Shown here: positions 1 through 64,000 of the stretch, one piece after another | How the letters are laid out: each line of letters opens with the position of its first letter | How positions within the stretch are numbered: position 1 is the first letter of the stretch | DNA from: Candidatus Altimarinota bacterium | Lineage (GTDB): Bacteria > Patescibacteriota > Gracilibacteria > JBDHUY01 | Assembly: GCA_039809385.1 (NCBI GenBank) | Contig: JBDHUY010000011.1 | Location: 2,132-66,131 of the forward strand | DNA length: 64,000 nt | Reading direction: 5' to 3' | The notes under the pieces: generated by a model | Told to the model about the DNA's origin: nothing | What the model saw: the letters and a program-made list of their open reading frames with translations, nothing else | The model's database searches: none | Translations under genes and position numbers: made by a program

Positions 1-2523
1 GAAAAACAACATATTCGTTTCATCTGCAAAAAATATATCCGATATGCCCGATAAATTCGGACCGTATTGAGGAACATCCACTTTGAGAGATATGTTGTGA
101 AGATCATAGGTTCCGTTTATTTGGGGAATTTTGAGAAAAAACTGTTCGATGAAATTAAAATGCGGAGAAAACGGTAATCCGGAAGTATACCCCCGTGTTG
201 CCGGTATCCATAGATTGTTCTCTGTATCAATAAAAAATTGCTGCGCAAGGGTTGTTTTGGACAGATCATACGGCAGCGTAGGATCATCAAAAAAGAGGTC
301 TCCTACGAGATGGGGGTTCTCCGGATTGGAAACAATGCTGATATGACTGGCAGGTACCCCGGACACATACTGGGTATCGCCCAGCAATAACAATACATCA
401 TCTCCGGTCAGTAATGACCCGGACCCGCTGAGCGTACTGCCGGATCCGGTAAAAAGCGCGGATTGAAAACCTCTCGCTTGGAAATTATTAGATGGGTAGT
501 AATCTGGGAATAATGATTGATCAACCTGAACCTGAAATGGAATTTCCTGAATTCCACCCTGAGCATCCAGCGTCAGGAGTTGACGATGATCAGTGCTGTT
601 CGCGTCATAAAAATAGTTCTGGACATCATACAACGTACGTCCTTTCCGGGCCAGTAAGGCAAAGGTAAAACCATTTTTAGAAACATCAACCTGATCCGTC
701 GGATCGGCCGTGGGCACGACGCGGAGGGAAGATCCGTGTTCAAAAAAGAGCGAGTTGCCGTCGGAGTATAACAAACGATCGTTATAGGGAATATTGGACG
801 CCATTTTATACGTAGGAATCGAAATTTCATGAACCTGATCGTACGCTCCGGATTGCGAGTAATCGTAGGTCTGTAATATCTCCGGGGCTACACCGTCATA
901 GTGACCTGTCACAACGTCGCCTATCTGTACTTCCAAGATATTATTATCTACGGAAAAAGTCCCTTCGGAAACCGGGATCTGGCCAAAGAAATTCGATCCG
1001 CCTCCGCCGGTTAACGTAAGATGCTCCTGGTCTGAAGAAGAGGTTGCCAATGTCACAACCGGATTTTCCCCCTGATCCAGGTTCGGATCGGTAAGCTGAA
1101 TATACAGTGTCTGCGGTGGAGCCAGATTCGAAATCGGAACGGTATGTCCGGGATCGGAAAAATAGCGGATGGTCGCCGGCTGAACGTTGATCTGGACGGT
1201 ATCTTCGGCAAAAACAGTCGGATTATAGTAATCCGACACACGGAACTTCAGTACATACACTCCGTTTACATCAGGGGTAAAAGCGGCATTTTCCTGACTG
1301 GCATTGCTAATATCGGCGTCGGTACGGGTACTGCCGGCGGGAACAGTGACAAAAGACCAGCTTTGCTGCGTATAATATCCGTTCGGATTCGTAATCGTTC
1401 CTGTAAGGGAAACTGGACTAGCGCTTAGAATCTCCTGGTTTGGTCCGGCATTTACCATAAACGGAGGATCGATCACCTCCAGAATAACCGTATCTTCGCG
1501 GGTAATACCTTCGGACGTATTGGTGGCAGTCAGTTTCAGTTCGTATGTTCCGACAACATCTGTCACAAAGATCGCCTGAGCCTGATTGCTGTTTTGCAGC
1601 TGAGGATGACTGCCGCCGGGAGAAGTAACAATTTCCCACAAAATAGATACCGGATCCCCCGAAGCAAGGGAAACTTGCCCTTGCAGGTCGTAAGGTACCT
1701 GAACAGCCACATTGGCATCCGGACCGGCATTGACGACCGGCACACGCGGATCAGGCGGGATAAACAAAATCGCATGTTCGGGGGTCAAATACTGACCGTA
1801 CTGATAATTGAGATCATTCGCTCCTATGTAATAATAATTGATCCCGTTGTAAAAATTCAGATACGAAAAAAGGTAAGCATTGAGCCCCGGATCAGGATTG
1901 TTGTGAAACTGAAGGAGAACATTCCCATCCGGACTTAGAATAATCTGGTAAGAATAGGAAAGATCGTGGGTATTATAGCTGCTATCGTAGGCACTCATCA
2001 TGACCTGATCGAACTCGACGATGAAGCGGTCATTGTCGGCATCGAACCAGTAATAAACAGTTTGCGGCTGGCCGATGACACTCTCCCATCCCGTGGCGAA
2101 AATGGCATTATTGGGAAAAGGAGGATAGGTCGGAGTATCGTCGAAAAGGACATACCCGTTGGCCCCGATTTTTATCGAAGTTTTAGATTCGCCAAAAAAA
2201 GGGAATGAAAAGCCCAGCGGTACGGATGGAGATAGATCGACCGAATAATAATCCGTACGATTGAGCACCAGTGCCGTTGCGGACGGATTCGCATTCAGTT
2301 CGACCCACTGGGGAACCGGGGGCTCGGGGGGGAGACCATCACTGGGTTCCTGGGAATCGATAACCGTATACCCCCCCGTTGCCCCTGCCGGGTTCGGATC
2401 ACCACCGTACAACGCCTCGACTTTGGGAACGGTGGCCACGATCAGATTGGCGCAGGCGATTTGCAAGAAAAAAAGCCCGATCGTAAAACCGGAAACGGCT
2501 TTCTTATACATTCCCATCCACAT
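1..2523 (-). CDS. Large secreted/cell-surface protein with PKD/Ig-like repeats; N-terminus in window, C-terminus beyond left edge (partial, 841 codons visible)
   Basis: Hand translation of the minus strand from ATG 2523..2521 stays open to position 1. It reads MWMGMYKKAVSGFTIGLFFLQIACANLIVA..., then two 'VNAGP[DN]...G[TV]Y.LK...D..V..V' PKD-like repeats. It is not in the supplied ORF track because it has no stop inside the window. Confidence 0.8.
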   Translation of the reverse strand, partial: MWMGMYKKAVSGFTIGLFFLQIACANLIVATVPKVEALYGGDPNPAGATGGYTVIDSQEPSDGLPPEPPVPQWVELNANPSATALVLNRTDYYSVDLSPSVPLGFSFPFFGESKTSIKIGANGYVLFDDTPTYPPFPNNAIFATGWESVIGQPQTVYYWFDADNDRFIVEFDQVMMSAYDSSYNTHDLSYSYQIILSPDGNVLLQFHNNPDPGLNAYLFSYLNFYNGINYYYIGANDLNYQYGQYLTPEHAILFIPPDPRVPVVNAGPDANVAVQVPYDLQGQVSLASGDPVSILWEIVTSPGGSHPQLQNSNQAQAIFVTDVVGTYELKLTATNTSEGITREDTVILEVIDPPFMVNAGPNQEILSASPVSLTGTITNPNGYYTQQSWSFVTVPAGSTRTDADISNASQENAAFTPDVNGVYVLKFRVSDYYNPTVFAEDTVQINVQPATIRYFSDPGHTVPISNLAPPQTLYIQLTDPNLDQGENPVVTLATSSSDQEHLTLTGGGGSNFFGQIPVSEGTFSVDNNILEVQIGDVVTGHYDGVAPEILQTYDYSQSGAYDQVHEISIPTYKMASNIPYNDRLLYSDGNSLFFEHGSSLRVVPTADPTDQVDVSKNGFTFALLARKGRTLYDVQNYFYDANSTDHRQLLTLDAQGGIQEIPFQVQVDQSLFPDYYPSNNFQARGFQSALFTGSGSTLSGSGSLLTGDDVLLLLGDTQYVSGVPASHISIVSNPENPHLVGDLFFDDPTLPYDLSKTTLAQQFFIDTENNLWIPATRGYTSGLPFSPHFNFIEQFFLKIPQINGTYDLHNISLKVDVPQYGPNLSGISDIFFADETNMLFF

Positions 2524-2637
2524 AGTTTGTATTTTTATTTGATAAATTTCGAGTTTTTTTGAAGTTCTCACATCTTATTATAGAATATTTCATACGAAAA
2601 ATAAACATTTTATCGTCTTTAAAACCTCAAGACTACA

Positions 2638-3534
2638 ATGACAAGTTTCAGCATTCTGATCTGCGCATATAACGAAGAGAGAAACATCGTCGCGCTCATC
2701 CGGTCGATCTTTCGCCAAAGTCTTTCTATCGGAATTTTGTTCGATTCTCTGGTTATCGTGGCGGACGGTTGTACCGATCTGACCGAAACACTCATACGTC
2801 GAGAAACTGAGGCAAATGATAAAATTCGCCTTGTTTGTCATAAAATCCGGTTGGGAAAAGCATTGGCGTTTAACCAAGGCAAACAACAAATACACAGCGA
2901 TTTTCTTCTCTCATTGGACGGAGATATTCTTCTGCCGGACGACAATATATTCGATCGGGTACTGACCAAGGCAATTAGGGAAAAGATCGACCTGGCAGCG
3001 GTAGAAAACCGGCCGGTTACGATAGAAACGGGGATATACAATATCGGGTATCAGGCGAGCCGCGGGAAACATGCCATCCGGAAGATCTTGCAGGACAGTA
3101 AGGACGTCACAAACAACCTCTACTGCGCTACCGGCAGATTGATGCTCCTTTCAAAAAAATTATATACCCCGCTGACACTCCCCGACGAACCTGGCACAGA
3201 TCTGAATATGTATCTGTTTTGCCGGAAGAACGATCTATCGTTTCAGTATTTCTCCGACATTTTTGTATACTTCCGGCTTCCGGCAACCATGCGGGACTAT
3301 ATCTGGCAGTATATACGCACCAGGACTGTATTGACCAGATCGGAAACGAAAAAGCAAACGAATCATCCTCGCATAAACTCTTCCGTACTGGTGAAAGCTT
3401 TACAAGCCGATCCGGCAGGATTCTTATGTTTTTTGTTGCTGGCATTTCCGGCGGAGCTGGCATTTTTATACGCACGCTATATATCAAAAAAAGCCCAACA
3501 ATCACGCTGGGTATACCTGGATTCGACCAAGTAA
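2638..3534 (+). CDS. Glycosyltransferase family 2
   Basis: N-terminal 'SILICAYNEERNI' and 'SLDGDILLPDD' (DxD-like) motifs typical of GT2. Confidence 0.8.
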   Translation: MTSFSILICAYNEERNIVALIRSIFRQSLSIGILFDSLVIVADGCTDLTETLIRRETEANDKIRLVCHKIRLGKALAFNQGKQQIHSDFLLSLDGDILLPDDNIFDRVLTKAIREKIDLAAVENRPVTIETGIYNIGYQASRGKHAIRKILQDSKDVTNNLYCATGRLMLLSKKLYTPLTLPDEPGTDLNMYLFCRKNDLSFQYFSDIFVYFRLPATMRDYIWQYIRTRTVLTRSETKKQTNHPRINSSVLVKALQADPAGFLCFLLLAFPAELAFLYARYISKKAQQSRWVYLDSTK

Positions 3535-3540
3535 TGTCCG

Positions 3541-6141
3541 CTATTTCCTGGCCGGTTTCTTGACCGGTTCTTCTTTTTCCTGTCCCATACTTTCGGCCCA
3601 GCGACGGATTTTATCTTCGACGATCTCACGACTCTTTCCGTAGCGCTCCCTGGATACTTTTTGGACCTTGTCTTTTTGCAGATCGGCATTTTCTACTTTC
3701 ATCGGCGGAAACGTATTGGCAGAAAAGGTGTTTGTGGGCATGTTATCGACCAGCATTTTCAGATACACGAAACCGCGGGGAAGCTGGAGCAAATCCTTGG
3801 GCAGGATCTCCTCGTTAAACTGGCTTTGCAGATATTCGGCATCGTCAAAACCAACCTGAAACGAGACCATCGAACCGACATTGCCAAAGACCGCGTCGCG
3901 TACCTCTTCAGGCATCTGAGCGATATATTGGTTCGCAATAACCAGGTTTAAACGATACTTGCGGGCTTCGGACAGGATTGTGGCGAAAGCGTTGGTGGCA
4001 AAATTCTGAAACTCGTCCACGTACAGGTAAAAATCGTTACGGTCCTTTTCGGCCATATCGGCCCGGCTCATGGCATCCAGCTGAAAGCGCGTGACAAACA
4101 TCGAGCCCAGCAAGGCGCTGTTATCTTCGCCGATCTTGCCTTTGGACAAGTTTACGATGACGATCTTCTTGTTATCCATCGCCCAACGGATCTGAAAAGC
4201 TGATTTGGGTTGTCCCAGAATATTACGGATGATCGAACTGGATAAAAACTGTCCGACCTTGTTCTGGATCGGAGAAATCGCTTCGATTCGCTGTTTATCG
4301 GACATTTTATTATACTCGCTCACCCAGAAATTCTTAACCAGAGGATCGCTCACCTTGGCCACCACCTTTTCGCGGAAATCGTCGTCAGTGAGTATTCGCA
4401 TGATTGCCAGCATGGTCGAATTGGGATATTCGAGCAAGGACAGGATAGTGTTACGCAAAATATATTCCAGGCGCGGGCCCCACGAATCGGCATACAGTTT
4501 TTTAAAGACGCCAACCAGTCCCGACGCCACCAGATTGCGCTGCTCTGGACTGACTTGCTCGATCATATTGAACGCCAGCGGGTACTGCACGTCGGACGGA
4601 TCGAAGACGATCACATCGTTGGTACGTTTCGCCGGCACGAAACTCATCGCCTTCTCGGCCAGATCGCCGTGGGGATCGATCACCGCCAGACCATTGCCGT
4701 TTTGAATATCGGCATAGATCATATTCTCCAACAAAGTCGACTTTCCCATACCGGTTTTACCAATGATATACAGATGCCGGCGGCGATCTTCGCGTTTCAT
4801 ACCAAAAGGTTTACGCTGATCGCGGAAATTGCTTTCGCCTAACGGCGTGACTTCCGGATTGCCGGCCGTTAGAAGCGGAACCTTCTGGGGAGGCGCCAGA
4901 GTCTTAGAGGTGATAACGGCAATATTGTGAACTTCGATCGTACTGATCGGCAGATGAAAGACCGAGGCCAGTTCCTCTGCATTCAGAATAAAGGCCGGGT
5001 CCATTGCCCGGTTCAGGGCAGCGCTCAGAATAAGCTGCCGGTTGCGATTGGTGGAAACGATTTTGAACCCGTTCAGGTGCGGCAAATTAAATTGCTTGAA
5101 ACTTCCGGCGATTTCCCGCACTTTCGATTCGGCGGCACGCATATCGGCGTTATCGGTCGCATAAACGATCCGGATCGCTACTTTAAAGCCAAGCTTGGCG
5201 ATTTTGCCCAGCATCGAATTTTTGATCGTATCGTCCCGAATCTCTTCACCGCGCTGAATTTTCTCCAGTTCGTCCAAAGCCGAAGAGTCTTTGGGCAGAA
5301 AAGCACGAATGACGTTCCGCAAGATGGCGAAAGGGAAGAGCAGGATAGTTATACCTTTGAGCAGAAGCTCATTCTGCATGCTCCATTGTAAAAACGCCAG
5401 ACGCATCTTGGATGCGAAAGACGAAGCGTTCGAAGCTAATTGAATATGCCGTAAACCGGCTTTGTGCCAATTGTCCGCCAAGGGCGAAAAAATGATCTGT
5501 ACTACCGCCTTGTCTTCGGCCTGATGAAGTTTGGAAAGAGAAGAGACGATTCCGGAGAGCGAATCATAGGTTTTCTTGGCGATCGCATCCTCAAACTGCC
5601 GGTACTTTTTGATCGGATAAACATACGGCTCCTGAAGGGATAATTTAGCGCTGATAAGGGATTTTTTCTGTGTCAGCGTTTCTCCGTAATCTTTGCGTTC
5701 GTAAATTTCGATATCCGGATACTGGGCATACAGTTGGCTTTCAAACAACTCTTTCAGATCGGAACGGATCCATACGTAAAATCGTATTAAATCGCCGAAA
5801 TTGGCTATTTCGATACTGATACGCGGCTGCACGTCGCCAAACCAGCGGCTGACAGAATTTCTTTTCTGATAGATACTGTGCAGACTGGAGAAGACCTGTT
5901 CGGCCGCCAAAGGGCCGCGTTGCTCTTCTTCGCTGTTTTTGGAAACGATAATTTCCAGCAGAATATGATCATGTGCCAGTTCCTCACCCCGTTTCAGACG
6001 TTGCCGCTGAAAAAGCGATGTAAGCCCCAAAACTACCACAATTCCATAGATACTAAGCAGAAGCCACACTATTGCCATACATACATTACAAGATACGGTA
6101 ATTTGGGGAGAATTTACAACCCAAGGACTATTATCCGGCAA
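3541..6141 (-). CDS. Membrane-anchored P-loop ATPase of the FtsK/HerA superfamily, TraG/TraD/VirD4 (T4SS coupling-protein)-like
   Basis: N-terminal TM (MAIVWLLLSIYGIVVVLGLTSLF). Walker A 'IIGKTGMGKSTLLENM', Walker B 'FYLYVDEFQNF', and 'EARKYRLNLVIANQ' arginine/Q motif. Confidence 0.7.
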   Translation of the reverse strand: MPDNSPWVVNSPQITVSCNVCMAIVWLLLSIYGIVVVLGLTSLFQRQRLKRGEELAHDHILLEIIVSKNSEEEQRGPLAAEQVFSSLHSIYQKRNSVSRWFGDVQPRISIEIANFGDLIRFYVWIRSDLKELFESQLYAQYPDIEIYERKDYGETLTQKKSLISAKLSLQEPYVYPIKKYRQFEDAIAKKTYDSLSGIVSSLSKLHQAEDKAVVQIIFSPLADNWHKAGLRHIQLASNASSFASKMRLAFLQWSMQNELLLKGITILLFPFAILRNVIRAFLPKDSSALDELEKIQRGEEIRDDTIKNSMLGKIAKLGFKVAIRIVYATDNADMRAAESKVREIAGSFKQFNLPHLNGFKIVSTNRNRQLILSAALNRAMDPAFILNAEELASVFHLPISTIEVHNIAVITSKTLAPPQKVPLLTAGNPEVTPLGESNFRDQRKPFGMKREDRRRHLYIIGKTGMGKSTLLENMIYADIQNGNGLAVIDPHGDLAEKAMSFVPAKRTNDVIVFDPSDVQYPLAFNMIEQVSPEQRNLVASGLVGVFKKLYADSWGPRLEYILRNTILSLLEYPNSTMLAIMRILTDDDFREKVVAKVSDPLVKNFWVSEYNKMSDKQRIEAISPIQNKVGQFLSSSIIRNILGQPKSAFQIRWAMDNKKIVIVNLSKGKIGEDNSALLGSMFVTRFQLDAMSRADMAEKDRNDFYLYVDEFQNFATNAFATILSEARKYRLNLVIANQYIAQMPEEVRDAVFGNVGSMVSFQVGFDDAEYLQSQFNEEILPKDLLQLPRGFVYLKMLVDNMPTNTFSANTFPPMKVENADLQKDKVQKVSRERYGKSREIVEDKIRRWAESMGQEKEEPVKKPARK

Positions 6142-6184
6142 AGACTGATATTTTACAAAACGTTTTTATGAGGCGCGCGGAATA

Positions 6185-7480
6185 TCAGAACCATTTGTTG
6201 TTCGATGACCAGAAGTCGGTATGAAAAACATAAAGATGATCGCCTGCTTGAAAGATGAGCATAGTATGAGAAACATCGAACCATACGACCCGCACTGGCA
6301 GATCAAGGGAAAGGAAATCGGAACAGATCGCATTAGCCGTATCGCATAAAACGATACGGTTTCCTGTGGATACAAACAACTGATGAGGAAAAGCACCAAA
6401 CGCAAGTCCGCTCACCGGATCTTTGAAGCGGGTAATCAAAACAGATTTATGGTCGCTGTTGTCATACTGATAAACACTATAGAGCGATGAATATGCTGTG
6501 ACACCGGTAGGATGAACTCCGGCATGCAGAATTCCCTCTTCTACGATTTTCCCATCGACATAGAGTCGTCCGTCGAAGAAAAGAGCATTGGATATTGTTA
6601 CTGGAGTGACACGTTCCAGAGGGCAAAAGTTCTCGGCGGTTTTGAGTATTCCGAGCGATCCTTCAGCTTGTAAACGACTGAGCAGAATCCGATAGGATTG
6701 CTGACTGGCAAGATTACAGTAGAGTAAAACGGTATCGATCAGCGCCGCCCCGGAGATACCGGACAGAATACGTTCCTTTTTTCCCGAAAGCAGCGATAAT
6801 TGAAATAAATTATGATCTTCGATAAAAAAGAGCGTGTCGGGGTTGCGCGAAGACAAAAATATCCGGCTTACTCTACTGGTATCCAGCCTGATCGGTTCCC
6901 ATTCCCGACTGGTCAGATTCAAATGGTATACCCCCGTAGAGGTCTCCAGGATGAGCTGCTGCGAAGTACGCGTCAGCAGGCTCTTTACCTCGCCGGAAAA
7001 CGGTAAATCCAAAAGATGTACTTCGTTACGTTCTTTATCCAGCAACCATCCGATATGCGCCGAATTGTTAACCAATAAGATAAAACTTTCATTCTCGATA
7101 CTTTGATCGGCCTGAAATCCCACGTATTCGAGAAATGGTAGGGGGTTTTGCGGTACCAGATAGAGATTTTTTAGAACGGCAGCATACTGTTCCTGGATTT
7201 CGATCGGCTTGGATAAAGGAACAAAACCGGGTTTGCGTATTTCCAGAAAATGCGTTCCCAGATCCAAATCGTCGACGATCACCGGCGTATGTTCTGCCAC
7301 AATGCGGCCGTCTAAAAATACACTGGCTGAACTGGGATACACCGAAATATCGGCTACACCGGTTTTTCGGATGGTATTTTCTTCAAAATCGAACCGATAT
7401 CCGGCCACATTAAACAGCGCATACATCGACAACAGCAAGAACAGAGTGACTTTGAGAACCAAATGCCGTACGTGATGCAT
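6185..7480 (-). CDS. PEGA domain-containing membrane-anchored protein
   Basis: N-terminal TM, then 'ISVYPSSASVFLDGRIVAEHTPVIVDDLDLGTHFLEIRKPGFVP', which fits the PEGA fold signature. The remainder looks beta-rich. Confidence 0.65.
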   Translation of the reverse strand: MHHVRHLVLKVTLFLLLSMYALFNVAGYRFDFEENTIRKTGVADISVYPSSASVFLDGRIVAEHTPVIVDDLDLGTHFLEIRKPGFVPLSKPIEIQEQYAAVLKNLYLVPQNPLPFLEYVGFQADQSIENESFILLVNNSAHIGWLLDKERNEVHLLDLPFSGEVKSLLTRTSQQLILETSTGVYHLNLTSREWEPIRLDTSRVSRIFLSSRNPDTLFFIEDHNLFQLSLLSGKKERILSGISGAALIDTVLLYCNLASQQSYRILLSRLQAEGSLGILKTAENFCPLERVTPVTISNALFFDGRLYVDGKIVEEGILHAGVHPTGVTAYSSLYSVYQYDNSDHKSVLITRFKDPVSGLAFGAFPHQLFVSTGNRIVLCDTANAICSDFLSLDLPVRVVWFDVSHTMLIFQAGDHLYVFHTDFWSSNNKWF

Positions 7481-7493
7481 AGAAAAACAAAAG

Positions 7494-7907
7494 CTAGATC
7501 AGTACCCCGGCAAACGTGAGACCTACTCCTAACGCAATCCCGACCAAAACTTCCAACGGGGTGTGTCCCAACGATTCGTTCAGTCGTTCGTTGCCCGAAG
7601 CATTTCTCAATTGGTTGAGCAGAGCAGCATGACGGCCGGCTTGAAAACGAATATTAAGCGCATCATAGACCACAATACTCCCAAAAATAAAACATGCTGC
7701 GAATAGAAACGAGTCAGTACCTTGCAAGTAGCCTGCCAACGTGGTCAGGGAAGCAACCGTAGCGCTGTGAACCGACGGCATCCCCCCGGTGGTAAACAGA
7801 TAGCGTCGATCATATTTTCGTCCGATCAGGCGAATCACTACCTTAAGCGACTGGCAGAGAAACCATACGATCGCCGGGAGAAGTAACGGATGGTGTGTCA
7901 AAATCAT
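7494..7907 (-). CDS. Divergent PAP2 family (DUF212, acid phosphatase/haloperoxidase-related) membrane protein
   Basis: 'TTGGMPSVHSATVASL' and 'RFQAGRH' motifs; 137 aa polytopic. Confidence 0.75.
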   Translation of the reverse strand: MILTHHPLLLPAIVWFLCQSLKVVIRLIGRKYDRRYLFTTGGMPSVHSATVASLTTLAGYLQGTDSFLFAACFIFGSIVVYDALNIRFQAGRHAALLNQLRNASGNERLNESLGHTPLEVLVGIALGVGLTFAGVLI

Positions 7908-7989
7908 AGAAAATTCTTAATACCAAAATCCAAATGTCAAAAGAAATCCCAATATCAGAGTTCAAACAGATTCATAGCTATAGGTAGAC

Positions 7990-8050
7990 ATTTGAAATTT
8001 GAGTTTGGTATTTGAGATTGAGATTTGGCATTTTTATTTTGAGCTTTGAC
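7990..8050. repeat. TTTGA-word block (approx. 7-nt periodic)
   Basis: atttgaa|atttgag|tttggta|tttgaga|ttgagat|ttggcat|...|ttgagct|ttgacgt. Confidence 0.6.
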
Positions 8051-8224
8051 GTTTTTCCGAACTACATGGTTGCAACACTCGTATTGGGTAATGGTATTAT
8101 TCCTATGACGAAGCAGTATCACTATACCTATTTTGAAACGAAACACCAGATAAGCGTATATACGAAAAAAGCCCAAAGAGTTTGTCGAGAAAGAAGCGTG
8201 AATAAGGATGAATTATCACGATAA

Positions 8225-8725
8225 TTATTTCACTTCAACGATTTTATACTCGAATATTCCTGCCGGTACTTTTACTTTGACCGTATCGCCTTTTTTCTTA
8301 TCCAAAATAGTATTGCCGATCGGAGATTCGTTAGAGATGCGACCGTTTAACGGATCAGCTTCCATGGAACCGACGATCGTATAGGTTTCGGGCGGATCTT
8401 TTTCGGTCAGGTTTTGTAACGTAACGGTGGAACCGATTTGTACGACGCTTCCGGAAGTTCCGGCATGCGCCGCCTCTTGTACCACGTCTTCGATCATCTC
8501 GACATTCTTCAGCTGCAATTCGAGTTCGACAATGCGGGCTTCCACCAAAGCTTGTTCTTCTTTAGCCTCCTGATATTCGGCATTTTCCGACAGATCGCCG
8601 AATTCCAGAGCGCGCTTCAGCTTGGCGGCAATCTCCGGACGGCGTACTTCCTTGAGATTCTGCAGCTCATTTGTCAATTGTTTGAGACCTTCCTGTGTCA
8701 GAAATACTGTTTTTTTGCGTTTCAT
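8225..8725 (-). CDS. greA: Transcription elongation factor GreA
   Basis: 'LTQEGLKQLTNELQNLK..RPEIAAKLKRALEFGDLSENAEYQEAKEEQ', the canonical GreA N-terminal coiled coil plus C-terminal domain. Confidence 0.95.
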   Translation of the reverse strand: MKRKKTVFLTQEGLKQLTNELQNLKEVRRPEIAAKLKRALEFGDLSENAEYQEAKEEQALVEARIVELELQLKNVEMIEDVVQEAAHAGTSGSVVQIGSTVTLQNLTEKDPPETYTIVGSMEADPLNGRISNESPIGNTILDKKKGDTVKVKVPAGIFEYKIVEVK

Positions 8726-8776
8726 GGGGGGACGGGTATTAGGTATAAAGTATTACGTATTATGTATGGGAACAGG
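8726..8776 (+). repeat. GTAT-heptad element, copy 1
   Basis: gtattag|gtataaa|gtattac|gtattat|gtatggg|aacagg, preceded by a G-run. Confidence 0.8.
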
Positions 8777-8865
8777 AAGAAATCTTATGATGAGGATGAA
8801 AAGCTCAATGACAACGATACAATAACACTTCTAGTCAAAATCTCTGATACGCACTCTATTAAAAT

Positions 8866-8914
8866 CTGTCCCTATACTTTATACATAATACTTCATACCT
8901 TATACTCCTGCCCC
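8866..8914 (-). repeat. GTAT-heptad element, copy 2 (inverted relative to copy 1)
   Basis: The reverse complement reads ggggcaggagtataag|gtatgaa|gtattat|gtataaa|gtatagg|gacag. Confidence 0.8.
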
Positions 8915-8918
8915 TATC

Positions 8919-10034
8919 CTACGACTTGATCTTGACACTCATCGGATGATCTTTGAGCTTCTGCAAAACCTTCGCTTCGATCTGGCGGATGCGTTCGCGG
9001 GTGACTCCGAAATCGCGGCCTACTTCTTCCAACGTATGCGGCATACCGTCGAGCAATCCAAACCGCATGATAATAATCTTTTTTTCGCGGGGAGAGAGAT
9101 ACTGCAGCATATCGTGAATGTTTTCACGCAAAATCTGCAGATGCGTTGATTCGTCCGGAGTGGTATTTTCATCGTCCTGGATAAAGTCTTTCAGGACACT
9201 GTCGTCTTCGGCTCCAACCGGGGCTTCCAAGGATACGATATCCTGGGATATCTTCATGATATGGTCGACCTTCTTCACGTCCATGCCCATTTCGGCAGCG
9301 ATCTCTTCGGGCAACGGTTCTCGTCCCAATTCCTGCACCAGACGGCGCTGGGTATGGGTAAACTTGTTGATGGTCTCGACCATGTGTACCGGAATCCGGA
9401 TCGTCCGGGCCTGGTCGGCAATTGCCCGGGTAATAGCCTGACGGATCCACCAGGTAGCATACGTGGAAAACTTGAATCCGCGCTCGGGATCGAATTTTTC
9501 TACGGCACGAAACAGACCGATATTTCCCTCCTGGATAAGATCGAGAAATGAGAGTCCGCGGCCGATATATTTCTTGGCGATACTGACAACAAGACGCAAA
9601 TTAGCCTCAACTAATTTACGTTTAGCATCTTTGTCGCCTTTGGCAATGGCGCGCCCCAGCGTCACTTCCTGTTCGGCATTCAACAGCGGAACATTACCGA
9701 TTTCACTCAAGTACATCCGTACCGAGTCGTCGGAAATGTCCTGCAAATCGATCTCTTTTCGAGGATCCTCTTCTTCTTCTTTGGCACTTTTCTTGTCGTT
9801 GGTAAAAATAGCGTCTTTCGTATCGATGATCTCTATGTTGAGATCCAGAAAGAGCGTATAGATATCGTCCAGCAAGATGAGATTGTCCTCGGCCTCGGGC
9901 ATCGCCTTCAAAAGTTCCTGGTAGGTGATGAATCCCTGTTTTCGCCCTTTTTGAACCAGCGGTTTCAGCTGTTCGGGAACAAGCGCGAGCTGATCGTCCT
10001 GAAAAGAACTGATGCTTTTCTTGGCCTTACCCAT
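8919..10034 (-). CDS. rpoD: RNA polymerase sigma factor RpoD (sigma-70)
   Basis: Regions 1.2-4.2 are recognisable ('[30 protein letters not shown]', '[20 protein letters not shown]'). Confidence 0.95.
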
Positions 10035-10129
10035 GAGGGGAACGAGTTACAAAGTAGAAACCGGACGACTGGAACGAAAAACCGTATGCGACTACCGGAG
10101 GCGGACACGATTTTGCTCGAAATTTTCAT

Positions 10130-11869
10130 TTATACCCCCGATGCCAAAAAATCCTTATAGAGAGCATAATAATCTTCGTACTCGGGAGAATTCTCTTTTT
10201 CCAACTGTCTTAGCTTGGCAAGATATTCCTTTTTCTTACGCTGGAAAAGCGTTTTTTTATAATGTTCCACCAGTTTTTCAAAGGCAAGACGCATTTTTTC
10301 GAGATCCTGATTCCCGTATTCCTGCTCGATCAACAGAGTAAGTATTTTTAGTTTTTCTCTTTCTTCAGCCAAAATATCAACATCTTCGATCGAGACACTA
10401 CCTTTGCTATTATACTCACGAACCAGAATTGTGTAAATGCTATTTAAAAAATCGGTGACAAACTGCGGTTGACGCACTTTAGAATTGAGGATTGGTATAA
10501 ATTCAGGATAGAGAGCGACAAGACCGACAATATAATGGTCGACTTCGAACGCCCGCTTTCGAGGTGCATCCGGGGGAGATTCGGATCGGGAAGAGTGGTA
10601 GTCTTTCTGATGAAGCATATCGTTCCGGACTGCTTGAGGAGGAACTCCCAACAGCTGGCTCACCTTTTGAATATACAGATCCTGTTCTACTTGGAGCGGT
10701 ATGGCTTTGAGCAGCGGCAGTAATTCCTGCATAAACGAGCGACGGCCAGCGACAGAAGCGATATCGTATTTTTTGGACAATTCCCCGAGCAGGTATTCCA
10801 TGAAGTCCTGGGGCAGTTCGATCAATGATGTAAATTCCCCTGGCTCGTTCCTGATATATTCGTCGGGATCTTTATATTTGGTGAGCGGAATAGCTTTCAA
10901 GATCATTTGCTGGCGCAGGGCGGGAAGGGCATTGCGCTTCATGGCTTCGATGCCCGCGGCATCGCCGTCGAAGCAAAAATAGATATTGGAAGTGTAGCGT
11001 TTGATCTTTTTGATCTGTTCGTCGGTGAGAGCCGTGCCGCAGACGGCGACAACGTTCTTTATGCCGGCACAGTAGGGCGTGATGGCGTCCATATAGCCTT
11101 CCACGAGTAACACGAAATCTTTTTCGCGGATAGATTCTTTGGCCCGATGGAGGTTATACAATACCGAACCTTTGTGATACAGCTGGGTTTCGGGCGAATT
11201 CAGATATTTGGGCAGGCTATCGTCCATGACTCTGCCGGCAAAAGCGACCGCCTCGCCTTCCAGATTGTGGACCGGAAAGATGATACGATTGCGAAATCTG
11301 TCGTACACAGAGCTTTCCGAAAAATCCTTTTGCGTCACCAGACCAGCTTGTAAAAGCTCTTTTACAGAGAAGTCTTTTTGAACTATTTTTTTATACAGAT
11401 TATCGAAAGAATCGAGTGCATAGCCGAGGTTAAAATCGGCAATATGCGCATCGCTTAATCCGCGTTTGGCAAGATAGTCCATCGCTTGTTTTCCTGAACT
11501 GCCACGCAGGTTCTCTTCAAACGACTTCAAGGCTATCTCGTTGAGTTCCAGCAAACGGGCACGCTGGGATTTAGCTTCGGGACGGACTCGTTCGATTTCC
11601 ACGCCGGCACGTTTAGCAAGACTGCGCAGGGCTTCGCCGAAATCCACATTTTCGACCTCCATGTAAAATTTAAAAATATCGCCCCCTTTATGACAGCCGA
11701 AGCAGTAGGCGATCTGTTTGTCGGGACTGACCATGAACGAGGGCGTTTTTTCATTATGAAACGGACAGAGCGCCTTGTAGTTGCGTCCGGCTTTTTTAGG
11801 CTGGGTATACTGGGAAACCAGATCCAGAATATCTATTTTGGAGCGAATCTCTTCGAGCTGGTCGGGCAT
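10130..11869 (-). CDS. dnaG: DNA primase DnaG
   Basis: Zinc-finger 'CPFHNEKTPSFMVSPDKQIAYCFGC' and TOPRIM 'LVEGYMD'. Start moved to MPDQLEEIRSKIDILD (ATG 11869); the ORF track start at 11923 adds 18 unlikely residues. Confidence 0.9.
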   Translation of the reverse strand: MPDQLEEIRSKIDILDLVSQYTQPKKAGRNYKALCPFHNEKTPSFMVSPDKQIAYCFGCHKGGDIFKFYMEVENVDFGEALRSLAKRAGVEIERVRPEAKSQRARLLELNEIALKSFEENLRGSSGKQAMDYLAKRGLSDAHIADFNLGYALDSFDNLYKKIVQKDFSVKELLQAGLVTQKDFSESSVYDRFRNRIIFPVHNLEGEAVAFAGRVMDDSLPKYLNSPETQLYHKGSVLYNLHRAKESIREKDFVLLVEGYMDAITPYCAGIKNVVAVCGTALTDEQIKKIKRYTSNIYFCFDGDAAGIEAMKRNALPALRQQMILKAIPLTKYKDPDEYIRNEPGEFTSLIELPQDFMEYLLGELSKKYDIASVAGRRSFMQELLPLLKAIPLQVEQDLYIQKVSQLLGVPPQAVRNDMLHQKDYHSSRSESPPDAPRKRAFEVDHYIVGLVALYPEFIPILNSKVRQPQFVTDFLNSIYTILVREYNSKGSVSIEDVDILAEEREKLKILTLLIEQEYGNQDLEKMRLAFEKLVEHYKKTLFQRKKKEYLAKLRQLEKENSPEYEDYYALYKDFLASGV

Positions 11870-12036
11870 AGGGGTTGAGCAAAAAGCAGAGCGTAGTATA
11901 CGCGTTCCAAAAGAATTTAACAAAAAAGAAACGCAAAAAAACTGTCAGCTTAACTTTCATACATTCGCAGAATTCTATTTTATCACGAGGCTCCTTCTGT
12001 TAGACTGCACAGCGTTCCTTTACCTCTTTTCTTTAC

Positions 12037-12390
12037 ATGAAAGAATCCCTTGTATCTATTGCGCAAAAACGCAGAATCTCTCACATAAAACGTCACATCT
12101 TTTTGTGCGCCGACCAGACCGACCCGAAATGCTGCCAAAAGGAAACAGGTCTGCAATCCTGGGAATTCTTGAAAAAAAGACTTGGCGAACTGGGACTGTC
12201 GGACCAGGGAGATATCTACCGCAGCAAAGTCAATTGCCTGAGAATATGTCAGGACGGCCCCATAGCCGTAGTCTACCCCGAAGGTGTCTGGTACTACTCC
12301 TGCACCCCCGAGGTGCTCGAAATCATTATCCAGGAGCATCTGATCAATGGCCGCATCGTAGAACAGTATCGCCTCACTGAATCTGAGTGA
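12037..12390 (+). CDS. Thioredoxin-like [2Fe-2S] ferredoxin domain protein
   Basis: Cys pattern C-x8-CC ... C-x3-C ('[22 protein letters not shown]'). Confidence 0.6.
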
Positions 12391-12469
12391 TAACGAAGAG
12401 GAACAACCGTTGCCTAAACACCGTATTTCACCTAGAATCATCAGTGTTGTTTTTATTTTGTATCCTTTT

Positions 12470-14191
12470 ATGAAAGAACTCCTTACTCCCCTCGTGGAAC
12501 AAGCGTTAGTAAAGCTCGACCTCCCCAACCAGACTGTCAGCGTGACGCCCTCTACAAACCGCGGATTCGGCGACTATGCTACGAACATTGCCCTGCAACT
12601 GGCTAAGAACCAAGGGAAAAACCCTATGGATATCGCGCAGGAAGTCATTGAGAACCTTCCCGAAAACAACCTAGTCAAAAAGGCCGAAGCGGTAGCTCCG
12701 GGGTTCATTAACTTTACGGTAAAAGATTCCGAGTTGATCAACTATTTTATACAAGAAAGGCAACTCGAACCCGATTTCGGCAAAGGCAAAACGGTCGTGA
12801 CGGATACCTCGCACCCCAATATTGCCAAACCCATGGGGATACACCATATCCTTTCGACAATCATCGGTGGGAGTATCAACAATTTGCTGAAATACTCGGG
12901 ATTTACCGTGATCCGCGACAATTTTTTGGGAGATGTCGGAACCCAGTTCGGCAAACTGATCTATGCCTATAAAACCTGGGGAAACAAAGCAGAAATTGAG
13001 AAAAATCCGATTCCCGAGCTCCTCAAACTCTATGTCGAGTTTCATACAAAAGCCGAGCAGGATCCGTCCTTGGAAGATTATGGCCGGGCCGAATTTAAAA
13101 AACTCGAAGACGGCGACCCGGAAAACCGGGCTCTATGGCAATGGATGAAGGATCTCAGCCTGGTAGAATTCATGAAAACGTACAAACGTCTCCATGTGGA
13201 ATTCGATCTGATGAATGGTGAAAGTTTTTACGAAGACAAAATGGACGCAATTCTGGAACTCGGGAAAAAAACCGGTGTATTTACCGAAGGAGAAAAAGGA
13301 GCTCTTGTGTGCAATTTTCCTGAAGAGTTGAAACTCCCGACGTGCGTGATCCAAAAATCCGACGGAGCAACGATCTATCATACTCGCGATCTGGCTCGCA
13401 AAAAATATATCGAAGATACCTATCACGCGCATGTAGTGATTGTTGTAGTCGATATGGCGCAGGAGCTTTATTTTAAGCAATTATTTGCGATGTTACGGAT
13501 GCTTAACTTAAGCACGGCCGAACTGGTGCATGTTTCGTTCGGTCGCATGCAGTTTAAAGACCGCAAAATGAGTACAAGAAAAGGAAACATCTTGTACCTG
13601 GAACAGGTTTTAGATGAGGCAATCAAGGCTACGCAAGAACTTCTCAAAGAGAAAGAAGTCGATTTTCCGGAAGAAGAGCTCAAACAGCTTACCGAAACTA
13701 TTGCGATTGGTGCAGTGAAATATGGTATCCTTTCGCAAAACAGAAGTACCAATATCGTTTTTGACTGGGATAAGATCATTTCGCTGGACGGCAACAGCGG
13801 TCCATATTTACAATACACCTATGCCCGCGGAAAAAGTATTTTAAAAAAGGCAGCCCAGGAAGCATCATTACCCAATGATAGTAATGTTGTAGTGGCAGAA
13901 AATCATTCCTCCCAACCGGACACCCTGGAACCCGAGGAAAAAGAATTGATCCTTCATCTGATCGCTTTCACCGACGCGGTCAAAGACGCCACCATCCAAT
14001 ACAAACCCAATCTGCTAGCTAATTACCTGTACGAGCTTGCCCAGATATTTAATAGTTTTTATAATAAGGTTCCGGTTATTAAAGCTACTGAACCAATCCG
14101 AAATTTCCGGTTGAAATTGATTCAACGCTCCTGTACAATCCTCCAAGTCGGTCTGACGATCCTTGGCATCGATGTTCCGGAAAGAATGTAA
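12470..14191 (+). CDS. argS: Arginine--tRNA ligase
   Basis: 'SHPNIAKPMGIHHI' (HIGH-like) and 'MSTRKG' (KMSK-like), plus a C-terminal anticodon-binding domain. Start taken at MKELLTPL (12470). Confidence 0.9.
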   Translation: MKELLTPLVEQALVKLDLPNQTVSVTPSTNRGFGDYATNIALQLAKNQGKNPMDIAQEVIENLPENNLVKKAEAVAPGFINFTVKDSELINYFIQERQLEPDFGKGKTVVTDTSHPNIAKPMGIHHILSTIIGGSINNLLKYSGFTVIRDNFLGDVGTQFGKLIYAYKTWGNKAEIEKNPIPELLKLYVEFHTKAEQDPSLEDYGRAEFKKLEDGDPENRALWQWMKDLSLVEFMKTYKRLHVEFDLMNGESFYEDKMDAILELGKKTGVFTEGEKGALVCNFPEELKLPTCVIQKSDGATIYHTRDLARKKYIEDTYHAHVVIVVVDMAQELYFKQLFAMLRMLNLSTAELVHVSFGRMQFKDRKMSTRKGNILYLEQVLDEAIKATQELLKEKEVDFPEEELKQLTETIAIGAVKYGILSQNRSTNIVFDWDKIISLDGNSGPYLQYTYARGKSILKKAAQEASLPNDSNVVVAENHSSQPDTLEPEEKELILHLIAFTDAVKDATIQYKPNLLANYLYELAQIFNSFYNKVPVIKATEPIRNFRLKLIQRSCTILQVGLTILGIDVPERM

Positions 14192-14212
14192 GAACGTGAT
14201 ATTGCATTGTAC

Positions 14213-14240
14213 GTAGAGACGCAATGCATTGCGTCTCTAC
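14213..14240 (+). terminator. Perfect 28-nt palindrome downstream of argS (possible terminator/processing hairpin before tRNA-Glu)
   Basis: GTAGAGACGCAATG|CATTGCGTCTCTAC. No T-run follows, so the terminator role is uncertain. Confidence 0.4.
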
Positions 14241-14246
14241 GAATCT

Positions 14247-14323
14247 GCCGCGTTCGTCTAGTGGTCCAGGACATCTGGTTCTCATCCAGAAGATCAGGGG
14301 TTCGACTCCCCTACGCGGTACCA
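14247..14323 (+). tRNA. tRNA-Glu(CUC), CCA encoded
   Basis: Cloverleaf folded by hand: GCCGCGT/ACGCGGT acceptor, 'GTCTAGTGGTCCAGGAC' Glu-type D arm, anticodon loop TTCTCAT, T arm AGGGG-TTCGACT-CCCCT. Confidence 0.9.
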
Positions 14324-14431
14324 TTCTTTGCAAGATGGGAAAAATACCATTCGTAGCTTTAACAAAGCAGGGCTTACTCTTTCCAGAAAGCAACTTTCAT
14401 AGATACTTCGAATGGCACAGCCTTGAAGGCA
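14321..14431 (+). repeat. tRNA-trailer repeat, copy 1 (111 nt)
   Basis: Gapless alignment with 14547..14657: 88/111 identical by hand count. Both copies start at the CCA end of a tRNA. Confidence 0.8.
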
Positions 14432-14472
14432 TAAATTTTGAACTTTGACATTTGGATTTTGATATTTTTTAA

Positions 14473-14549
14473 GGGTGATTAGCTCAGTTGGCTAGAGCGT
14501 TCGCTTGACGTGCGAAAGGTCACAGGTTCGAGTCCTGTATCACCCACCA
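14473..14549 (+). tRNA. tRNA-Val(GAC), CCA encoded
   Basis: GGGTGAT/ATCACCC acceptor, anticodon loop TTGACGT, T arm ACAGG-TTCGAGT-CCTGT. Confidence 0.9.
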
Positions 14550-14657
14550 TTCTTCGCAAAATGCGAAGAATGCCCTTCGAAGCTTTAGCGAAGAAGGGCT
14601 CACGCTTTACAGAACATACTTGCCATAGATGCTTCGAATGGCACAGCCATAAAGGCA
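14547..14657 (+). repeat. tRNA-trailer repeat, copy 2
   Basis: See copy 1. Confidence 0.8.
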
Positions 14658-14681
14658 CGTATCGTCAATGTTCCATAGGTT

Positions 14682-14736
14682 CAGGAAGGGCTCACTCTAC
14701 AGAGATAGTTTAAATAGATGTTTCAAGGAGCCATAC
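14682..14736 (+). repeat. tRNA-trailer repeat, partial copy 3, directly upstream of the GIY-YIG pseudogene
   Basis: 'caggaagggctcactctacagagatag..atagatgtttcaaggagcc' aligns with 'cgaagaagggctcacgctttacagaacat..atagatgcttcgaatggcacagcc'. Confidence 0.6.
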
Positions 14737-14755
14737 TATCGTTACGACCAGTGAT

Positions 14756-14997
14756 ATGTATTACGTATATATTCTACAAAGCCTTGTGGATAATAAAGAA
14801 ATTTATAAAGGCTTTAGTACGGATTTAAAAGACAGAATACAACATCACAACTCAGGAGCGTCAAAGCATACGGCAAGTATAAACCGTGGAAATTGAGATT
14901 TTACGCAGGATTTGAAGAGAAGAGTACCGCATTAGAATTTGAAAAATATCTAAAAACAGCTTCCGGCATTGCGTTCTTAAGAAAACGACTACTATAA
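14756..14997 (+). pseudogene. GIY-YIG nuclease family gene, frameshifted
   Basis: Frame 1 reads MYYVYILQSLVDNKEIYKGFSTDLKDRIQHHNSGASKHTAS.. and stops at 14894..14896. The family continues in another frame from about 14875 (KYKPWKLRFYAGFEEKSTALEFEKYLKTASGIAFLRKRLL*, stop 14995..14997). Confidence 0.75.
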
Positions 14998-15023
14998 TCA
15001 AACGCAAACTCGCATCATATCTT

Positions 15024-15099
15024 GGGGTCGTAGCTCAATGGCTAGAGCACTTCCATGGCATGGAAGGGGTTGAGGGTTCGAGTCCCTTCGACTCCACCA
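15024..15099 (+). tRNA. tRNA-Ala(GGC), CCA encoded
   Basis: Acceptor GGGGTCG/CGACTCC with the G3:U70 Ala identity pair; anticodon loop ATGGCAT. Confidence 0.9.
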
Positions 15100-15153
15100 A
15101 GAAGCACAAGTAAGAAAGCGGGGAAAAATATTTCCTCGTTTTTCTCTGTGGTC

Positions 15154-15208
15154 GGGGAAGGTATAAAGTATAAAGTATGAAGTATTATGTATTACGTATG
15201 GAGACAGG
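15154..15208 (+). repeat. GTAT-heptad element, copy 3
   Basis: ggggaag|gtataaa|gtataaa|gtatgaa|gtattat|gtattac|gtatgga|gacagg. Confidence 0.85.
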
Positions 15209-15223
15209 TCAGTTAAGGATATT

Positions 15224-15349
15224 GACTTTGGACTTTGGACTTTGGACTTTGGACTTTGGACTTTGGACTTTGGACTTTGGACTTTGGACTTTGGACTTTG
15301 GACTTTGGACTTTGGACTTTGGACTTTGGACTTTGGACTTTGGACTTTG
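15224..15349 (+). repeat. Perfect heptanucleotide tandem repeat (GACTTTG)x18
   Basis: 126 nt, 18 identical units, counted directly. It ends 75 nt upstream of the eno ATG. Confidence 0.98.
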
Positions 15350-15389
15350 AACTTCTGTCACAATCTCTTTTCAGCAAGCTGAATTTCAG

Positions 15390-15395
15390 TATAAT
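15390..15395 (+). promoter_or_regulatory. Candidate -10 box (TATAAT) for eno
   Basis: Exact TATAAT 29 nt upstream of the ATG at 15424. No convincing -35. Confidence 0.3.
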
Positions 15396-15423
15396 CGTTT
15401 CGTATTAAAAATTTACCTTTTTT

Positions 15424-16761
15424 ATGGAACTCATCAAAAAAGTACTGGCTCGCGAAATACTCGACTCTCGAGGCAACCCTACCTTGGAAGTTGAATTGGA
15501 AACCGAACATGTGATCGGCCGGGCCTGTGTGCCCAGCGGCGCTTCGACCGGTATTCACGAAGCTCTGGAACTAAGAGATCAGGATCCGAACCGCTATAAA
15601 GGAAAAGGCGTTCTACAGGCAGCTGAGAATGTTAATACCATTATCCGTAACGAACTGATGCGCAAAGACGTACATGTACTCTCTCAGTACGCGCTTGACC
15701 AGCTTTTGATCAAGCTCGACGGCACGCCGAACAAGAGCAAGCTGGGAGCCAATGCGATTCTGGGAGTATCTCTGGCCTTTGCAAAAGCCAAAGCTTTTTG
15801 CGAAAACATTTCTTTATACAAATATTTTCAAAGTCTGATGCTGGATATCCAGTCGCCTTTGGCCAAGGGGAAATATGTCTTGCCGGTTCCGCTGGTCAAT
15901 GTCATCAACGGAGGACTCCACGCCGATTCGGGTCTGGATTTTCAGGAATTTATGCTGGTTCCAACCGGATTTGATACTTGCAGCGAAGCGATTCGCTGTT
16001 CTTGCGAGATTTTTCATACGCTGAAAGATCTGATCAAAAAGATGGGACTCTCCACGGCCGTGGGAGACGAAGGCGGGTTTGCCCCTCAGGTAGGAACAAA
16101 TGAAGATGCGTTAAAATTGCTCGTCATTGCGATTGAAAAGGCCGGCTACAAACCCGGCGAAAATGTATTTTTGGGACTGGACGTGGCAGCATCGAGTTTT
16201 TACGATACGGAGAGTTACGAGTATGTCCTGAAAAGCGGACAAAAAGAGTTACGTCTGATTTCAGCCGAAATGAAAAAATACTACGAATACCTGATCGAAA
16301 AATATCCGCTTATTACGATCGAAGATCCGTTCGCCGAAGACGACTGGGAAGGTTTTAACGATTTTACCCAAGCGGTAGGACACAAAGTACAGATCGTAGG
16401 AGACGATCTGTTTGTTACCAATCCGCAACGTATTAAGACAGGCATCGAACATAAAAGCGCCAACTCGGTGCTGATCAAACTCAACCAGATTGGTACGGTT
16501 TCGGAAACGATCCAGGCCATCTCGGATTCCATGCAGAACAACTGGACCACGATCATATCGCACCGCAGCGGCGAGACTGAAGATACGACCATTGCCGACT
16601 TGGCAGTGGGTGTCAGTAACGGCCAGATCAAAACCGGTTCAATGTCGCGTTCCGAACGGATCGCCAAATATAATCAATTGATTCGCATTGAAGAACGGGA
16701 AGGAGTAAACTGCGAGTATCTGGGACGAAACGTATTTTACAATCTCGAACAGTCCTCATGA
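15424..16761 (+). CDS. eno: Enolase (phosphopyruvate hydratase)
   Basis: 'AREILDSRGNPTLEVE', 'SHRSGETEDTTIADLAV', 'IKTGSMSRSERIAKYNQLIRIEE'. Confidence 0.97.
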   Translation: MELIKKVLAREILDSRGNPTLEVELETEHVIGRACVPSGASTGIHEALELRDQDPNRYKGKGVLQAAENVNTIIRNELMRKDVHVLSQYALDQLLIKLDGTPNKSKLGANAILGVSLAFAKAKAFCENISLYKYFQSLMLDIQSPLAKGKYVLPVPLVNVINGGLHADSGLDFQEFMLVPTGFDTCSEAIRCSCEIFHTLKDLIKKMGLSTAVGDEGGFAPQVGTNEDALKLLVIAIEKAGYKPGENVFLGLDVAASSFYDTESYEYVLKSGQKELRLISAEMKKYYEYLIEKYPLITIEDPFAEDDWEGFNDFTQAVGHKVQIVGDDLFVTNPQRIKTGIEHKSANSVLIKLNQIGTVSETIQAISDSMQNNWTTIISHRSGETEDTTIADLAVGVSNGQIKTGSMSRSERIAKYNQLIRIEEREGVNCEYLGRNVFYNLEQSS

Positions 16762-17054
16762 TCCGGCATGTCCAGCATGTCAGCTTGATCCTACTGATAC
16801 TCTGCGCATTTATCTTGTGTGCAGCAAAGCTTTTCGTCTATGCGGGTATATCTCCCATGTTTTGGAATATGGCGCTGGAAGGAGCGGTCTTGCCGCTGGG
16901 TTTTACCACGATCGTCTATTTGACATTGAGCGTTCACCTATTTACGGAAAAATTAACCGAGAACCGGACGGCGATATTAAGCCTTCTCTGGCTTACAGCC
17001 TTGCTTTTAATGGGATTTCTGGTATTTATCCGGCTTTTCTACCAACCCGTATGA
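16758..17054 (+). CDS. Small polytopic membrane protein (hypothetical)
   Basis: Three predicted hydrophobic helices. ATGA overlap with eno at its start and with the lipoprotein gene at its end. Confidence 0.55.
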   Translation: MIRHVQHVSLILLILCAFILCAAKLFVYAGISPMFWNMALEGAVLPLGFTTIVYLTLSVHLFTEKLTENRTAILSLLWLTALLLMGFLVFIRLFYQPV

Positions 17055-17614
17055 AACGACTCATTACGATGTTGTTGCTGGGAATCTCCTTGCTGACAGG
17101 CTGCGGAGGCGGGAACAGCGGCGATATCGGTAACGAAACGCAGACGATCAAAAAAGTACCGATACAGCTCAACGTTCCAAAAGCTTGGCGCGAAGTACGC
17201 CCCGAAGACCTCAAAAACCAGACCGGTGATATCGTTCTGTCGTATGCGGGACTCAACTATACCAACGGGTTTGCCAATAATATCACCGTGACCCGCGAAG
17301 TGCTGAAAGAAGATGTTACCTCTTTGCAATACGCCCAGGCAAATCTGGTAAATAGTGCCAAATTTTTGCAGGATTATCTCAAGCTGGACGATAAAGAAGT
17401 TATGATTCAAGATGTGGATAATAACAATATTCCTACCCGACTGCATACGTTCGAGGCACGGCTGGATCAAGTGGAGCGAAAACGAAAATACATTCAGCTC
17501 TATGCCAGCTACCAAAAAACCGGATATACCATCACGATCGCGGTTCCCTTGGACGAAACCGATCTAGGCAAATATGAAAATCTGATTCGATCGTTCAGGT
17601 TTGTCAAAGAGTAA
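17051..17614 (+). CDS. Lipoprotein (hypothetical)
   Basis: Start re-set to MKRLITMLLLGISLLTGCGGG (lipobox LLTGC). The ORF-track version (16817) overlaps the previous gene. Confidence 0.7.
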   Translation: MKRLITMLLLGISLLTGCGGGNSGDIGNETQTIKKVPIQLNVPKAWREVRPEDLKNQTGDIVLSYAGLNYTNGFANNITVTREVLKEDVTSLQYAQANLVNSAKFLQDYLKLDDKEVMIQDVDNNNIPTRLHTFEARLDQVERKRKYIQLYASYQKTGYTITIAVPLDETDLGKYENLIRSFRFVKE

Positions 17615-17626
17615 TTCCTGCCTTCT

Positions 17627-18070
17627 ATGATCTCTCTCGAACCTCCGGCAGGTTTTTCGTCGCGTTTCGATGTGGTGAGCTGTTTTATAGAACATGATGC
17701 TAAGATTCTATTGTTGCTACGTCAGGACCACAAGCCGCAACCCAATACATGGGGTATGCCGGCCGGGAAAGTGGAAACGGGAGAAAGTCTGGAAGAGGCG
17801 ATCCTACGCGAGATTGAAGAAGAAGTTGGCATACGGGTCTCACCATTGAAACTTATATATCTCCGCAAGCTCTATGTGCGCTATCCGGGATACGACTATG
17901 TCTATCATATCTATCGGCATACTGTTAAAAGGATGCCGCGTATTACGATGGATCAGCAAGCGCATAAAGAATATCGTTGGGTAGATCCCGAGGGAGCGCT
18001 AAAACTCGATCTGATCGAGGACGAGGATGTCTGTATCAAGCTGGTATACGATAAGGCTTTTTCTTTATAA
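17627..18070 (+). CDS. NUDIX hydrolase
   Basis: Nudix box 'GMPAGKVETGESLEEAILREIEEEVG'. Confidence 0.85.
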   Translation: MISLEPPAGFSSRFDVVSCFIEHDAKILLLLRQDHKPQPNTWGMPAGKVETGESLEEAILREIEEEVGIRVSPLKLIYLRKLYVRYPGYDYVYHIYRHTVKRMPRITMDQQAHKEYRWVDPEGALKLDLIEDEDVCIKLVYDKAFSL

Positions 18071-18305
18071 AAGCTAAGAGATTAAGCTCTTGCATCAAAT
18101 ACTCCCTTTTGCCTTTCGCTTTATCTCAATGAGGGAATATCTCAAACCGTTACCCCTTTTTCAAGGTGTACCTACTACGAAAATAAGTGAAAAATAAAAA
18201 TATGAAAGAAACGTTTTCTTTGGATCGTAGGTGTGATTGAAAGACTGATCACCTTTCACTCGGTACCGATCGATAAAGTCTCGTTTATCACCTTAATCGC
18301 ACACT

Positions 18306-18851
18306 ATGAAGACAAAACTTCTGGTCGCCGGCGCTTTGGCCGGGACGATGCTGGTTTCCTCCGGAGCCGTTCTGGTGGGAGCTCAGCAAAATAATCAGAA
18401 TCCGAATCCCACGGCTCAGAATCAAACGGTTCCCAACCGGGGAGAATGGATGAAGCAGCACATAGATCCCGCCAAACTGGCCGAAATGGAAGCCAAACGC
18501 GCAGCACTGGACAAGGCGATCGAGTCGGGGTACGACGCCTGGAAGAAATTTATGGAAGAGAACCCTCTGCCGAACGGGCAAAAAGATAGTAATCCCTTGC
18601 TGGAAAAAATCACGGCTGACAACTTTGCCCGTTTTGCCGAAATGCACCAGCTGCGTAAGGAAGCCGAGGAAAAGATGAAACAGGCCGATGCAATCGGCGA
18701 TGAGCTGGGATTGCCCCGTCCGCACCCCGGTATGGGCGGCCCGCATGAGGGTTTCGGTCCCGGAAAAGGCTTCCGGCATGGCCCGGGGATGCCCGGGATG
18801 CAGCAAATTCCCCAGGAACCAGCTACAGGCTCGGAAAATCTGCCTCAGTAG
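18306..18851 (+). CDS. Secreted protein with helical core and Gly/Pro/Met-rich tail (hypothetical)
   Basis: Signal peptide MKTKLLVAGALAGTMLVSSGAVLVGAQQ and a canonical terminator downstream. The antisense 172-aa ORF was rejected. Confidence 0.65.
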   Translation: MKTKLLVAGALAGTMLVSSGAVLVGAQQNNQNPNPTAQNQTVPNRGEWMKQHIDPAKLAEMEAKRAALDKAIESGYDAWKKFMEENPLPNGQKDSNPLLEKITADNFARFAEMHQLRKEAEEKMKQADAIGDELGLPRPHPGMGGPHEGFGPGKGFRHGPGMPGMQQIPQEPATGSENLPQ

Positions 18852-18883
18852 TCATTGATAGAGTTTTGTTCTACGTATCGTAA

Positions 18884-18916
18884 AAGCCCCCGGATAGAGT
18901 AGCGGGGGCTTTTTTA
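18884..18916 (+). terminator. Rho-independent terminator
   Basis: AAGCCCCCggatagagtagcGGGGGCTTTTTT. Confidence 0.85.
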
Positions 18917-19155
18917 AAAGCATAATGACACACTACGTTTCTGTTTGTGTGTCATTTATCAACGTTTCAATGGCATGCCCTATCTTTCTTAATTAACCGT
19001 TTTTAGCTCCGACAGAAAAGAATTCTTTTGCATTTTTGACACATTCTTATAATTACTCATAATTATTGGGCGATACAATGGTATAGAGATAGGACACAAA
19101 AAAAACCTATGTACTTTGTGAATATACAATTACCATGAAAAGCCCCTTTATAATG

Positions 19156-19587
19156 CTACTTCCAGAGCGAAAACTTTTTAGTGAGCGGTTTTAGTCTTTC
19201 GGTTTCTCCAAAAAGGCATACGCCAAAGTATTCCAGACCGGCTTCTTTCGTCTCTCTGGTTTTCTGCAGCTGCGCTTCGGAGGTTCCGACCGTCATGGTA
19301 TCCGTAAAATCGTTGTACCAGATTTCATGTTTGATCGCTTCTTCACGTACTTTCCGTATCTGCGATCCGTTATCCGCTTTCAGGACGATAAACGGGAAAT
19401 GCGAAATATAGGGATGTATCCCATTGTCGGCGTCGCGGTATTCTAGAAAGTACATTTCGTTATCCTTGTTTTTCTCTCCGGCCAGCCCCGCGGCCATATG
19501 GCCCAGCGCGTTCATGAGTTTGCCGACGGGTATTTTTTTGTTGAGAATGGCGACAAAGTGCTTGGTAGATTCGTCGGGAAGAACCAT
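19156..19587 (-). CDS. DUF2000-like small protein
   Basis: 'FVAILNKKIPVGKLMNALGHMAAGL' resembles my recollection of DUF2000. Not verifiable here. Confidence 0.45.
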   Translation of the reverse strand: MVLPDESTKHFVAILNKKIPVGKLMNALGHMAAGLAGEKNKDNEMYFLEYRDADNGIHPYISHFPFIVLKADNGSQIRKVREEAIKHEIWYNDFTDTMTVGTSEAQLQKTRETKEAGLEYFGVCLFGETERLKPLTKKFSLWK

Positions 19588-19619
19588 AATTCTGTAATTA
19601 TAAGAAAATAAAGTCGATG

Positions 19620-21080
19620 TTATCCCTGCCTGCTTCTCGCCTTGAGAAAGTCATAGAACGGCCCGCTTTTATCGGCGATATTGGCGGTGCAGACCATCCA
19701 TTGTTCGGTAGAAGCTGCTAACAGGTCAAGTTCTCGCGCCCGCTCCGGCAGAACCTGATATAAGGGAATCTCGGTCCCGGTAAGATAGTCGATTCCAGGT
19801 TTTACTTTAGGAATACGTTTGACAAAAACAACATACTGCGGCTTTCTTTGCTCATCCGCCATGACCAGAGCCTCCGACCTTCCGGGATACAACCGCAGAG
19901 AATAAAAATCTTCCGATGTACCAAAGCCTTCGGGGTCTTGCGGAAGTTCACCTTCTTTAAACAGACGACTCATCTCATCTGATATTTTTTCGGGGGTATT
20001 CCCAAAAAGCAGCGTATCTTTGGTAATAGCACCGCAATCAAGCAGAAAAGCCAAAACCTGACCTATATACATTTCCCGCTTCCAGAGCGCAGGATTAAGA
20101 TAAATAATACGATGCATCAGGATCCTCAACTTGAGAAACCGCACCAGACGCTCCGGGTTGTCAAACACCGGCCTCCACTTCCCCTGAATCGATTTAACGC
20201 TTATTTCCAAAATCAGATCGAATAAAACCGGATCCCGGGCCAGGATTTCCTGACAGTCTCGTATATCGGCAAAAACTTCCTTGAGTTTTTCCCCGGCAGC
20301 AGGCAAAACAAGCTTATACGCACCTATAAGCTCTGCCACATCCCGGGCGGTATAGGCCATCCGATCCGCAATATCCAATAATTCTCCGAGAAGACCCCGG
20401 TTGCATATCCATTCCTTCAGGAAATCTACCCCTATGCCAAACTTATGCGGAAGTTCTTGCTGAAAATCGGGATTTCTCGATAGGTAAAGCTCAAAGTTCA
20501 CTTCTTCCGACAGACCGGGAATCTCTTTTTTAGCAATATCTCCGAAAAGCGGCGTGGCAATATCGTGTAATAAACCGCAGAGAGTGGCAACCCGAACGGC
20601 TTCATTCCTAAAATTATTCGCGCGCAGGATTACTTCCATATTGAGCCCCGTATCGATGCTGTGCAAATGACGGGTATGGTGATGCATCACATACATCCCG
20701 TTGGCCTCCCCTCCTACCATCTGCAGGGAGCTGCCATACTGCTGGATACGGGAAAGTCGGGCCTGCCAACTGGGGATCTCGCTTCTGACAAATTCATACG
20801 GACTGAGTTGATCGGTTTTTTGTTCCAGAATCTGGACAGGAGAATACGTAGAAAACGGACGATCGAGAATATACAGAGGATTGAACCCGTCAAATTCGTT
20901 GAGATAGGCCATCAAAGCAGGTTCCAGCGAAATATCACCAGGAGTTTCCAAAAACGGAAGAACCGGGGCAACTCGGTAATATGGGCTATCCGGAAACTTT
21001 CTATGGGTGTTTCTTTCGGAATGTTCCGTTTGCTCCGGGCCTGTTTCCGGTTGAGAAATCCCACCAATAGGGCGATTCAT
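19620..21080 (-). CDS. HD-domain phosphohydrolase-like protein
   Basis: 'HHTRHLHSIDTG...VATLCGLLHDIATPLFGD' (H...HD signature). Confidence 0.6.
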   Translation of the reverse strand: MNRPIGGISQPETGPEQTEHSERNTHRKFPDSPYYRVAPVLPFLETPGDISLEPALMAYLNEFDGFNPLYILDRPFSTYSPVQILEQKTDQLSPYEFVRSEIPSWQARLSRIQQYGSSLQMVGGEANGMYVMHHHTRHLHSIDTGLNMEVILRANNFRNEAVRVATLCGLLHDIATPLFGDIAKKEIPGLSEEVNFELYLSRNPDFQQELPHKFGIGVDFLKEWICNRGLLGELLDIADRMAYTARDVAELIGAYKLVLPAAGEKLKEVFADIRDCQEILARDPVLFDLILEISVKSIQGKWRPVFDNPERLVRFLKLRILMHRIIYLNPALWKREMYIGQVLAFLLDCGAITKDTLLFGNTPEKISDEMSRLFKEGELPQDPEGFGTSEDFYSLRLYPGRSEALVMADEQRKPQYVVFVKRIPKVKPGIDYLTGTEIPLYQVLPERARELDLLAASTEQWMVCTANIADKSGPFYDFLKARSRQG

Positions 21081-21343
21081 ATAATACTATAGATCAAAAA
21101 CTGATAGCCTACTGTAGCCTATCAGAAAAGGATGTCAAACGAAATAAGCCTAAACTATGTAGACAAACAATCTATCAAGTCCACAAGGATGGTGCCGAGA
21201 GCCGGGATTGGGTTGGGACAGAAAGATCTTCAGTTGGGTCAAAAATGGTCCTGATTGAATCTTCCCAGAATTTGGTAAATTTCCAATGGCTATTTCCTCG
21301 GTACATAGTAAGATTTGTATAGTCTTTTACAATCATCTTTCGT

Positions 21344-22219
21344 ATGAACAAAGAAAATTCGATCATTATTTTCAATCAAAAAAACGTGCGGAGACATTGG
21401 GATGCAGATAAGGAACTTTGGTATTTTTCGGTTATCGATGTGATTGAGGTATTAACCGATTCAGCGGCACCAAGGCGGTATTGGAGTGATCTAAAAATCA
21501 AGTTGAAAAATGAAGGAAGTGAAGTGTACGAAAAAATCGTACAGTTGAAATTGACCGCTTCTGATGGGAAAAAACGAGAGACGGACTGTTTCTCGACCGA
21601 AGATCTATTTCGACTCGTTCAATCCATTCCTTCTCCAAAAGCAGAGCCCTTCAAGGTTTGGTTAGCAAAAGCGGGATATGAGCGTGTTGAAGAAACTGAA
21701 AATCCCGAACTATCCATTGATCGAGCTATGAAGACCTATTTGCAAAAAGGATATTCAAAGGAATGGATCAATCAACGGCTGAAAAGCATCGAGGTTCGCA
21801 AAGATTTGACGGATGAATGGCAGGAAAGAGGTGTACAGGAAGGACAGGAATACGCTATTTTGACCGACGAAATTACACGTGCCTGGGCTGGTTTTAGTGT
21901 CAAGGAATATAAAGAGTTTAAGAGCCTCGAAAAACAGAATTTGCGGGATAATATGACCAATCTCGAGCTGGTTTTGAATATGCTTGCCGAAGCCACAACT
22001 ACGGAAATTTCCAAGAAAAAACAACCCACAGGTTTTCATGAGAGTCGTATTGTAGCAAGAGAGGGCGGCGAAATAGCAGGTACTGCACGAAAGGGAATTG
22101 AACAGAAAACCGAGGAGAAAGTTGTCTCAAGGAAGAATGCTAAAGATCTGCTCATAAGAATTAAAGCACAAAAACAGTTGTCCAAAAAATTGAAGGACGG
22201 TAAAGAGAAAGAAGATTGA
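21344..22219 (+). CDS. Bro-N/antirepressor-like (DinD/RhuM-type) DNA-binding protein
   Basis: 'IFNQKNVRRHWDADKELWYFSVIDVIEVLTDS..PRRYWSDLK' is a Bro-N-like N-terminus. The C-terminus is charged and helical. Confidence 0.6.
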   Translation: MNKENSIIIFNQKNVRRHWDADKELWYFSVIDVIEVLTDSAAPRRYWSDLKIKLKNEGSEVYEKIVQLKLTASDGKKRETDCFSTEDLFRLVQSIPSPKAEPFKVWLAKAGYERVEETENPELSIDRAMKTYLQKGYSKEWINQRLKSIEVRKDLTDEWQERGVQEGQEYAILTDEITRAWAGFSVKEYKEFKSLEKQNLRDNMTNLELVLNMLAEATTTEISKKKQPTGFHESRIVAREGGEIAGTARKGIEQKTEEKVVSRKNAKDLLIRIKAQKQLSKKLKDGKEKED

Positions 22220-22240
22220 GAGTGAGCTCAAGTGAAAGTA

Positions 22241-22287
22241 GCGCCGAGGGCCCCGCTTGGGCGCGACGACACAAGGATTTTCAGTGC
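22241..22287 (-). repeat. Degenerate copy of the tRNA-Phe 3' half (anticodon arm + acceptor 3' strand, T arm replaced)
   Basis: The reverse complement has ACTGAAAATCCTTGTGTCG (19/19 identical to the tRNA) and CCCTCGGC (8/8). The T arm is replaced by TCGCGCCCAAGCGGGG. Confidence 0.8.
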
Positions 22288-22294
22288 ATTAAAC

Positions 22295-22369
<75 letters not shown>

Positions 22370-22393
22370 AATAGTTTTTTGATCCTTACGAGT

Positions 22394-22444
22394 AACGACA
22401 CAAGGATTTTCAGTCCTCTGTCCGCTGCGACGGACTACCTCGGG
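22394..22444 (-). repeat. Degenerate copy of the tRNA-Phe 5' half (acceptor 5' strand + anticodon arm, D arm replaced)
   Basis: The reverse complement reads CCGAGGTAG + GTCCGtcgcagCGGAC (a new 5-bp hairpin in place of the D arm) + AGAGGACTGAAAATCCTTGTGTCG (24/24 identical). Confidence 0.8.
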
Positions 22445-22521
22445 AGGAACAGTTTACGTTGGAGATTCAAGTTCGGTCAGATCTTTCTCTGCCGAACACT
22501 TTTTCCAGCAAGAAACACTCT

Positions 22522-22541
22522 TCCCCCCTAAACAGGGGGGA
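22522..22541 (-). terminator. Hairpin downstream of pnp (terminator-like)
   Basis: TCCCCCCtaaacaGGGGGGA. On the minus strand it is followed by a moderately T-rich tract. Confidence 0.5.
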
Positions 22542-22584
22542 GAATGTAAAACGCTTTCAAATTATAAGGAATCCAAGAGCCAAA

Positions 22585-24702
22585 TCAAGCTCTCGTTTCA
22601 AATTCCTTGTGCGACAGCGCAATTTTTCCCTGCTCATCGATACCGATGACTTTGACCTTCATCATATCGCCGATATTCACCTTACCTTCAATCCGTTCGA
22701 CCCGGTACGGGAACAAGTTGGAAATATGCACTAGCCCGTCTTTGCCGCCGTTGATATTCACAAAGACGCCAAACGCGGCGATACGCACTACTTTGCCCGT
22801 CAGCTCGTCCCCTATTTTGGGAATATAGACGATACCTTCGATCCACTTGCGGGCCTTGTCTCCACTTTCCTGATCCGGCGCGGTAATCGATACGAAGCCG
22901 TCGTCCTCGATATCTATTTTGACACCCGTCTCTTTGATAATTTCGTTAATGATTTTACCGCCGGTTCCGATGACGTCGCGGATCTGATCAGGATTGATCT
23001 GCATGGTAATAATCTTGGGCGCATACGGAGACAGAGACGATCGCGGAGTCGGCAAAGCTTTTAACATCTCGTCCAGAATAAACATGCGTCCTTCATGCGC
23101 CTGCATCAAAGCCTCACGCATCATATTCATGGTAAGCCCTTTGACCTTGATATCCATCTGGAGCGCGGTAACACCGTCTTTGGTTCCGGCAACTTTAAAG
23201 TCCATATCTCCGGTAAAATCCTCCATTCCCTGAATATCCGAAAGGATTTTATATTTACCCGTTTCGTCGTCGCTCACCATGCCCATCGCGATACCCGATA
23301 CGGGCGATTTTAGCGGCACGCCCGCATCCATCAGAGATAGCGTTGAGCCGCAAGTCGAAGCCATAGACGTGGAACCGTTACTAGCCACTACTTCGGAGAC
23401 GACACGAATCGTATAGGGAAAATCTTTTTCATCAGGCAATACGGCAAGAATTGCACGTTCGGCCAGGTAGCCGTGCCCGATCTCGCGGCGTCCGGTTCCG
23501 CGCAAGGGTTTGGCTTCGCCGGTCGAATAGGGCGGCATATTGTAATGATGCATATAGCGGCGCTCATACTCGGCGCTTTCCATTTCATCAACGGTCTGGG
23601 CATCCCCGGGAGCTCCCAGAGTGACGACGCTCAAGGCTTGCGTATCGCCGCGCTTAAAGATAGCCGATCCGTGGGGTCGAGGCAAAACACCGACCATACA
23701 ACTTATGGGCCGTATTTCGTTGAGTTTGCGACCGTCAAGACGTTCTTCTTTTTCCAGAATATTCTTGCGAACATATTTTTTCTGTACTTTAAACAGAGCC
23801 GCATTCACCATTGTCATAGTCCAGTGAGGTTCGTTTTCGTCTTCGATCTTGGAGGCGAAATGTGTTTTAACTTTCTCGTCAATGGCAGCCTGAGCTTCGT
23901 TCAGCTCGCGTTTGGTTTTAACATACAAAGTCTTCCCCAAATCTTCTGTTTGCATAAAATCATGGATCGCCTGAATAACCGATTCATCCGGCAGATTAAA
24001 GGAAGGAATCAACGGCTTGATGTCGAATTTGGCGATAAACTCTTTTTGTAGAGCACATACCTGTTTGATAAATTCGTGAGCCATTTCCATTCCCTTAATC
24101 AGGGTTTCTTCGGAAACGACCGAAGCGCCGGCTTCCACCATCAAAATCGCGTCGGACGTTCCTGCTACGACCAAATCAAGCTGTCCGGTTTTTTCCTGCT
24201 CGTTGGTAGGATTAAGCATCAGCTCGCCGTTGATCATCCCGATACGAGCGGCTGCGACCGGAGCTTCGAACGGAATACCAGCTTTTAAAATCGCCGCGGA
24301 GGCGGCAATGATGGAAAGTGCGCCCAGATCCGTTTGCGCATCGACGGATAAGGGCGTAACAATAATTTGTACTTCATTGATCATGCCGCTCGGGAAGAGC
24401 GGTCGCAAAGGCCGGTCTGTCAGACGGCTGTTTAACACGGCGTTATCCGAAGGTCTTCCTTCACGCTTCATGAAGCGACCACCGGGAATTTTGCCGGTAG
24501 CATAAAAGCGTTCCTGGTATTCGACCGTCAGCGGAAAGAAATCGATATCCGGTTTGGTAGTTCTACTCATGACCGCAGTAGCCAGGAGCAAGTTATCGCC
24601 CCAGCGTACTGTTACTGCGCCGTCGGCCAGGTTGGCGAGCATACCGGACTCGAGGATAAACGGCTTTCCCAAAAGTTCGGTTTCGATTTTGGTACTGTGC
24701 AT
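22585..24702 (-). CDS. pnp: Polyribonucleotide nucleotidyltransferase (PNPase)
   Basis: Two RNase PH domains, a KH domain ('IRDVIGTGGKIINEI') and an S1 domain ('GKVVRIAAFGVFVNI'). Confidence 0.97.
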   Translation of the reverse strand: MHSTKIETELLGKPFILESGMLANLADGAVTVRWGDNLLLATAVMSRTTKPDIDFFPLTVEYQERFYATGKIPGGRFMKREGRPSDNAVLNSRLTDRPLRPLFPSGMINEVQIIVTPLSVDAQTDLGALSIIAASAAILKAGIPFEAPVAAARIGMINGELMLNPTNEQEKTGQLDLVVAGTSDAILMVEAGASVVSEETLIKGMEMAHEFIKQVCALQKEFIAKFDIKPLIPSFNLPDESVIQAIHDFMQTEDLGKTLYVKTKRELNEAQAAIDEKVKTHFASKIEDENEPHWTMTMVNAALFKVQKKYVRKNILEKEERLDGRKLNEIRPISCMVGVLPRPHGSAIFKRGDTQALSVVTLGAPGDAQTVDEMESAEYERRYMHHYNMPPYSTGEAKPLRGTGRREIGHGYLAERAILAVLPDEKDFPYTIRVVSEVVASNGSTSMASTCGSTLSLMDAGVPLKSPVSGIAMGMVSDDETGKYKILSDIQGMEDFTGDMDFKVAGTKDGVTALQMDIKVKGLTMNMMREALMQAHEGRMFILDEMLKALPTPRSSLSPYAPKIITMQINPDQIRDVIGTGGKIINEIIKETGVKIDIEDDGFVSITAPDQESGDKARKWIEGIVYIPKIGDELTGKVVRIAAFGVFVNINGGKDGLVHISNLFPYRVERIEGKVNIGDMMKVKVIGIDEQGKIALSHKEFETRA

Positions 24703-24771
24703 AGAAAATAAGAATAAAAAGAGATAAAGTCTCCATCTTTATTCTTCATAAGAGGAACGGGAGGGTCAGGC

Positions 24772-24834
24772 TCTTACAGATAAGCGGTTAGCGGCTAGTG
24801 GTCAGCGATTAGCAAACCAAATGCCTATCTGTAA
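24772..24834 (+). repeat. AGCGGTN heptad block bracketed by TTACAGATA/TATCTGTAA inverted repeat, in the rpsO-pnp spacer
   Basis: agcggtt|agcggct|agtggtc|agcgatt|agcaaac. Confidence 0.75.
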
Positions 24835-24846
24835 AAACCTGAGATT

Positions 24847-24870
24847 CGTGACCCGGGGAATCGGGTCACG
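24847..24870 (-). promoter_or_regulatory. 9-bp stem hairpin in rpsO-pnp intergenic leader
   Basis: CGTGACCCGgggaatCGGGTCACG. Its position is analogous to the rpsO terminator / pnp leader processing hairpins of other bacteria. Confidence 0.45.
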
Positions 24871-24937
24871 CCGTTTCTGTGAAAAATAAAGAAAGAAAAA
24901 TATTAAAAATCTAAATACAAAATCTATTGTATCTAGT

Positions 24938-24992
24938 GGATTTTTGAGATTTGAGATTCATTTGGCATTGGGATTTTGAGATTTGAGATTCC
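24938..24992 (+). repeat. Direct repeat of GATTTTGAGATTTGAGATTC (2 copies, 33-nt spacing)
   Basis: ggatttttgagatttgagattc atttggcattgg gattttgagatttgagattcc. Confidence 0.85.
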
Positions 24993-25007
24993 TGGCAACG
25001 GCAGGCT

Positions 25008-25271
25008 TTATTTCCGGAGATCTAATTCGGCTATGATTTTATTATAGTTCTCGGCGTCGTTGTTTTTCAAGTAGTGCAGAAGTTTGCGGCGTTTACCGAC
25101 CATTTTGAAAAGTCCCTGACGGCTATGGTTGTCTTTTTTATGCAGCTTGAGATGTTCGGTCAGTTCGTTGATACGGGTGGAGAGGATGGCTATCTGAACC
25201 TGGGGGGATCCGGTGTCGGTATCGTGAGTTTGGTGCTTTTTGATGAGCTGCTTTTTATCGTCGTGTTTCAT
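25008..25271 (-). CDS. rpsO: 30S ribosomal protein S15
   Basis: '[49 protein letters not shown]'. Confidence 0.97.
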
Positions 25272-25277
25272 AGTAAG

Positions 25278-25299
25278 GTTGGTATAAATAAAGTATGAA
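25278..25299 (+). repeat. GTAT-heptad element, short copy immediately upstream of rpsO start
   Basis: ggttggtataaataaagtatgaa. Confidence 0.5.
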
Positions 25300-25897
25300 T
25301 TTTTTTACTTCTGTACTCTAACACAAACCCGGCGTAGAGAGCAATAAAATCTTTTATGCTCCGCTGGTCTATCCTGCATGGGAGTATCGAGAACGGATAT
25401 CGGATATTATGGGCAATTAACTCGACTTACGAAAGGCATTTCTGTTTAAGAGAAACATACATTTTCGTCATCCCCTGGCGCGGGTTCAGGTTTTTGAAAA
25501 ATCTGAACCACCCATTTTCTTAATCCTACCGGACGTATTTTTCAGAAAAAAACAAAAAAGACGTGTCGTGGAAATTGAGAAAACACAAGAAGCATGTTTT
25601 GAAAACATGCTCCCACGGGGAGGCTGCTCCCGGGGGCAGTTCTTAATGTCCCATTTGATAAATGATAAAAATGTTTTGACAAATAACTTTGTCAGTATTA
25701 AAGTACTTTCTTCTTGAGGAATAAAGCAAGAAAAGTGACTGATCTTTGAAAAAATGGCAATCTTGACAGGTACCCTTCTGTATTTTACAGAAACTTGATA
25801 GGCAGAGTCTGCCACTAAAAAAGCAGTGCTCCCGCTTTTAGTTTTTGGATCAAATACAGATCCTGCCTATCAAGAAAATATTGAAAGGAAAAGACCA

Positions 25898-26362
25898 ATG
25901 AAAAAAATAGCAGTTTTAGCAACAATACTATTATCAATTCTATTGACCACACAAAGCACATTAGCTCAAAATAAGAATAGGAATTCGGCTCCTACAGCTA
26001 TTAGCAAAGAGGAGTTGAGAGGATTTATTGTAGAATTTTTAGAAAAAACGGATAGCAAACGGGTTAAAAAAATAACCAAAGATACAGACGGAATTAGATT
26101 TGAGATTGAGGCAGGTAAAGACACTCTGGTCATTATCTATAGCAATAACTACTTCAAGTTAACCTATTCTGGAAAGGTTGATTATATCTCCATAGAGGAT
26201 AAGGGAGTTGACGGGATAATTGATGATTCTACACATTTGGTATCTAGTATCCCCCTATTCCATGGAGCAATAAAAGAAGATGGCGATAGTGTTGAAGAGC
26301 TTTATATTTCAGCTTTTTACAGAAATATCATCAGAAGTCTTCCAGTAATACTTTCACAGTAA
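25898..26362 (+). CDS. Secreted hypothetical protein
   Basis: Start re-set to MKKIAVLATILLSILLTTQSTLAQ (signal peptide). This is one of the few genes with a purine-rich tract (gaaaggaaaag) before the ATG. Confidence 0.6.
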   Translation: MKKIAVLATILLSILLTTQSTLAQNKNRNSAPTAISKEELRGFIVEFLEKTDSKRVKKITKDTDGIRFEIEAGKDTLVIIYSNNYFKLTYSGKVDYISIEDKGVDGIIDDSTHLVSSIPLFHGAIKEDGDSVEELYISAFYRNIIRSLPVILSQ

Positions 26363-26385
26363 GTATTTAAATAGGCAGGAAACAC

Positions 26386-26457
26386 GGACGGCAGTAGTAA
26401 GATTTTTTTATTACTGTCGTCCACAACCCTTATCGTGGTAGTGATAAGGTTTTTTTG
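26386..26457 (+). terminator. Tandem hairpins; the second is a canonical Rho-independent terminator
   Basis: First a 15-bp stem, GGACGGCAGTAGTAA/TTATTACTGTCGTCC (2 G:U pairs). Then CCTTATCgtggtagtGATAAGG + TTTTTTT. Confidence 0.8.
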
Positions 26458-26533
26458 GTTTTGCTGAAAAACGCTTTGTTTGACATACGCATGACAAAAG
26501 CATAGCATACAGATACTTTTAATTTTTCTCCTT

Positions 26534-26863
26534 ATGACCACCCAATACATCTCCTCCCGCCAGCTCCTCAGAGAATACAAAAGCATCAAACGACAACAGA
26601 AAATCACCATTGTTATGGAGAGATCCCAGCCAAAAACTATCCTCGTCCCCTTCTCCGAGGAAGCGCTTCAAATCCTGGAGAAACAAATGCAAAAATCAGA
26701 GAAGAATCCCTACCGGAAAGACATAGAGATCCTTGAAAAACATATTAAAATTCACAAAAACTACGATCCCATTCTAGACACAGTACTGGAAAGACTGAAG
26801 AAACCCGGAAAACCTATTCCCTTTGATGAAGTACTGAAATCCATAGAAGCCCTTCCTGAATAA
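26534..26863 (+). CDS. Type II antitoxin (Phd/YefM-like)
   Basis: Small acidic protein 2 nt upstream of a RelE/ParE toxin gene. 'ITIVMERSQPKTILVPFSE' looks like an antitoxin N-terminus. Confidence 0.6.
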   Translation: MTTQYISSRQLLREYKSIKRQQKITIVMERSQPKTILVPFSEEALQILEKQMQKSEKNPYRKDIEILEKHIKIHKNYDPILDTVLERLKKPGKPIPFDEVLKSIEALPE

Positions 26864-26865
26864 AA

Positions 26866-27153
26866 ATGTACAGCATACTCTTTGATCCCTTAGCAGATCA
26901 GGATTTAAAAAAATTGGAAAAGCATCAGGCTTTACGTATTTTGCATACTATCGATAAAAAGCTAAAAGTCGCTCCCCACGAATATGAAAAACCTCTCATA
27001 GGAGTTTTGAAAGGATGGAGGTCTTTAAAAATAAATTCTTATCGAGTCGTCTATCAAGTACAAGAAAACATAATTCAGGTTTTAATATTAGCTATTGGTC
27101 AGAGAAAAGATGACATTATCTATGCAGAAGCAACCAGACGGATAAAAAAATAA
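26866..27153 (+). CDS. Type II toxin, RelE/ParE family
   Basis: 'DQDLKKLEKH...LKGWRSLKINSYRVVYQVQENIIQVLILAIGQRKDDIY'. Confidence 0.8.
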   Translation: MYSILFDPLADQDLKKLEKHQALRILHTIDKKLKVAPHEYEKPLIGVLKGWRSLKINSYRVVYQVQENIIQVLILAIGQRKDDIIYAEATRRIKK

Positions 27154-27192
27154 TACCTATTCTCGCTTTATCATTTTCCTCTTATCTTTGCC

Positions 27193-28500
27193 ATGGACTA
27201 TACCAATCTACAAACTGCGGATCCCGAAATATTCGCCATGTTGCGAGGCGAGATGAAACGCCAAACCGAAGGCATGGAATTGATCGCCTCGGAAAACTAT
27301 GTATCCCCTGCCGTATTGGAGGCCTTGGGATCGATCTTCACCAACAAATATTCGGAAGGCTATCCCGGAAAACGCTACTACGGCGGCCAAGAATTTACCG
27401 ATCAGGTAGAGACGATTGCCATAGAGAGAGCAAAAAAGTTATTCAATTCCGATCACGCCAATGTCCAACCACTTTCCGGCGCAGCCGCCAACGTGGCCAC
27501 TTATTTTGCATGGCTCGACCCCGGCGACACGATCATGGGTATGGAACTTTCTCACGGCGGACACCTCACCCACGGCGCGCCAGTGACCTACATGACCAAA
27601 CTCTATAAATTCGTCCGGTATAAAATGAAAAACGCAGAAACCGGCGAAATAGACTATGACGGGATGCTGGAAATCGCCAGACAGGAAAAACCCAAGATCA
27701 TCCTGGCCGGATTTTCCGGATATCCGCGCGAATACGACTATGACAAAATCAAATCGATCGCCGATCAGGTCGGAGCCGTGGCCATGGCCGACATGGCCCA
27801 TATCGCCGGATTGATCGCGGGAGGAGTTTTGAAAAATCCGCTCTCCGCCGGCTTCCAGATCATGACTACGACCACCCACAAAAGTCTGCGGGGCCCCCGC
27901 GGCGCCATGATCCTTTCTCGGGGAACGGTAAGCAATCCCCTCAAAGCTCCCGAGAAAACAGTAGAAAATCTCCCCACCCTGATCGATCGCTCAGTTTTTC
28001 CCGGATTTCAGGGCGGACCGCACATGCACCAGGTCGCCGCGATCGCCGTAGCATTAGGCGAAGCGATAAAACCCGATTTTGCTATGTATGCTCAGCAGAT
28101 TGTAAAAAACGCCAAAACGCTTTCTCTCGAACTCATGAACAAGGGATGTAAACTCGTCACAAACGGGACCGATAACCACCTGATGATTATCGACTGTATG
28201 ACCTCGTTCGGTTATACCGGTAAAGTCCTCCAGGAAGCTCTCGACAAGGTAGGCATAAGTCTGAATAAAAACGCTATTCCGGATGACCAGAATCCGCCGT
28301 TCAATCCGAGCGGTGCGCGTCTGGGCACACCAGCCATAACCACCCGGGGTATGAAAGAAGATGAAATGAAGCAGATTGCCGGCTGGATCGTGGATGTGGC
28401 GAAAAATGTTCAAAACGAGGAACACCTTCAAAAAATTAAAAAGGAAGTTACAGAGATATGCTTACAATTCCCGGTTCCGGGCATCGGGCAGGATTTTTAA
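27193..28500 (+). CDS. glyA: Serine hydroxymethyltransferase
   Basis: 'LIASENYVSPAVLEA', 'TTTTHKSLRGPRG' (PLP lysine motif). Confidence 0.97.
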   Translation: MDYTNLQTADPEIFAMLRGEMKRQTEGMELIASENYVSPAVLEALGSIFTNKYSEGYPGKRYYGGQEFTDQVETIAIERAKKLFNSDHANVQPLSGAAANVATYFAWLDPGDTIMGMELSHGGHLTHGAPVTYMTKLYKFVRYKMKNAETGEIDYDGMLEIARQEKPKIILAGFSGYPREYDYDKIKSIADQVGAVAMADMAHIAGLIAGGVLKNPLSAGFQIMTTTTHKSLRGPRGAMILSRGTVSNPLKAPEKTVENLPTLIDRSVFPGFQGGPHMHQVAAIAVALGEAIKPDFAMYAQQIVKNAKTLSLELMNKGCKLVTNGTDNHLMIIDCMTSFGYTGKVLQEALDKVGISLNKNAIPDDQNPPFNPSGARLGTPAITTRGMKEDEMKQIAGWIVDVAKNVQNEEHLQKIKKEVTEICLQFPVPGIGQDF

Positions 28501-28737
28501 AAAACACCTTGTTCAAAAAATAATTTACGATACAGTGCGTGTACTTTTAGTTTTTTGATACGTTACTTAGTCATAAACGAAGTGTTTTTTTGAGGAAAAA
28601 CAAACAATATTGCCTGTTACGAGTAAGAAATATCGACTACGACGAACCGAATATATGCTTTTTTAAAAACTTTCCGTAGCGATGGAAAATTTATCTCATC
28701 TTATTTTTCTTTTTCGCAGATTGCTAAAGTACCAATT

Positions 28738-29370
28738 ATGTCCAATGAGAAAGCCATTCTGCATAGTCTGAAGAAACACTATGCTAACGCCCGAATGATG
28801 CTCAAGTACAGCAACGACTGGGAATTATTGGTGGCGGTCATTCTGTCGGCTCAATGTACTGATATAATGGTCAATCGGGTGACTGAAAAATTGTTTAAAA
28901 AATATAAAACGCTGGAAGACTACATCCGAGCCGTTCCGGAAGAATTCGAACAGGATATCAAATCAACCGGTTTTTATCGCAATAAAGCGAAGAACATCTT
29001 GGCGAGTGCCAAGATACTGAAAGAACGTTTCGGCGGAAAACTCCCCAAAACGATGCAAGAGATGCTAGAACTCAACGGAGTGGCTCGCAAAACCGCCAAT
29101 GTGGTTTTGGGAAATGCCCACGGCGTGGTAGAGGGCATCGCCGTTGACACACACGTAACGCGTTTGGCACAACGACTTGGACTAACGAAACATACGGATC
29201 CAAAACGGATCGAACAGGATCTGATGAACATTGTCCCGAAAAAAGACTGGTTTCACCTCACCTACTGGCTGATAGAACACGGCCGGCAAGTTTGCAAAGC
29301 CAGGCATCCGCTTTGTGCAAATTGCATCGTACAAACAAAATGTCCGTCAGCTTTTCTCAAGACACAATGA
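28738..29370 (+). CDS. nth: Endonuclease III
   Basis: HhH-GPD 'LNGVARKTANVVLGNA' and the [4Fe-4S] cluster loop 'CKARHPLCANCIVQTKC'. Confidence 0.93.
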   Translation: MSNEKAILHSLKKHYANARMMLKYSNDWELLVAVILSAQCTDIMVNRVTEKLFKKYKTLEDYIRAVPEEFEQDIKSTGFYRNKAKNILASAKILKERFGGKLPKTMQEMLELNGVARKTANVVLGNAHGVVEGIAVDTHVTRLAQRLGLTKHTDPKRIEQDLMNIVPKKDWFHLTYWLIEHGRQVCKARHPLCANCIVQTKCPSAFLKTQ

Positions 29371-30518
29371 CACCCGAGAATACGGAAATTGAGGGGATCA
29401 TTCAGCTGGCACAAAATTTGATTTATGAACGCAAAATTCCGGACAGTCGGGAAGAAGACACCGCTATAAAAGAAAGAGACGTGGAGATGTGGCGCCAACT
29501 CATTAATATCCTTGAAAAGTCACTCAGCGGAATTTTAACCAAAAACGGAATTATTTTCAGCCATACTAGTCGGCCAACGACGAGTGAGTTTGGGGTAGCC
29601 CTATCTCCGATTAACGCCGGAGATTGTATTAAAGACACAATCCGGACAGCTCAATTTATGCTAGGTGTAGATACTGCCATGCAATCCGTAATAGCAAGAA
29701 AACGGGCGCAGAATCAAGAGGCAAATGTTAAGATCCTCTATGCCGGATGTGGTCCATATGCGCCATTGGTCTTACCGCTCATTCCTCGATATAGTGATCA
29801 GAATATCGAAATACACCTTCTTGATATACATCTCGAATCTATCGAGGCAGTACAAGCTCTCTGTCTGAAACTGGATTTTTTTCCTCAATACAATATCCAC
29901 TTTCATTGTAAAGATGCAACAAAAATAGATCTGAAAAAGGAACAATGCCCTGATTTTGATATTGTCCTATCCGAAACCATGGATGCAGGGTTAAGAAGTG
30001 AACCGCAAGCGGCGATTCTCTATAATGTAGCGAAACAAGTGAAAGAAGACTGCATTTTTCTGCCGGAATCCATCCAGCTGTCTGTTGCAGTCAAAAGTTT
30101 GAATGAGTATCTTTCAACTCTAAGACGTATTCATACTATAAATCCTGAATATTTTAACTTTAGAGAAACCGCAGACAAGCTGAGGACCTGGCATATCCTG
30201 ATGAATGGAGGAGAGGGCAGTCAGTTTTCTTCTAAAAATGAGAGTCGTGGTGATTATATAATTCGTGAACTTACGCTACGAGATGCAAAAAATATCGAGA
30301 AATCTCTCGAAGATTTCCTACGAACCGTAGCTCGACTTGAAATCCCGGCATCTCTAGATGAAACGCAGCTCATCATTTTAGAAACACGAATAAATGTATT
30401 CAAAAATATCAGCATCGATCCAGGCGATTCACACATTACCAGACCTTTACTTATTGGATTAACAAACAGACAGGAGTTAACCAACCTGGCGATCAATTAT
30501 ATTTTAGGCAGAAACTGA
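29367..30518 (+). CDS. Class I SAM-dependent methyltransferase-like protein (unknown substrate)
   Basis: Motif I-like 'KILYAGCGPYAPL' and post-I 'HLLDIH'. Start set at the ATGA overlap with the nth stop (29367); the ORF-track start at 29292 lies inside nth. Confidence 0.5.
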   Translation: MTPENTEIEGIIQLAQNLIYERKIPDSREEDTAIKERDVEMWRQLINILEKSLSGILTKNGIIFSHTSRPTTSEFGVALSPINAGDCIKDTIRTAQFMLGVDTAMQSVIARKRAQNQEANVKILYAGCGPYAPLVLPLIPRYSDQNIEIHLLDIHLESIEAVQALCLKLDFFPQYNIHFHCKDATKIDLKKEQCPDFDIVLSETMDAGLRSEPQAAILYNVAKQVKEDCIFLPESIQLSVAVKSLNEYLSTLRRIHTINPEYFNFRETADKLRTWHILMNGGEGSQFSSKNESRGDYIIRELTLRDAKNIEKSLEDFLRTVARLEIPASLDETQLIILETRINVFKNISIDPGDSHITRPLLIGLTNRQELTNLAINYILGRN

Positions 30519-30577
30519 AGATCATCCGACTAGGTAACCACAACAGGAAAATTACCAATCAACACCTCTGAGCAAAC

Positions 30578-31171
30578 ATGAACATTGTCAAACCCGCAGT
30601 AACTGTCATAAACACGGAAATAAATGATGCTGCTAATATGCAAGTCACTAAAGATTCCCAACTCCTCCTGTCTATCTTTGGCGAAGGATATCCGATTACA
30701 CAATCAGAACTGACAAATGTCTGTCAGCGTTTCCTCATGGGAGAACGGAAAATCGCTCCCAGAACGACTCAAGATACCATTGACCACATTCTTTCTCTCT
30801 TGCGAGGACAAAGAATTTCGGAAACGATCTGGGAACGTGAGATTCTGCCTTTTTGGTCTGGTCCAGAGCCTGATTACATAAATTACGTTACCCCCTATCA
30901 GAGACTGGCAGAAATTTTGGAGATCCAATTAAGCGAAGAACAGATATCCCAGATTCAAAGAATAGACCGTCATATTGCCGCAGACCTGCTCTCGATGCTT
31001 TCATACTTGCATGAGGAGCATAATAATCCGAGAGAAGTGCCCCATCACCCGCCTTTTTTCAGGAACCACACCAGTATCACCTTGGACAAGGGATTTCCCT
31101 GGAATAAACTCGTAGCATGGATCAAAAAACGTATCCACGAGATTGTCATTTCTTTGACTTTTGATCGCTGA
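30578..31171 (+). CDS. Hypothetical protein
   Basis: 197-aa ORF with no motif I recognise. Confidence 0.45.
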   Translation: MNIVKPAVTVINTEINDAANMQVTKDSQLLLSIFGEGYPITQSELTNVCQRFLMGERKIAPRTTQDTIDHILSLLRGQRISETIWEREILPFWSGPEPDYINYVTPYQRLAEILEIQLSEEQISQIQRIDRHIAADLLSMLSYLHEEHNNPREVPHHPPFFRNHTSITLDKGFPWNKLVAWIKKRIHEIVISLTFDR

Positions 31172-31296
31172 TCGATATCCTGAACATGTACATCATTTCC
31201 GTGAGACTGCCTGTACGAGGACGGATATTACGGGATTGAACTGCATTCAAAAAATCACACTTCATCATTCATACCTCATAATTCATCAATTATTGT

Positions 31297-31866
31297 ATGG
31301 CCGAATCCATCACCGATCTCAAAGTCGGACGCATTGTCAAAATCGGAAAAGATCCCTGTCTGATCGTCGCCTCCCAATTCTTGCGCAAACAGCAACGCAA
31401 ACCGGTTATGAAAACCAAGCTGAAAAATTTGATCACGAACGGCACGATCGAAAAAAACTTTCTAGCCGGCGAAGCGTTCGAGCTGGTAGAAATTGAAACC
31501 AAGAAATGCCAATATCTGTATAAAGACGAGTCCAAAGGGTATTTTATGGATACCGAATCGTACGAACAGTTCGAGATTCCAGTTGAAACGATCGAAGAAC
31601 AGCTGAAATTCATGCTGGACGGCACCGAAGTCTATGTCTCGTTTTATGACGGCAAACCAATCGGAGTGCAGTTACCGTTTAAGGTCGATCTGAAAGTCGT
31701 GGAAACGCCCCCCGGCGTACGCGGCGATACAGCCACGGGCGGAGGCAAACCCGCTACGCTCGAAACCGGGCTCGTAGTAACCGTTCCGTTTTTTATCGAA
31801 AATGGCGATATCATCCGGGTCAATACCGAAGAATACGAATATGTCGAACGGGTTCAGAAACAGTAG
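31297..31866 (+). CDS. efp: Elongation factor P
   Basis: 'DLKVGRIVKI...KPVMKTKLKNLITNGTIEKNF', 'VETPPGVRGDTATGGGKPATLETG'. Confidence 0.95.
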   Translation: MAESITDLKVGRIVKIGKDPCLIVASQFLRKQQRKPVMKTKLKNLITNGTIEKNFLAGEAFELVEIETKKCQYLYKDESKGYFMDTESYEQFEIPVETIEEQLKFMLDGTEVYVSFYDGKPIGVQLPFKVDLKVVETPPGVRGDTATGGGKPATLETGLVVTVPFFIENGDIIRVNTEEYEYVERVQKQ

Positions 31867-31893
31867 GAAGACAAGTCGACAGACTGTTTACGT

Positions 31894-32292
31894 TTAGGAT
31901 AACGATTTGAGCCATCTCTCTACCAATGTCGTATACGGAATCGATTCCCCGATACTTTGACAGAAAGACGCTACGTTAAGATCCTTTTCGGTGAGAAATT
32001 CGAGACCTTCCAGGGCTATACCGAGGTACCGGGCCAGCAAGACCAGCGCCAGTTTTTCACGAGCCTCAACGCCCTTTTCTAAATCTTTTCTGATACTATT
32101 TTCCAGATCACTTTTGGAAAGCGATCTCCGTTCTTCAACGTAGCGAAGAAGCATTTTTTTTATTTCGAACCAGTACGCTTCCTCGGTTGGATTGCTGCAA
32201 AGAGCTGCAAGACCATTAAGAGTTCGGTGTAAATCGCCCAGATCGATTGTTTCCGGATCTTCATCCGGATATAAAGAAGCATTGAGACTCAT
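31894..32292 (-). CDS. Hypothetical protein
   Basis: 132-aa helical ORF, no recognised motif. Confidence 0.4.
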   Translation of the reverse strand: MSLNASLYPDEDPETIDLGDLHRTLNGLAALCSNPTEEAYWFEIKKMLLRYVEERRSLSKSDLENSIRKDLEKGVEAREKLALVLLARYLGIALEGLEFLTEKDLNVASFCQSIGESIPYTTLVERWLKSLS

Positions 32293-32382
32293 TGTAGAGG
32301 GATATATAAAGATAAGCTTTCTTACTAGTATAGCAAAAAAGCACTAAGCGGAATACACGTAAGATACAAATAAAAGATCTAC

Positions 32383-33159
32383 CTATATCTGAGATGTAGC
32401 ATTCTGTATAGCTGGGACAAAAAACGTTGCAGCTGCACTATGAATTTTTTCGATGAGAGAATCGCTTCGCTCATCTACAACCGTATTTTCGGCCAGCATC
32501 ACCCGGTCAATCAACCATTCCGGATACGGATCGCAGCCGTCCCGTCGGGTTTGATCAAAAATGCGGGTAATATTTTGCTCTCGACTGACGGGAAATTCCG
32601 TTCCCTGAGAAATACGAATTTCGGTCAACAACGCATCATCTCCAAAAGGATTGGCAATCGCATGAATATATCCGGGTGGAATCAACAATTGATCGTTCTG
32701 GTGAAGATTCAGTATCATGAGATTTTCCTCATAATATGCGCTGGAACGTAAATCTTTAATGGACGTATCTACCACATTCGTTTTGGAAAGGATCACTCGC
32801 AAAGGCGTCTGAGCGTGCCATAATTCGGCATGCCCGGCATGTTGAGGCGTGCCATGAAACTGTAAACTGAGAAGAGTACCGGGTTTCACATGTAATATTT
32901 TCTGATCGTATGAGGATCGTATCTCAGCAGGAAAACCATGCTTATCAAGCAGGTAGTCCCGTAGTCCCAAGGTATTATGACGCGATCCAAAAAAATCCTC
33001 TCCTTGCTCAAGCAAGTACCAACCGCCCCACGGACGGTTCGGATCACTGTCTAGCGGAGTTACAGTTCCTAACTGCATTAAAAGCTGTTGGACTGCCGGA
33101 TGATAGTCAGATGCGCCAAGATTTTCAGACATAATACTGTAGCCTGATAAGACGCGCAT
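32383..33159 (-). CDS. Cupin-fold protein, type II mannose-6-phosphate isomerase-like
   Basis: 'RPWGGWYLL' and 'LSLQFHGTPQHAGHAELWH...LIPPGYIHAIANP' cupin motifs. Confidence 0.6.
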   Translation of the reverse strand: MRVLSGYSIMSENLGASDYHPAVQQLLMQLGTVTPLDSDPNRPWGGWYLLEQGEDFFGSRHNTLGLRDYLLDKHGFPAEIRSSYDQKILHVKPGTLLSLQFHGTPQHAGHAELWHAQTPLRVILSKTNVVDTSIKDLRSSAYYEENLMILNLHQNDQLLIPPGYIHAIANPFGDDALLTEIRISQGTEFPVSREQNITRIFDQTRRDGCDPYPEWLIDRVMLAENTVVDERSDSLIEKIHSAAATFFVPAIQNATSQI

Positions 33160-33177
33160 ATCATAGAAGAAAGCCCC

Positions 33178-34374
33178 CTAGGATACAATACTTTTTGCAA
33201 GAAAAAAACCGACGCCGCTGCCGACCAGCAACATAACGAAGAGCAACGCCGCAAAACTGAGCCGCAATGTCATGCGATCAAACCCTTCTACTAAGCCTGC
33301 TATTTCGGCCTCAGTAGTCGATCCCAGCGCGCAAAAAAGAGCAAACCCCGTCAGCGGAATATATAGAAAGATCTGAGATTGAGCCATATTCTGCCAAAAA
33401 ATAGCTGCCAAAATCAATCCCAGCAATCCGCCGACGAGCCCAAATCCGGCATTGCGAAGAAAAATAAATACCAGCTCTTTTATACCGCTGAAAGATCGCA
33501 GACGTACGACGAAATTGCCGTCGCTGCTTACCGTTGAACCTAGCAACAAGCCTAGTAACAGAAAAACGATAGGCGCTTCGGTACTCCCCTGCCCTGTGAG
33601 ATTTACCAGGAAACGTCCGATCATCAAAAAGAGATACCCGCCCGCGAACGTGACCAGGAGGGTCCGCAAGAAATGATAGAGTTTTTTCATACGTACATTA
33701 GGTAAAAAAGTTTCGATTTTGAAGTTTAAATCCATACCGACAAAGAAACCGATCACGGCTCCGGAGAGCAATCCGCCCAGATTTTTCCAGCTCGTCCAGA
33801 GAGCCGAATTTTGAAGAAACTCGTTCCACAACTCACCGCTTTTTTTCAGATTTTGGAAAGAAAAGCCTGTTTTGGCCCAGAGCAGAATGTCAGAAAGCAA
33901 GAGTATCCCGTATCCGATCACCAGACTGCACACGGTCAGCGTCACAATCCGCGTAACGGCAGCCACGATCAATTGCCGGCGATAATGAGCGATATCCTTC
34001 GAAAATGAAGAAGCAGCAGCTGTAGCAGTGGACTTTTCAGAGGAAGTTCCAGATGAAGACGGCGAAGATGTTGTATTGGGAGATGAAGAACTCCGGGCAG
34101 ACTGAAAATGGTCGCTGTTGATATGGGTCGCATGGCGCACACGATCATAAATTTTGCGCTCTTCTTCGTTGCCCAAGACCTGAAACGCTTCGTTGATCTG
34201 CTTGAACTTTTCCGCCGCACCAACTTCGTGGTTAACATCCGGATGGTATAATTTGGCCAGATGAAAAAACGTTTTCTTGATTTCGTCGTGCGAAGCGCTT
34301 TCGGATACTCCCAAGGCGGCGTAATAGTCTTTGGTTTTGTATTGAAAGAGAGACATACGGAAAGAATAGCTCAA
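33178..34374 (-). CDS. J-domain (DnaJ-like) polytopic membrane protein
   Basis: 'DYYAALGVSESASHDEIKKTFFHLAKLYHPDVN' (HPD), a Ser-rich linker, then about 8 hydrophobic helices. Confidence 0.75.
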   Translation of the reverse strand: MSYSFRMSLFQYKTKDYYAALGVSESASHDEIKKTFFHLAKLYHPDVNHEVGAAEKFKQINEAFQVLGNEEERKIYDRVRHATHINSDHFQSARSSSSPNTTSSPSSSGTSSEKSTATAAASSFSKDIAHYRRQLIVAAVTRIVTLTVCSLVIGYGILLLSDILLWAKTGFSFQNLKKSGELWNEFLQNSALWTSWKNLGGLLSGAVIGFFVGMDLNFKIETFLPNVRMKKLYHFLRTLLVTFAGGYLFLMIGRFLVNLTGQGSTEAPIVFLLLGLLLGSTVSSDGNFVVRLRSFSGIKELVFIFLRNAGFGLVGGLLGLILAAIFWQNMAQSQIFLYIPLTGFALFCALGSTTEAEIAGLVEGFDRMTLRLSFAALLFVMLLVGSGVGFFLAKSIVS

Positions 34375-34564
34375 AAATCAAAGGTCAATCCGCCGTGGCG
34401 GATCAAAGGGGATCTTTTTTACAAGGTTGAATCATGCGGAACATATTCCCAAGGTTCTTATAAGCATAACATCTTAGGCACACTTGCGTAAAGGGTAGAT
34501 TCTCTTGGTCAGCTTACCGGGTTTGTTTATAATCGGAGTAATTCTACTTCCTACCTATCCTCAC

Positions 34565-35707
34565 ATGAAGAAAGGTGTATCTGTATTATTGATGGCAACC
34601 CTCCTCGTGTCGGCCTGCCAGATTACTCAGAAATCTCCCAGTGACAAAACGCTGACGTTCCAAGAACCCGCACTGGAACAATCGGCAATGCTTATTTTGC
34701 AACTACAAAACGGAAGCGCTTTTGAACACAAACTTGCGGACGCCGCAGATATGATCGTTTCTCTGCAAAGCCCGGAAATGCAGACCGGCGTGCGCACCAA
34801 TTTGGATCTGGCTCTACAACAGCTCAAGAATATCAAATCCGCCCGGATGGTCATACGTACTCCGGACAATATACCGCAATTTAACGACATATCCCGACTC
34901 GATGCGTCGGAATTCGAACAATTTAAAAGCAAGTTCGTCATACAACTAGCGTCTCTCTTTCAAAGGACTTGTGCATACGGATCGGTCATACTCGACCAAT
35001 TATCGGATCCGCTCAGACAGACCCTCTCGGCCCAGGAAATGATCTCGGTGGATGACAATGGAATATATGTACGAAGTCCCGGGTGTATCGACAAAGGGAT
35101 CAAGACAATGGACGACATCAAAGAAGCCTTAGATACATTGCCGGTACTGAGCGATGCGAGTATGCGTATTGTTACACGCGGAGCACCAGTCCGGGCGATC
35201 CTGGCTCCCTACCTTATTCTATTTGAACGGGGATACCATTTCGGTGTAATCAATTCGGACACAAAAGGCGCCAATCCGCTGCGGCAAAAAATAGCTCTCG
35301 GGGTCTTGGATTTTATCAAAGACTTGAATATCAGCAGCTTGTATAACCAGTACACGTATATGATCAGTACGATTACACTGGAAGACACGAAAATCACCTT
35401 CGTGCATGAACTGGAAACCGATTCGGCTCCGTTGACCAAACTTTTTATCGAGAGTCAGGAAGGCAGAGCTAAAGCCGGACAATTGTTACTCAGTAACAAG
35501 GTACATCTGCTAACTTCGACCAATCTGGATCAAAACAAAGGGATTATCCGCATCATCTATGAAAACCCGGACCTGTCTCTGCTTTTGGGAGATTATGCTT
35601 CGATCAGTTCGATCGCTACGGTTGCTCTCCTGAGCACCGTGGGGTTTGTGAGCTACCAGGGGTATATGCGTGATGTACGGCCATATGAGCAGCAAGGAAG
35701 CTTGTAG
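34565..35707 (+). CDS. Lipoprotein (hypothetical)
   Basis: Start re-set to MKKGVSVLLMATLLVSACQ (lipobox LVSAC). The ORF-track start at 34505 is a TTG. Confidence 0.65.
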   Translation: MKKGVSVLLMATLLVSACQITQKSPSDKTLTFQEPALEQSAMLILQLQNGSAFEHKLADAADMIVSLQSPEMQTGVRTNLDLALQQLKNIKSARMVIRTPDNIPQFNDISRLDASEFEQFKSKFVIQLASLFQRTCAYGSVILDQLSDPLRQTLSAQEMISVDDNGIYVRSPGCIDKGIKTMDDIKEALDTLPVLSDASMRIVTRGAPVRAILAPYLILFERGYHFGVINSDTKGANPLRQKIALGVLDFIKDLNISSLYNQYTYMISTITLEDTKITFVHELETDSAPLTKLFIESQEGRAKAGQLLLSNKVHLLTSTNLDQNKGIIRIIYENPDLSLLLGDYASISSIATVALLSTVGFVSYQGYMRDVRPYEQQGSL

Positions 35708-35782
35708 TGGTTTACAAAAGGTTTCACCTTAAAGAAAATTGCTTCTCGGTAAACAGTATTTTTTATTACTCTTCGCTCTATT

Positions 35783-36070
35783 ATGAGTACTGTTATTATC
35801 ATAAAAACCGATCCCAAAATCAAAAAAGAAGCCCAGAAGATTCTCAAAGAGTTTGGACTCTCCCTAAGCGGGGTATTGAACGGGTACCTACGTCAAATTG
35901 TGCGTAACAAAAAAGTAGAATTTCAGCTTGTGACCGAAAACGGTTTTACCGTAGAAGAAGAACAGGCCATGTTGCAGGATATCGAGGAAACCATGCAAGG
36001 TTACAAAAGTGGGAGAGTAAAGGCCTACAAGAGTGCAAAGGATTTACATGATGATATTTTTTCCGAATGA
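35783..36070 (+). CDS. Type II antitoxin, RelB/DinJ family
   Basis: 'IIIKTDPKIKKEAQKILKEFGLSLSGVLNGYLRQIVRNKKVEF' fits the DinJ ribbon-helix-helix pattern. Confidence 0.75.
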   Translation: MSTVIIIKTDPKIKKEAQKILKEFGLSLSGVLNGYLRQIVRNKKVEFQLVTENGFTVEEEQAMLQDIEETMQGYKSGRVKAYKSAKDLHDDIFSE

Positions 36071-36203
36071 AGGTTACCTCACTGTACAGTATCGGAGGGA
36101 CATCAAACGATTCACACACGATCTAAACGTATTGAATGAACCCCCTAACGGTTTGCGCAGGAAGCGTCATTGCGAAGAAGCTTCTTGTTGGCAGTTTCTA
36201 TAA
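36048..36203 (+). pseudogene. Probable truncated YafQ/RelE-type toxin remnant
   Basis: A 51-codon ORF overlapping the antitoxin end: MMIFFPNEGYLTVQYRRDIKRFTHDLNVLNEPPNGL.. ('YRRDIKRF' resembles the F-K-[RK]-D-[IL]-K-[KR] toxin N-terminus). It then runs into the inverted-repeat element and stops. Confidence 0.35.
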
Positions 36204-36315
36204 ATATCTGCTAGACGCAGCAATCTTGGATGCATACCGGCCAGGTGAACATAGATTGCTTCGTCTAGAGCGATTCTTACTTTCAAGGAATGTTAGTGCT
36301 TCCTCGCAATGACGG
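36164..36315. repeat. Nested inverted repeat (MITE-like / long hairpin)
   Basis: Outer arms GCGTCATTGCGAAGAAGC (36164..36181) and GCTTCCTCGCAATGACGG (36298..36315), 16/18 complementary. Inner arms CTAGACGCAGCAATCT (36211..36226) and AGATTGCTTCGTCTAG (36253..36268), 15/16 complementary. Confidence 0.8.
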
Positions 36316-36425
36316 AATCTTTCGCATAGTATGAAGTAAGGAATCCTGATCCTTATACGTTGGTACGAGTAGGTTCTCGTGCCAACGTATTTGGTCTATA
36401 AGATGCATCCGAAAACACCAAGAAC

Positions 36426-36806
36426 TCAGACCTCATCGACCCATGAATATAAAAGCTCGCGGGATACTTTTTCCGGCAGCCAATGTGTAAGGACTTCCGG
36501 GGAACAGATAAGCTGATATTGATCTTCGTAGAAAGGAGTATCGATGTCTGGCAAGACATAAACCCAGAGTTCACCCTGAATTACCGAAATATGCCAGTCG
36601 AATAATCCGGATTCCAGATATTTCTTCCATCCCTGTTTCTTCCAGAACGAGATCGCGCCTGGAAAGTCCTGTCCCCGCCGGGGCAACCACGAACCGTCGG
36701 GTTTGTGATTTCTGCGCGGATCATCGCGAGGGCAGAACTCGTCGACTGCCTGATAGAGACCAAGACACTTTCCCTTATTTTTGACGATAAACCGTACCAG
36801 CGCCAT
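36426..36806 (-). CDS. Hypothetical protein (Trp-rich, soluble)
   Basis: 126-aa ORF, last gene of the co-directional cluster. Confidence 0.45.
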   Translation of the reverse strand: MALVRFIVKNKGKCLGLYQAVDEFCPRDDPRRNHKPDGSWLPRRGQDFPGAISFWKKQGWKKYLESGLFDWHISVIQGELWVYVLPDIDTPFYEDQYQLICSPEVLTHWLPEKVSRELLYSWVDEV

Positions 36807-36818
36807 GAGGAGAGGCAG

Positions 36819-37730
36819 TTAAGCAGACTGTATCTTCTGTATCAAAATTTTATACAGTAATTGTCGGAAAAAACCGAAAGGAACGCGATCCTGACCACTC
36901 ACAGTATCCAGCACCAGATTAAGTACTTCCCCATGTTCAATGACTCCTGCGGCCAGCTGGGTCAAACTGTGATCATCAAGAAGAGTTTTATTAGTAGATT
37001 TCATGATCAGTAAGATTTCTTGGTACCTTCCTTTGGCAAGACACAAGGACCATAGAAGAGACCAAACATAGTCGGGAGCGTTGATTTCTCTGCAAACTTT
37101 AATTACACCCGAAAAATCATCTTTGGAAAAGTCCCGCTGCTTAAAAGTGGTATCTATCAGATGTGAAAATTCGTGCTGGGGTAAAGAAGTGGCGACAGCA
37201 ATTGAAAAAGCGATAACGTAATCTCTATTCTCCAGAAATCTATCTGCTAGACCAACCGCCATTGGCTGTGAAAAGCCGGCCGGCTGCACGATACGCAAGA
37301 TATCAGAAGTATTGAAAATAGAGCAGGGACTAATATTTTTGTGATTTGCATACGCAAAATAGAGATCGAAGATTTCCATATATTTTTCTTCTTGGTATTG
37401 TCGTTCTTTGGCAATATGGAGTAGTGTCTCAATAGAAACAAGGTCCTTTTTTTGTAACATATAGTACCAGACCAGGTCGAGGTCATTGGTAGACACAGGG
37501 CCTAATTCTTGTAACTCTTCCAGAGAAAAATGAGAAGTTTTACGGTTCCTCAAATAGCTGATCAAATCAGCCGATGCGTTTTTTTCCGCATCTTTCATTC
37601 TCTGCATTTTTGGAGAATATTTATTTTCATAGGGCTCTCTTCTATCCGGCTGTTCTGGATTTGTCATAAGAAAACTGGTTATATACTCAATAGTTCTATT
37701 AATCCCGGGAAGTTTCGACAAACGACTCAT
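36819..37730 (-). CDS. Hypothetical helical protein
   Basis: 303-aa ORF, visibly AT-rich, no TM, no recognised motif. Confidence 0.5.
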   Translation of the reverse strand: MSRLSKLPGINRTIEYITSFLMTNPEQPDRREPYENKYSPKMQRMKDAEKNASADLISYLRNRKTSHFSLEELQELGPVSTNDLDLVWYYMLQKKDLVSIETLLHIAKERQYQEEKYMEIFDLYFAYANHKNISPCSIFNTSDILRIVQPAGFSQPMAVGLADRFLENRDYVIAFSIAVATSLPQHEFSHLIDTTFKQRDFSKDDFSGVIKVCREINAPDYVWSLLWSLCLAKGRYQEILLIMKSTNKTLLDDHSLTQLAAGVIEHGEVLNLVLDTVSGQDRVPFGFFRQLLYKILIQKIQSA

Positions 37731-37852
37731 CCAACTGTATCTGACTGTTAAAGGAATTCACACAGGTTTTTTAGGGCCTATATGAGAATTCATTGAGAAC
37801 CAAAATAAACTACACAGAACAGTGATAATAACTCATGAAAAACAAGAAATCA

Positions 37853-38491
37853 TTATTGAGTAGCCAATAATTTCATTTTTGTTCTGATTGTCTCTGCAGC
37901 GGTTTGATCTGGGAGATCAACAACAAGTTCTAAAACATCTTTCATATCTTGAGGAGATACCGTTTTTTTTACCATTGCCGTAACAATCATATCGTACTCT
38001 ATTGCGCTATCAGGATCCCACGGGTGGTAGGTATTAAAAAATTTCTTTAATTCTGGAATCGAACCGATCTTATGATCAAGCACAAATTTCAGTGCTTGTC
38101 TTACGAGGACAGTACAAGCTGGATTCTCACTAAACTGATAGTCCCAGTATTCACCAAGAGCAGTTTTAAACGTTTCAATAGAACTTACATCCTTGAGAAA
38201 TTTTTCGCCTAAAAACATCAAAGCCTCGGGAGCAAGATGTACTTTAGCGAAAAGGTTTAAATGTAGTTTATCTTGAGAAGACAAAGCTTTCAGTAGAGCT
38301 AATTGTGTGGCACTATCTGGAGGACAAAAGCGAAGAAAAGCAGTTAATAAGTCATTAGATGAGAATGTTGATAATTTATCTAGAGACATTTCACCTGCAA
38401 AGAGAGCAAGTGCTGTTGGGTTTCCAAATAAGTTGCTGACGTTTTCAAATTTTGTATCAAGAATAGTTGTTTGAATATCGGTTCCTTCCAT
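37853..38491 (-). CDS. Hypothetical helical protein
   Basis: 212-aa ORF, AT-rich, 24 nt downstream of the PKD gene. Confidence 0.5.
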   Translation of the reverse strand: MEGTDIQTTILDTKFENVSNLFGNPTALALFAGEMSLDKLSTFSSNDLLTAFLRFCPPDSATQLALLKALSSQDKLHLNLFAKVHLAPEALMFLGEKFLKDVSSIETFKTALGEYWDYQFSENPACTVLVRQALKFVLDHKIGSIPELKKFFNTYHPWDPDSAIEYDMIVTAMVKKTVSPQDMKDVLELVVDLPDQTAAETIRTKMKLLATQ

Positions 38492-38515
38492 AAAAACGAA
38501 TAAAAAAATGAGATT

Positions 38516-40813
38516 TCATTCTACCCCTACCTGCTCACTAAACTGACTACTGATATTATCCTTACTCGTAATCGTCAGTACCACCATGTACGTTCCAGGA
38601 GTCGTAAAAACATGCGTCGGCTTACGGTCGGTAGAAACCGTACCGTCGCCAAAATCCCAGAAGTATTTAGCGATAGGACCATTCGACTCGGTCGGATCAA
38701 ACACCACGCTCAGCGGCGCCGCTCCGGTTTTTACATTGGTTTTAAAGCGAGCCACCACCGGAACCTCGGAGACAACGATATCCTGCGTGGCGGTCTCTTT
38801 TTTGGCATCGTTGGTAAAAACGGTGAGCTGTACTTTATAAACCCCTACCTGCGCAAAGGTATACTGTATCTGCGCCCCGTAGATCTTGGGCGGCGTTCCG
38901 TCGTCAAAATCCCACTGATACTGCGTAATCGTCCCGCCGTTATAGCGCGAAGCCGAAGCGTCAAAAAGAACAGTTAACGGCGCCGCTCCCGAAAGAGGGC
39001 TGGCTTTGATAATCGCCTCCAGAGGTTTGGCTTTGGTTTTAATCAAAATAGTCTGGGACACCTCGTTTTGCTGCGCATCCACAACTTTGAGCGTAACGGT
39101 GCGCTCCCCTTCCTCATAAAAAGTCTGCACGTCAGGCTTGGCGCCCCTGGTCTCGAAATTGCCATCGCCGTCAAAGTCCCACTGATAATCCACGATATCG
39201 TTATCCTTGTCGGTCGAGGCCGAAGCGTCAAACGTCACCGCTAAGGGCACGCTGCCTTCGATCACGGCTCCGCTTGCCCCCTGCTTGAAACTCGGCGTGG
39301 TTTTCAGCTGAATCACCGGCGACGAAGTTTTGCCCTTTACTATGATATCGACCGAAGACGATCCCTGATTGGATTTGTCGTCGGTAAGGGCGAGATTTAC
39401 TTTATAGGTACCCGGTTTTTTAAACGTATGGGTCGCGGTCACCGTCTTCTCCCGCAGAGTATTATCGCCAAAATCCCATTCGTATTTAACGATTTTACCT
39501 GCCGGACTGCGCGATTCGGAGGCATCGAAATTTACAGTCAGCGGGGCATCCCCTTCCATCGGAACTGCCAGAATTGAGGCTTTGACAGTATCGTCGCGTA
39601 CGCCGGTGATCGTAATGACTTTTTCGGCTGTATTGTACTTTTTATCGCGATTTTCAACCCGTAAACGCACCGTATAGGTTCCGATTGTCTCGAACGTATA
39701 GGTAAGCTTGGGCGTTGTACCCTCGTTAAAACGGTTATCGCCGTCGATCTCCCAGGCATACGTGACATCTTTAGGGTCCTGGCTGTTGGGATCGTAAGAC
39801 TCTGAGGCGTCTAATGTTACTGTCAGAGGTGCCTCGCCCTTGTCTTTATCGACGTTGATGACGGCTACCGGCAACAAATAGGCAATCGATATGTTCTTTT
39901 TGAATTGTTGCGTTTTTTCTTCTCCTTTGTTATCAACGGCGGTAATCGTGAGGGTAACCGGATAATTCCCGGCTTTAAATGTTTTGTCGTAATTCCAGCG
40001 CTCTTCCTTGCCGCCGATCCGGTCGCTCTTGCCGTCGCCGGTAAAATCCCAGTCGTACTTTACGATCTCGTAACCGCGGGTAAGTTTATTTTCCAGATTG
40101 GAGGCGTCAAAAATGAGTTCGATGGGCGCGGTGAGACCGGTCGTGACAGCGAGAGGTTCACGCGTTTGCGCATTATAGACCACGATATCCCCTTGAATAG
40201 CCGAATTGCCATCCACCCGTACCTGTCCGATACTGAAAAACGCAAACACCCAGATAACGATATCGACCAGCAGAATCAGGGTTGTAATAAAAATGGCAAT
40301 CGTGGTTTTTCGTTTTCCGGCCTTGTCGTCCTTGTGGGTCAGAATACGACGAAAAATATTGACCACGACAGCGATCAGCAGCAGCATCGAAAAGAATCCG
40401 AAGCTGATATTGACCAGGCTGCTCAGCAGATTTTTGACTGCGGCCGGATCCAGGCCGAGCTGTTTAAAGAAAGGATTGTTCGGATCGCCGTTAAACGCGA
40501 ACACCGAGAGTAAAACGAACAAAACGAAGAGAAAAGCGAATAATCCGAAACAGCCCAAAAAGAAACCGGCTCCGATCTTCTTGCCCTTGACCACTTTTTT
40601 CCCGGCAGGCCTGGTCTGGTTTGGCGCAGCTTGAGTTGCCGGAGTTTCTGTCATAGGCTGAGTCGGTTGAGAAGAAGCAGCATTGGTAACAGGAACAGAT
40701 GTATTAACCTGAATATCCTCTGCCAACGGACCGATATTGTTGGTACCGGGAACGGTATCACCAGAAGCAGGCTCTGGATTTTGAGGCGGAGGATTGGGAG
40801 TAGGCGTATCCAT
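38516..40813 (-). CDS. PKD-repeat membrane protein (disordered N-tail, 3 TM, six PKD domains)
   Basis: Six 'Y.W[DE][FI][DGT]' PKD cores: YDWDFTGDG, YAWEIDGDN, YEWDFGDNT, YQWDFDGDG, YQWDFDDGT, YFWDFGDGT. Pro/Thr/Gln-rich N-terminus. TM segments GFFLGCFGLFAFLFVLFVLLSVFAF and others. Confidence 0.85.
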   Translation of the reverse strand: MDTPTPNPPPQNPEPASGDTVPGTNNIGPLAEDIQVNTSVPVTNAASSQPTQPMTETPATQAAPNQTRPAGKKVVKGKKIGAGFFLGCFGLFAFLFVLFVLLSVFAFNGDPNNPFFKQLGLDPAAVKNLLSSLVNISFGFFSMLLLIAVVVNIFRRILTHKDDKAGKRKTTIAIFITTLILLVDIVIWVFAFFSIGQVRVDGNSAIQGDIVVYNAQTREPLAVTTGLTAPIELIFDASNLENKLTRGYEIVKYDWDFTGDGKSDRIGGKEERWNYDKTFKAGNYPVTLTITAVDNKGEEKTQQFKKNISIAYLLPVAVINVDKDKGEAPLTVTLDASESYDPNSQDPKDVTYAWEIDGDNRFNEGTTPKLTYTFETIGTYTVRLRVENRDKKYNTAEKVITITGVRDDTVKASILAVPMEGDAPLTVNFDASESRSPAGKIVKYEWDFGDNTLREKTVTATHTFKKPGTYKVNLALTDDKSNQGSSSVDIIVKGKTSSPVIQLKTTPSFKQGASGAVIEGSVPLAVTFDASASTDKDNDIVDYQWDFDGDGNFETRGAKPDVQTFYEEGERTVTLKVVDAQQNEVSQTILIKTKAKPLEAIIKASPLSGAAPLTVLFDASASRYNGGTITQYQWDFDDGTPPKIYGAQIQYTFAQVGVYKVQLTVFTNDAKKETATQDIVVSEVPVVARFKTNVKTGAAPLSVVFDPTESNGPIAKYFWDFGDGTVSTDRKPTHVFTTPGTYMVVLTITSKDNISSQFSEQVGVE

Positions 40814-40940
40814 AACAGGGAGAAAATAATGTAGAATCAGGAAGTTAGAATCAAGAATCTAAAAGCATGGCAGAATAATAAGAGAAATTCATGGAAATTG
40901 ATGGAAATTGGTAAAAATGTGTTGCAGGTAATCGTACTTT

Positions 40941-41115
40941 GGGCTGTCAGCGGCCAGTGATCAGCGGTCAGTGGCGGGCCATTAGCATTCATACATCATA
41001 CATCTGTTCTCTTAACTCCTGTCTTGCTGTTGTCAGTCGTCTGTAGGCTGTAAGCTGTCAACGTCAATCATATTCCCTACTCCTAACTCCGTTCTCCCAA
41101 CTCCTGTCTTGCTCC
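40941..41115. repeat. Continuous heptad-register spacer (about 24 units)
   Basis: tcagcgg|ccagtga|tcagcgg|tcagtgg|cgggcca|ttagcat|tcataca|tcataca|tctgttc|tcttaac|tcctgtc|ttgctgt|tgtcagt|cgtctgt|aggctgt|aagctgt|caacgtc|aatcata|ttcccta|ctcctaa|ctccgtt|ctcccaa|ctcctgt|cttgctc. Confidence 0.85.
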
Positions 41116-41119
41116 CCGA

Positions 41120-44100
41120 TCACTCCGAGTGAAGCGAAGAGTCTGTCTCCTGCCCATGCTTATTGGGCCCATTATACGGCAAATTCGGTTTCTTTTGAAA
41201 GGGCTTTGCACCGAACTTTTTATAGGGAGGAGTTGGGCGAGTAAACGGCCGTTGAGAGGAAGAAAGCTGTTTCGTATTGTTATTATTCCCGGGCGGCAGT
41301 TCGGGGAAATTTTGTCCGGGCGGCAGTTCCTGCTCGGCGAAGCGTCCTTTGATTTCGGGAGTATTGAAGTTCGGTTTCGGCGGAAACTTTTTAGGATAGG
41401 GTTTATACGGTTTTTTTTGAAATGGCTTTTTTGACTTCCACGGTTGCGAGGATGTTGGTTTCGACACAGGTTTTTGCGCTTCGGGGGAAGATGGCACCTC
41501 AGGCAAAGTAGTCTCGGAAACCGGGGGGAGATTTGCATCTACGACAGGTGCAGGAGGAGGCAGGGCATCCGGTGTACCTGCAGTACCGGTCGGCTGGTCT
41601 GCACTGTCTGCAACAAGAGGTTCAAACGGAGACGTGGCAATGCCGGAAGTAGGCGGCAGGGAATCGGAGTTGAGAGATCGATCTGGAACAGATGACGCCG
41701 GTTCAGTAGGCGTCAAAAAATCAGGTATGGCGGCATCGGCCGGTTGAGAGACTGGCAGAGGTGTAGGAGGAAATATGCCAAAAGGATCGTCGTTAACAGT
41801 AGGAAAGGAAGAACCGGCAACGGCAGGCGAATCTGAGAAGGAGGGCATGGCCGGAGTTTGAGCAGATGTTGGAGATACTACCCCAGCGAAAGGATCTGGG
41901 GTTGTCGAAGAAGAGGACGTCGAGGCTGCAGGTTGATCTCCGAAAATATCGATATCAAACGGAGAGGCCGGAACACTCGGATTAGACGGGGCAGGATCTA
42001 AGAAAGAGGGAGTAACCGCGGCTGAGGTGGCAAAAGGATCGACGGCTTGCGGAGGAGATGCCGGAGGGTTCTGATTTTTATCGGTACTTCCGAAAATATC
42101 AATATCAAAGGGCGATGGAGATGGAGGCGCGGGAGTATCAAGAAACGTAGAGGGTGTTGGCGGCAACGCCGAACCGAACGGATCGGATGCAGAAATAGAC
42201 TGCGGATCACTCGCACTCGGTCCGGATGAAAAGATATCGGTGTCGAAAGGAGAAGCAGGGCTTGCGGAAGACGTCGGATTCGGGACAGATGTATTCAGAA
42301 AATCAGGCTGGGGCGAAGCAGCAGCTCCAAATGAGCCGGTTTGCTGGTTGGAAGAACCGAAAATATCAATATCAAAGGGCGAAGGTGTTTGCGAAGGGTT
42401 TCCTGTCGCTGCGGATAGTGAAGGTGAAGGTGATGGTGTTGACGCAGCAAATGGATCGCCCGGTGCAGAAGGCTGCGAATTATTTCCCGGTCCGCTTTGA
42501 GAAAAAATATCCGTATCGAAAGGAGAAGAGGCGCTGATTCCGGGAGTAGGCGCATCCCCAAAAGGAGTTGCTCCGGAGGCGACAGGTGGATCTAAAAAGG
42601 AAGGCAAGCTTGCGGAATCGTCGGGAGACGTGCCGGGAGACGGCGGGGAGAAATCCAGAAAAGACGCTGTAGGCGGCGTGCCAGACTCTGGGGAAACAAC
42701 AGGATTTGCAGCAGGCGGAACTGTCCCTTCACTCGAATCAGTCGCTCCTATCTGAAGCCAATCGGGCATCTGGCCTGCCGAAGCCTGAGGAGGTTCGGCA
42801 GGGGTCGCGGGAGCTGGAGGCTCGGCAACTGGTTCGAAGTTCCCATCGGGAGAAGGAATCGGTGTAACGTCGATGACCGAAGGTGGGGTACTCTTGGGAG
42901 GTTCGGGCTTCGAAGATGCCTGAGCTTGGTCGCCTTCGTCTTTTTTACCTGGCCTGAATCGAGAGATCCAACCGGTTACCATACCCCGCAAATCCAGAAT
43001 AAACTCTTCAAAATCGAGATCTTCCCGGTTGGTAATACGTTTATACGCTATAAACGAAACAAACAGCACGATTCCCAGAAACAGGAAAATGCCGATAATC
43101 CAAAGCGCGAACTGCAAAATACCGAAGAGAAAGGACAAAAACAGATTTTCCCCTGCCGGTGCGGGTGATGAAGGGCCTTCTGCTGCTGCTCCGTTTTGAT
43201 TCTCGTTGGTAACAGTGCCCGGTTCCGCATTAAGATTGTCATTGGTATTGGCAGTTTCGGGAGCATTGAGGTTTAGATTAGCATCGCCGTTCTGATTAGA
43301 ATTAGCCGTAAGCACGGGAGTCAGAGAGTCGGCAATCACCAAAAGTACGTTACCTACTTGCTGTTTGGCATCGTCAGGTAATTTCTGACTTTCGGCAACA
43401 GCCGTGCGAGTCTCGTCCAAAGCCTGGGAAACCGCGGCAGCATCGATTCCGTAATTCGACTTAAGCGATATCAGCGCTTTATTGACTTTTATTTTGGTCA
43501 AAGGTTCGGCCTCGGCAATAATATTTTTGATACGCTGAATCGAAGAATCGATATCGATAAACGATTCTTTCAGGTCTAAAATGTTCTGGATATTACCGAC
43601 CAGACGGTCTCTTTGTTCTTGAGTAAGCTGTTCTGCGCGCAGGACCAGCTCCTTGGCCTGTGTCAGTGCGTCCTTGTCACCGCGGGATAGGAGTTCGCGG
43701 ATCTGGTTCTGTAGCTCCTGGGACAGAGAACTCTGCGAGATGGCCGTAACAGCATCGTCGAGATTTTTATTGATAATTTCGGTTTTGGAAGGCTGCGGAT
43801 TAGCATTGAGATTGGCATTTTCGGGCAGGACGACCGCGTCGTCGAAAATAATGGGAACCGTTACCTGATCCATGATATTGTTATCGCCGACAACGGTAAG
43901 CTGTACCTCGATCGGCTGAGGCAAAAAGGTATACGATATGCCCGAACCATTGGTAAAAGAAAGGGTATTTTTATTGTCGATATCGTTATTTTTGATACCG
44001 TCTCCGTCGCTATCCTGAAAAACATTGCGATCGATGCGGTATTCGCGGATTTTACCGATCGAATAACCGCCAAAGAACGTTACCTTGTTTTTTTCACGGG

Positions 44101-47100
44101 TGAGGTGAATCTTCCGGTCAAGTTCATTTACTTCGGGGACGGTAATCAATACAGCCTGTAACGATTTAGACGGATCAAGTTGGACATTCTTAGGCAACTG
44201 CCCTTTGACCAGCGTAACGGTTCGAACTACGTTGTCTTTTATTCCTCCTTTGCCCGTGACGTCGAGTCGCACCTGATAGCTGCCATAGTCGTTAAACGTA
44301 AATTGAGGATTTTCCTCCTGGCTGTCTTTGTCATTTTGAGCGCTGCCATCACCGTCGCTGTCACGCGAAAGATCGAAGTCCCAAGTATAAGAAAGAGGGG
44401 CAGGGCCGCTGGAATTATTGAGAAACAGAACAGTTTTATCGACCTGAGTAAACAGAAAAGCGGCAGTGGCAATACTTTCGGAACGGGGGTTAATCAATAC
44501 CGAAACGTTGCCCTTGTTGCTCAATCCTTGATATTCGACCCGGGCAGTCACATTGTAATTTCCCGGAGTATCGTACACTCGCGTGACATAAGCCCCCGAC
44601 GTCGTATCTTCGAAAGTTCCGTTCCCGTCAAAGTCCCAGGAAATCCGGGCATCGGGAACCGGTTCGCCTTTCGCGTTCCGACCGATCGCGGTAAACTGAA
44701 CCGCTTCGCCAGCCTTGACGCTGGTTTTATTAACGCTGACCTCTACCTGCAGGGGCTCGTTAGCACGGTTTGTTACGGTCAATACTCCGGTATTTTCGCC
44801 CAGCACATCATCGCTCCGCACAACCGCCCCCTCGTTATCGGTCATTTCGACGACAAAACGATAGGTAACGCTCTGACCGCCAAAACCGCGCGTAGGAATA
44901 TTAAACGTGGTAGAAGGAGTGGTAGTAGTACGCACGCTCAGATTTTCTTCGGTACCGTTTTCGACATAAAACCATTTATACGAAACGATTTTGCCGTCAC
45001 GGTCGGTTGCCCCCACGGCACGCACGGCGACTTGCACCGGAGTCAATAGCGACGCAGGCGCGTCCAATACCAGATCGGTGAGCTGAGGAGGCCGGTTGCG
45101 TACAGCGACCAGAAGGGGCGAAGCACTGGCAGTTTTACCCGAATCTCTGTCGGTAATCGTAAGTTGTACCGAAAAACAAGTATTGCCGGACACGTCGTTA
45201 AAACGGTGCGTAATCGTTTTTTTGGTACTGACGGTTCCGTCGCCGAAATTCCAGGAATATTCCAGAAAGCGGCTGGAGCCGTCACGGTTGATAGCACGCG
45301 AAGCGTCAAAACTGGGATTATCGTTACGGGAAATCAGGAGCCCCGGCCCGCCGTTACACAAATTAGGCGTAAGCGGTAACATTTCACCGTTCAAACTATA
45401 GTCGATCAAGGCTACGGGGCTGTCGGCTTCTCCGACATACACATTGGTCGTGGTCGTAGTATCGTTATTATCTTTGTCAAAAACGGTAACTTTGACAGGG
45501 TAAACCCCGGCTGTCTTGAAACGATAGGTATATTGCGTTTTATCCGTCTGCTCTTTCTGTTCACCGAAATCGTAAAGATAAAAGATGGCACCGGGAGCAT
45601 TGACTTTGACGGTAACGTCTTTGCCAACCTGAGTGACCGGCGGATCGATCGTGACATCGGCGCTGAGTACTGATGTAATCGAGACAGTCTGCTCCCGCTC
45701 CACGAAATTTTGCGAAGAATCGGTCACGCGTAATTTTACACGGTATTCTTTGGCTGCCGGAAAACGATATTCTCCCCGGCTGCCGGCCTCGTTCGTATTT
45801 TCCAGCGTAACCGGTGTACCATCTACCAGCCAGGTAAACGAGAGCGTTTCATTTTGATCGGGATCATAAGAATTAGTCGCGTCAAAGACAAACTGATTTG
45901 GATGTCCGACATCTTTCTGTTTGAGAGACAAAGTAACAACCGGCGGCTTGGAAGTCACTTTGACTTGACGAGTATCCTGAACGGTTTTGCCGTCATTATC
46001 CGTGACTTGGAGCAAAGCCGTATAGACACCCGGCGTCTCGAATTTGTAAGTAAAGCTTTCTTCTTTCGTCTCGCGCAGAACTTCACCCGCTCCGGTCGTG
46101 ATTTTCCAGCTGAGCGAATTGACTCCGCTGGGGATCTTTGACGTATTGGCGGCAAAACGGAACGTCGTATCGGTAGTACCTTCTTGGGGGGTAATTGTGG
46201 CCGAGGCGATCGCATCGGCCACCTCGACCGTTATACTTTTGACGATCTTTTGATTTCCGGTATCCGTGAACTGGACCGCAACCTGGTAACGACCGACTTT
46301 GTTATATTTATGCGTTATCGAAACCGGCGTTCCGTTAAAACTCTGACGATTACTGCCATCGCCAAATTCCCAGTCGGTTTTGGCGATATCGAGTCCCACG
46401 GTCGAGCTGGTGCCGGCAGGATCGAAGAGCAGCCCGTCCTGAGCTTCTTTGAGGGTTACTTTGACGAGATCTTCTTGGGTAACATCGACTTGATTGATTT
46501 TTAGCTGAACTGTCGCCAGGGGTGCTTCGGCTTTGACGCTGATGGTAGCATCCCCGGGCAAAACGACACTGTCGCCGCTGGCACTCTTGACTTCCAGATG
46601 CACCACATACGTATTAGGAACCCGAAAGGTTTCCGAGACGTTGGCACCGTTTCCTAAGTCGCGGCGCTGCCCGCTGGAATCGAGATACCACCAGCTGTAA
46701 TTGTTCGTAGGAATCGTATTGTTGGTCGGATCGGAAGAAGAGGCTCCGTTAAAGAGAACAGTGAGCGGAATTGGCCCGGAGCTTTTACTGGCATTGATTA
46801 CCGCACGCATCTGAGGCAGTTTGACTACCTGCTGCTTGAGAGTCTCGATTTTGGTTTGAATGTCACGACCGGTCGAAGAAGAAGGACTTTGCTGGTAAGT
46901 CTGCAGTGCGTCGTCCAGTTCCTGAGCAGCTTGTCCTGCCTGAGAGGTAGGAGGTAATTGTTGAATGATCGGCTGAAGTTGCTCACGATAACGGTCGATA
47001 ATTGTTTTGGATTCGCTTTGGGGACGAGAGCGTAACTCTTGCAACAACTGGCTCAAAATCCGATCCAAATCCTGGGCGGTATTACCGGTAGCGCTGGTAA

Positions 47101-47986
47101 CTCCCCCACTCGAGGAAGTTCCCTGACCGGCATTTAACAATTGTTCCAGTGCGTTCAAAGCTTTTTTCAGATCGTCACTATTTTGAGGACTGGGATTGGT
47201 CTTGAATTTGTCGAGCGCCTGTAAAACCGCCTGTAACTGCTGGGCCGACGCATTCTGGAGCGACGAATCAAGTTGCTTTATGGTAGTCTGTAACTGAGTT
47301 TTAAGTGCGTCGATTTCGCGTTCGAGAGTACCGGTATCGGCGGGCGGATTATTGACGGTGTTATAAATATTATTAATCGTGGGTGCGGCCGGATTGCTGC
47401 CAGTACCGCTACTGCTCCCCGAGGAGCTGGAAGAAGAAGACGATCCGCTTCCCGAAGAACCTGAAGAAGAGCTCGAGGCATTTGAGCCCGAAGAAGAGCT
47501 TGAACTGCTGGTGTTGGTAGAAGTGCTACTACCGGATGGCGGACCGTCGATAACATTGACGAAAAAATTGACGATAGCATAGGAGATCAGAATAATCACG
47601 ATGCCGACGCCGGTAAACACGATCGTCTTTTGAGATTTCTTGACCTCGCCGTCGTTGCCGGCAAAGGCTACCATGCGGAACCCGGCGTAGATTACGATAA
47701 CGACCGCCAACAGCCCCAGAAATGTCAGAAAATAGTTGATGATCGTGGTGACGGCTTTGCGAATCTCGTCGTTTTTTCCCTGTTCGCAAATCGTCGGAAA
47801 TTTCACGCAATCTTCTTCTTCAAGGCCGGGCCCGGTCGGAACACCGTTAAACTGAGCGGAAGCATGCGGAATATGCAAAACAAAGAGCGTTCCAGCCATC
47901 AGCACTAAAAATAATACTCCCTGCAGGCGCCGAAAAAGCGAGGAAAAACGATTCGACAAGTACTGTGAGTTATAATCAAACGACAT
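41120..47986 (-). CDS. Giant (2288 aa) surface protein: signal peptide, pilin-like hairpin module, Ser-rich linker, coiled coil, about 10 PKD/Ig-like domains, membrane anchor, long disordered Pro/Ser-rich tail
   Basis: Single uninterrupted ORF. N-terminal 'AVTTIINYFLTFLGLLAVVIVIYAGFRMVAFAGNDGEVKKSQKTIVFTGVGIVIILISYAIVNFFVNVI'. PKD cores (DWEFGDGS, YSWNFGDGT, ISWDFDGNG, YTWDFDLS...). TM 'FLSFLFGILQFALWIIGIFLFLGIVLFVSFIAYKRI'. Confidence 0.9.
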   Translation of the reverse strand: MSFDYNSQYLSNRFSSLFRRLQGVLFLVLMAGTLFVLHIPHASAQFNGVPTGPGLEEEDCVKFPTICEQGKNDEIRKAVTTIINYFLTFLGLLAVVIVIYAGFRMVAFAGNDGEVKKSQKTIVFTGVGIVIILISYAIVNFFVNVIDGPPSGSSTSTNTSSSSSSSGSNASSSSSGSSGSGSSSSSSSSGSSSGTGSNPAAPTINNIYNTVNNPPADTGTLEREIDALKTQLQTTIKQLDSSLQNASAQQLQAVLQALDKFKTNPSPQNSDDLKKALNALEQLLNAGQGTSSSGGVTSATGNTAQDLDRILSQLLQELRSRPQSESKTIIDRYREQLQPIIQQLPPTSQAGQAAQELDDALQTYQQSPSSSTGRDIQTKIETLKQQVVKLPQMRAVINASKSSGPIPLTVLFNGASSSDPTNNTIPTNNYSWWYLDSSGQRRDLGNGANVSETFRVPNTYVVHLEVKSASGDSVVLPGDATISVKAEAPLATVQLKINQVDVTQEDLVKVTLKEAQDGLLFDPAGTSSTVGLDIAKTDWEFGDGSNRQSFNGTPVSITHKYNKVGRYQVAVQFTDTGNQKIVKSITVEVADAIASATITPQEGTTDTTFRFAANTSKIPSGVNSLSWKITTGAGEVLRETKEESFTYKFETPGVYTALLQVTDNDGKTVQDTRQVKVTSKPPVVTLSLKQKDVGHPNQFVFDATNSYDPDQNETLSFTWLVDGTPVTLENTNEAGSRGEYRFPAAKEYRVKLRVTDSSQNFVEREQTVSITSVLSADVTIDPPVTQVGKDVTVKVNAPGAIFYLYDFGEQKEQTDKTQYTYRFKTAGVYPVKVTVFDKDNNDTTTTTNVYVGEADSPVALIDYSLNGEMLPLTPNLCNGGPGLLISRNDNPSFDASRAINRDGSSRFLEYSWNFGDGTVSTKKTITHRFNDVSGNTCFSVQLTITDRDSGKTASASPLLVAVRNRPPQLTDLVLDAPASLLTPVQVAVRAVGATDRDGKIVSYKWFYVENGTEENLSVRTTTTPSTTFNIPTRGFGGQSVTYRFVVEMTDNEGAVVRSDDVLGENTGVLTVTNRANEPLQVEVSVNKTSVKAGEAVQFTAIGRNAKGEPVPDARISWDFDGNGTFEDTTSGAYVTRVYDTPGNYNVTARVEYQGLSNKGNVSVLINPRSESIATAAFLFTQVDKTVLFLNNSSGPAPLSYTWDFDLSRDSDGDGSAQNDKDSQEENPQFTFNDYGSYQVRLDVTGKGGIKDNVVRTVTLVKGQLPKNVQLDPSKSLQAVLITVPEVNELDRKIHLTREKNKVTFFGGYSIGKIREYRIDRNVFQDSDGDGIKNNDIDNKNTLSFTNGSGISYTFLPQPIEVQLTVVGDNNIMDQVTVPIIFDDAVVLPENANLNANPQPSKTEIINKNLDDAVTAISQSSLSQELQNQIRELLSRGDKDALTQAKELVLRAEQLTQEQRDRLVGNIQNILDLKESFIDIDSSIQRIKNIIAEAEPLTKIKVNKALISLKSNYGIDAAAVSQALDETRTAVAESQKLPDDAKQQVGNVLLVIADSLTPVLTANSNQNGDANLNLNAPETANTNDNLNAEPGTVTNENQNGAAAEGPSSPAPAGENLFLSFLFGILQFALWIIGIFLFLGIVLFVSFIAYKRITNREDLDFEEFILDLRGMVTGWISRFRPGKKDEGDQAQASSKPEPPKSTPPSVIDVTPIPSPDGNFEPVAEPPAPATPAEPPQASAGQMPDWLQIGATDSSEGTVPPAANPVVSPESGTPPTASFLDFSPPSPGTSPDDSASLPSFLDPPVASGATPFGDAPTPGISASSPFDTDIFSQSGPGNNSQPSAPGDPFAASTPSPSPSLSAATGNPSQTPSPFDIDIFGSSNQQTGSFGAAASPQPDFLNTSVPNPTSSASPASPFDTDIFSSGPSASDPQSISASDPFGSALPPTPSTFLDTPAPPSPSPFDIDIFGSTDKNQNPPASPPQAVDPFATSAAVTPSFLDPAPSNPSVPASPFDIDIFGDQPAASTSSSSTTPDPFAGVVSPTSAQTPAMPSFSDSPAVAGSSFPTVNDDPFGIFPPTPLPVSQPADAAIPDFLTPTEPASSVPDRSLNSDSLPPTSGIATSPFEPLVADSADQPTGTAGTPDALPPPAPVVDANLPPVSETTLPEVPSSPEAQKPVSKPTSSQPWKSKKPFQKKPYKPYPKKFPPKPNFNTPEIKGRFAEQELPPGQNFPELPPGNNNNTKQLSSSQRPFTRPTPPYKKFGAKPFQKKPNLPYNGPNKHGQETDSSLHSE

Positions 47987-48007
47987 ATGCGAAAAGCAAA
48001 ATAAAAG

Positions 48008-48457
48008 TTATCCCCGTACCGCATTGATCACGGTAGTGACCAGAGCATACGCTATCAGAATAATGATAATACCGGTTAGAATGGCGATGATCAGTTTTGT
48101 CGCTTTTTGGCGATTACCTTCATTATTAAACGATGTGATATACAAAACGCCGGCATAAATAATACCTACTACCGCAATTAGGAAAATGAATCCCAGACCA
48201 AACTGAATCCATCCGAAAATCAACGCGCGGGCATTGGTTGTAGTTGAGACATTTCCCGACAACTCGTTCTTCGTCGCATCGATTCCGGGCTGGATACCGC
48301 ATTCGTCTCCCTGGCAATAGGGATTTTTACTATCGAAAGCCGTATCGGTATTGGAAAAATCCGTATTCTGGGCATGCACGTTCAGTGGTACATGTATCGT
48401 CGACAGCATGCTCCATATAAAGATCATTGCTCCTATGTGAATAATCTTTTTATTCAT
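48008..48457 (-). CDS. T4SS-pilin-like (TrbC/VirB2-like) protein, single module
   Basis: Signal peptide, then 'LIFGWIQFGLGFIFLIAVVGIIYAGVLYITSFNNEGNRQKATKLIIAILTGIIIILIAYALVTTVINAV'. Confidence 0.7.
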   Translation of the reverse strand: MNKKIIHIGAMIFIWSMLSTIHVPLNVHAQNTDFSNTDTAFDSKNPYCQGDECGIQPGIDATKNELSGNVSTTTNARALIFGWIQFGLGFIFLIAVVGIIYAGVLYITSFNNEGNRQKATKLIIAILTGIIIILIAYALVTTVINAVRG

Positions 48458-48524
48458 TTTGATCGAGTATAAACGCCAAATTATTCAGAAAATTATACCA
48501 TATACATCCTCTTCTATACAACGA

Positions 48525-49433
48525 CTATCCCGAATTTAACAACGGTGCGGCAAAAAAGGTGACGATAGTATAGGCGCTGACCAGCAATGCCAGTCCCAAT
48601 ACTACCCACAGGATGGTTTTGCGCGCCTTTTGAACTTTTTGATCGTTCCCAAAATTCACGATCATGTTGATGGCGGCATAGAGCAGCATCAATATTCCCG
48701 AAATCGCGCTGAAACCGAGGATATAATTGACGACTTGCAATACCAGACTAATCGCGCCGGACGGATTGGGATTAACCGAAGTTTCACCGTAGAAATTCTG
48801 AATGAGCGGGCGCGCTATCAAAATCACAATCAGACCGAATGTCGTTGGAATAAATACCCGTTGTAATTTTTTGATCCGGGCCTCGTCGCCCAGGGCCGTG
48901 ATCATGCGTACCCCGCTGATAATGATCACAAAAACGGCGGTGATTGCCAGAAAACTGAGGAAAAAACTCAGGAGCGGATTGACTATCCGTTCGCGAATGT
49001 CGTCCGGAAAATCGCGGATATCGTTGACGGAACGTCCGCTTGGCGTAAAGAAGATTGAGACGATGACCTCAGCTACTTGCATGAGGATCAGACCGAACAG
49101 CAAAATAAAAATACCGGTCAAACTTTTTTTATTCGCATCGGCATTACCGCCGGCGGTCACCATCCGCAATCCCGATATGATGATGAGCAACACGGCTATT
49201 ACCGCGATAAAACTTTTTACCACTCCGGCATAGTAGATCAGAATATCCCGAAGTCCCTGGGCGCCTTCGGTGCTGACCGGAGCATTAAAGGCTTGATCGG
49301 GAGTACCTAAAAGAAAATCAAAAACACTACGCGGATCTTGCTGGGCATAGGTCGCCGGGAGAGCCACACAGCAAAATGCCAATCCTGCCAAAACAAGCGC
49401 TACTGCCAATGGAAAAGAAAAACGCTGTTTCAT
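48525..49433 (-). CDS. Membrane protein with three tandem pilin-like hairpin modules
   Basis: Signal peptide plus 3 units. Examples: VVKSFIAVIAVLLIIISGLRMVTAGGNADANKKSLTGIFILLFGLILMQV and VVNYILGFSAISGILMLLYAAINMIVNFGNDQKVQKARKTILWVVLGLALLVSAY. Confidence 0.7.
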   Translation of the reverse strand: MKQRFSFPLAVALVLAGLAFCCVALPATYAQQDPRSVFDFLLGTPDQAFNAPVSTEGAQGLRDILIYYAGVVKSFIAVIAVLLIIISGLRMVTAGGNADANKKSLTGIFILLFGLILMQVAEVIVSIFFTPSGRSVNDIRDFPDDIRERIVNPLLSFFLSFLAITAVFVIIISGVRMITALGDEARIKKLQRVFIPTTFGLIVILIARPLIQNFYGETSVNPNPSGAISLVLQVVNYILGFSAISGILMLLYAAINMIVNFGNDQKVQKARKTILWVVLGLALLVSAYTIVTFFAAPLLNSG

Positions 49434-50392
49434 AATATTATAGGTGCGGCAAATTTCAGAACTTCGGTAACTACCGTATAGGCAGAATAGATGATCACCA
49501 TAGCAATCAGCGTTCCCTGGACTATTTTGATCCCTTTCGTGCGCAGGGAATCGTTCGCTCCCGAAAAGATAAAATAAAATCCGCCCAGGATTAGTCCGGC
49601 AAATCCGATCGGGACAACAAAAAGAAGCATTAAACGCAGCAGGGATCCGATCACCCCGTGACCTCGTTCGACATCGCCTTCGAAAGCGATACGCTGGAAT
49701 TCTCCGGCCAGGGCAATCACGATCAACCCCAGAATACTCCAGAGTATTTGGCGACGGTACTTCGCGGCAGCATCATCGGCACCGCTGGCACTACTGATCA
49801 CGATTTGGTATCCGCTGATAATAATCGATACGATCGCGACGGTCCCGGCAATGCCCCTCAACGCCGTGATAACGATGCTGATAATATTTTTCCAGTCGAA
49901 CAAACTGGGTTCGTTGAGGCCGGCGCGGGGGACAAACGAGGCGAAAAAGAACTCTCCGACATTCAGGAAGATAAACCCGACCACGGCGTACAAAAGTCCC
50001 AAACGCGCTTTTTTACTGGCTTCGTCGTTAGCGGAAAAGACCATCCGGATACCGAAAAAAAGTATATAAAAAACCGCAACTCCCTGAAACAATATCCGGG
50101 TTGTCGGCAAGGCTTGATTGCGTACAAAATCGTTAAACGTATTATTCCCGTTCGTCGAATTTAATTCCGGTAAACTGGTACCCGGCAGATCAAAAGCTGC
50201 CTGGGTGAGAAAGGGGATCGTAAAAATTCCCGCAATAAAGAGAAAAACCGCTAGGACAAAGAATATGTTCTGCGCTGATCTGGCATTTTTTTCCGAAAGA
50301 AAAGCAGCAAATCGATTTCCCGGAGATCGTAAAACGAAATTCTTCGGAACATGTACGGGTTGGCGACTATGTTTTTGGTATGTGTATTGCAT
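49430..50392 (-). CDS. Membrane protein with three tandem pilin-like hairpin modules
   Basis: 3 units. Examples: VAVFYILFFGIRMVFSANDEASKKARLGLLYAVVGFIFL and FAGLILGGFYFIFSGANDSLRTKGIKIVQGTLIAMVIIYSAY. ATGA overlap with the next gene. Confidence 0.7.
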   Translation of the reverse strand: MQYTYQKHSRQPVHVPKNFVLRSPGNRFAAFLSEKNARSAQNIFFVLAVFLFIAGIFTIPFLTQAAFDLPGTSLPELNSTNGNNTFNDFVRNQALPTTRILFQGVAVFYILFFGIRMVFSANDEASKKARLGLLYAVVGFIFLNVGEFFFASFVPRAGLNEPSLFDWKNIISIVITALRGIAGTVAIVSIIISGYQIVISSASGADDAAAKYRRQILWSILGLIVIALAGEFQRIAFEGDVERGHGVIGSLLRLMLLFVVPIGFAGLILGGFYFIFSGANDSLRTKGIKIVQGTLIAMVIIYSAYTVVTEVLKFAAPIIL

Positions 50393-50449
50393 TTATATAT
50401 AATCCGTTTATTGTAGCACAAGATATTTTTTTTATCAAAGCCGGGAACT

Positions 50450-51526
50450 ATGTTGCTTACTGAATTTGACTACGATTTACCGCCCGAACTCATCGCCCAG
50501 ACGCCCCTGGCCAAAAGAGACGAATCGCGTTTACTGGTTCTTTCCCGTTCGACGGGAGCGATTGAACACTATCATTTTTACGATTTACCCGACATTCTGT
50601 CTTCTGATACGGTTATCGTTTTGAATAATACCAAAGTATTTCGGGCCCGCCTGTTCGGACATTTTTACGAAGGCGAAAAAAGCTCCGAGGTATTTTTGCT
50701 GAAAAAAGTGGGAATCGATCTGTGGCAGTGTCTGTGCCACCCAGGTCGCAAATTTTTTCCGGGAAAAACGATCCGCTTTCTTCCCAATACAAACAATACG
50801 TCTGCGCATAGAACCTTACATGAAAAAGCCGATCGAAAACTGACCGGTACGGTAAAAAGTATTCTGGAAGACGGGAGCCGGGTGATCCAGTTTGATCAAG
50901 ATGTCAGTCCTTTACTAGAATATTACGGCCATACTCCTCTGCCCCCCTATATAAAAACCGAGAGTTCTCTGGAGCGCTACCAAACAGTGTACGCCAAGGA
51001 AAGCGGATCGGTCGCGGCTCCCACCGCAGGTCTTCACTTTACCAGGGAAGTTCTGGAAAAACTAGGGAAAAAGGGCGTTGAAAAGGCGGAAATAACGCTG
51101 CATGTCGGCGCCGGCACGTTTCAGCCAGTAAAGGTAGAAGAAGTAGAAAAACATGTGATGCACTATGAAAACTATACCTTCTCTCCCGAAACTGCCGAAA
51201 AACTGAACCGTTCAAAACAAACCGGCAAAAAGATTCTGGCGGTCGGAACGACCAGTACGCGGGTTCTGGAAAGCTGCGTATCGCTTGACGCGAGAAGCAA
51301 AATTTCTTTTCATGCCCAGTCGGGCCATACCAATCTCTTTATCTATCCCGGATATACCTTTACAGCGGTAGATCACCTTCTGACCAATTTTCATCTGCCC
51401 AAAAGCACGCTGCTCATGCTCGTTTCGGCCTTTGCCGGAAAAGAGCTGATCATGAAAGCTTACGACGAAGCTATAAAGAAGCAATACCGGTTCTTCAGTT
51501 TCGGGGATGCGATGTTGATTTTGTAG
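50450..51526 (+). CDS. queA: S-adenosylmethionine:tRNA ribosyltransferase-isomerase
   Basis: 'FDYDLPPELIAQTPLAKRDESRLLVL', 'AAPTAGLHFT', 'VGTTSTRVLES'. Confidence 0.95.
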   Translation: MLLTEFDYDLPPELIAQTPLAKRDESRLLVLSRSTGAIEHYHFYDLPDILSSDTVIVLNNTKVFRARLFGHFYEGEKSSEVFLLKKVGIDLWQCLCHPGRKFFPGKTIRFLPNTNNTSAHRTLHEKADRKLTGTVKSILEDGSRVIQFDQDVSPLLEYYGHTPLPPYIKTESSLERYQTVYAKESGSVAAPTAGLHFTREVLEKLGKKGVEKAEITLHVGAGTFQPVKVEEVEKHVMHYENYTFSPETAEKLNRSKQTGKKILAVGTTSTRVLESCVSLDARSKISFHAQSGHTNLFIYPGYTFTAVDHLLTNFHLPKSTLLMLVSAFAGKELIMKAYDEAIKKQYRFFSFGDAMLIL

Positions 51527-51578
51527 AAGGGGAAAGCAGGTATAAAGTATGACGTAGCACGTATAATGTATGGGACAG
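51527..51578 (+). repeat. GTAT-heptad element, copy 4 (directly after queA stop)
   Basis: aaggggaaagcag|gtataaa|gtatgac|gtagcac|gtataat|gtatggg|acag. Confidence 0.8.
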
Positions 51579-51606
51579 CTCATTACTGAACCTTAACCGC
51601 TTCTCA

Positions 51607-52248
51607 ATGCTTCGCGATCTTTTTAAACAATACGGAATTTCGGCCAGTGAAAAACAAATTGCCTGTTTCGAGCGTTTTTTAGAGACTTTTATCGCTAAAA
51701 ACAGCGTCATAAACCTTTCCGCAATCAGAGCACCAAAGGATATTATTCTCAAGCACTTTATCGATTCTTTGCAGGTTCTCAATCTCAAAGAATATCAGCA
51801 AGCAAAAACAGTGATCGACGTGGGCACGGGTGGCGGTTTTCCGGGTTTACCATTGGCCATCATGTCGCCGGACAAACAGTTTACGTTGCTCGATTCGATC
51901 CATAAAAAAATCCTGTGTGTCCAAGAGTTTGCGCAGATTTTACAGCTCGGGAATGTTCATACGGCAGTAGGACGGGCCGAAGAAGTATCGATCCGTCCGG
52001 AATTTCATAAAAGTTTCGACGTGTGCGTGTCGCGTTCGGTTGCATATTTGCCAAAGTTGCTTACCTTCACGATTCCGTTTATCAAACGCAATGGTACTTG
52101 TCTATTCTATAAACAAGAGAGTGCGGATGAATTTGATGCCGCAGTTCCGGCACTGAAAAAACTACAGATGATCGCCGAGGTATTCCCCTATCAGATCGAA
52201 GACATGCGACGTATAATTATTCAGAACAGAAGAACAGGCGTATACTAA
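51607..52248 (+). CDS. rsmG: 16S rRNA (guanine527-N7)-methyltransferase
   Basis: 'ILKHFIDSL', 'VIDVGTGGGFPGLPLAI'. Confidence 0.9.
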   Translation: MLRDLFKQYGISASEKQIACFERFLETFIAKNSVINLSAIRAPKDIILKHFIDSLQVLNLKEYQQAKTVIDVGTGGGFPGLPLAIMSPDKQFTLLDSIHKKILCVQEFAQILQLGNVHTAVGRAEEVSIRPEFHKSFDVCVSRSVAYLPKLLTFTIPFIKRNGTCLFYKQESADEFDAAVPALKKLQMIAEVFPYQIEDMRRIIIQNRRTGVY

Positions 52249-52250
52249 TC

Positions 52251-53024
52251 TTAATGCTGACGTAGTTCCGTTAGTATCATTTTTGCTCTGTCTGCTAATG
52301 ATAAACTCAAAACGGAAGAGATTCTTTCATATGTAGTACGAAAAGCTTCCCAGGGAAGATCACGTCTTATATCCAGCGGATTTATATTGAGTTCAGGATG
52401 ATGTCTTACTAATTTACGCAAATTTTTATACAACATTCTTCTACGCATTGCTAGTTCTCCAGACTTTCCTTGGAAAACGTTGGCAATAATACCCATTATT
52501 ACGTCACAAAAATATATAAGCCAATCATCCGTGAGCTGTAAAGCGTTATTAATATTATGCAGTGCGGACTGGTCGCCCAACCAAAGAGAATTTTCATACT
52601 CATCCTGTGTCACCTTCCCATTTAATGCAAAATAGACAATTTGCTCTTCTATTCTTTTCAGGTATTTTTTACACATACCTCTATTGACGGCTAAATTGTA
52701 TAGAGACCGTATGTCTGGATCTCTATTATAGGAAAGTGTTTTTCTCAAGCTTATAGCATTCTTATTTTCTAGTGTACAACTAAGATCGTTAAGTTGCTCT
52801 TTAAAACGAAAATACAATTGAGAAAGTGCTTCCTGTTGTTTTAGATAATTCTCCGGATCAACCGGCGTATTAAGGAAACACTGAATGTCATTTTTGAGAC
52901 CGATACATTCTCTACACAGATCTAAAAGCTGTACTTCAGTGGGTAGAGCCCGAGGTGCTTCGAGAGAATGAGTTCTATCATTGGTAGAAATAATAGAACG
53001 CCCTTCCGATGAAACCGTATTCAT
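52251..53024 (-). CDS. Hypothetical protein (AT-rich)
   Basis: Start re-set to MNTVSSEGRS (ATG 53024). The longer ORF-track version overlaps the MTHFS gene by about 190 nt. Confidence 0.45.
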   Translation of the reverse strand: MNTVSSEGRSIISTNDRTHSLEAPRALPTEVQLLDLCRECIGLKNDIQCFLNTPVDPENYLKQQEALSQLYFRFKEQLNDLSCTLENKNAISLRKTLSYNRDPDIRSLYNLAVNRGMCKKYLKRIEEQIVYFALNGKVTQDEYENSLWLGDQSALHNINNALQLTDDWLIYFCDVIMGIIANVFQGKSGELAMRRRMLYKNLRKLVRHHPELNINPLDIRRDLPWEAFRTTYERISSVLSLSLADRAKMILTELRQH

Positions 53025-53091
53025 ATAAAAGAAAAATAAAACATAAGCCGATTTTAATCCGCATTTTTTACTTTTCAAGAGATTTTTGATT

Positions 53092-53634
53092 ATGACAACA
53101 ATGACGAAACAGGAATTACGAAACGCTATGAAAAAGAAAGTTATTGTTCGTCGCGACGATCGAAGTATAAACATACTGAAGCGACTTTTGGAACATCCGC
53201 GTTTTTTGTCTGCCTCATCGATACTGTTATACGCTTCGCTCCCGCATGAAGTAGATACCGGTAAGTTAGTGACCATATGCCTGAAAACAAAAACCGTGGT
53301 GGCATTGCCAAAAGTCGATTCCGGACAGCAAGAGCTTAGACTATATCAAGTTCGATCGCTACAGGATTTGTCTCCGGGTGCTTTCGGCATAACCGAACCT
53401 CTCCCGGAGCGTGAAGTTTTATTGGAAGATATAGACCTGGCAATCATTCCCGGGATAGCATTTACCCGCAGCGGACAACGGCTGGGGCGGGGAAAAGGCT
53501 ACTACGATAAACTCCTGGCCGGTCGCAAGGGCGAGAACCCCTATACCGTCGGTTTGGCATTTGAGGAGCAAATCGTAGAAAACCTGCCACGCATGCCTCA
53601 CGATGTCGATCTGGACCTGATCATTACCGGCTGA
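53092..53634 (+). CDS. 5-formyltetrahydrofolate cyclo-ligase
   Basis: 'KQELRNAMKKK', 'IIPGIAFTRSGQRLGRGKGYYDKLL'. Confidence 0.88.
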   Translation: MTTMTKQELRNAMKKKVIVRRDDRSINILKRLLEHPRFLSASSILLYASLPHEVDTGKLVTICLKTKTVVALPKVDSGQQELRLYQVRSLQDLSPGAFGITEPLPEREVLLEDIDLAIIPGIAFTRSGQRLGRGKGYYDKLLAGRKGENPYTVGLAFEEQIVENLPRMPHDVDLDLIITG

Positions 53635-53710
53635 AAATCGGCTTCCGCAAGAATTGACATTTACCCCCGAAGATCTATTATGGAAGCTCGGGTATTTTAT
53701 AAAGCAATCT

Positions 53711-54283
53711 ATGAAAATACCGCCCTTCAAACTCGCGCACCTGTTGCATGGACATATGAGCGAAAAAGAATCTTTTGACCTCATAACTGTAAACGTCGAA
53801 GAGGTTCAAGACGACGATCCACAGATCGGCAAACCTTTATCTTTCGGTGTCGAATTCTTACGTCTCGCCGACCGGGTCCATGCAAACTTTTCCGACATAG
53901 AAACCGAGGTAACTGTGGCCTGTAACCGCTGTTTGAAGCAGTTTTCGACTAAAATTTATAGCAAGGAAGCTTCGTACGATTATATGATAGAGACCGAAGA
54001 AAGCAGTGCGGAGGAGCGGGCCGATAATTTTATGGCGGATATGAAAAACAATATCGTAGACGTATCGGAGGCCCTGAGAAACGAAATCCTGCTTGCCTCT
54101 CCCGATTTCCCTTTATGCCAAGAAGATTGTCAGGGTATTTGTAGCATCTGCGGGAAAAACAAAAATGAAAAACCGGCTTGTACCTGCAATATTACAGTTA
54201 TTTCGGAAGAAAAGCAGGAAAACACCAAAGCCTTGGCAGGATTGAAAGATTTGGTAACCAAGACCACCAAATCAAAAAAGTAA
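53711..54283 (+). CDS. yceD: YceD/DUF177 family protein
   Basis: 'CNRCLKQF' ... 'CQEDCQGICSICGKNKNEKPACTC'. Start taken at MKIPPFKL. Confidence 0.8.
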   Translation: MKIPPFKLAHLLHGHMSEKESFDLITVNVEEVQDDDPQIGKPLSFGVEFLRLADRVHANFSDIETEVTVACNRCLKQFSTKIYSKEASYDYMIETEESSAEERADNFMADMKNNIVDVSEALRNEILLASPDFPLCQEDCQGICSICGKNKNEKPACTCNITVISEEKQENTKALAGLKDLVTKTTKSKK

Positions 54284-54357
54284 ACCTAACTTGACAAAAC
54301 ACACAGAGAAGACTATAACAAAAGCGGTCCGACATTACCCTTTTACCATACACGCCT

Positions 54358-55047
54358 ATGGAAGCACTAAAGGAGAACACCGGAACCAGCCCAGGGTACA
54401 TTCACAAGATACAAGAAGGTGAGACATTCAGAGAAGCTACTGATGCTCTCTCTAGAAAAGTAGTTGATTTCCAGAGTTTCAAAACAAGAAGGGCTTTGGA
54501 GGACGTAGTAAAAAATGCTCAAAGAGCCAACAAAATCAGCGATCAAATTGCTGTTGATAATAAGGATCTGCGCGCCAAAACTTTGGGGGACAACATCGGC
54601 GGCACATTCACCCCCGGAACTGAAGAAAAAGCATTCAACAAAGATCTTTTAACGATTCGAGAGGACGAAAGTCCGGAAGCGATCGAACAAAAAGGTATCA
54701 ATGCTGCCGCTGCAAAAGTCCACGAAGAAGTTCATCACGTTCTAGAAGAGGCGCTGGGCTGCAATCACAAACACGATTCAAACGGGAATGTGATATTCGT
54801 CGATTTTCCTGCCAGTAAATCGGCTGATAAACCCGTCATATTAACCCGTGAACAGAATGAAGGATTAACCCAAGCCATCACGGAAGAGCTTAACCCGGAC
54901 GTCGTTGGAACTGCGTATAAAAGTGAGGTAGCTGCAGAAAGATCAAGGTTTGGCGGAAAGCTGCAGGAAGTAGTTACTGCTGTAAAAAATAAAGATCTCA
55001 AAACAGTCAGAGAGGTTGTAGAAAACGTATATGCTAAAGCAGCATAA
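54358..55047 (+). CDS. Hypothetical protein with an HExxH motif
   Basis: 'AAAKVHEEVHHVLEE'. No signal peptide or TM seen. Confidence 0.45.
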   Translation: MEALKENTGTSPGYIHKIQEGETFREATDALSRKVVDFQSFKTRRALEDVVKNAQRANKISDQIAVDNKDLRAKTLGDNIGGTFTPGTEEKAFNKDLLTIREDESPEAIEQKGINAAAAKVHEEVHHVLEEALGCNHKHDSNGNVIFVDFPASKSADKPVILTREQNEGLTQAITEELNPDVVGTAYKSEVAAERSRFGGKLQEVVTAVKNKDLKTVREVVENVYAKAA

Positions 55048-55061
55048 GCTATTGTAGCACT

Positions 55062-55095
55062 ATTGCTGATCGCTGATCGCTGATCGCTGTTTGCT
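55062..55095 (+). repeat. (GCTGATC)x3.5 heptamer tandem repeat
   Basis: attgctgatcgctgatcgctgatcgctgtttgct. Confidence 0.85.
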
Positions 55096-55109
55096 ATAAA
55101 CTGTCCGCT

Positions 55110-55640
55110 CTACAATTGGAGCTTTCCATTTTCCAAATCCCGTTTGATTCTCAAAAAGATCAATCCTTTCCAGTCGTTTGCCAGTTCCCCTTCCAGGACC
55201 TTATTTTCGAGCTCTTCGAGAGACATCGAAACTACCGTCAGATCTTCGCCATGATCTTTGGCCAATGGAGCGTCTTCCAGCTGCGAGCATACAAACGCGT
55301 AATCGCGCAGAAAGCCGTGATTGCCGCCGCGGGAAGTAGCGTAGAGCTGGATATGCTTTGGCCGTACCCCCAGCTCTTCCTGACATTCCCGCAAAGCCGC
55401 CTCTTCAGGCGTTTCCTCCAAATCCACCAAACCCCCCGGGATCCGCAGACTATACTCATTTTGGGAATGTCGGAATTCGTTCACTAGCAAAATGCGTTTC
55501 TGTGCGTCAAATACGAAAAATTTCACATACGGCCCCTGATCGCACGCCTCAAACGTATGCCACGACCCGTCGGCAAATTGCAGCTCGTAGGTATACATCG
55601 TCATCCGTTTTCCTTCAAAATAAATCCGCTTGTTTTTCAT
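55110..55640 (-). CDS. NUDIX hydrolase
   Basis: Nudix box 'GGLVDLEETPEEAALRECQEELG'. Confidence 0.85.
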   Translation of the reverse strand: MKNKRIYFEGKRMTMYTYELQFADGSWHTFEACDQGPYVKFFVFDAQKRILLVNEFRHSQNEYSLRIPGGLVDLEETPEEAALRECQEELGVRPKHIQLYATSRGGNHGFLRDYAFVCSQLEDAPLAKDHGEDLTVVSMSLEELENKVLEGELANDWKGLIFLRIKRDLENGKLQL

Positions 55641-55864
55641 CAGGAAAGACAGTAAGTTTTGGTAGACAAGAGACCCATGTGTCTGCCCAGTAGAGTAAAT
55701 AATCGTTGGAATTCTTTTAGGACGACTTGATATAACATTTACAAGAGATTGATAAGCGTAAAGATTTCCGGACAGTATTTTATACCCCGTTCATCTCTCT
55801 TTCAATTCCTGCTCCTATGACTATGGACTAAGTACTTGGTACTACCTTTACCGAAATATCTGAC

Positions 55865-55909
55865 CCTGTACATATTACATTATACTTACTACTTTATACC
55901 AGCTCCCCC
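55865..55909 (-). repeat. GTAT-heptad element, copy 5 (abuts the ATG at 55910)
   Basis: The reverse complement reads gggggagctg|gtataaa|gtagtaa|gtataat|gtaatat|gtacagg. Confidence 0.8.
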
Positions 55910-56326
55910 ATGAATATCTATTTTTCCGGTTCCATCGCCGGCGGCCAGGACGATATCCTGATCTATAAAGACATGATCGAATACCTGGGCAAACACGGAA
56001 CTGTGCTAACCGAACATATCGGAGACGCTGAGAAAACATTGGCCGATTCGATGCGCGAACCCGAATTTATTTTTGAAAGGGACGTAGGCTGGGTTAACCA
56101 AGCCGATGTGATCGTCGCAGAAGTCACGCAACCAAGCCTGGGCGTAGGATACGAGCTCGGGTACGCCGATCTTAGCAACAAACAGGTTTTGTGCCTATTT
56201 CGCCCCAAAAGCGGAAAAAGACTCTCGGCGATGGTACGCGGGAACAAGCGCTTTCAAGTTTTCTTTTACGATACTCTGGAGGAGGCAAAAGCCATCTTCG
56301 ATGATTTTTTCACCCCGCTGTCATGA
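55910..56326 (+). CDS. 2'-deoxynucleoside 5'-phosphate N-hydrolase (DNPH1/Rcl)-like, nucleoside deoxyribosyltransferase fold
   Basis: 'MNIYFSGSIAGGQDD...GTVLTEHIGD...ADVIVAEVTQPSLGVGYELGYA'. Confidence 0.8.
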   Translation: MNIYFSGSIAGGQDDILIYKDMIEYLGKHGTVLTEHIGDAEKTLADSMREPEFIFERDVGWVNQADVIVAEVTQPSLGVGYELGYADLSNKQVLCLFRPKSGKRLSAMVRGNKRFQVFFYDTLEEAKAIFDDFFTPLS

Positions 56327-57597
56327 GGCGTTTCTGGCTGCCGGCTCTGTTCCTGCTTCTACCGTTTTCGAAAAAGATCCTGCTCTATCAGAGTCCTCTG
56401 AGTACGGTAAGCTCCGATTTTACAGCGCATTTCATGTTTCTGGCCGAACCGCTGCTGTGGCTGGCCGTTCTTTTTTTCTTCAAAAAAGCGCGTACCACCG
56501 CGGTTCCTTATGGTGAAATAGCGTTACAATGGTTTCTGGTAGTTATAGCTTTGTCGCTACCTTCCTTTTTTGTCGCCAATGATACGCTGCTCAGCGGAAT
56601 AACCTTGTTTCGCTTCATCGAAACAGCTGTGTTCAGTTATATGATCGCTCATGTAGATTTGCAGGAAACAAGAAATATCGCATTTTTCTTTGCTCTCGGT
56701 CTGGGAATACAAGGAGTAGTGGCGGCGAAGCAGTTTCTCTCCCAACACCCGCTCGGATTGAGCTGGCTGGGAGAGTCTCCCCTGCTATACGACAGTTTCA
56801 ACACAGCCACTTTGCAGAGTGGTACCGAAACTTTGCTAAGAAGCTACGGAACCTTGCTCCACCCCAATATTCTGGGTGGTTTTGGAGCGGTGGGGCTTAT
56901 TATATTTTTGGGCTCTTTTGCAAGAAACACTTCGCGAAAGTGGTTGAACATACTCTTAAGCGGATTGATGACACTCGGGGTCTTTTTTTCTTTTTCCAGA
57001 AGCGCGATCTTGGCTTTGTGCGGGGGATTGTTCATTCTATTTCTCTTTCAATGGAAAGACCGGTTTTTCTTATACAACGCACTGACCGTGTGCGGATTTC
57101 TGCTCGTTCTTTCGACGATGTTTCCCTATTTTTCCGCACGGTTTTACCAGGCACATACCGAGAATACCCAGCGAACCGATCAATACCAGCAAGTTTTGGC
57201 TCATACGCAGGAATATCCCTTGGGAGTGGGCTTAGGCAATAGCGTACTCTTTCAAGAAAAAAAGGGAACAACCGCCCCCTTTCTCTGGAATCTTCAGCCG
57301 ATCCATAATACTTTTCTGCACATCGGGTTCGAGACCGGAATTCCGGCATTCCTGCTCTTTGTTTTAGGATACATCTGGCTTTTCATAAAAAGTGTCGTAA
57401 CCAGACAAGGTCACAATATCGCGCTCCTTGCCTCGATAACGCCCCTGCTGCTTTTCGACCACTACCTTGTTACTTCGTTTCAGGGTATGATGCTCCTGGG
57501 ATTGGTGATCGGGATCGTTTTCCGCAATTTTTCGGTTCATCAGGAAACGCATCAATCTCATGACAGTATGCGGAAAAATCTTATACTTCCTTCCTAG
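56323..57597 (+). CDS. O-antigen ligase (Wzy_C) family polytopic membrane protein
   Basis: At least 10 TM helices and a 'FSFSRSAILAL' loop motif. ATGA overlap with the upstream gene. Confidence 0.65.
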   Translation: MRRFWLPALFLLLPFSKKILLYQSPLSTVSSDFTAHFMFLAEPLLWLAVLFFFKKARTTAVPYGEIALQWFLVVIALSLPSFFVANDTLLSGITLFRFIETAVFSYMIAHVDLQETRNIAFFFALGLGIQGVVAAKQFLSQHPLGLSWLGESPLLYDSFNTATLQSGTETLLRSYGTLLHPNILGGFGAVGLIIFLGSFARNTSRKWLNILLSGLMTLGVFFSFSRSAILALCGGLFILFLFQWKDRFFLYNALTVCGFLLVLSTMFPYFSARFYQAHTENTQRTDQYQQVLAHTQEYPLGVGLGNSVLFQEKKGTTAPFLWNLQPIHNTFLHIGFETGIPAFLLFVLGYIWLFIKSVVTRQGHNIALLASITPLLLFDHYLVTSFQGMMLLGLVIGIVFRNFSVHQETHQSHDSMRKNLILPS

Positions 57598-57629
57598 TGT
57601 TACGACAAATTAATTCTACAACCAACTAT

Positions 57630-57778
57630 CACAAATCGCTAAATCCTACTATCAAAATCCTAAACAAATTCGAAATACCATTACTCAAGTTACAAACCTT
57701 GCTCGCAGTTTAATATTTCTGATTTCGTATTTGTGATTTGTTTCGAATTTAGGGTTTAGTATTTCGGATTTTAGGTAT
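57630..57778. repeat. Strand-asymmetric word spacer: A/C-rich words then their reverse-complement T/G-rich words
   Basis: The left half has cacaaat, aaaatcctaaa, aaattcgaaa, cgaaatacc. The right half reads tttctga|tttcgta|tttgtga|tttgttt|cgaattt|agggttt|agtattt|cggattt. Confidence 0.7.
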
Positions 57779-57800
57779 ACGTTGACGAAGTACCGTGCCA

Positions 57801-57837
57801 CTTGATACTAGATACTTTATACTAGATTCCCTGCCCC
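57801..57837 (-). repeat. GTAT-heptad element, copy 6 (abuts the ATG at 57838)
   Basis: The reverse complement reads ggggcagggaatcta|gtataaa|gtatcta|gtatcaa|g. Confidence 0.7.
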
Positions 57838-58731
57838 ATGATCTCCCTCATCATTACGGCGTACAAAGAACCAGCCACGATCGGAGAATGTCTCGAAAGC
57901 ATTATCGATCCGGACAATCGGAACCTGCCCGAAGAACCCTATGAGATTCTTCTGATTTGCCCGGATGAAGAAACCAAAATTGCGGGACTTCAGGCAGCCG
58001 AAAAGTGGGACCACAAAGTGATTCACGTCAAAGACCCGCAAAAAGGCAAACCGCACGCGTTGAATCTGGCGTTCGACAAAGCCAAAGGAGAAATTTTGAT
58101 TTTGACCGACGGAGATGTTTTTCTGGATAAAAATGCTATACCGGCGTTGATCAAAAAGATCAGATCGAACGATAGAGTCGGTGGAGTTTCGGGACGCCCG
58201 GTCTCGGCAGATTCTAAGACGACCATGTTTGCCTATTTCGGCCACTTACTGGTGGAAGCGGCCCATCACAAAAGATCCAGGAGCGCTTTTTTCCCGATGA
58301 GCGGCTACCTCATGGCGATCAAAAAACCGGAGTTCTCCTTACCGGAAAAAATTCTGTCCGACGATGCGTTCATCTCCTACATGATTTTCAAGCTCGGTTC
58401 GGTAATAGTATATGAACCTGTTGCCCGGGTCTTTGTACGGTTCCCGCAGAATTTCCATGATTGGTACAACCAGAAAGCCCGGTCGGTGGGAGGCTACCTG
58501 CAGCTCCAGCAGCTTGACTTGATTCAAAAAAGCGAACAAAGCCGTTCGATCGGCAAAGAACTGGCTTACTTTTGGTTTCCGATCCGTTTTGCCAAAAATC
58601 CCCAAGAGCTATGGTGGAGCCTAATGCTCTACCCTATGAGATTTCTCTTGTGGCTAAGAATCTGGTGGGAGCGAAAAGTATTGAAAAAAGATTTTACCAA
58701 AACCTGGGTCCGGATCGAAAGCACAAAGTAG
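57838..58731 (+). CDS. Glycosyltransferase family 2
   Basis: 'ISLIITAYKEPATIGECLESI', 'ILILTDGDVFLD'. Confidence 0.8.
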   Translation: MISLIITAYKEPATIGECLESIIDPDNRNLPEEPYEILLICPDEETKIAGLQAAEKWDHKVIHVKDPQKGKPHALNLAFDKAKGEILILTDGDVFLDKNAIPALIKKIRSNDRVGGVSGRPVSADSKTTMFAYFGHLLVEAAHHKRSRSAFFPMSGYLMAIKKPEFSLPEKILSDDAFISYMIFKLGSVIVYEPVARVFVRFPQNFHDWYNQKARSVGGYLQLQQLDLIQKSEQSRSIGKELAYFWFPIRFAKNPQELWWSLMLYPMRFLLWLRIWWERKVLKKDFTKTWVRIESTK

Positions 58732-58734
58732 TAG

Positions 58735-58830
58735 AGAGAAGGGAGTTGGGACATGGCTTACAGTCGAGTGACAACAGCTTACAGCAAAACAGAAGTGAGG
58801 AGAACGGAGTGAGGAGAAGGGAAAAAACAC
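58735..58830 (+). repeat. Word-block element related (inverted, rearranged) to 41000..41115
   Basis: Blocks shared with the reverse complement of 41000..41115: ggagttggga; gagaacggagtNaggagNaggga (24/27); acagcttacagc; tgacaacagc. Confidence 0.75.
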
Positions 58831-58880
58831 CCCTGTCAGTCATTCCCAAGCAAGCATGTCATTCCTGCTAAAGCGAGAAT

Positions 58881-59633
58881 CTAGCGGAGAGCCTGTGTAA
58901 GAACCGGTTCCACTCCCGGAGCAAATGCAAACACTGCCCCTTCCTTTGTCCGTTTTACCTGTCCGCCGGCTTCTGTCAGAATCAATTCCCCGGCCTTCAG
59001 ATCCCATGGAGGCAGATCGGGCGCAATAAAGCCGTCGAAGAAACCACGGGCTACGTGTGACAGATTAAAGGCGGCGGAACCGAGTTTGCGGAAGTCGTAT
59101 ACTTTCGGACGAATCTTATTATAGAGATCGAGCATCTTTTGCTTTTTATCCGGATTCGGGCCGGTCGAAAAAACCATATAGAGCTGGTCTACAGTTTTAG
59201 TCGTAGGAACCAGTGGGTTAAGTTTTTTATCGTTCAGGTAGAGCCCTTCTCCCGGGAAAGCATGGAGCAGCTCGCCGGTCATGGGCAAACAGATAATGCC
59301 AAGGATGGTTTTTTCGCCATGCTGTAGCGCTACTGTATTGGCAAAGACGGGTACGTGCCGGATATAATTTTTGGTGCCGTCCAGCGGGTCGATGATCCAA
59401 GTGTATTCGCTCTTCTTATCAACTAATCCACGCTCTTCGGCGTGAATGTTATGGTTTGGAAACAATGTTTCGAGAATTCCGACGATCGTATTTTCGGCTT
59501 CGATATCGATCGCGGTCACCAGGTCGTCTACGCCTTTGGTCTGGTAGGAATGGTGTCTGGCGAAATTTTTACGCAGGATATCTCCGCCCATGAGCGCGGC
59601 TCGCTTGGCTAGAAGTAAGAATCGTTTGTCCAT
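58881..59633 (-). CDS. Inositol monophosphatase family protein (SuhB-like)
   Basis: 'WIIDPLDGTKNY', 'AAFNLSHVARG'. Confidence 0.85.
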   Translation of the reverse strand: MDKRFLLLAKRAALMGGDILRKNFARHHSYQTKGVDDLVTAIDIEAENTIVGILETLFPNHNIHAEERGLVDKKSEYTWIIDPLDGTKNYIRHVPVFANTVALQHGEKTILGIICLPMTGELLHAFPGEGLYLNDKKLNPLVPTTKTVDQLYMVFSTGPNPDKKQKMLDLYNKIRPKVYDFRKLGSAAFNLSHVARGFFDGFIAPDLPPWDLKAGELILTEAGGQVKRTKEGAVFAFAPGVEPVLTQALR

Positions 59634-59756
59634 GAATAGAAAGTTAGAGTAATCGTTTAAAAGTACAGCTTGTTGTTTATCGAACGTTATTTGCTATTTG
59701 ATGAAAAGTATCCCACTCCAAAAATGCACCGATGTAAACGCTACTATCAAAGACTT

Positions 59757-59942
59757 TCATACAGTATAAATAGTTTCATCGTATTCGTTCATCTTAGTCG
59801 GATTCTTATACTTTTCGGTTTTTTTAAGCAAATCTTTGATACGAATCCTTTGGCCTGCCTTAGGAGCAATTATTTTCCTGAGATAACCTTCCAGCAATAC
59901 CTTATTTTCTTTCCTCGAAATGAAAATGCGATTATGCTTCAT
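59757..59942 (-). CDS. Small basic ORF (61 aa); possibly a relic of a tyrosine-recombinase C-terminus
   Basis: MKHNRIFISRKENKVLLEGYLRKI...IRIKDLLKK...ETIYTV loosely parallels H.LRH..A..LLE.G....IQ.LLGH....T.IYTHV. There is an in-frame stop 10 codons upstream of the ATG. Confidence 0.25.
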   Translation of the reverse strand: MKHNRIFISRKENKVLLEGYLRKIIAPKAGQRIRIKDLLKKTEKYKNPTKMNEYDETIYTV

Positions 59943-60129
59943 ATTATGAACGCTAATAATGAGAATAGACCATCAGATAAGTCAGTTCTTACTCTAACAC
60001 AGATCGGATGGGTTGCAAAGAAAAGGGAGGACAAAGGTCGAATATCTTGAGCTAATTGACAAACATATATCTGTATGGATAATAGCTAAAAATTACCCCT
60101 ATACTATAAATAATCAATACTTTAATCCT

Positions 60130-61530
60130 ATGAGCGAATATATTGATAGGCCAAAAAGCTCTATAGAATGGCCCTTGGGCAGACTTCCTGAGAGGATACC
60201 CCTTACAAAAGAGAAAAGTACCGGTCTTAAAATAATCATCAAGTCAAAAAATTATGGGCAAGCCCGAGAATTTGCAGGTAAGTTTGCAACCGAAATCCTC
60301 GACAACACCAAAGATCTGAAAGGGAAAGAGCGTTTTGATACGTTCGTCCAGAAATATCTGGATGTCATGTACACACTGGATATCCTGAAAAAAGAAGCGA
60401 TAGGACTGGGTACTCCCACGGGTTTTACTAATATGATAGGCCACTTTATAGGTATTCAGCTTTTTTGGCAACTCTCTCCGGATGACTATGATCTACAAAA
60501 ACTCCAACGGCTGCACGAGCAAGTAAATCAGAGCACCGATGCTAGGATTCAGTGGTTTTCTCCAAAGATATTTTTTCTGATAGACAAATTGGCAGATTTT
60601 CAAGCAAGCAATAACTTGGTAAAATCCTGCCAGGTAATCACTCCTTTCGCAGAGCAAATAATTACTATGTTGCAAAAAGAGATTCCAGATATAGAAGCGT
60701 TGTTGCAGGATGCAGCTAAAGAACTTTTTTCATTACGACGCTATGGTATAAAAACTTCCATGTTCCAGGACGGAATACTCCACCCGCCTCAAGATGCATG
60801 GGTATTGGTTGATGGCTCCGATTTGGCTATTCCCGGTGAATATGATAAACCATTGGCCGGCATTATGCGAGGAAAGGCTTCATCCATTGAGATGGTCGAT
60901 GTCACGTATCACCAGTTAACAAGTGACCGTGTTCGTGATGAAAAGATGCAGGCGGCAAGAATCGAAGGAATGAATGCCGATTTCAGCTGGTCGATGAATC
61001 ATCAGGGCGAGCTCATGGTAGGTCTTTTTCCATTACATTCCATGCCTTTACGAGAGCTATTTGAACGGCAGAACAAGTTGTTATTTTACCTTTTGTTTCA
61101 GGCCAGTCATATTTTGAGGGTATGCGATTTGACCATACCTATAGAAACGGTTAAAAATCTTCCAAAACTACCAGAACAATCTACTAATTTTCTCATACGA
61201 TTTTTGAATAAAATTCGGAGCAATCCCTTGCGTCCAGACTTGATTATTCCTCGTATAAAAGCTCTTGAAAATCCTGAATTACCCGAACTACTAGAATCGG
61301 AAATTCAGCAGGCCGAGGAAGAGACGAAGAAACGTTCAAAAAGAAGCCATGACGTGGAAAAATATATCAGAAAATTGCCTCAGGGGTACAAGGCTTCCAA
61401 AGCAGCTCGGATAAGAGCAAAAGAAGAGATGGGCATTGATCTCCAAGAGGGTGAAACGTATATAAGAAAACATAAACGAGGTAAAGAGGAAGGAGGTCCA
61501 GGATTGACACACCGAGCCAAGAAAAGATAA
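60130..61530 (+). CDS. Hypothetical protein with strongly basic C-terminal tail
   Basis: Start taken at MSEYIDRPKSS. The C-terminus reads 'KKRSKRSHDVEKYIRKLPQGYKASKAARIRAKEEMGIDLQEGETYIRKHKRGKEEGGPGLTHRAKKR'. AT-rich. Confidence 0.5.
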   Translation: MSEYIDRPKSSIEWPLGRLPERIPLTKEKSTGLKIIIKSKNYGQAREFAGKFATEILDNTKDLKGKERFDTFVQKYLDVMYTLDILKKEAIGLGTPTGFTNMIGHFIGIQLFWQLSPDDYDLQKLQRLHEQVNQSTDARIQWFSPKIFFLIDKLADFQASNNLVKSCQVITPFAEQIITMLQKEIPDIEALLQDAAKELFSLRRYGIKTSMFQDGILHPPQDAWVLVDGSDLAIPGEYDKPLAGIMRGKASSIEMVDVTYHQLTSDRVRDEKMQAARIEGMNADFSWSMNHQGELMVGLFPLHSMPLRELFERQNKLLFYLLFQASHILRVCDLTIPIETVKNLPKLPEQSTNFLIRFLNKIRSNPLRPDLIIPRIKALENPELPELLESEIQQAEEETKKRSKRSHDVEKYIRKLPQGYKASKAARIRAKEEMGIDLQEGETYIRKHKRGKEEGGPGLTHRAKKR

Positions 61531-61556
61531 TGAAGACATTTCAACTTTTCTATCTT

Positions 61557-64000
61557 TTACAGAGAAGAAGGAGGTTTTGAATCATCCTTACGAATCCCCT
61601 GCTTCATCTCATGCAGCACATTCAGCGCCTCAAGCGGCGTCAGCTGATTGAGATCCAAGGAAGAAAGCTTCTTCTCAACCTCTGAATCCTGTTTCACGAT
61701 TTTGACAGTTTCGGTCACCTGCGGCTGTAAAAAAGAGAGTTGTGCGGAAGCCGCATTTTCCTGTTTTTTACGCGATTCCAAGCTTTCCAAAACAGTTGTA
61801 GCCCGCTGAATCACCGCCGCCGGCAATCCCGAAATCTTGGCCACTTCAATCCCATAACTTTTATCTACCCCGCCCGGCACCACTTTGCGCAAAAAGGTAA
61901 CCCCGTCAGCATGTTCGCTCACCGCCATCGAGAGGTTAAAAGCAGCGGGAAGCGATTCGGCCAACGCAACCAGCTCATGGTAGTGTGTGGCAAACAACAC
62001 CTTGGCCCCTGAGACATTATGGAGGTACTCGAAGATACCCCACGCCAGACTCAGACCGTCATACGTCGAAGTACCGCGCCCGATCTCGTCCAAAATCACA
62101 AAGCTTTTCGGCGTGGCGTTATTCAAGATATTGGCAGTTTCTTGCATTTCCACTAAAAAAGTCGACTGTCCGCGGGTCAGGATATCCGAAGCGCCGATAC
62201 GGGTAAAGATACGGTCGGTAATGCAAATACGGGCTTCTTTTGCCGGAACGAAAGAACCGATCTGTGCCATCAATACGATCAGCGCGTTCTGCCGCAAATA
62301 CGTAGATTTACCGGCCATATTCGGCCCCGTAATCAACCCTATCCTATATTGCTCTGAAAGATTAAGATCGTTATGAATAAACGGAACGTCCAAAAAACGC
62401 TCCACCACCGGATGACGCCCTTCCTGAATATGGCAGTATCCGTCTTCACACAGCTCGGGTTTGGCATAATGATGTTCGATAGCCACTTGGGCAAACGACT
62501 GTAGCACGTCCAGCCGGGCAGTCGTATCGGCAAACGCTTTGAGCGCAGCGACCCCGGCCAGAATCTGTTCCTGCAGTTCGAGTAATATTTTCTGTTCCAG
62601 CGCGATCAGACGCTCTTCGGCGTGCAATACCTTATGCTCATATTCTTTGAGTTCCTGAGTAATAAACCGCTCGGCATTCACTAAGGTCTGTTTACGCACA
62701 TAGTCTCCGGGAATTTTGGAGAGCTGCCCTTTGGAAACTTCTATGTAATAGCCGAAGACCTGGTTAAACGCGACTTTGAGGGTCGAAATACCGGTACGAG
62801 CCTGCTCTTGCTGCTGGTACTGGGCCATCCAGGTTTTGCCGTCCCGGGTAATCGAGCGCAGTTCGTCTACCTCAGCATGATAGCCGGCCCGGATAGCGTG
62901 TCCGGGATCGGTCATACCGGTAACTTCGGGATCGATCGATCGTCGGACCAGATCGATTATACGATCCAAAATTTCAGACTGCAAAGCTGTGGCAGCCTCA
63001 TCGATCAACGGTGCCTGCACAGAACGCAAGATTTGTTGGATCTCTTTTCCCTGTTCGAGCGTCTGGGCAATGGCCAGCAAGTCCCGCGGCAAACCTTTTT
63101 TCATGACCAGTTTGGCTACCAGACGTTCCAGGTCGAACATATTTTTGAGTTTTTGACGCAACGTATCGCGGGTTTCGTTATCCCGAACCAGCGCTTCAAC
63201 GGCGGTATGCCGCTCTGCGATCTCTGAAAGCACGAGCAGGGGGTGCAGCAGCCAGTCGTAGAGAAGCCGGGCACCGCTGCCGGTACAGGTTCGATCCAGC
63301 ACAAAAAGCAGCGAGCCTTCTTTTTTACCGTCGTAGCTGTTACGCACCAGTTCCAGATGCCGGATCACGGTTTCGTCCAGATACATGGCCTGCTCGAATC
63401 GGGAAGGCTGAAGTTTGAGAATATGCGACATGTCGGTACGCTGGTGGTCTTTGGCATAAGTCAGCAGGTAACCGGCCGAACGCACGGCGACTTTGAGATG
63501 ATCGACACCAAAGCCGGCGAGCGAATGGGTTTGAAAATGGCGAATAAGGATTTCATATGGATCTTCGACGTTGGCATACTGAGTGGTTTGGTCAGGAAAT
63601 CTGGATCGTACTTGCTCCAGGACATCGAGAGCAAAGAATTGGTTTTTGACAAAGATGATTTCGGAAGGCGTTAATTTATACAGCTCGTCAAAGAGCCGTG
63701 AAACGTTGTCGAGCTCGTAGACGAAAAAATCGCCGGTCGAAACGTCCAGTCCGGATACGCCGATGATATTATTTTTTTCGGTGAGACAGACCAGGTAGTT
63801 GTGCTGGGCACTGTCAAGCAGTTCTTCTTCGACGACAGTGCCGGGAGTGATGACTCGCACCACGTCGCGTTGGACGATGCCGGGTAACTTCGGATCGGAG
63901 AGCTGTTCGCAGAGCGCAATTTTATAGCCTTTTTTAGTAAGTTGAGCAATATATTTATTCACAGAATGATGTGGCACACCGGCCATCGGAATGCGATTCT
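61557..64000 (-). CDS. mutS: DNA mismatch repair protein MutS (N-terminus beyond right edge, partial)
   Basis: 'IPMAGVPHHSVNKYIAQL', Walker A 'ITGPNMAGKSTYLRQ', 'DEIGRGTSTYDGLSLA'. The frame stays open upstream of the ORF-track Met to position 64000 (..NRIP-MAGVPHH). Confidence 0.95.
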   Translation of the reverse strand, partial: NRIPMAGVPHHSVNKYIAQLTKKGYKIALCEQLSDPKLPGIVQRDVVRVITPGTVVEEELLDSAQHNYLVCLTEKNNIIGVSGLDVSTGDFFVYELDNVSRLFDELYKLTPSEIIFVKNQFFALDVLEQVRSRFPDQTTQYANVEDPYEILIRHFQTHSLAGFGVDHLKVAVRSAGYLLTYAKDHQRTDMSHILKLQPSRFEQAMYLDETVIRHLELVRNSYDGKKEGSLLFVLDRTCTGSGARLLYDWLLHPLLVLSEIAERHTAVEALVRDNETRDTLRQKLKNMFDLERLVAKLVMKKGLPRDLLAIAQTLEQGKEIQQILRSVQAPLIDEAATALQSEILDRIIDLVRRSIDPEVTGMTDPGHAIRAGYHAEVDELRSITRDGKTWMAQYQQQEQARTGISTLKVAFNQVFGYYIEVSKGQLSKIPGDYVRKQTLVNAERFITQELKEYEHKVLHAEERLIALEQKILLELQEQILAGVAALKAFADTTARLDVLQSFAQVAIEHHYAKPELCEDGYCHIQEGRHPVVERFLDVPFIHNDLNLSEQYRIGLITGPNMAGKSTYLRQNALIVLMAQIGSFVPAKEARICITDRIFTRIGASDILTRGQSTFLVEMQETANILNNATPKSFVILDEIGRGTSTYDGLSLAWGIFEYLHNVSGAKVLFATHYHELVALAESLPAAFNLSMAVSEHADGVTFLRKVVPGGVDKSYGIEVAKISGLPAAVIQRATTVLESLESRKKQENAASAQLSFLQPQVTETVKIVKQDSEVEKKLSSLDLNQLTPLEALNVLHEMKQGIRKDDSKPPSSL

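Follow-up and report, generated by a model that had tools for sequence, protein, structure and literature searches.

A perfect (GACTTTG)18 array upstream of eno in a contig with heptamer-periodic intergenic DNA

Intergenic heptanucleotide SSRs are over-represented in many bacteria, and the cause given is a combination of polymerase footprint and slippage (Mrazek et al. 2007, as cited in PMC4679880 and PMC4692102). Known long SSRs (LSSRs) of this kind include GGGAATC in Xanthomonas and GGGGATT in Nostoc, the latter with 26 copies, and their functions are unknown (PMC4679880, PMC4692102). The same holds for TAACTGA repeats, which occur in Beggiatoaceae, cyanobacteria, and Bacteroidetes (up to 43 copies) (PMC4679880, PMC4692102). 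Heptamer repeats of Xanthomonas display extensive length variation among close relatives (PMC4679880, PMC4692102).

Three further systems also work with units of seven nucleotides. The only functional case worked out in detail is the (ATCTTTC)11-28 tract of hmw1A/hmw2A in H. influenzae, whose transcription begins at a promoter ahead of the repeats and whose RNA base-pairs with a G-rich segment, giving an RNase III hairpin (PMC12721329). The RHH protein omega/ParB of pSM19035 occupies 7-10 contiguous WATCACW heptads at promoters, with one dimer per heptad (PMC9499535). B. subtilis CspB prefers the heptanucleotide GTCTTTG/T on single strands (PMC1904285), and CSPs bind one heptamer each (as cited in PMC4679880).

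Here we describe a perfect heptamer array ahead of an enolase gene (eno) and compare it with these systems. The window is the whole stretch of DNA that was analysed, 64,000 nucleotides (64 kb) long, and all coordinates refer to it.

The array and its setting upstream of eno

The features of the eno locus, apart from a GTAT element that is listed further below, are as follows.

15024..15099, + strand: tRNA-Ala(GGC), the upstream neighbour (ARAGORN; Rfam tRNA, 63.9 bits)
15114..15143, + strand: 13-bp hairpin ending in a T-run, intrinsic-terminator-like, after tRNA-Ala (MFE and centroid structure of 15100-15423)
15211..15223, + strand: non-repetitive spacer of about 13-16 nt between the GTAT element and the array, with no periodicity
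15224..15349, + strand: the array, perfect (GACTTTG)x18
15368..15395, + strand: promoter-like site TTTTCA-16 nt-TATAAT, 10/12 matches (promoter scan; a consensus match only)
15424..16761, + strand: eno, enolase, 445 aa (Pfam Enolase_N, E 4e-54; Enolase_C, E 5.5e-125)

The eighteen units are identical, as an exact string test confirms and as a preliminary description of this DNA had claimed. TRF extends the repeat slightly (15224-15354, period 7, 18.7 copies, 99% matches, score 255), since a partial degenerate unit, AACTT at 15350-15354, follows directly after the array. A probe of two GACTTTG units that allows two mismatches or fewer finds 17 sites where 0.57 would be expected, every one within the array, and no copy is present elsewhere on either strand of the 64-kb window. 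The other perfect heptamer runs of the window reach at most 3.6 copies versus 18 at eno, which supports the earlier proposal of a recent slipped-strand expansion.

The array is non-coding: it lies between tRNA-Ala and eno, and the length of its unit is not divisible by 3. With head-to-tail copies far above chance, a non-coding site, and an excess of period 7 in the 64-kb window, it has the properties of a heptanucleotide LSSR. Open reading frames cross the array in all frames on both strands because the GACTTTG unit contains no stop codon. One of these frames (15177-15350), a DFGLWTL heptad ORF, was considered as a coding repeat and rejected, as it has no ribosome-binding context.

The preliminary description had also placed everything from 15161 to 15349 in a single 7-nt register, parsing 15161-15223 as GTATAAA, GTATAAA, GTATGAA, GTATTAT, GTATTAC, GTATGGA, GACAGGT, CAGTTAA, GGATATT. 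The parse is reproduced and the arithmetic holds, but the register has no significance. In register, 23/63 of the upstream positions agree with the array unit, and out-of-register similarity is as good, with shifts of 2 and 6 giving 25 and 23. Only the six GTAT units (15161-15202) and the array are periodic; the 21 nt between them, which had been read as three units, are not repeats. The common phase of the GTAT block and the array is a coincidence, because two independent periodic blocks agree with a probability of 1/7.

On the + strand, the order of features is argS, tRNA-Glu, tRNA-Val, a broken GIY-YIG ORF, tRNA-Ala, the hairpin with its T-run, the GTAT block, the spacer, and the array, so that tRNA genes stand between argS and the array. 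The array is followed by 18 bp, by TTTTCA-16-TATAAT, and, after about 28 nt, by eno, whose MELIK start is also kept in a sister species (L001). The hairpin at 15114-15143 is not listed by a consensus terminator scan. The promoter-like site is the sole match of its kind on the + strand within 14400-15600, and TATAAT-like boxes stand about 30-40 nt ahead of the ATG at other genes of the contig as well. Its TATAAT (15390-15395) lies 40 nt past the array end, at the distances from the array and from the eno ATG at 15424 that had been given before, and the promoter scan bears out the view that the array is just upstream of a plausible eno promoter. On this promoter model, the array most likely extends from about -53 to -178 relative to the inferred eno start site.

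The scan predicts no site upstream of the array that would transcribe it. Folded as RNA, 15100-15423 is no more stable than shuffled sequence (z +0.87), with the tRNA terminator hairpin alone being stable. Searches of the region against Rfam at the gathering and E<=1 thresholds return no family besides tRNAs, no complementary (CAAAGTC)n partner that could form a hairpin with the array was found, and BLAST of the array region against plasmids gives no match. Among the neighbouring ORFs, Pfam matches are limited to argS, the GIY-YIG fragment, eno, and a NUDIX gene; the two small ORFs following eno have no Pfam match, and no DNA-binding regulator gene adjoins the array. The array was also considered as a promoter in its own right and rejected: TTGGAC has only 3/6 matches to the -35 consensus, no -10 follows the TTGACT at the left junction, and the scan lists no site.

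Several other repeats are found near the tRNA genes. A 142-nt duplication of 75% identity (14290-14431 and 14516-14657) takes in the 3' portions of tRNA-Glu and of tRNA-Val along with the DNA downstream of each, and a motif common to this region, GAAGGGCTCAC, occurs three times, at 14367, 14593, and 14685. A TTTG-family heptamer block of 23 nt, TTTGACATTTGGATTTTGATATT, lies directly upstream of tRNA-Val (14444-14466), with a 96% complementary copy at 7919-7941, 6.5 kb away. The GIY-YIG domain ORF between tRNA-Val and tRNA-Ala (14756-14896; 46 aa; Pfam E 2.9e-08) is truncated or frameshifted.

Heptamer elements and period 7 across the contig

The GTAT block upstream of the array belongs to a dispersed element of ~50 nt, GGGG..-(GTATNNN)5-6-GGGACAG, with six copies in 64 kb. 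Its consensus is GGGG-N4-6-GTATAAA-GTATGAA-GTATTAT-GTATnAn-GTATGGG-ACAG. A sequence model (R1) built from the six copies recovers exactly those six in the window, at 30-48 bits, and gives a weak match (E 0.004) in the sister species, just past the stop codon of eno. The copies are listed here.

8726..8777, + strand: copy E1, antisense to greA (identified by Pfam), its GGGG end abutting the greA ATG at 8725; R1 48.4 bits
8865..8915, - strand: copy E2, beginning 3 nt past the rpoD stop codon; R1 46.1 bits
15150..15210, + strand (R1 match 15159-15209): copy E3, at eno, GGTCGGGGAAG-(GTATNNN)6-GACAG (alignments A1 and A3); 47 bits, E 2.7e-13
51530..51578, + strand: copy E4, immediately past the stop codon of the gene at 50450-51526; R1 45 bits
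57795..57837, - strand (R1 match 57795-57832): copy E5, a partial copy of 3 units whose GGGG end abuts the ATG at 57838; 30.3 bits
55858..55909, - strand: copy E6, its GGGGG end abutting the ATG at 55910 (inverted repeats I3, I5, and I14); R1 46.3 bits

The preliminary description took the GTATnnn units for older arrays that had decayed in place, a view that six dispersed copies with conserved flanks and a conserved unit order contradict. Among the 28 units, positions 1-3 (GTA) are invariant, position 4 is T in 25/28, and positions 5 and 7 vary almost at random. Neutral decay would not be expected to leave such a pattern. Copy E3 has one GTATAAA more than the other copies; this extra unit is a 7-nt slippage event.

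The element stands against gene ends. Its three forward copies lie 1-3 nt past a stop codon or, in the case of E3, after the tRNA-Ala terminator. In the three reverse copies the G-run, read as CCCC, touches the ATG of greA, of the gene at 55910, and of a glycosyltransferase gene. The two copies in the rpoD-greA spacer, E1 and E2, pair into a hairpin of about 48 bp (z -5.63). Whole-spacer hairpins were considered as a general rule and rejected, as the fold is significant only for rpoD-greA (z -5.6) and not for three other spacers. The GTAT element was not found in viral contigs, which contain only perfect arrays of other GTAT words.

Period 7 is a general property of the contig's intergenic DNA. 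With 15151-15354 left out, intergenic identity is 0.308 at lag 7 and 0.303 at lag 14, compared with 0.263-0.278 at other lags (z about 6.7), and the coding DNA of the contig has no lag-7 signal. The intergenic DNA of the sister species (SRR33557406; contigs L001 and L205) has the same signal, with z of 6.4. Four more distant, family-level relatives have no period-7 signal, and loci of unrelated species show one in only 1/66 cases. Intergenic period 7 is thus contig-wide and clade-specific. The window has two perfect period-7 arrays of at least 3 copies and 0-1 for periods 4-6 and 8-12.

Heptamer quasi-repeats are present in at least a dozen spacers and fall into core families, GTATnnn, TTTGnnn, nnAGCGG, and GGAG/CTCC. 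The TTTGnnn family includes TTTGAGA at 24943 and 24975, TTTGACA-TTTGGAT-TTTGATA immediately upstream of tRNA-Val, and the eno array itself when read as TTTGGAC. The invariant cores of 3-4 nt (GTAT, TTTG, AGCG, GGAG) hint at selection or protein recognition over pure mutational noise.

The rpsO-pnp spacer provides a view of how such blocks change. A hairpin core in this spacer, CAGGTTTTTACAGAT ... ATCTGTAAGAGCCTG, is conserved in four relatives (window 24703-25007, - strand; L205 461-734; L206; L208) and is possibly a pnp leader structure. The apical region has heptamer blocks only in the window and in L205. The blocks differ between these two. Such blocks are therefore gained and lost quickly, as insertions and expansions that do not last long in evolution, and their lability between the sister species is visible here.

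Two smaller heptamer features were also recorded. A second dispersed element with GGAG/CTCC-core units is present at 41073-41113 and 58783-58823; the copies are 85% complementary, and each lies just past a stop codon, that of a gene for a 2288-aa protein and that of a glycosyltransferase gene. A perfect (GCTGATC)x3.6 run at 55065-55089 occupies the 62-nt spacer of two convergent genes, 54358-55047 (+) and 55110-55640 (-).

Start codons of the contig have no evident Shine-Dalgarno sequence. C/T-rich tracts (CCCC, CCTC, CCCT) lie immediately 5' of the ATG, for example at 8725, 10034, 11869, 36806, 55910, and 57838, suggesting that this lineage starts translation in an unusual way. Elsewhere in the window, a 25-nt tRNA-Phe segment occurs in three direct copies (22267-22420), two of them 100% identical and 74 nt apart, adjoining a Bro-N domain gene (21344-22219); the copies look like an att-type duplication from integration at a tRNA. 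Two ORFs on the - strand, of 765 and 2288 aa (38516-47986), have internal DNA repeats in common (families D4, D5, D8, D9, D15, and D19), suggesting large repeat-domain proteins.

Relatives, GACTTTG arrays elsewhere, and the assembled length of the array

Metagenome proteins include one enolase at 76% amino acid identity and a handful at 62-65%, and eno identity is at most 58% among 185,579 species genomes (GTDB, one genome per species). For PNPase, the nearest relatives with a name share 55-57% identity and belong to Peregrinibacteria, Patescibacteria, and Gracilibacteria, with others at 67-86%. From these enolase and PNPase identities, the contig is assigned to an undescribed Patescibacteria-like family in a deep-branching, uncultured lineage. 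The eno locus of the closest relative (L001, 76% aa) has no array and a different upstream gene. An array is likewise missing from the eno loci of the 62-65% relatives, in which the gene order upstream of eno is also different.

GACTTTG arrays are found in other organisms. Runs of at least 3 copies occur in at least 120 metagenome contigs with a GC content of 35-69%, none of which has a close tblastn match to the source organism, and seven viral contigs contain (GACTTTG)4. Among the matches listed, most arrays have 3-5 copies, and the two longest, with 14 (L098) and 7 (L101), are at contig ends. Many of the GACTTTG contigs also have GACCTTG, GGTCTTT, GAACTTT, or an inverted partner. Within 80 GACTTTG loci, perfect arrays of period 7 number 131 and belong to 32 word classes; each of the periods 5, 6, and 8-12 has 0-2 such arrays, and period 4 has 12. 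Heptamer arrays are thus widespread in certain genomes and are built from many words, of which GACTTTG is one.

The contig-end arrays also bear on the length of the eno array. Heptamer arrays break or distort short-read assemblies, and copy numbers in metagenome-assembled genomes need caution. The array at eno could be real and its length set by assembly, in which case the true copy number would be larger or heterogeneous and 18 would be as many units as a de Bruijn assembler working on short reads could get across. A k-mer of 127 is a common maximum in metagenome assembly, and the 126 nt of the array are the largest multiple of 7 below it. The locus is on record in a single assembly, exact-protein look-up of eno, argS, and the NUDIX gene having returned no second one. 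Unique sequence, however, flanks the array on both sides in a 66-kb contig, and by our reckoning, in a k=127 graph whose nodes are k-mers, collapsing a simple loop would leave 133 nt rather than 126. We regard an assembly-set length as unlikely.

A partial second view of the locus comes from the 98-aa gene after eno, which leads to a Logan contig (L209, from SRR27308739) that is 100% identical over 1473 bp to window 15713-17185. The source strain is also present in SRR27308739, because this contig is an independent short-read assembly with full identity over that length. It starts inside eno and does not reach the array.

Origin of the array and comparison with known heptamer systems

The array is probably a heptanucleotide SSR that has been recently and strongly expanded by slippage, in a lineage prone to heptamers, within the spacer upstream of the eno promoter. 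Strand slippage during replication would have driven the growth of the array, in intergenic DNA that appears to be generally prone to 7-nt repetition. The array lies between the tRNA-Ala terminator and GTAT element on one side and the predicted eno core promoter on the other. It would be hypermutable in copy number, and gain or loss of units would shift only the upstream tRNA terminator and GTAT sequences, with the promoter-proximal end staying fixed. The effect on eno is probably small or absent, because everything from about -53 downstream would be unchanged, and no functional upstream site whose distance the array would change is evident. We infer from this arrangement that the array is close to neutral and probably not transcribed.

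Some observations pull the other way. The unit is identical at 6/7 positions to the B. subtilis CspB consensus GTCTTTG/T, and the heptamer blocks of the contig keep cores of 3-4 nt. Moreover, the eno promoter is a consensus match, and a start upstream of the array would turn the array into a 5'UTR, as in the hmw genes.

A rival proposal is that the array is bound by protein, one per heptamer, with either a CSD/OB-fold protein on the single-stranded or transcribed T-rich strand or an RHH protein on the duplex. For the former, the likeness to the CspB site includes the critical C3, T4, and T6, a single CSD spans 6-7 nt, and CSPs take one heptamer each (as cited in PMC4679880). The mismatch is at position 2, where the array has A in place of the preferred T, and GTCTTTG/T is a binding preference for ssDNA in vitro, not a repeat family. 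Neither the promoter scan nor the fold gives a sign that the array is single-stranded or transcribed, and a motif scan of the 64-kb window and the relatives' loci found no CSD gene. For an RHH protein, the precedent is omega, which binds contiguous 7-bp repeats with one dimer per heptad, and the eno array similarly consists of contiguous 7-bp units near a promoter. It differs from the omega iterons in three respects: cognate RHH and ParA genes are missing next to it, it stands clear of the promoter, and its 18 identical units are far more than 7-10. Closer to the omega iterons than the perfect array is the GTAT element: its 5-6 units are contiguous and keep an invariant core, and its arrangements are direct as well as inverted. 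The short invariant cores in the contig's heptamer blocks favor recognition by a protein of either kind, but no regulator gene adjoins the array, and arrays of many unrelated words in such genomes fit a mutational bias better than a single specific binder. A protein-binding array is, in our estimate, quite improbable.

A contingency locus, phase- or rheostat-variable, would use slippage-driven changes in copy number to tune eno transcription or mRNA fate, as hmw1A/hmw2A do with (ATCTTTC)n. The eno array resembles the hmw tract in its T-rich 7-nt unit, its 18 perfect copies, within the hmw range of 11-28, and its position directly upstream of a gene. The resemblance ends at the mechanism. The array lies upstream of the sole predicted -35, neither in an ORF, nor between promoter elements, nor in a predicted leader; in contrast to hmw, no upstream promoter, pairing partner, or RNA hairpin is predicted (fold z +0.87). 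The target is a housekeeping enolase, not an adhesin or another surface, host-interaction, or restriction-modification gene. Furthermore, the sister species does without an array at eno, and heptamer repeats are scattered over many intergenic regions of the contig rather than placed at selected loci. We therefore give this account little credence.

A broader scheme, equally doubtful in our view, treats the intergenic heptamer modules of this Patescibacteria-like genus (GTAT, TTTG, AGCG, and GGAG cores) as functional sites read unit by unit by a heptamer-spaced nucleic-acid-binding protein, which would act on RNA or ssDNA in the manner of a CSD or on the duplex in the manner of an RHH protein. 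Paired modules, such as GGGG-(GTATNNN)5...(NNNATAC)5-CCCC-ATG, would zip spacers into hairpins and bring a stop codon beside the next start, in an organism whose start codons on this contig have no evident Shine-Dalgarno sites. (GACTTTG)18 would be a runaway TTTG-family module titrating or positioning that protein at the eno promoter.

An expanded SSR remains the reading that we prefer, and as a single locus the eno array matters little. More unusual than the array are its surroundings: a clade-specific heptamer architecture, a GTAT element that borders on stop and start codons, and genes that seem to lack Shine-Dalgarno sites. The window and the sister species together offer a clean comparison for why heptamers expand in some bacteria, whether through polymerase footprint or protein recognition.

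Among known repeats, the cyanobacterial STRR share with this contig tandem heptanucleotides scattered in intergenic DNA and several word families per genome. They differ in their host, which here is no cyanobacterium, and in their dispersal, as STRR words occur at many loci and GACTTTG at one locus in 64 kb. The array therefore does not fit the STRR, nor, with no promoter overlap and no nearby RHH or ParA gene, does it fit an omega/ParB-type iteron array.

The closest likeness is to the prokaryotic LSSRs. As in these, a perfect head-to-tail 7-nt unit lies in intergenic DNA, heptamers exceed other periods, arrays vary between close relatives, heptamer blocks form inverted pairs, and slippage is the proposed origin. 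Unlike in known LSSRs, the word is GACTTTG, and many blocks of the contig are quasi-repeats with an invariant core of 3-4 nt instead of copies of one dominant word. The host differs too, being an uncultured Patescibacteria-like lineage, a group for which a limited search of the literature turned up no account of heptamer repeats. Long intergenic heptanucleotide repeats are an already described class, and the eno array adds a case to it.

Follow-up and report, generated by a model that had tools for sequence, protein, structure and literature searches.

Tandem arrays of VirB2-like pilin genes (PF18895), comprising 2–11 genes, have been described in 383 CPR assemblies (Quinonero-Coronel et al. 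2025, PMC12102498). In the same study, only 1,135 of 1,948 assemblies have pilin genes close to virB4 (~40% do not), the paralogues of an array share a reported mean identity of 25%, T4SS genes are dispersed in Gracilibacteria-type genomes, and T4CP homologues are near-universal in CPR, mostly unlinked to virB4, and non-essential in Southlakia (PMC12102498). The pilin array of Southlakia epibionticum (SEML1_0006-0019 region) is essential, and in Saccharibacteria the arrays are part of a T4SS cluster that is essential (Wang et al. 2023, PMC10633639). According to a 2025 review, no CPR VirB2-like protein has yet been demonstrated to polymerise into a pilus outside the cell. Another CPR surface filament is the Pam pilus, whose pilins PamA and PamB have Ig folds and are joined by donor-strand exchange (bioRxiv 10.64898/2026.03.03.709456). 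Giant PKD/Ig-repeat membrane proteins, with a presumed role in host recognition and attachment, are described from CPR episymbionts such as Vampirococcus lugosii (PMC8080830), and Peribacteria have large Cys-rich proteins that are exported (PMC4736985).

The five-gene unit described here, which lies in a 64-kb stretch of DNA analysed as a whole (the window), is a conserved CPR surface/envelope module of VirB2-type pilin-like proteins and two PKD-repeat adhesins. The window belongs to a CPR (Patescibacteria) chromosome with a probable relationship to Peregrinibacteria/Peribacteria. The module shares with the pilin arrays of Patescibacteria T4SSs (PF18895/PF04956; the 'Sec secreted array' of TM7x) the Pfam family, tandem and sequence-divergent pilin genes, signal peptides, a chromosomal site, a CPR host, the lack of a relaxase and the frequent unlinking from virB4. 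Identity among the paralogous hairpins of the window is ~17–43%. Unlike those arrays, it has six of its eight hairpins joined in threes within two proteins, another hairpin fused to a PKD giant of 2288 aa that also has a cytoplasmic tail and an additional TM helix, and a second PKD membrane protein within the module. Its set of hairpins is constant, with orthologues in matching positions across lineages, whereas elsewhere the set is variable, and the nearest 10 kb contain no T4SS gene. In the accessible portion of the CPR pilin literature, a limited search found no mention of hairpin concatenation or of PKD-giant fusions. Since VirB2-like arrays, often unlinked to virB4, and unlinked VirD4-like T4CP genes are already known in Patescibacteria (PMC12102498), the module represents a variation on a type of array described only recently and not a new secretion system, and the first-pass annotation's suggestion of a 'minimal or novel' system does not hold. 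What is new is that the set of eight hairpins is fixed, that some proteins carry three hairpins each, and that a pilin domain is fused to a PKD giant.

Canonical VirB2/TrbC/TraA pilins (Agrobacterium VirB2, RP4 TrbC, F TraA) are alike in their long signal peptide, two hydrophobic helices and short basic loop. In contrast to these pilins of diderm T4SSs, the hairpin proteins match PF04956 (TrbC) weakly, under the cut-off, the host is monoderm, and there is no VirB5 or VirB6–11 here. Multi-hairpin and adhesin-fused forms are, to our knowledge, no feature of the classical pilins. The best NCBIfam match of all four hairpin proteins is NF045849, the Mbov_0395-family pilin-like conjugal transfer protein of Mycoplasma ICEs. 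Proteins of that family are encoded inside integrative conjugative elements together with VirB4 and T4CP, whereas the module has a housekeeping chromosomal context (queA, rsmG, yceD), and no ICE genes were found around it. Pam pili are likewise CPR-specific surface filaments with Ig-like domains, and the PKD proteins weakly match NCBIfam PamR (NF058578; 17.9 and 16.2 bits, cut-off 300), with no other Pam match. Scores so far under the cut-off represent generic Ig/PKD similarity, and the Pam pilus system was rejected; the locus has no chaperone or usher-like genes, and its pilin-like parts are alpha-helical membrane hairpins, not Ig-fold subunits. The PKD/Ig giants of CPR episymbionts are also very large membrane proteins with PKD-type interaction domains, but the giant described here carries an N-terminal VirB2-like hairpin and stands in a conserved operon with pilin paralogues, of which the available portions of PMC8080830 and PMC4736985 make no mention.

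Layout and conservation of the locus

A re-check of the ORFs reproduced exactly the coordinates, strand, lengths and gaps given in the first-pass annotation. Eight minus-strand ORFs occupy 36426–50392 (320, 302, 149, 2288, 765, 212, 303 and 126 aa), with gaps of -4 (a 4-nt overlap of the pilin B and pilin A genes), 67, 21, 306, 24, 122 and 12 nt. The first five, at 38516–50392, form the module: pilins A, B and C, giant D and the 765-aa PKD protein (Table 1). On the pilin A side the module adjoins queA, which is divergent from it. The promoter-like site between them is, as a positional hint, a candidate promoter of the five-gene module, in a scan whose total number of sites was not above that in shuffles. 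An orphan relB lies near the module and the distal genes.

Table 1. Features of the locus and of the ATPase gene in the window
Feature	Position (nt)	Strand	Basis or remark
Promoter-like site TTGATA-17-TACAAT with TG	50410..50438	-	consensus scan; divergent queA/pilin intergenic region
Pilin A, 320 aa: N-terminal TM anchor, three tandem VirB2-like helix-loop-helix hairpins (A1–A3)	49430..50392	-	PF18895, hydropathy, hairpin profile
Pilin B, 302 aa: signal peptide, three tandem VirB2-like hairpins (B1–B3)	48525..49433	-	PF18895, NF045849, AF2
Pilin C, 149 aa: signal peptide, C-x4-C loop, one VirB2-like hairpin	48008..48457	-	sub-threshold PF18895, hairpin alignment
Giant D, 2288 aa	41120..47986	-	PKD_4, sub-threshold PF18895/NF045849, hydropathy, motifs
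Giant D, N-terminal part: signal peptide, C-x6-C loop, one VirB2-like hairpin	47549-47779 (hairpin, aa 70-146)	-	
Giant D, after the hairpin: Ser-rich linker, then Q/L-rich helical segment		-	
Giant D, PKD/Ig array	43547-46801 (about aa 396-1480)	-	followed by a second helical segment
Giant D, third TM helix	43049-43105 (aa 1628-1646)	-	hydropathy
Giant D, conserved LDFEEFILDLRG motif			after the third TM helix
Giant D, 640-aa cytoplasmic tail			Pro/Ser-rich, five SPFD[IT]DIF[GS] repeats
PKD membrane protein, 765 aa	38516..40813	-	PKD_4 9e-77, TM segments
212-aa ORFan	37853..38491	-	24 nt 3' of the module; outside conserved module
303-aa ORFan	36819..37730	-	predicted all-alpha short-helix repeat; outside conserved module
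126-aa soluble ORF	36426..36806	-	normal composition (GC 0.49)
VirD4/TrwB-type T4CP-like ATPase	3541..6141	-	Pfam, PDB matches; about 32 kb from the module

Five sequence lineages, one of them a Candidatus Peribacteria MAG (L006/L020), have the module, likewise beside queA. The order queA, pilins A, B and C, giant, PKD protein is complete in L002/L003 and in this MAG, while L004, L026 and L028 are short contigs that break off within the giant gene and so hold only the 5' part of the module. Each of the eight hairpins of the window has a 1:1 orthologue in L002 by reciprocal best match (mean score 180, against 82 for non-orthologous pairs). Hairpin order is the same in the four other loci examined, with one hairpin ambiguous in L020. 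The L002 orthologues of pilins A and C are 43% and 38% identical, respectively, and homologues of pilin B show 38–45% identity.

The hairpin and PKD proteins

The first-pass annotation had read the cluster as pilin-like and adhesin genes, and both parts of this reading were confirmed, by PF18895 matches above the cut-off in the 302- and 320-aa proteins and by PKD repeats in the 2288- and 765-aa proteins. As judged by HMM, pilins A and B are members of the PF18895 (T4SS_pilin) family of VirB2-like pilins, with scores of 41.6 and 45.0 bits (cut-off 26.6), and pilin B is the sole hairpin protein above the cut-off of NF045849 (45.9 bits, cut-off 40). Pilin C (21.9 bits for PF18895) and residues 73–145 of giant D (20.1 bits for PF18895, 32.3 bits for NF045849) score under the same cut-offs; BLAST matches to relatives' hairpins (E 1e-6 to 1e-13) still tie both to the PF18895 family, and an unmarked PF18895 hit is on record for the orthologue of pilin C in L002. 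Hairpins of the window and of relatives match each other by BLAST. In all four proteins a signal peptide or anchor is followed by paired hydrophobic helices with a short positively charged loop (Kyte-Doolittle hydropathy and alignment). The eight hairpins are spread over them as 3 + 3 + 1 + 1, the three of pilin A having been delineated by profile, and their alignment contains a common loop motif, GxxM..GN[DE]xxxKK (G-N-[DE]-x3-4-K-K). The AF2 secondary structure of pilin B comprises three helix-loop-helix hairpins at low confidence (pLDDT 58); Foldseek with this model returned only meaningless matches (E>0.8) and none to solved VirB2/TraA, and the hairpin profile had no match to solved VirB2/TraA/TrbC pilins among PDB sequences.

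Giant D has an ectodomain of ~1,480 aa with PKD repeats, in which Pfam PKD_4 matches eight stretches. In the 765-aa protein, a disordered N-terminus of 80 aa precedes three TM helices (aa 84–190) and an ectodomain with six stretches matched by PKD_4. The L002 giant is orthologous (44% over 1500 aa) with unchanged architecture, the L006/L020 giants are orthologous with the architecture of giant D, and N-terminal fragments are present in L004, L026 and L028. Three lineages retain the giant's third TM helix along with its juxtamembrane motif, LDFEEF. Orthologues of the 765-aa protein (48% identity in L002, 38% in L006/L020) always lie directly 3' of the giant.

Assembly machinery and the proposed reading

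Consistent with the earlier description of a surface-protein cluster with no assembly-machine genes beside it, no VirB3/4/6/8–11, relaxase, PilB/C/T, sortase or prepilin-peptidase family was found in the ~50 window ORFs (Pfam or NCBIfam). VirB4, TrsD, PrgI/VirB3 and VirB6 of the CPR-type, MPF-FATA-like T4SS were absent from the ORFs scanned in the 64-kb window, and no core T4SS gene was found closer than about 10 kb to the module in L002 and L006, in a Pfam search that divergent CPR versions could escape. A complete T4SS locus at the module was rejected on these results. Type IV pili (T4P) were rejected as well: the eight proteins and all six-frame window ORFs lack a class III prepilin motif (G/FTLIE-type), and the window has no T4P family match, PilB/PilC/PilT or prepilin peptidase. 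Sortase-assembled pili were rejected since no LPxT[GAN] motif occurs in the eight proteins and no sortase gene in the window.

The ATPase at 3541–6141 had been named the only candidate motor. It is itself probably a canonical T4SS-family component, a T4CP-like protein whose profile and PDB matches mark it as a putative VirD4/TrwB-type coupling-protein homologue. In Pfam it matches TrwB_AAD_bind (6e-10; 38.9 bits, cut-off 20.5), DUF87 (2.5e-10), TraG-D_C and T4SS-DNA_transf (24.0 bits, cut-off 20.1), and in the PDB it matches TrwB (1.2e-6) and DotL; its NCBIfam TraD and CD1115 matches are all far under their cut-offs. The protein has an N-terminal TM segment (aa ~20–42), a Walker A motif (GKTGMGKS) at aa 461 and an N-terminal extension of ~440 aa, which is atypical for a T4CP. 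Its neighbours are unrelated genes.

We favour, with a probability of roughly 0.6, a five-gene envelope module in which VirB2-like hairpins make up a pilus-like assembly of the T4SS kind with PKD adhesins, the distal genes being ORFans outside it. Four Sec-inserted proteins carry eight distinct VirB2/TrbC-type helix-loop-helix hairpins (3 + 3 + 1 + 1). Together these would build a hetero-oligomer of defined composition, in the membrane or pilus-like, such as is attributed to Patescibacteria T4SSs; genes for the core machine (VirB4, TrsD, PrgI/VirB3, VirB6) would lie in another part of the genome. The ectodomain of the giant is composed of helical stalk segments and PKD/Ig repeats, and its far end is tethered by the third TM helix, to which the long tail in the cytoplasm is attached. 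The second membrane-anchored PKD protein (765 aa) comes next, and the PKD arrays would bind host cells or a substrate as adhesins, one array being a covalent part of the assembly via its pilin domain. An adhesive or pilus-like function is what we infer from sequence. Because no core T4SS gene lies in the window or within ~10 kb in relatives, family homology is the one link between the module and a T4SS; machine genes missing from 64 kb of a roughly 1-Mb genome say little about the whole genome.

Tri-hairpin polyproteins and a doubly anchored ectodomain are hard to reconcile with a classical extruded VirB2 pilus. The hairpins might instead be oligomerising membrane anchors, with no pilus or T4SS, that form an eight-hairpin platform holding both PKD proteins, the cytoplasmic tail of the giant coupling to the cell interior. 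We regard this alternative as tenable but doubtful, since the family is homologous to T4SS pilins, Saccharibacteria arrays lie within the essential T4SS cluster (PMC10633639), and the dispersal of T4SS genes in Gracilibacteria-type genomes makes an unlinked position weak evidence. In its favour, neither the window nor the relatives have core T4SS genes close to the module, hairpins occur as covalent triplets, and the ectodomain of the giant is held by TM segments on either side, its cytoplasmic juxtamembrane motif being conserved. That eight different types of hairpin are strictly conserved one to one also fits a defined complex better than a homopolymeric filament.

The three distal genes

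The 212- and 303-aa genes, and probably the 126-aa gene, are lineage-specific cytoplasmic ORFans; none of the three is a component of the module. Their products had been characterised as soluble and helical and the genes as AT-rich. No TM segment or signal peptide was found in any of the three proteins; the 212-aa gene (GC 0.37, GC3 0.27) and the 303-aa gene (GC 0.40, GC3 0.39) are AT-rich, but not the 126-aa gene, and helicity is supported for the 303-aa protein only, by a helical AF2 model of medium confidence (pLDDT 63). The remote-homology search proposed for this protein yielded, with Foldseek, only generic designed/PPR/TPR repeats (E at least 0.01), and a full phmmer search against 1.84 billion representatives returned only the protein itself, whose start is placed at Met22 in a public protein collection (282 aa). 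The 212-aa protein likewise had only a self match among 5.8 billion proteins, and none in Pfam, NCBIfam, PHROG, PADLOC or PDB. The 126-aa protein is a singleton cluster with no family or PDB match and, by tblastn, no match in related loci or plasmids. No toxin, immunity or defence family matched any of the three. Codon usage and GC3 are atypical in the 212- and 303-aa genes, and two of the three distal genes were probably acquired recently.

Gene-neighbourhood conservation extends over the five proximal genes and stops there, so that the eight-gene system of the first-pass annotation is contradicted: no counterparts of the distal genes were found in relatives (L002, L006 and L020 among the loci examined). 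The region 3' of the module is different in every lineage, with a convergent 196-aa gene and GT4 in L002, and DUF167, L27 and GT4 in L006. It is therefore very improbable that all eight genes constitute one novel minimal surface-filament system, with the distal proteins as assembly factors and the ATPase at 3541–6141 as its motor. Co-directionality, gaps of 24, 122 and 12 nt with no terminator detected between, and the presence of a T4CP-family ATPase in the window would fit such a system. However, wherever a related locus extends beyond the module, unrelated genes take the place of the distal genes; the 212- and 303-aa proteins combine a lack of homologues with foreign-looking GC3; and the ATPase lies 32 kb away among unrelated neighbours, T4CP homologues of CPR being for the most part unlinked and, in Southlakia, not essential.

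By a proposed resemblance to the orphan toxin/immunity modules 3' of other contact-dependent systems, the distal ORFans may be strain-specific cargo of the module (effectors, immunity proteins or chaperones) at a variable 3' end. This seems unlikely: the proteins lack a signal peptide, a TM segment and any toxin, immunity or defence family match, the 303-aa protein is modelled as a helical repeat of generic type, and no relative has a co-directional gene at this position. Arguing for cargo are the location of the ORFans directly 3' of the module, co-directional and after a 24-nt gap, their composition typical of recently acquired DNA, and a 3' region that varies by lineage and adjoins the orphan relB. 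Whatever their origin, the distal genes may be co-transcribed with the module; co-expression is possible because the gap is 24 nt and no terminator was detected between the module and the distal genes.

The hairpin module and its chromosomal setting

The eight consecutive minus-strand ORFs that the first-pass annotation had read as one surface-apparatus cluster were recovered by an ORF check with the same coordinates, lengths and gaps; in the public gene call, the 303-aa ORF starts at Met22 and gives a product of 282 aa. We consider it highly probable (about 0.85) that five of these genes form a module of VirB2-like pilins and PKD proteins: pilin A (320 aa), pilin B (302 aa), pilin C (149 aa), a giant protein (2288 aa) and a 765-aa PKD protein. 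The 64 kb around the cluster is ordinary chromosome, carrying rpoD, dnaG, argS, eno, pnp, glyA, efp, dnaJ, queA, rsmG/gidB, yceD, mutS, glycosyltransferases, Nudix enzymes and four tRNAs. As noted at first pass, no family match to VirB3/4/6/8-11, relaxase, PilB/C/T, sortase or prepilin peptidase was found among the approximately 50 window ORFs scanned. A motif search of the eight proteins revealed neither a T4P prepilin motif nor an LPxTG motif, and T4P and sortase pili were rejected as identities for the cluster by membership tests. A promoter and terminator scan of the window gave site counts no higher than those of shuffled sequences.

Pilins A and B exceeded the Pfam cut-off for PF18895 (T4SS_pilin, VirB2-like), and pilin B also exceeded the NCBIfam cut-off for the Mbov_0395 pilin-like conjugal-transfer family. 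Pilin C and residues 73-145 of the giant matched the same models below their cut-offs. Hydropathy and alignment placed eight helix-loop-helix hairpins with a common loop motif, G-N-[DE]-x3-4-K-K, in these proteins: three in pilin A after an N-terminal anchor, three in pilin B after a signal peptide, one in pilin C and one in the giant. A profile built from the eight hairpins found no further copy elsewhere in the window. A hairpin profile run against PDB sequences matched no pilin. An AF2 model of pilin B, built from a 7-sequence alignment, had three helix-loop-helix units at pLDDT 58; a Foldseek search with it was uninformative due to the poor quality of the model.

From its N-terminus, the giant consists of a signal peptide, a C-x6-C loop, the hairpin, a Ser-rich linker, a Q/L-rich helical segment, a PKD/Ig array with eight PKD_4 stretches (Pfam), a second helical segment, a third TM helix and a Pro/Ser-rich tail of ~640 aa. 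By the positive-inside rule, we infer that both ends of the ectodomain (~1,480 aa) are anchored in the membrane and that the tail is cytoplasmic. The tail (21% Pro, 15% Ser) contains five SPFD[IT]DIF[GS], five DPF[AG] and four FLD motifs, which lie in five degenerate repeats of ~45 aa at aa ~1776-2070, and its Pro codons account for a strong GC skew at 41-43 kb. These motifs formally resemble the DPF / FxDxF adaptor-binding motifs of eukaryotes, a likeness that is probably coincidental.

In the 765-aa protein, a disordered N-terminus precedes three TM helices, and Pfam matches PKD_4 to six stretches of the PKD ectodomain. Its reading as an extended VirB6 was rejected, since it has only three TM helices and no TrbL/VirB6 match. 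Two small tandem repeats lie in the gap that separates its gene from that of the giant, and a promoter-like site lies within the 3' end of the giant; the PKD gene may be served by a separate internal promoter or regulatory region.

Coordinates of the features discussed (window positions unless another sequence is named)
Feature	Position	Strand
ATPase, 866 aa	3541-6141	-
BRO-N domain protein	21344-22219	+
tRNA-Phe	22295-22369	-
RelB-family antitoxin gene	35783-36070	+
126-aa ORF	36426-36806	-
303-aa ORF	36819-37730	-
AT-rich tract	~37.2-38.55 kb	
212-aa ORF	37853-38491	-
Five-gene module	38516-50392	-
Gap between giant and 765-aa genes, 306 nt	40814-41119	
Tandem repeat GAAATTGATG x2.7	40884-40910	
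Tandem repeat TCAGCGGCCAGTGA x1.9	40947-40973	
Giant tail, aa 1647-2288	41123-43048	-
Promoter-like site TTCAAA-17-TATAAT	41199-41171	-
Giant third TM helix	aa 1628-1646	
341-aa ORF	52251-53276	-
505-aa ORF	60013-61530	+
Masked N run in L006 (CAZPDC010000007.1)	~4440-4610	
Giant orthologue in L026 (GCA_020049695.1, JAHZTP010134967.1)	1842-2651	

Conservation of the module in related loci

Six homologues of pilin B were found, with 38-45% identity. One related locus is L002, a 228-kb metagenomic contig. There, gidB and queA point away from a run of five genes encoding pilins of 302, 303 and 149 aa, a 1738-aa pilin-PKD giant and a 750-aa PKD protein, which are 43, 42, 38, 44 and 48% identical to their window orthologues (A, B, C, giant, PKD); the identity of queA is 63%. 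A first metagenome scan with the N-terminal region of the 765-aa protein returned no relative. A scan of 185,579 species-representative genomes with the alignment of this region returned a single true orthologue of the protein, in L006 (from a MAG labelled 'uncultured Candidatus Peribacteria bacterium'), and 12 spurious PKD-only loci. In both L006 and L020, its metagenomic twin, the genes after queA are those of two tri-hairpin and two single pilins, a giant whose 1896-aa reading frame begins with a hairpin, and a 743-aa PKD protein.

Three short contigs hold parts of the same arrangement. In L004, queA and gidB are followed by all three pilins (A, B, C) and the giant N-terminus. L026 and L028 have pilin B, pilin C and the giant N-terminus (signal peptide, Cys loop, hairpin, low-complexity linker), preceded in L026 by the 3' end of pilin A and in L028 by a 137-aa single-hairpin gene 5' of pilin B.

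All eight window hairpins were reciprocal-best matches of the eight L002 hairpins, in identical order. Orthologous hairpins scored 180 on average, as against 82 in non-orthologous pairs and 73 among the window's own paralogues. The order of hairpin types was also kept in L004, L020, L026 and L028, except that in L020 one hairpin was ambiguous and a C-type hairpin was duplicated. Thus, the array is a fixed specialised set that predates these lineages, and not a rapidly varying repertoire. These results suggest that in at least one CPR lineage the array comprises eight fixed, specialised hairpins rather than a variable antigenic repertoire, that hairpins can be concatenated, and that an adhesin can be fused straight to a hairpin.

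The third TM helix of the giant and an adjoining cytoplasmic juxtamembrane motif, LDFEEF[IV]L[DE][LM]RG, were kept in 3/3 full-length orthologues. In L002 and L006, the tail of the orthologue lacks the SPFD-type repeats. In L026, the giant orthologue retains the signal peptide, Cys loop, hairpin and linker, after which Cys-rich 'CPSxCSCS...EPPxWNFNG' repeats replace the Q/L-rich helical segment; this suggests that ectodomains are exchanged as modules on a constant pilin-type anchor. In L006, a masked N run interrupts the giant gene, which then looks like a 199-aa 'pilin' and a separate 1720-aa protein, while the unmasked L020 has a single continuous frame of 1896 codons; public MAG annotations may therefore undercount pilin-giant fusions.

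Relation to known systems and a possible architecture

VirB2-like pilins (PF04956/PF18895) have been surveyed in 1,948 virB4-bearing CPR assemblies, and only 1,135 of these carry them close to virB4; the 441 reported arrays, with 2-11 pilin genes each, have a mean paralogue identity of 25%, and in Gracilibacteria the T4SS genes are dispersed (PMC12102498). The array within the Southlakia T4SS cluster is essential (Wang et al. 2023, PMC10633639), and VirB2-like arrays are needed for epibiotic growth of the sole genetically tractable patescibacterium. Giant PKD-bearing membrane proteins are likewise an established CPR theme (PMC8080830; PMC4736985). The Pam pili of CPR are Ig-fold donor-strand filaments (bioRxiv 10.64898/2026.03.03.709456) unrelated to the module, and this identity was rejected, PamR matches reaching 16-18 bits against a cut-off of 300. 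A limited full-text word search of the literature found no description of covalent tri-hairpin proteins, of a hairpin-PKD giant fusion with second anchor and cytoplasmic tail, or of an eight-hairpin set with strict positional orthology within a queA-linked module. The kind of system, a CPR VirB2-like pilin array, is thus already known; the tri-hairpins, the giant fusion and the positional orthology appear to be new.

Herein, we propose how the module might work. The eight hairpins would be inserted by Sec and then assembled into a defined hetero-oligomer. This could be a pilus-like structure, which a CPR-type T4SS with genes elsewhere in the genome would extract, or else a platform embedded wholly in the membrane. 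Dependence of the module on a T4SS has roughly even odds, and the combined statement on its identity, extent and T4SS dependence is somewhat favoured. The giant would join the assembly via its own hairpin; together with the 765-aa protein it would display ~14 or more PKD/Ig domains, which would bind to a substrate or to a host cell. The giant may also have a partner in the cytoplasm, as its conserved juxtamembrane motif and its repeat-rich tail suggest.

A pilus formed from VirB2-like proteins has been called an 'intriguing possibility' (2025 review). It is rather unlikely, in our estimate, that the eight hairpins (two covalent triplets, one free, one giant-fused) form a defined hetero-oligomeric pilus or pilus base, in which a PKD adhesin is covalently integrated via its own pilin domain and wired to the cytoplasm by the third TM helix and motif-rich tail. 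If true, the VirB2/conjugative-pilus family would gain its first example of a pilin fused to an adhesin, and the hypothetical T4SS pilus of Patescibacteria, or a T4SS-independent derivative of it, would gain a concrete architecture. The module offers specific targets for complex structure prediction, cryo-ET and proteomics in Peribacteria-type organisms.

In the 866-aa ATPase, a TM helix lies at the N-terminus and the Walker A motif at residue 461. The protein matched TrwB_AAD_bind, HerA/DUF87, T4SS-DNA_transf and TraG-D_C, the NCBIfam TraD and CD1115-type VirD4 models (all below cut-offs), and the TrwB and DotL structures in PDB. It is probably a VirD4-type coupling-protein homologue. An N-terminal extension of ~440 aa, of unrecognised family, lies between the TM helix and the P-loop domain. 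The ATPase gene lies between those of a GT2 glycosyltransferase and a PEGA-domain protein; no T4SS gene adjoins it, and no link to the module was found. The T4CP homologue of Southlakia is not essential (PMC12102498).

Distal ORFans and putative variable regions

The 212-, 303- and 126-aa proteins encoded 3' of the module are without a TM segment. None matched Pfam, NCBIfam, PHROGs, PADLOC or PDB sequences, searches against plasmids found nothing, and no paralogy was detected among the three or with other window genes. The 212-aa protein matched only itself among 5.8 billion clustered proteins, and when 1.84 billion representatives were searched in full with phmmer, the 303-aa protein likewise retrieved only itself. 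The AF2 model of the 303-aa protein (single-sequence, pLDDT 63) was an all-alpha array of short helices; Foldseek matched it only to generic designed, PPR and TPR repeats (E at least 0.01, TM < 0.4) and pointed to no function.

No counterpart of any of the three was present in the related loci. In L002, the PKD gene is followed by a convergent 196-aa gene and a GT4 glycosyltransferase, and in L006 by a DUF167-like gene, rpmA, GT4 and yceG. We conclude from these comparisons that the three genes are probably lineage-specific ORFans and not components of the conserved system. The first-pass reading is thus corrected: the cluster is not an eight-gene orphan secretion system, since five of the genes are kept in relatives and the distal three are not. 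The original observation stands, and its interpretation is supported in part. The ORFans may be co-transcribed with the module, since the gap is 24 nt and no terminator was detected.

The distal genes had also been described as more AT-rich than their neighbours. This is true of two of the three: GC3 is 0.27 in the 212-aa gene and 0.39 in the 303-aa gene, versus 0.46-0.60 in housekeeping genes and the module, from both of which their codon usage also deviates, while the composition of the 126-aa gene is normal. Two further ORFs, of 341 and 505 aa, are without a family match and have similarly low GC3 (0.32 and 0.39); thus, the window carries several compositionally foreign orphan genes.

The RelB-family antitoxin gene adjoins the ORFan tract. 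Frames of only 56-58 aa, and no intact ORF of RelE/ParE size, lie 3' of it; relB may be left from a degraded toxin-antitoxin pair and mark a region that is variable or was acquired. The BRO-N gene, of a family typical of phages and mobile elements, adjoins tRNA-Phe and may be the remnant of an integrated element.

Follow-up and report, generated by a model that had tools for sequence, protein, structure and literature searches.

Since the cyanobacterial reports of 1990, the question has been why a length of 7 nt is favoured in bacterial non-coding DNA and whether repeats of this length have any role. In that year Mazel and colleagues reportedly described the STRR heptamers CCCCAGT, TTGGTCA and CAACAGT of Calothrix PCC 7601. 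Three Calothrix heptamers are also cited (as reference 39) in the later study of Rehm et al. 2015, which found about 185 arrays of the GGGAATC type per Xanthomonas genome, either perfect or heterogeneous with the pattern (GGGANTN)n (PMC4692102). The Xanthomonas arrays usually contain about 4 units, are intergenic, sometimes form inverted pairs and, at a given gene junction, differ in length and sequence from one sister species to another; an analogous set is present in Nostoc (PMC4692102). As Mrazek 2007 is summarised in PMC4679880 and PMC4692102, heptanucleotides are the commonest long SSR in most of the repeat-rich bacterial genomes, and about 7 nt was proposed to be the stretch contacting the polymerase, favouring slippage. 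MacGregor 2015 described rows of TAACTGA directly upstream of start codons in Shine-Dalgarno-poor genomes and proposed a nucleic-acid-binding reader for them; these repeats are found in marine Beggiatoaceae and in some Cyanobacteria and Bacteroidetes (PMC4679880). Short units are also read on plasmids, where omega2/ParB of pSM19035 requires a run of four or more contiguous 7-bp heptads, whatever their orientation (PMC9499535), and ParG reads 4-bp boxes set apart by AT-rich spacers (PMC3130281). A survey of short tandem repeats across life does not mention heptamers (PMC12699852), and no paper tying CPR genomes to heptamer repeats was found in our literature search. The opinion expressed in a sequence-only reading of the DNA described below, that bacterial annotation knows no such class of feature, has to be given up, since intergenic heptanucleotide repeats have been published for Calothrix, for many genomes, for Xanthomonas and Nostoc, and for Beggiatoaceae.

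The DNA analysed here, a stretch of 64,000 nt referred to as the window, comes from an uncultured CPR bacterium. Its gene map is a rough one built from long ORFs, by which 7.3 kb (12% of the window) is intergenic. The tract under study (40941-41115) lies in a spacer of 306 nt (40814-41119), delimited by ORFs and Pfam matches, between the stop codon of a giant gene of 2288 aa (41120-47986) and the start codon of a PKD gene of 765 aa (38516-40813), all of them on the minus strand. The giant protein has PKD domains, a weak match to T4SS-pilin in Pfam and a basic tail at its C-terminus; genes for T4SS-pilin (PF18895) are present in the window. The tract is non-coding and forms no REP-type hairpin, as had been supposed from the sequence, there being no inverted repeats in 40800-41130 and a fold z of only -0.08. 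Two open reading frames were rejected as spurious, namely a 51-aa ORF (40837-40992, minus strand) considered as a hidden small protein, which spans repeat arrays not conserved in the closest relative (contig L205, see below), and a 101-aa ORF (41129-41434, plus strand), which is antisense to the C-terminus of the giant gene. A search for structured RNA gave no Rfam match in 40750-41200 at E up to 5, and only tRNAs in the window as a whole; no excess of terminator- or promoter-like sequence was found in the spacer.

The tract is strongly periodic at 7 nt. Its lag-7 match is 0.518 compared to 0.262 in dinucleotide shuffles (z 7.4), a value attained by none of 1000 dinucleotide-preserving shuffles, and the signal is seen again at lag 14 (z 5.3) and lag 21 (z 4.8); the entire spacer gives a lag-7 z of 7.3. 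The heptad parse previously made by hand was obtained again, in phase 6. When the lag test was run over the whole window against shuffles and coding DNA, the pooled intergenic DNA (7.3 kb) gave z 8.9 at lag 7 and likewise z 8.9 at lag 14, and lag-7 z was still 5.2 after exclusion of both the array at 15224 and the giant-PKD spacer. Coding DNA of the window shows period 3 only and is depleted at lag 7 (z -8). If 28-nt windows are required to match at 68% or more of their positions at lag k, six tracts emerge for k=7, all of them intergenic, and none or one for each other k from 4 to 12. Similarly, when 4-mer cores recurring three times at constant spacing were counted, period 7 gave 145 hits, of which 144 are intergenic, and each of the periods 5, 6 and 8-12 gave 0-7. 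Heptad arrays are scattered over about 20 intergenic loci, and the other loci named earlier (8736, 24782, 51539, 55062 and 57715) are true heptad arrays. Because no shuffle reaches the value of the tract and the signal extends over the window, the heptad parsing was not cherry-picked. Both the period-7 periodicity and its confinement to intergenic DNA lie far above chance.

The internal organisation of the tract departs from the first description. It is a run of related 7-mers and one among many such loci, as described, but the single register proposed for about 24 heptads breaks down, as lag-7k matching is at background by lags 35-42, so that coherence extends over about 5 units. Nor is the phase unbroken, for a 33-nt direct repeat (40996-41028 on the plus strand and 41081-41113, 82% identical and out of register by 1) has its copies 85 nt apart and a 20-nt repeat has them 104 nt apart; neither spacing is a multiple of 7 and therefore one sequence stands in two registers. 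As unrelated units have no defined boundaries, it is always possible to draw one register across adjacent arrays. The notion that heptads fill the spacer is correct for about 162 of its 306 nt, which are covered by heptad arrays, and incorrect for the remainder, which includes a period-10 repeat (40884-40910). The tract is better seen as 4-5 short arrays, namely AGCGnnn, GTATGAT x2, ACAGnnn and GGAGnnn, together with a diverged segmental duplication.

In the order of transcription (minus strand), the first element is a GGAGnnn array of about 6 units (41115-41073, CTCCnnn on the plus strand), which starts 4 nt past the stop codon of the giant gene. It is followed by an ACAGnnn array of about 5 units (41063-41024, nnnCTGT on the plus strand), a strict lag-7 tract with the CTGT core present three times. 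Next comes GTATGAT x2 (41004-40989), which reads as a perfect TCATACA x2 on the plus strand, is a 2-unit member of the GTATnnn family and was detected by TRF at period 7 with 2.3 copies and 100% matches. The RCTGRYC row (40974-40947, RCUGRYC in the sense RNA) is, on the plus strand, a 4-unit AGCG/AGTG-nnn array having a 14-nt higher-order repeat (TRF period 14, 92% matches). Beyond it are the period-10 repeat, which is GAAATTGATG x 2.7 on the plus strand and not a heptad array, an ATTCnnn row (40831-40865, minus strand; ATTCTTG ATTCTAA CTTCCTG ATTCTAC) closely preceding the PKD start codon, a pyrimidine-rich leader and the ATG. The ATTCnnn row is a further heptad array lying outside the tract as originally delimited. 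The GGAG/ACAG composite has a paralogue elsewhere in the window (58732-58835, plus strand) which begins directly after a stop codon at 58731; here the GGAGnnn array is matched by 58792-58823 (plus strand) with 92% identity over 25 nt, and the ACAGnnn array has GACAACAGC / GCTTACAGC in common with 58759-58785. Mismatches of the tract arrays are not clustered by position in the unit (p 0.13-0.42), which fits decaying arrays. When 15 arrays are pooled, mismatches are somewhat concentrated by unit position (p 0.005), an observation that counts against an account by pure slippage.

Arrays of all ages were detected by TRF in the window, ranging from a perfect array of 18.7 copies through perfect arrays of 2-4 copies to degenerate ones with 14- and 21-nt higher-order repeats. 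The longest, (GACTTTG) x 18.7 (15224-15354, plus strand; 99% matches, score 255), is located upstream of the enolase gene, and a degenerate ATTTnnn array with a recurring core is present at 57715-57771 (plus strand). The AGCGnnn family of the tract is seen again in the rpsO-pnp spacer (24783-24814, plus strand) and between two convergent genes (55064-55095), where (GCTGATC) x 3.6 on the plus strand, at 55065-55095, represents the AGCGATC family on the minus strand.

The GTATnnn family has six copies of 4-6 units each, with common flanks GGGG...GTATGGG-ACAG. One copy of 5 units with these flanks (8736-8770, plus strand) adjoins the greA start as CCCC-ATG on the other strand, and an inverted copy at 8871-8905 (minus strand) can fold with it into a stem of about 50 bp, as RNA or DNA (fold z -5.7, duplex z -8.3). 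A copy of 6 units (15161-15202, plus strand) is located between tRNA-Ala and the enolase gene, and another (51540-51574, plus strand) 33 nt upstream of a start codon at 51607. Two further copies on the minus strand, at 55865-55899 and 57798-57829, adjoin start codons at 55910 and 57838, respectively. Three GTAT cores 7 nt apart give 16 matches in the window compared to 0.12 expected. Among 30 GTATnnn units mismatches number 5 of 120 in the core and 41 of 90 at positions 5-7 (Fisher 3e-13), the core count being partly ascertained through the core itself; in the three copies that TRF detected blindly, 0 of 64 core positions are mismatched. This family has at least four contiguous units with a conserved core, in either orientation. 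A conserved 4-nt core is clear for the GTATnnn family only, and the arrays of the tract have no significant division into core and variable positions.

Protein comparisons, together with the T4SS-pilin genes, place the window in a CPR bacterium, probably a Peregrinibacteria-like one, and a cyanobacterial origin was rejected. For the enolase, one relative is 76% identical, a few are at 62-65% and all others are below 60%; the identity of the PNPase to proteins from diverse phyla is about 51% (among the matches listed), and homologues of the PKD protein carry the names Peregrinibacteria, Gracilibacteria and Patescibacteria. Exact-match searches with proteins of the window gave no further contig, nor was a second assembly of this species found. 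The closest relative (SRR33557406) is represented by two contigs of one Logan sample, L081 (enolase region) and L205 (PKD-gene region, 65% identity), which are assumed to come from one organism. L081 has an intergenic period-7 signal of its own (z 4.9), with rows such as AGCGATT AGCGGTC AGCGGCT AGCA (at L081:11110), TTTGAAC TTTGAAT..., ATTCTAT ATTCCTG... (at L081:6847) and AAATnnn at sites not orthologous to those of the window. The families AGCG, TTTG/GACTTTG, ATTC and GTAT are all found in the two contigs taken together. In L205 the orthologous spacer is entered within (GTATTAA) x 3.4, where the contig ends, and continues with GCTAACC GCTAGTC, ACTTTGT ACTTTGA, TTTTCAT x 2, a C-rich leader and the ATG; it has the same families as the window in a roughly similar order, and the sequences barely align. 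The density of the families is about 0.36 per kb for the window and about 0.41 per kb for L081 and L205. They are missing from the relatives of 48-64% identity, in which the density (0.05 per kb) is at the level of unrelated control loci (0.04 per kb over 1.27 Mb). Distant genomes from a PNPase-based contig scan served as negative controls, and no GTAT array of the exact pattern was found in the first 84 loci compared.

Two contigs of more distant relatives, L206 and L207, have the same operon, that is three pilin-like genes, the giant gene and the PKD gene, and the basic tail of the giant gene is conserved in type in both. The giant-PKD junction measures 12 nt in L206. The annotated gap of 173 nt in L207 reads as coding from an ATG at about 4384, which leaves a true gap of probably about 6 nt. 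Neither junction contains heptads. As the genes nearly abut in these genomes, the heptad-rich spacer of the window is a derived insertion into an intercistronic junction.

Outside this lineage, five GTAT cores 7 nt apart were found at no fewer than 120 loci in metagenome contigs; by our own rough estimate, 20 fixed bases should match only a few times by chance. Among the matches listed, many are plain microsatellites and many are rows of core plus variable positions, often in inverted pairs, and outside the seed arrays these loci contain 242 period-7 clusters compared to about 90 for each other period. A JGI contig (L086) with rows of GACTTTG, TTTGAAA and ATAC belongs to a bacterium of the Microgenomates group of the CPR, its FtsH being 92% identical to a named MAG protein, and therefore a second CPR class shows the phenomenon. 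In a low-GC bacterium (L155), a TAGTnnn row, about 90 nt and an ACTAnnn row are repeated in at least four consecutive spacers. A Patescibacteria control locus (L007) has no period-7 signal, and heptad arrays are not universal in CPR.

Of the explanations suggested at first, the one with the best support is that heptamer microsatellites are born and decay serially, as the window has arrays ranging from the perfect one of 18.7 copies to degenerate ones. We put the probability of an origin by in-register slippage, decay and dispersal of a few families at roughly 0.65; the slippage itself is what we infer. Strand slippage in register or an unequal exchange of 1-3 units would create arrays and alter their length, point mutation would then degrade them, and a few sequence families of them would spread to other spacers. 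Such arrays, together with one diverged segmental duplication of 85-104 nt, have probably swelled an ancestral junction of about 10 nt between two surface-protein genes, presumably co-transcribed, to the present 306 nt, and the tract as a whole would seem to need no function. What the data show, besides the periodicity and its confinement to intergenic DNA, is that the arrays fall into families, that these also occur in the closest relative and that the spacer is derived. Neutral slippage in its pure form leaves several features unexplained, namely the conservation of the GTATnnn core with conserved flanks and 4-6 units per copy, the same cores at non-orthologous sites in two genomes with enolases 76% identical, and the retained order of a GTAT array followed by a GCTG array in the orthologous spacer.

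The GTAT core, the common families and the inverted pairs keep a selected role at the protein or RNA level under consideration, although all such roles taken together appear rather unlikely. A quite unlikely form of it takes the arrays, or at least those having a conserved 4-bp core and a 3-bp variable spacer, as rows of sites 7 bp apart to which a small cooperative protein would bind the DNA. Ribbon-helix-helix proteins serve as the model, for instance omega2 (ParB of pSM19035), which occupies heptads, or ParG, which occupies ACTC boxes; near start codons or promoters the bound protein would then repress or insulate transcription. The requirement of omega2/ParB for at least four contiguous 7-bp heptads (PMC9499535) and the 4-bp boxes of ParG (PMC3130281) are precedents for such a protein. 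The GTATnnn copies would suit it well, with a near-invariant core, variable positions 5-7, 4-6 contiguous units in both orientations, conserved flanks and three copies adjoining start codons, as would the families common to the window and its closest relative and the inverted array pairs which bracket spacers in the window and in other genomes. However, the existence of at least six different cores would imply several proteins or a very loose specificity, the arrays of the tract lack a significant split into core and variable positions (p 0.13-0.42), and a perfect array of 18.7 units is unexpected for an operator. The known examples are moreover plasmid operators and centromeres and not dozens of chromosomal spacers. 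A candidate global binder is also missing among the ten small proteins scanned. The only possible ribbon-helix-helix proteins there are toxin-antitoxin components, with a RelB antitoxin as the one of this type detected, besides a small protein linked to ParE. In its widest form the hypothesis holds that in some CPR bacteria without Shine-Dalgarno sequences 4-nt cores 7 nt apart (GTAT, AGCG, GGAG, TTTG...) might organise the intergenic DNA, which we consider doubtful. Equally doubtful is that small proteins binding DNA or RNA might read the rows cooperatively, so that the rows, instead of being slippage debris, would form a genome-wide regulatory or insulating lattice, often with inverted pairs bracketing each spacer.

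A coupling at the level of RNA seems distinctly improbable for the giant and PKD genes. It is conceivable that the purine-rich GGAG array after the giant-gene stop codon would pair with the PKD leader, which is pyrimidine-rich (ATTC/CUCC), so that termination of a ribosome on the giant gene would melt the stem, free the PKD start and keep the two genes translationally coupled. The outer 50-nt ends of the spacer are indeed predicted to pair in the sense RNA with -35.5 kcal/mol (z -3.2 to -3.4, reached by 2 of 500 shuffles), and those of the antisense RNA with just -19 kcal/mol (z -1.3 to -1.6); pairing is weaker in the antisense and therefore G-U pairs contribute. The spacer ranks second in end-pairing among 19 spacers, although this significance is marginal after 19 tests, and the strongest end-pairing belongs to 8726-8918 upstream of greA, which has the same layout of stop, arm, loop, arm and start. 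Such a coupling would agree with the ancestral giant and PKD genes having nearly abutted and with the window genes having no Shine-Dalgarno sequences and pyrimidine-rich leaders. On the other hand, the fold of the whole spacer is no better than that of shuffles (z -0.08, and +0.8 and +1.0 when short flanks are included), and the model concerns the two outer arrays only and not the period-7 organisation. Most of the heptad-rich spacers have no end pairing, and the pairing is therefore a lead and not a general rule.

Slightly more improbable still is that the GTATnnn rows are stacked -10-like hexamers (TATAAA, TATAAT and TATTAT, with TATACT on the other strand), which would drive transcripts with short leaders or none, GTATGAT x2 of the tract then acting as an internal promoter of the PKD gene. 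Five of the six GTAT elements have a gene downstream of them on at least one side, and in three cases the distance to the ATG is no more than 10-14 nt. TATACT is found 14 nt before the ATG at 57838, and in several other genes TATAAT precedes the ATG by 6-8 nt. Promoter-like matches (sigma-70-type) are nevertheless at chance level overall and a -35 partner is not evident, the facing pair at 8736/8871 would give convergent promoters, and the GC-rich AGCG, GGAG and ACAG arrays, which make up most of the tract, are not covered by this explanation.

Two classes of dispersed element were also considered and rejected. With respect to a MITE, the segment 8727-8917 has inverted ends, but inspection by eye revealed no duplication there, the four remaining GTAT copies of the window stand alone, the inter-array sequence differs in the two L155 spacers read, and the tract itself has no inverted ends (40800-41130). 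A REP/BIME palindrome is not supported for the tract (fold z -0.08), a hairpin being formed only by the separate 8736/8871 pair. Finally, although the single-register reading fails in part, it is scarcely credible that the tract reflects chance, hand-picked parsing or an assembly artefact, given that no shuffle out of 1000 attains its lag-7 value, that the window-wide signal persists without the top loci, and that independent assemblies agree (the Logan contigs L081 and L205 and the JGI contig L086 of another CPR bacterium).

The origin by slippage, decay and dispersal is the most likely account, and in annotation such spacers should carry the label of heptanucleotide repeat arrays. These arrays also break short-read assemblies, as in L205, where the contig ends within one. 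The part most worth following is the GTAT core together with the families common to two diverged genomes and the inverted pairs.

Compared to the described systems, the arrays of the window resemble the SSRs of Mrazek, as these are summarised in later papers, in being tandem 7-nt units which are over-represented, intergenic and patchy across lineages; unlike them, they have mostly 2-6 units, are heterogeneous and occur as several families per spacer. That survey, in the same summaries, does not extend to CPR bacteria, to which the host of the window belongs. With the cyanobacterial STRR, to the extent that these are described in later citations, they have in common several heptamer families per genome, many intergenic loci and retention among related genomes. 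Strict identity with STRR1-3 was rejected, as the homologues carry CPR names and CCCCAGT, TTGGTCA and CAACAGT are never in tandem in the window.

The likeness to the GGGANTN arrays of Xanthomonas and Nostoc (PMC4692102) is a detailed one, since conserved positions 1-4 with the others variable is also the pattern of GTATnnn, and the same gene neighbours with different sequence is what the comparison of the window with L205 shows. Those genomes have one dominant G-rich family each, with G-quadruplex potential (PMC4692102), whereas the window has at least six families which are mostly not G-rich, and GGGAATC was not found in tandem in the window. Like the TAACTGA repeats, the arrays are short, with 2-6 copies, and are located by start codons where Shine-Dalgarno sequences are rare; TAACTGA is, however, a single heptamer in one preferred orientation (PMC4679880), whereas the window has many cores in both orientations, also past stop codons. 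TAACTGA in tandem was likewise not found in the window. The omega2 and ParG sites, with at least four contiguous 7-bp units or a box plus spacer, might serve as a working model for how GTATnnn could be read, but these are 1-3 plasmid sites beside the gene of the binder, in contrast to arrays across dozens of chromosomal spacers, and WATCACW in tandem was not found in the window.

The tract opens no new category of feature. What the window adds is a very different host, an uncultured CPR bacterium without Shine-Dalgarno sequences, with L086 representing a second CPR class; several families coexist in it, the GTATnnn pattern of core and spacer goes beyond simple decay, and some inverted pairs bracket spacers. 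In every feature tested, that is head-to-tail units of 7 nt, dispersed non-coding loci and families common to relatives, the window agrees with the known heptanucleotide class, and we assign the tract with high confidence to the intergenic heptanucleotide repeats of the long SSR or STRR type.

Among the spacers of the window, the one upstream of greA (8727-8917) carries a GTATnnn row of heptads at each side, the two being in inverted orientation, and the rows are predicted to pair into a stem of about 50 bp that folds better than shuffled sequence (z -5.7). The outer ends of this spacer consist of GGGG/CCCC and reach the region of the upstream stop codon and the greA ATG. A GTATnnn row is also present near enolase, where it is directly followed by a perfect array of GACTTTG (15224-15354; 18.7 copies), whose copy number may vary from cell to cell; 70 nt separate this array from the start of the enolase gene downstream. 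In the region 24703-25272, pnp is preceded by an rpsO gene that occupies roughly 25030-25272 of the minus strand and encodes about 81 aa, and the rpsO-pnp leader contains a GC-rich hairpin at approximately 24851-24872 together with AGCGnnn and TTTGAGA heptad rows.

Excess structure is also seen in two other spacers. The spacer 36071-36425 lies between convergent genes, downstream of a RelB-family antitoxin gene (35783-36070), and folds far better than its shuffles on the minus strand (z -6.4) as well as on the plus strand (z -3.7). Since this excess is present without any period 7 in the spacer and without a match in Rfam, the spacer may be an undescribed structured RNA. The second spacer, 26363-26533, also folds better than shuffled sequence on its plus strand (z -3.6), and heptads are absent from it. 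A ParE-family toxin (26866-27153) is encoded in the toxin-antitoxin region 26534-27153, preceded by a 109-aa protein for which no match was found in Pfam.

Reading of the region 5' of the start codons revealed that a Shine-Dalgarno sequence is absent from almost every gene of the window, and that nearly all of them have a pyrimidine-rich stretch of about 10 nt (ttttct, cccccc, ctcctc) directly 5' of the ATG. Examples of such pyrimidine-rich leaders lacking a Shine-Dalgarno sequence are located at 8726-8740, 24703-24715, 36807-36818 and 40814-40830. In several genes a TATAAT-like hexamer stands 6-8 nt 5' of the ATG (starts at 19587, 21080, 49433 and 50392), which suggests that their transcripts would be leaderless.

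The operon of the window comprises three T4SS-pilin-like genes (48008-50392), the gene of the giant PKD protein (41120-47986) and a PKD gene (38516-40813). This whole operon is conserved in L206, a locus of a more distant relative (2442-12253), and the giant-PKD gene pair is likewise found in a second such locus, L207 (1-6725). All of the giant proteins, in the window, L206 and L207, end in a basic K/P/N-rich C-terminal tail.

Heptad rows are present in other genomes as well. In the low-GC bacterium of contig L155, at least four consecutive spacers (1885-2055, 6947-7083, 8435-8675 and 9720-9880) contain a TAGTnnn row followed, after some 90 nt that are not conserved, by an ACTAnnn row, the pair being placed between the stop of one gene and the ribosome-binding site of the next. 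Among the controls, two Clostridia MAG loci (L056 and L053) gave 214 and 84 period-7 core matches, respectively, far more than the other controls. The Microgenomates-group CPR contig L086 contains GACTTTG, TTTGAAA and ATAC heptad rows (2248-2268, 4102-4133, 4800-4825, 6862-6896 and 8535-8565); the window shares these cores in spite of coming from another CPR class.
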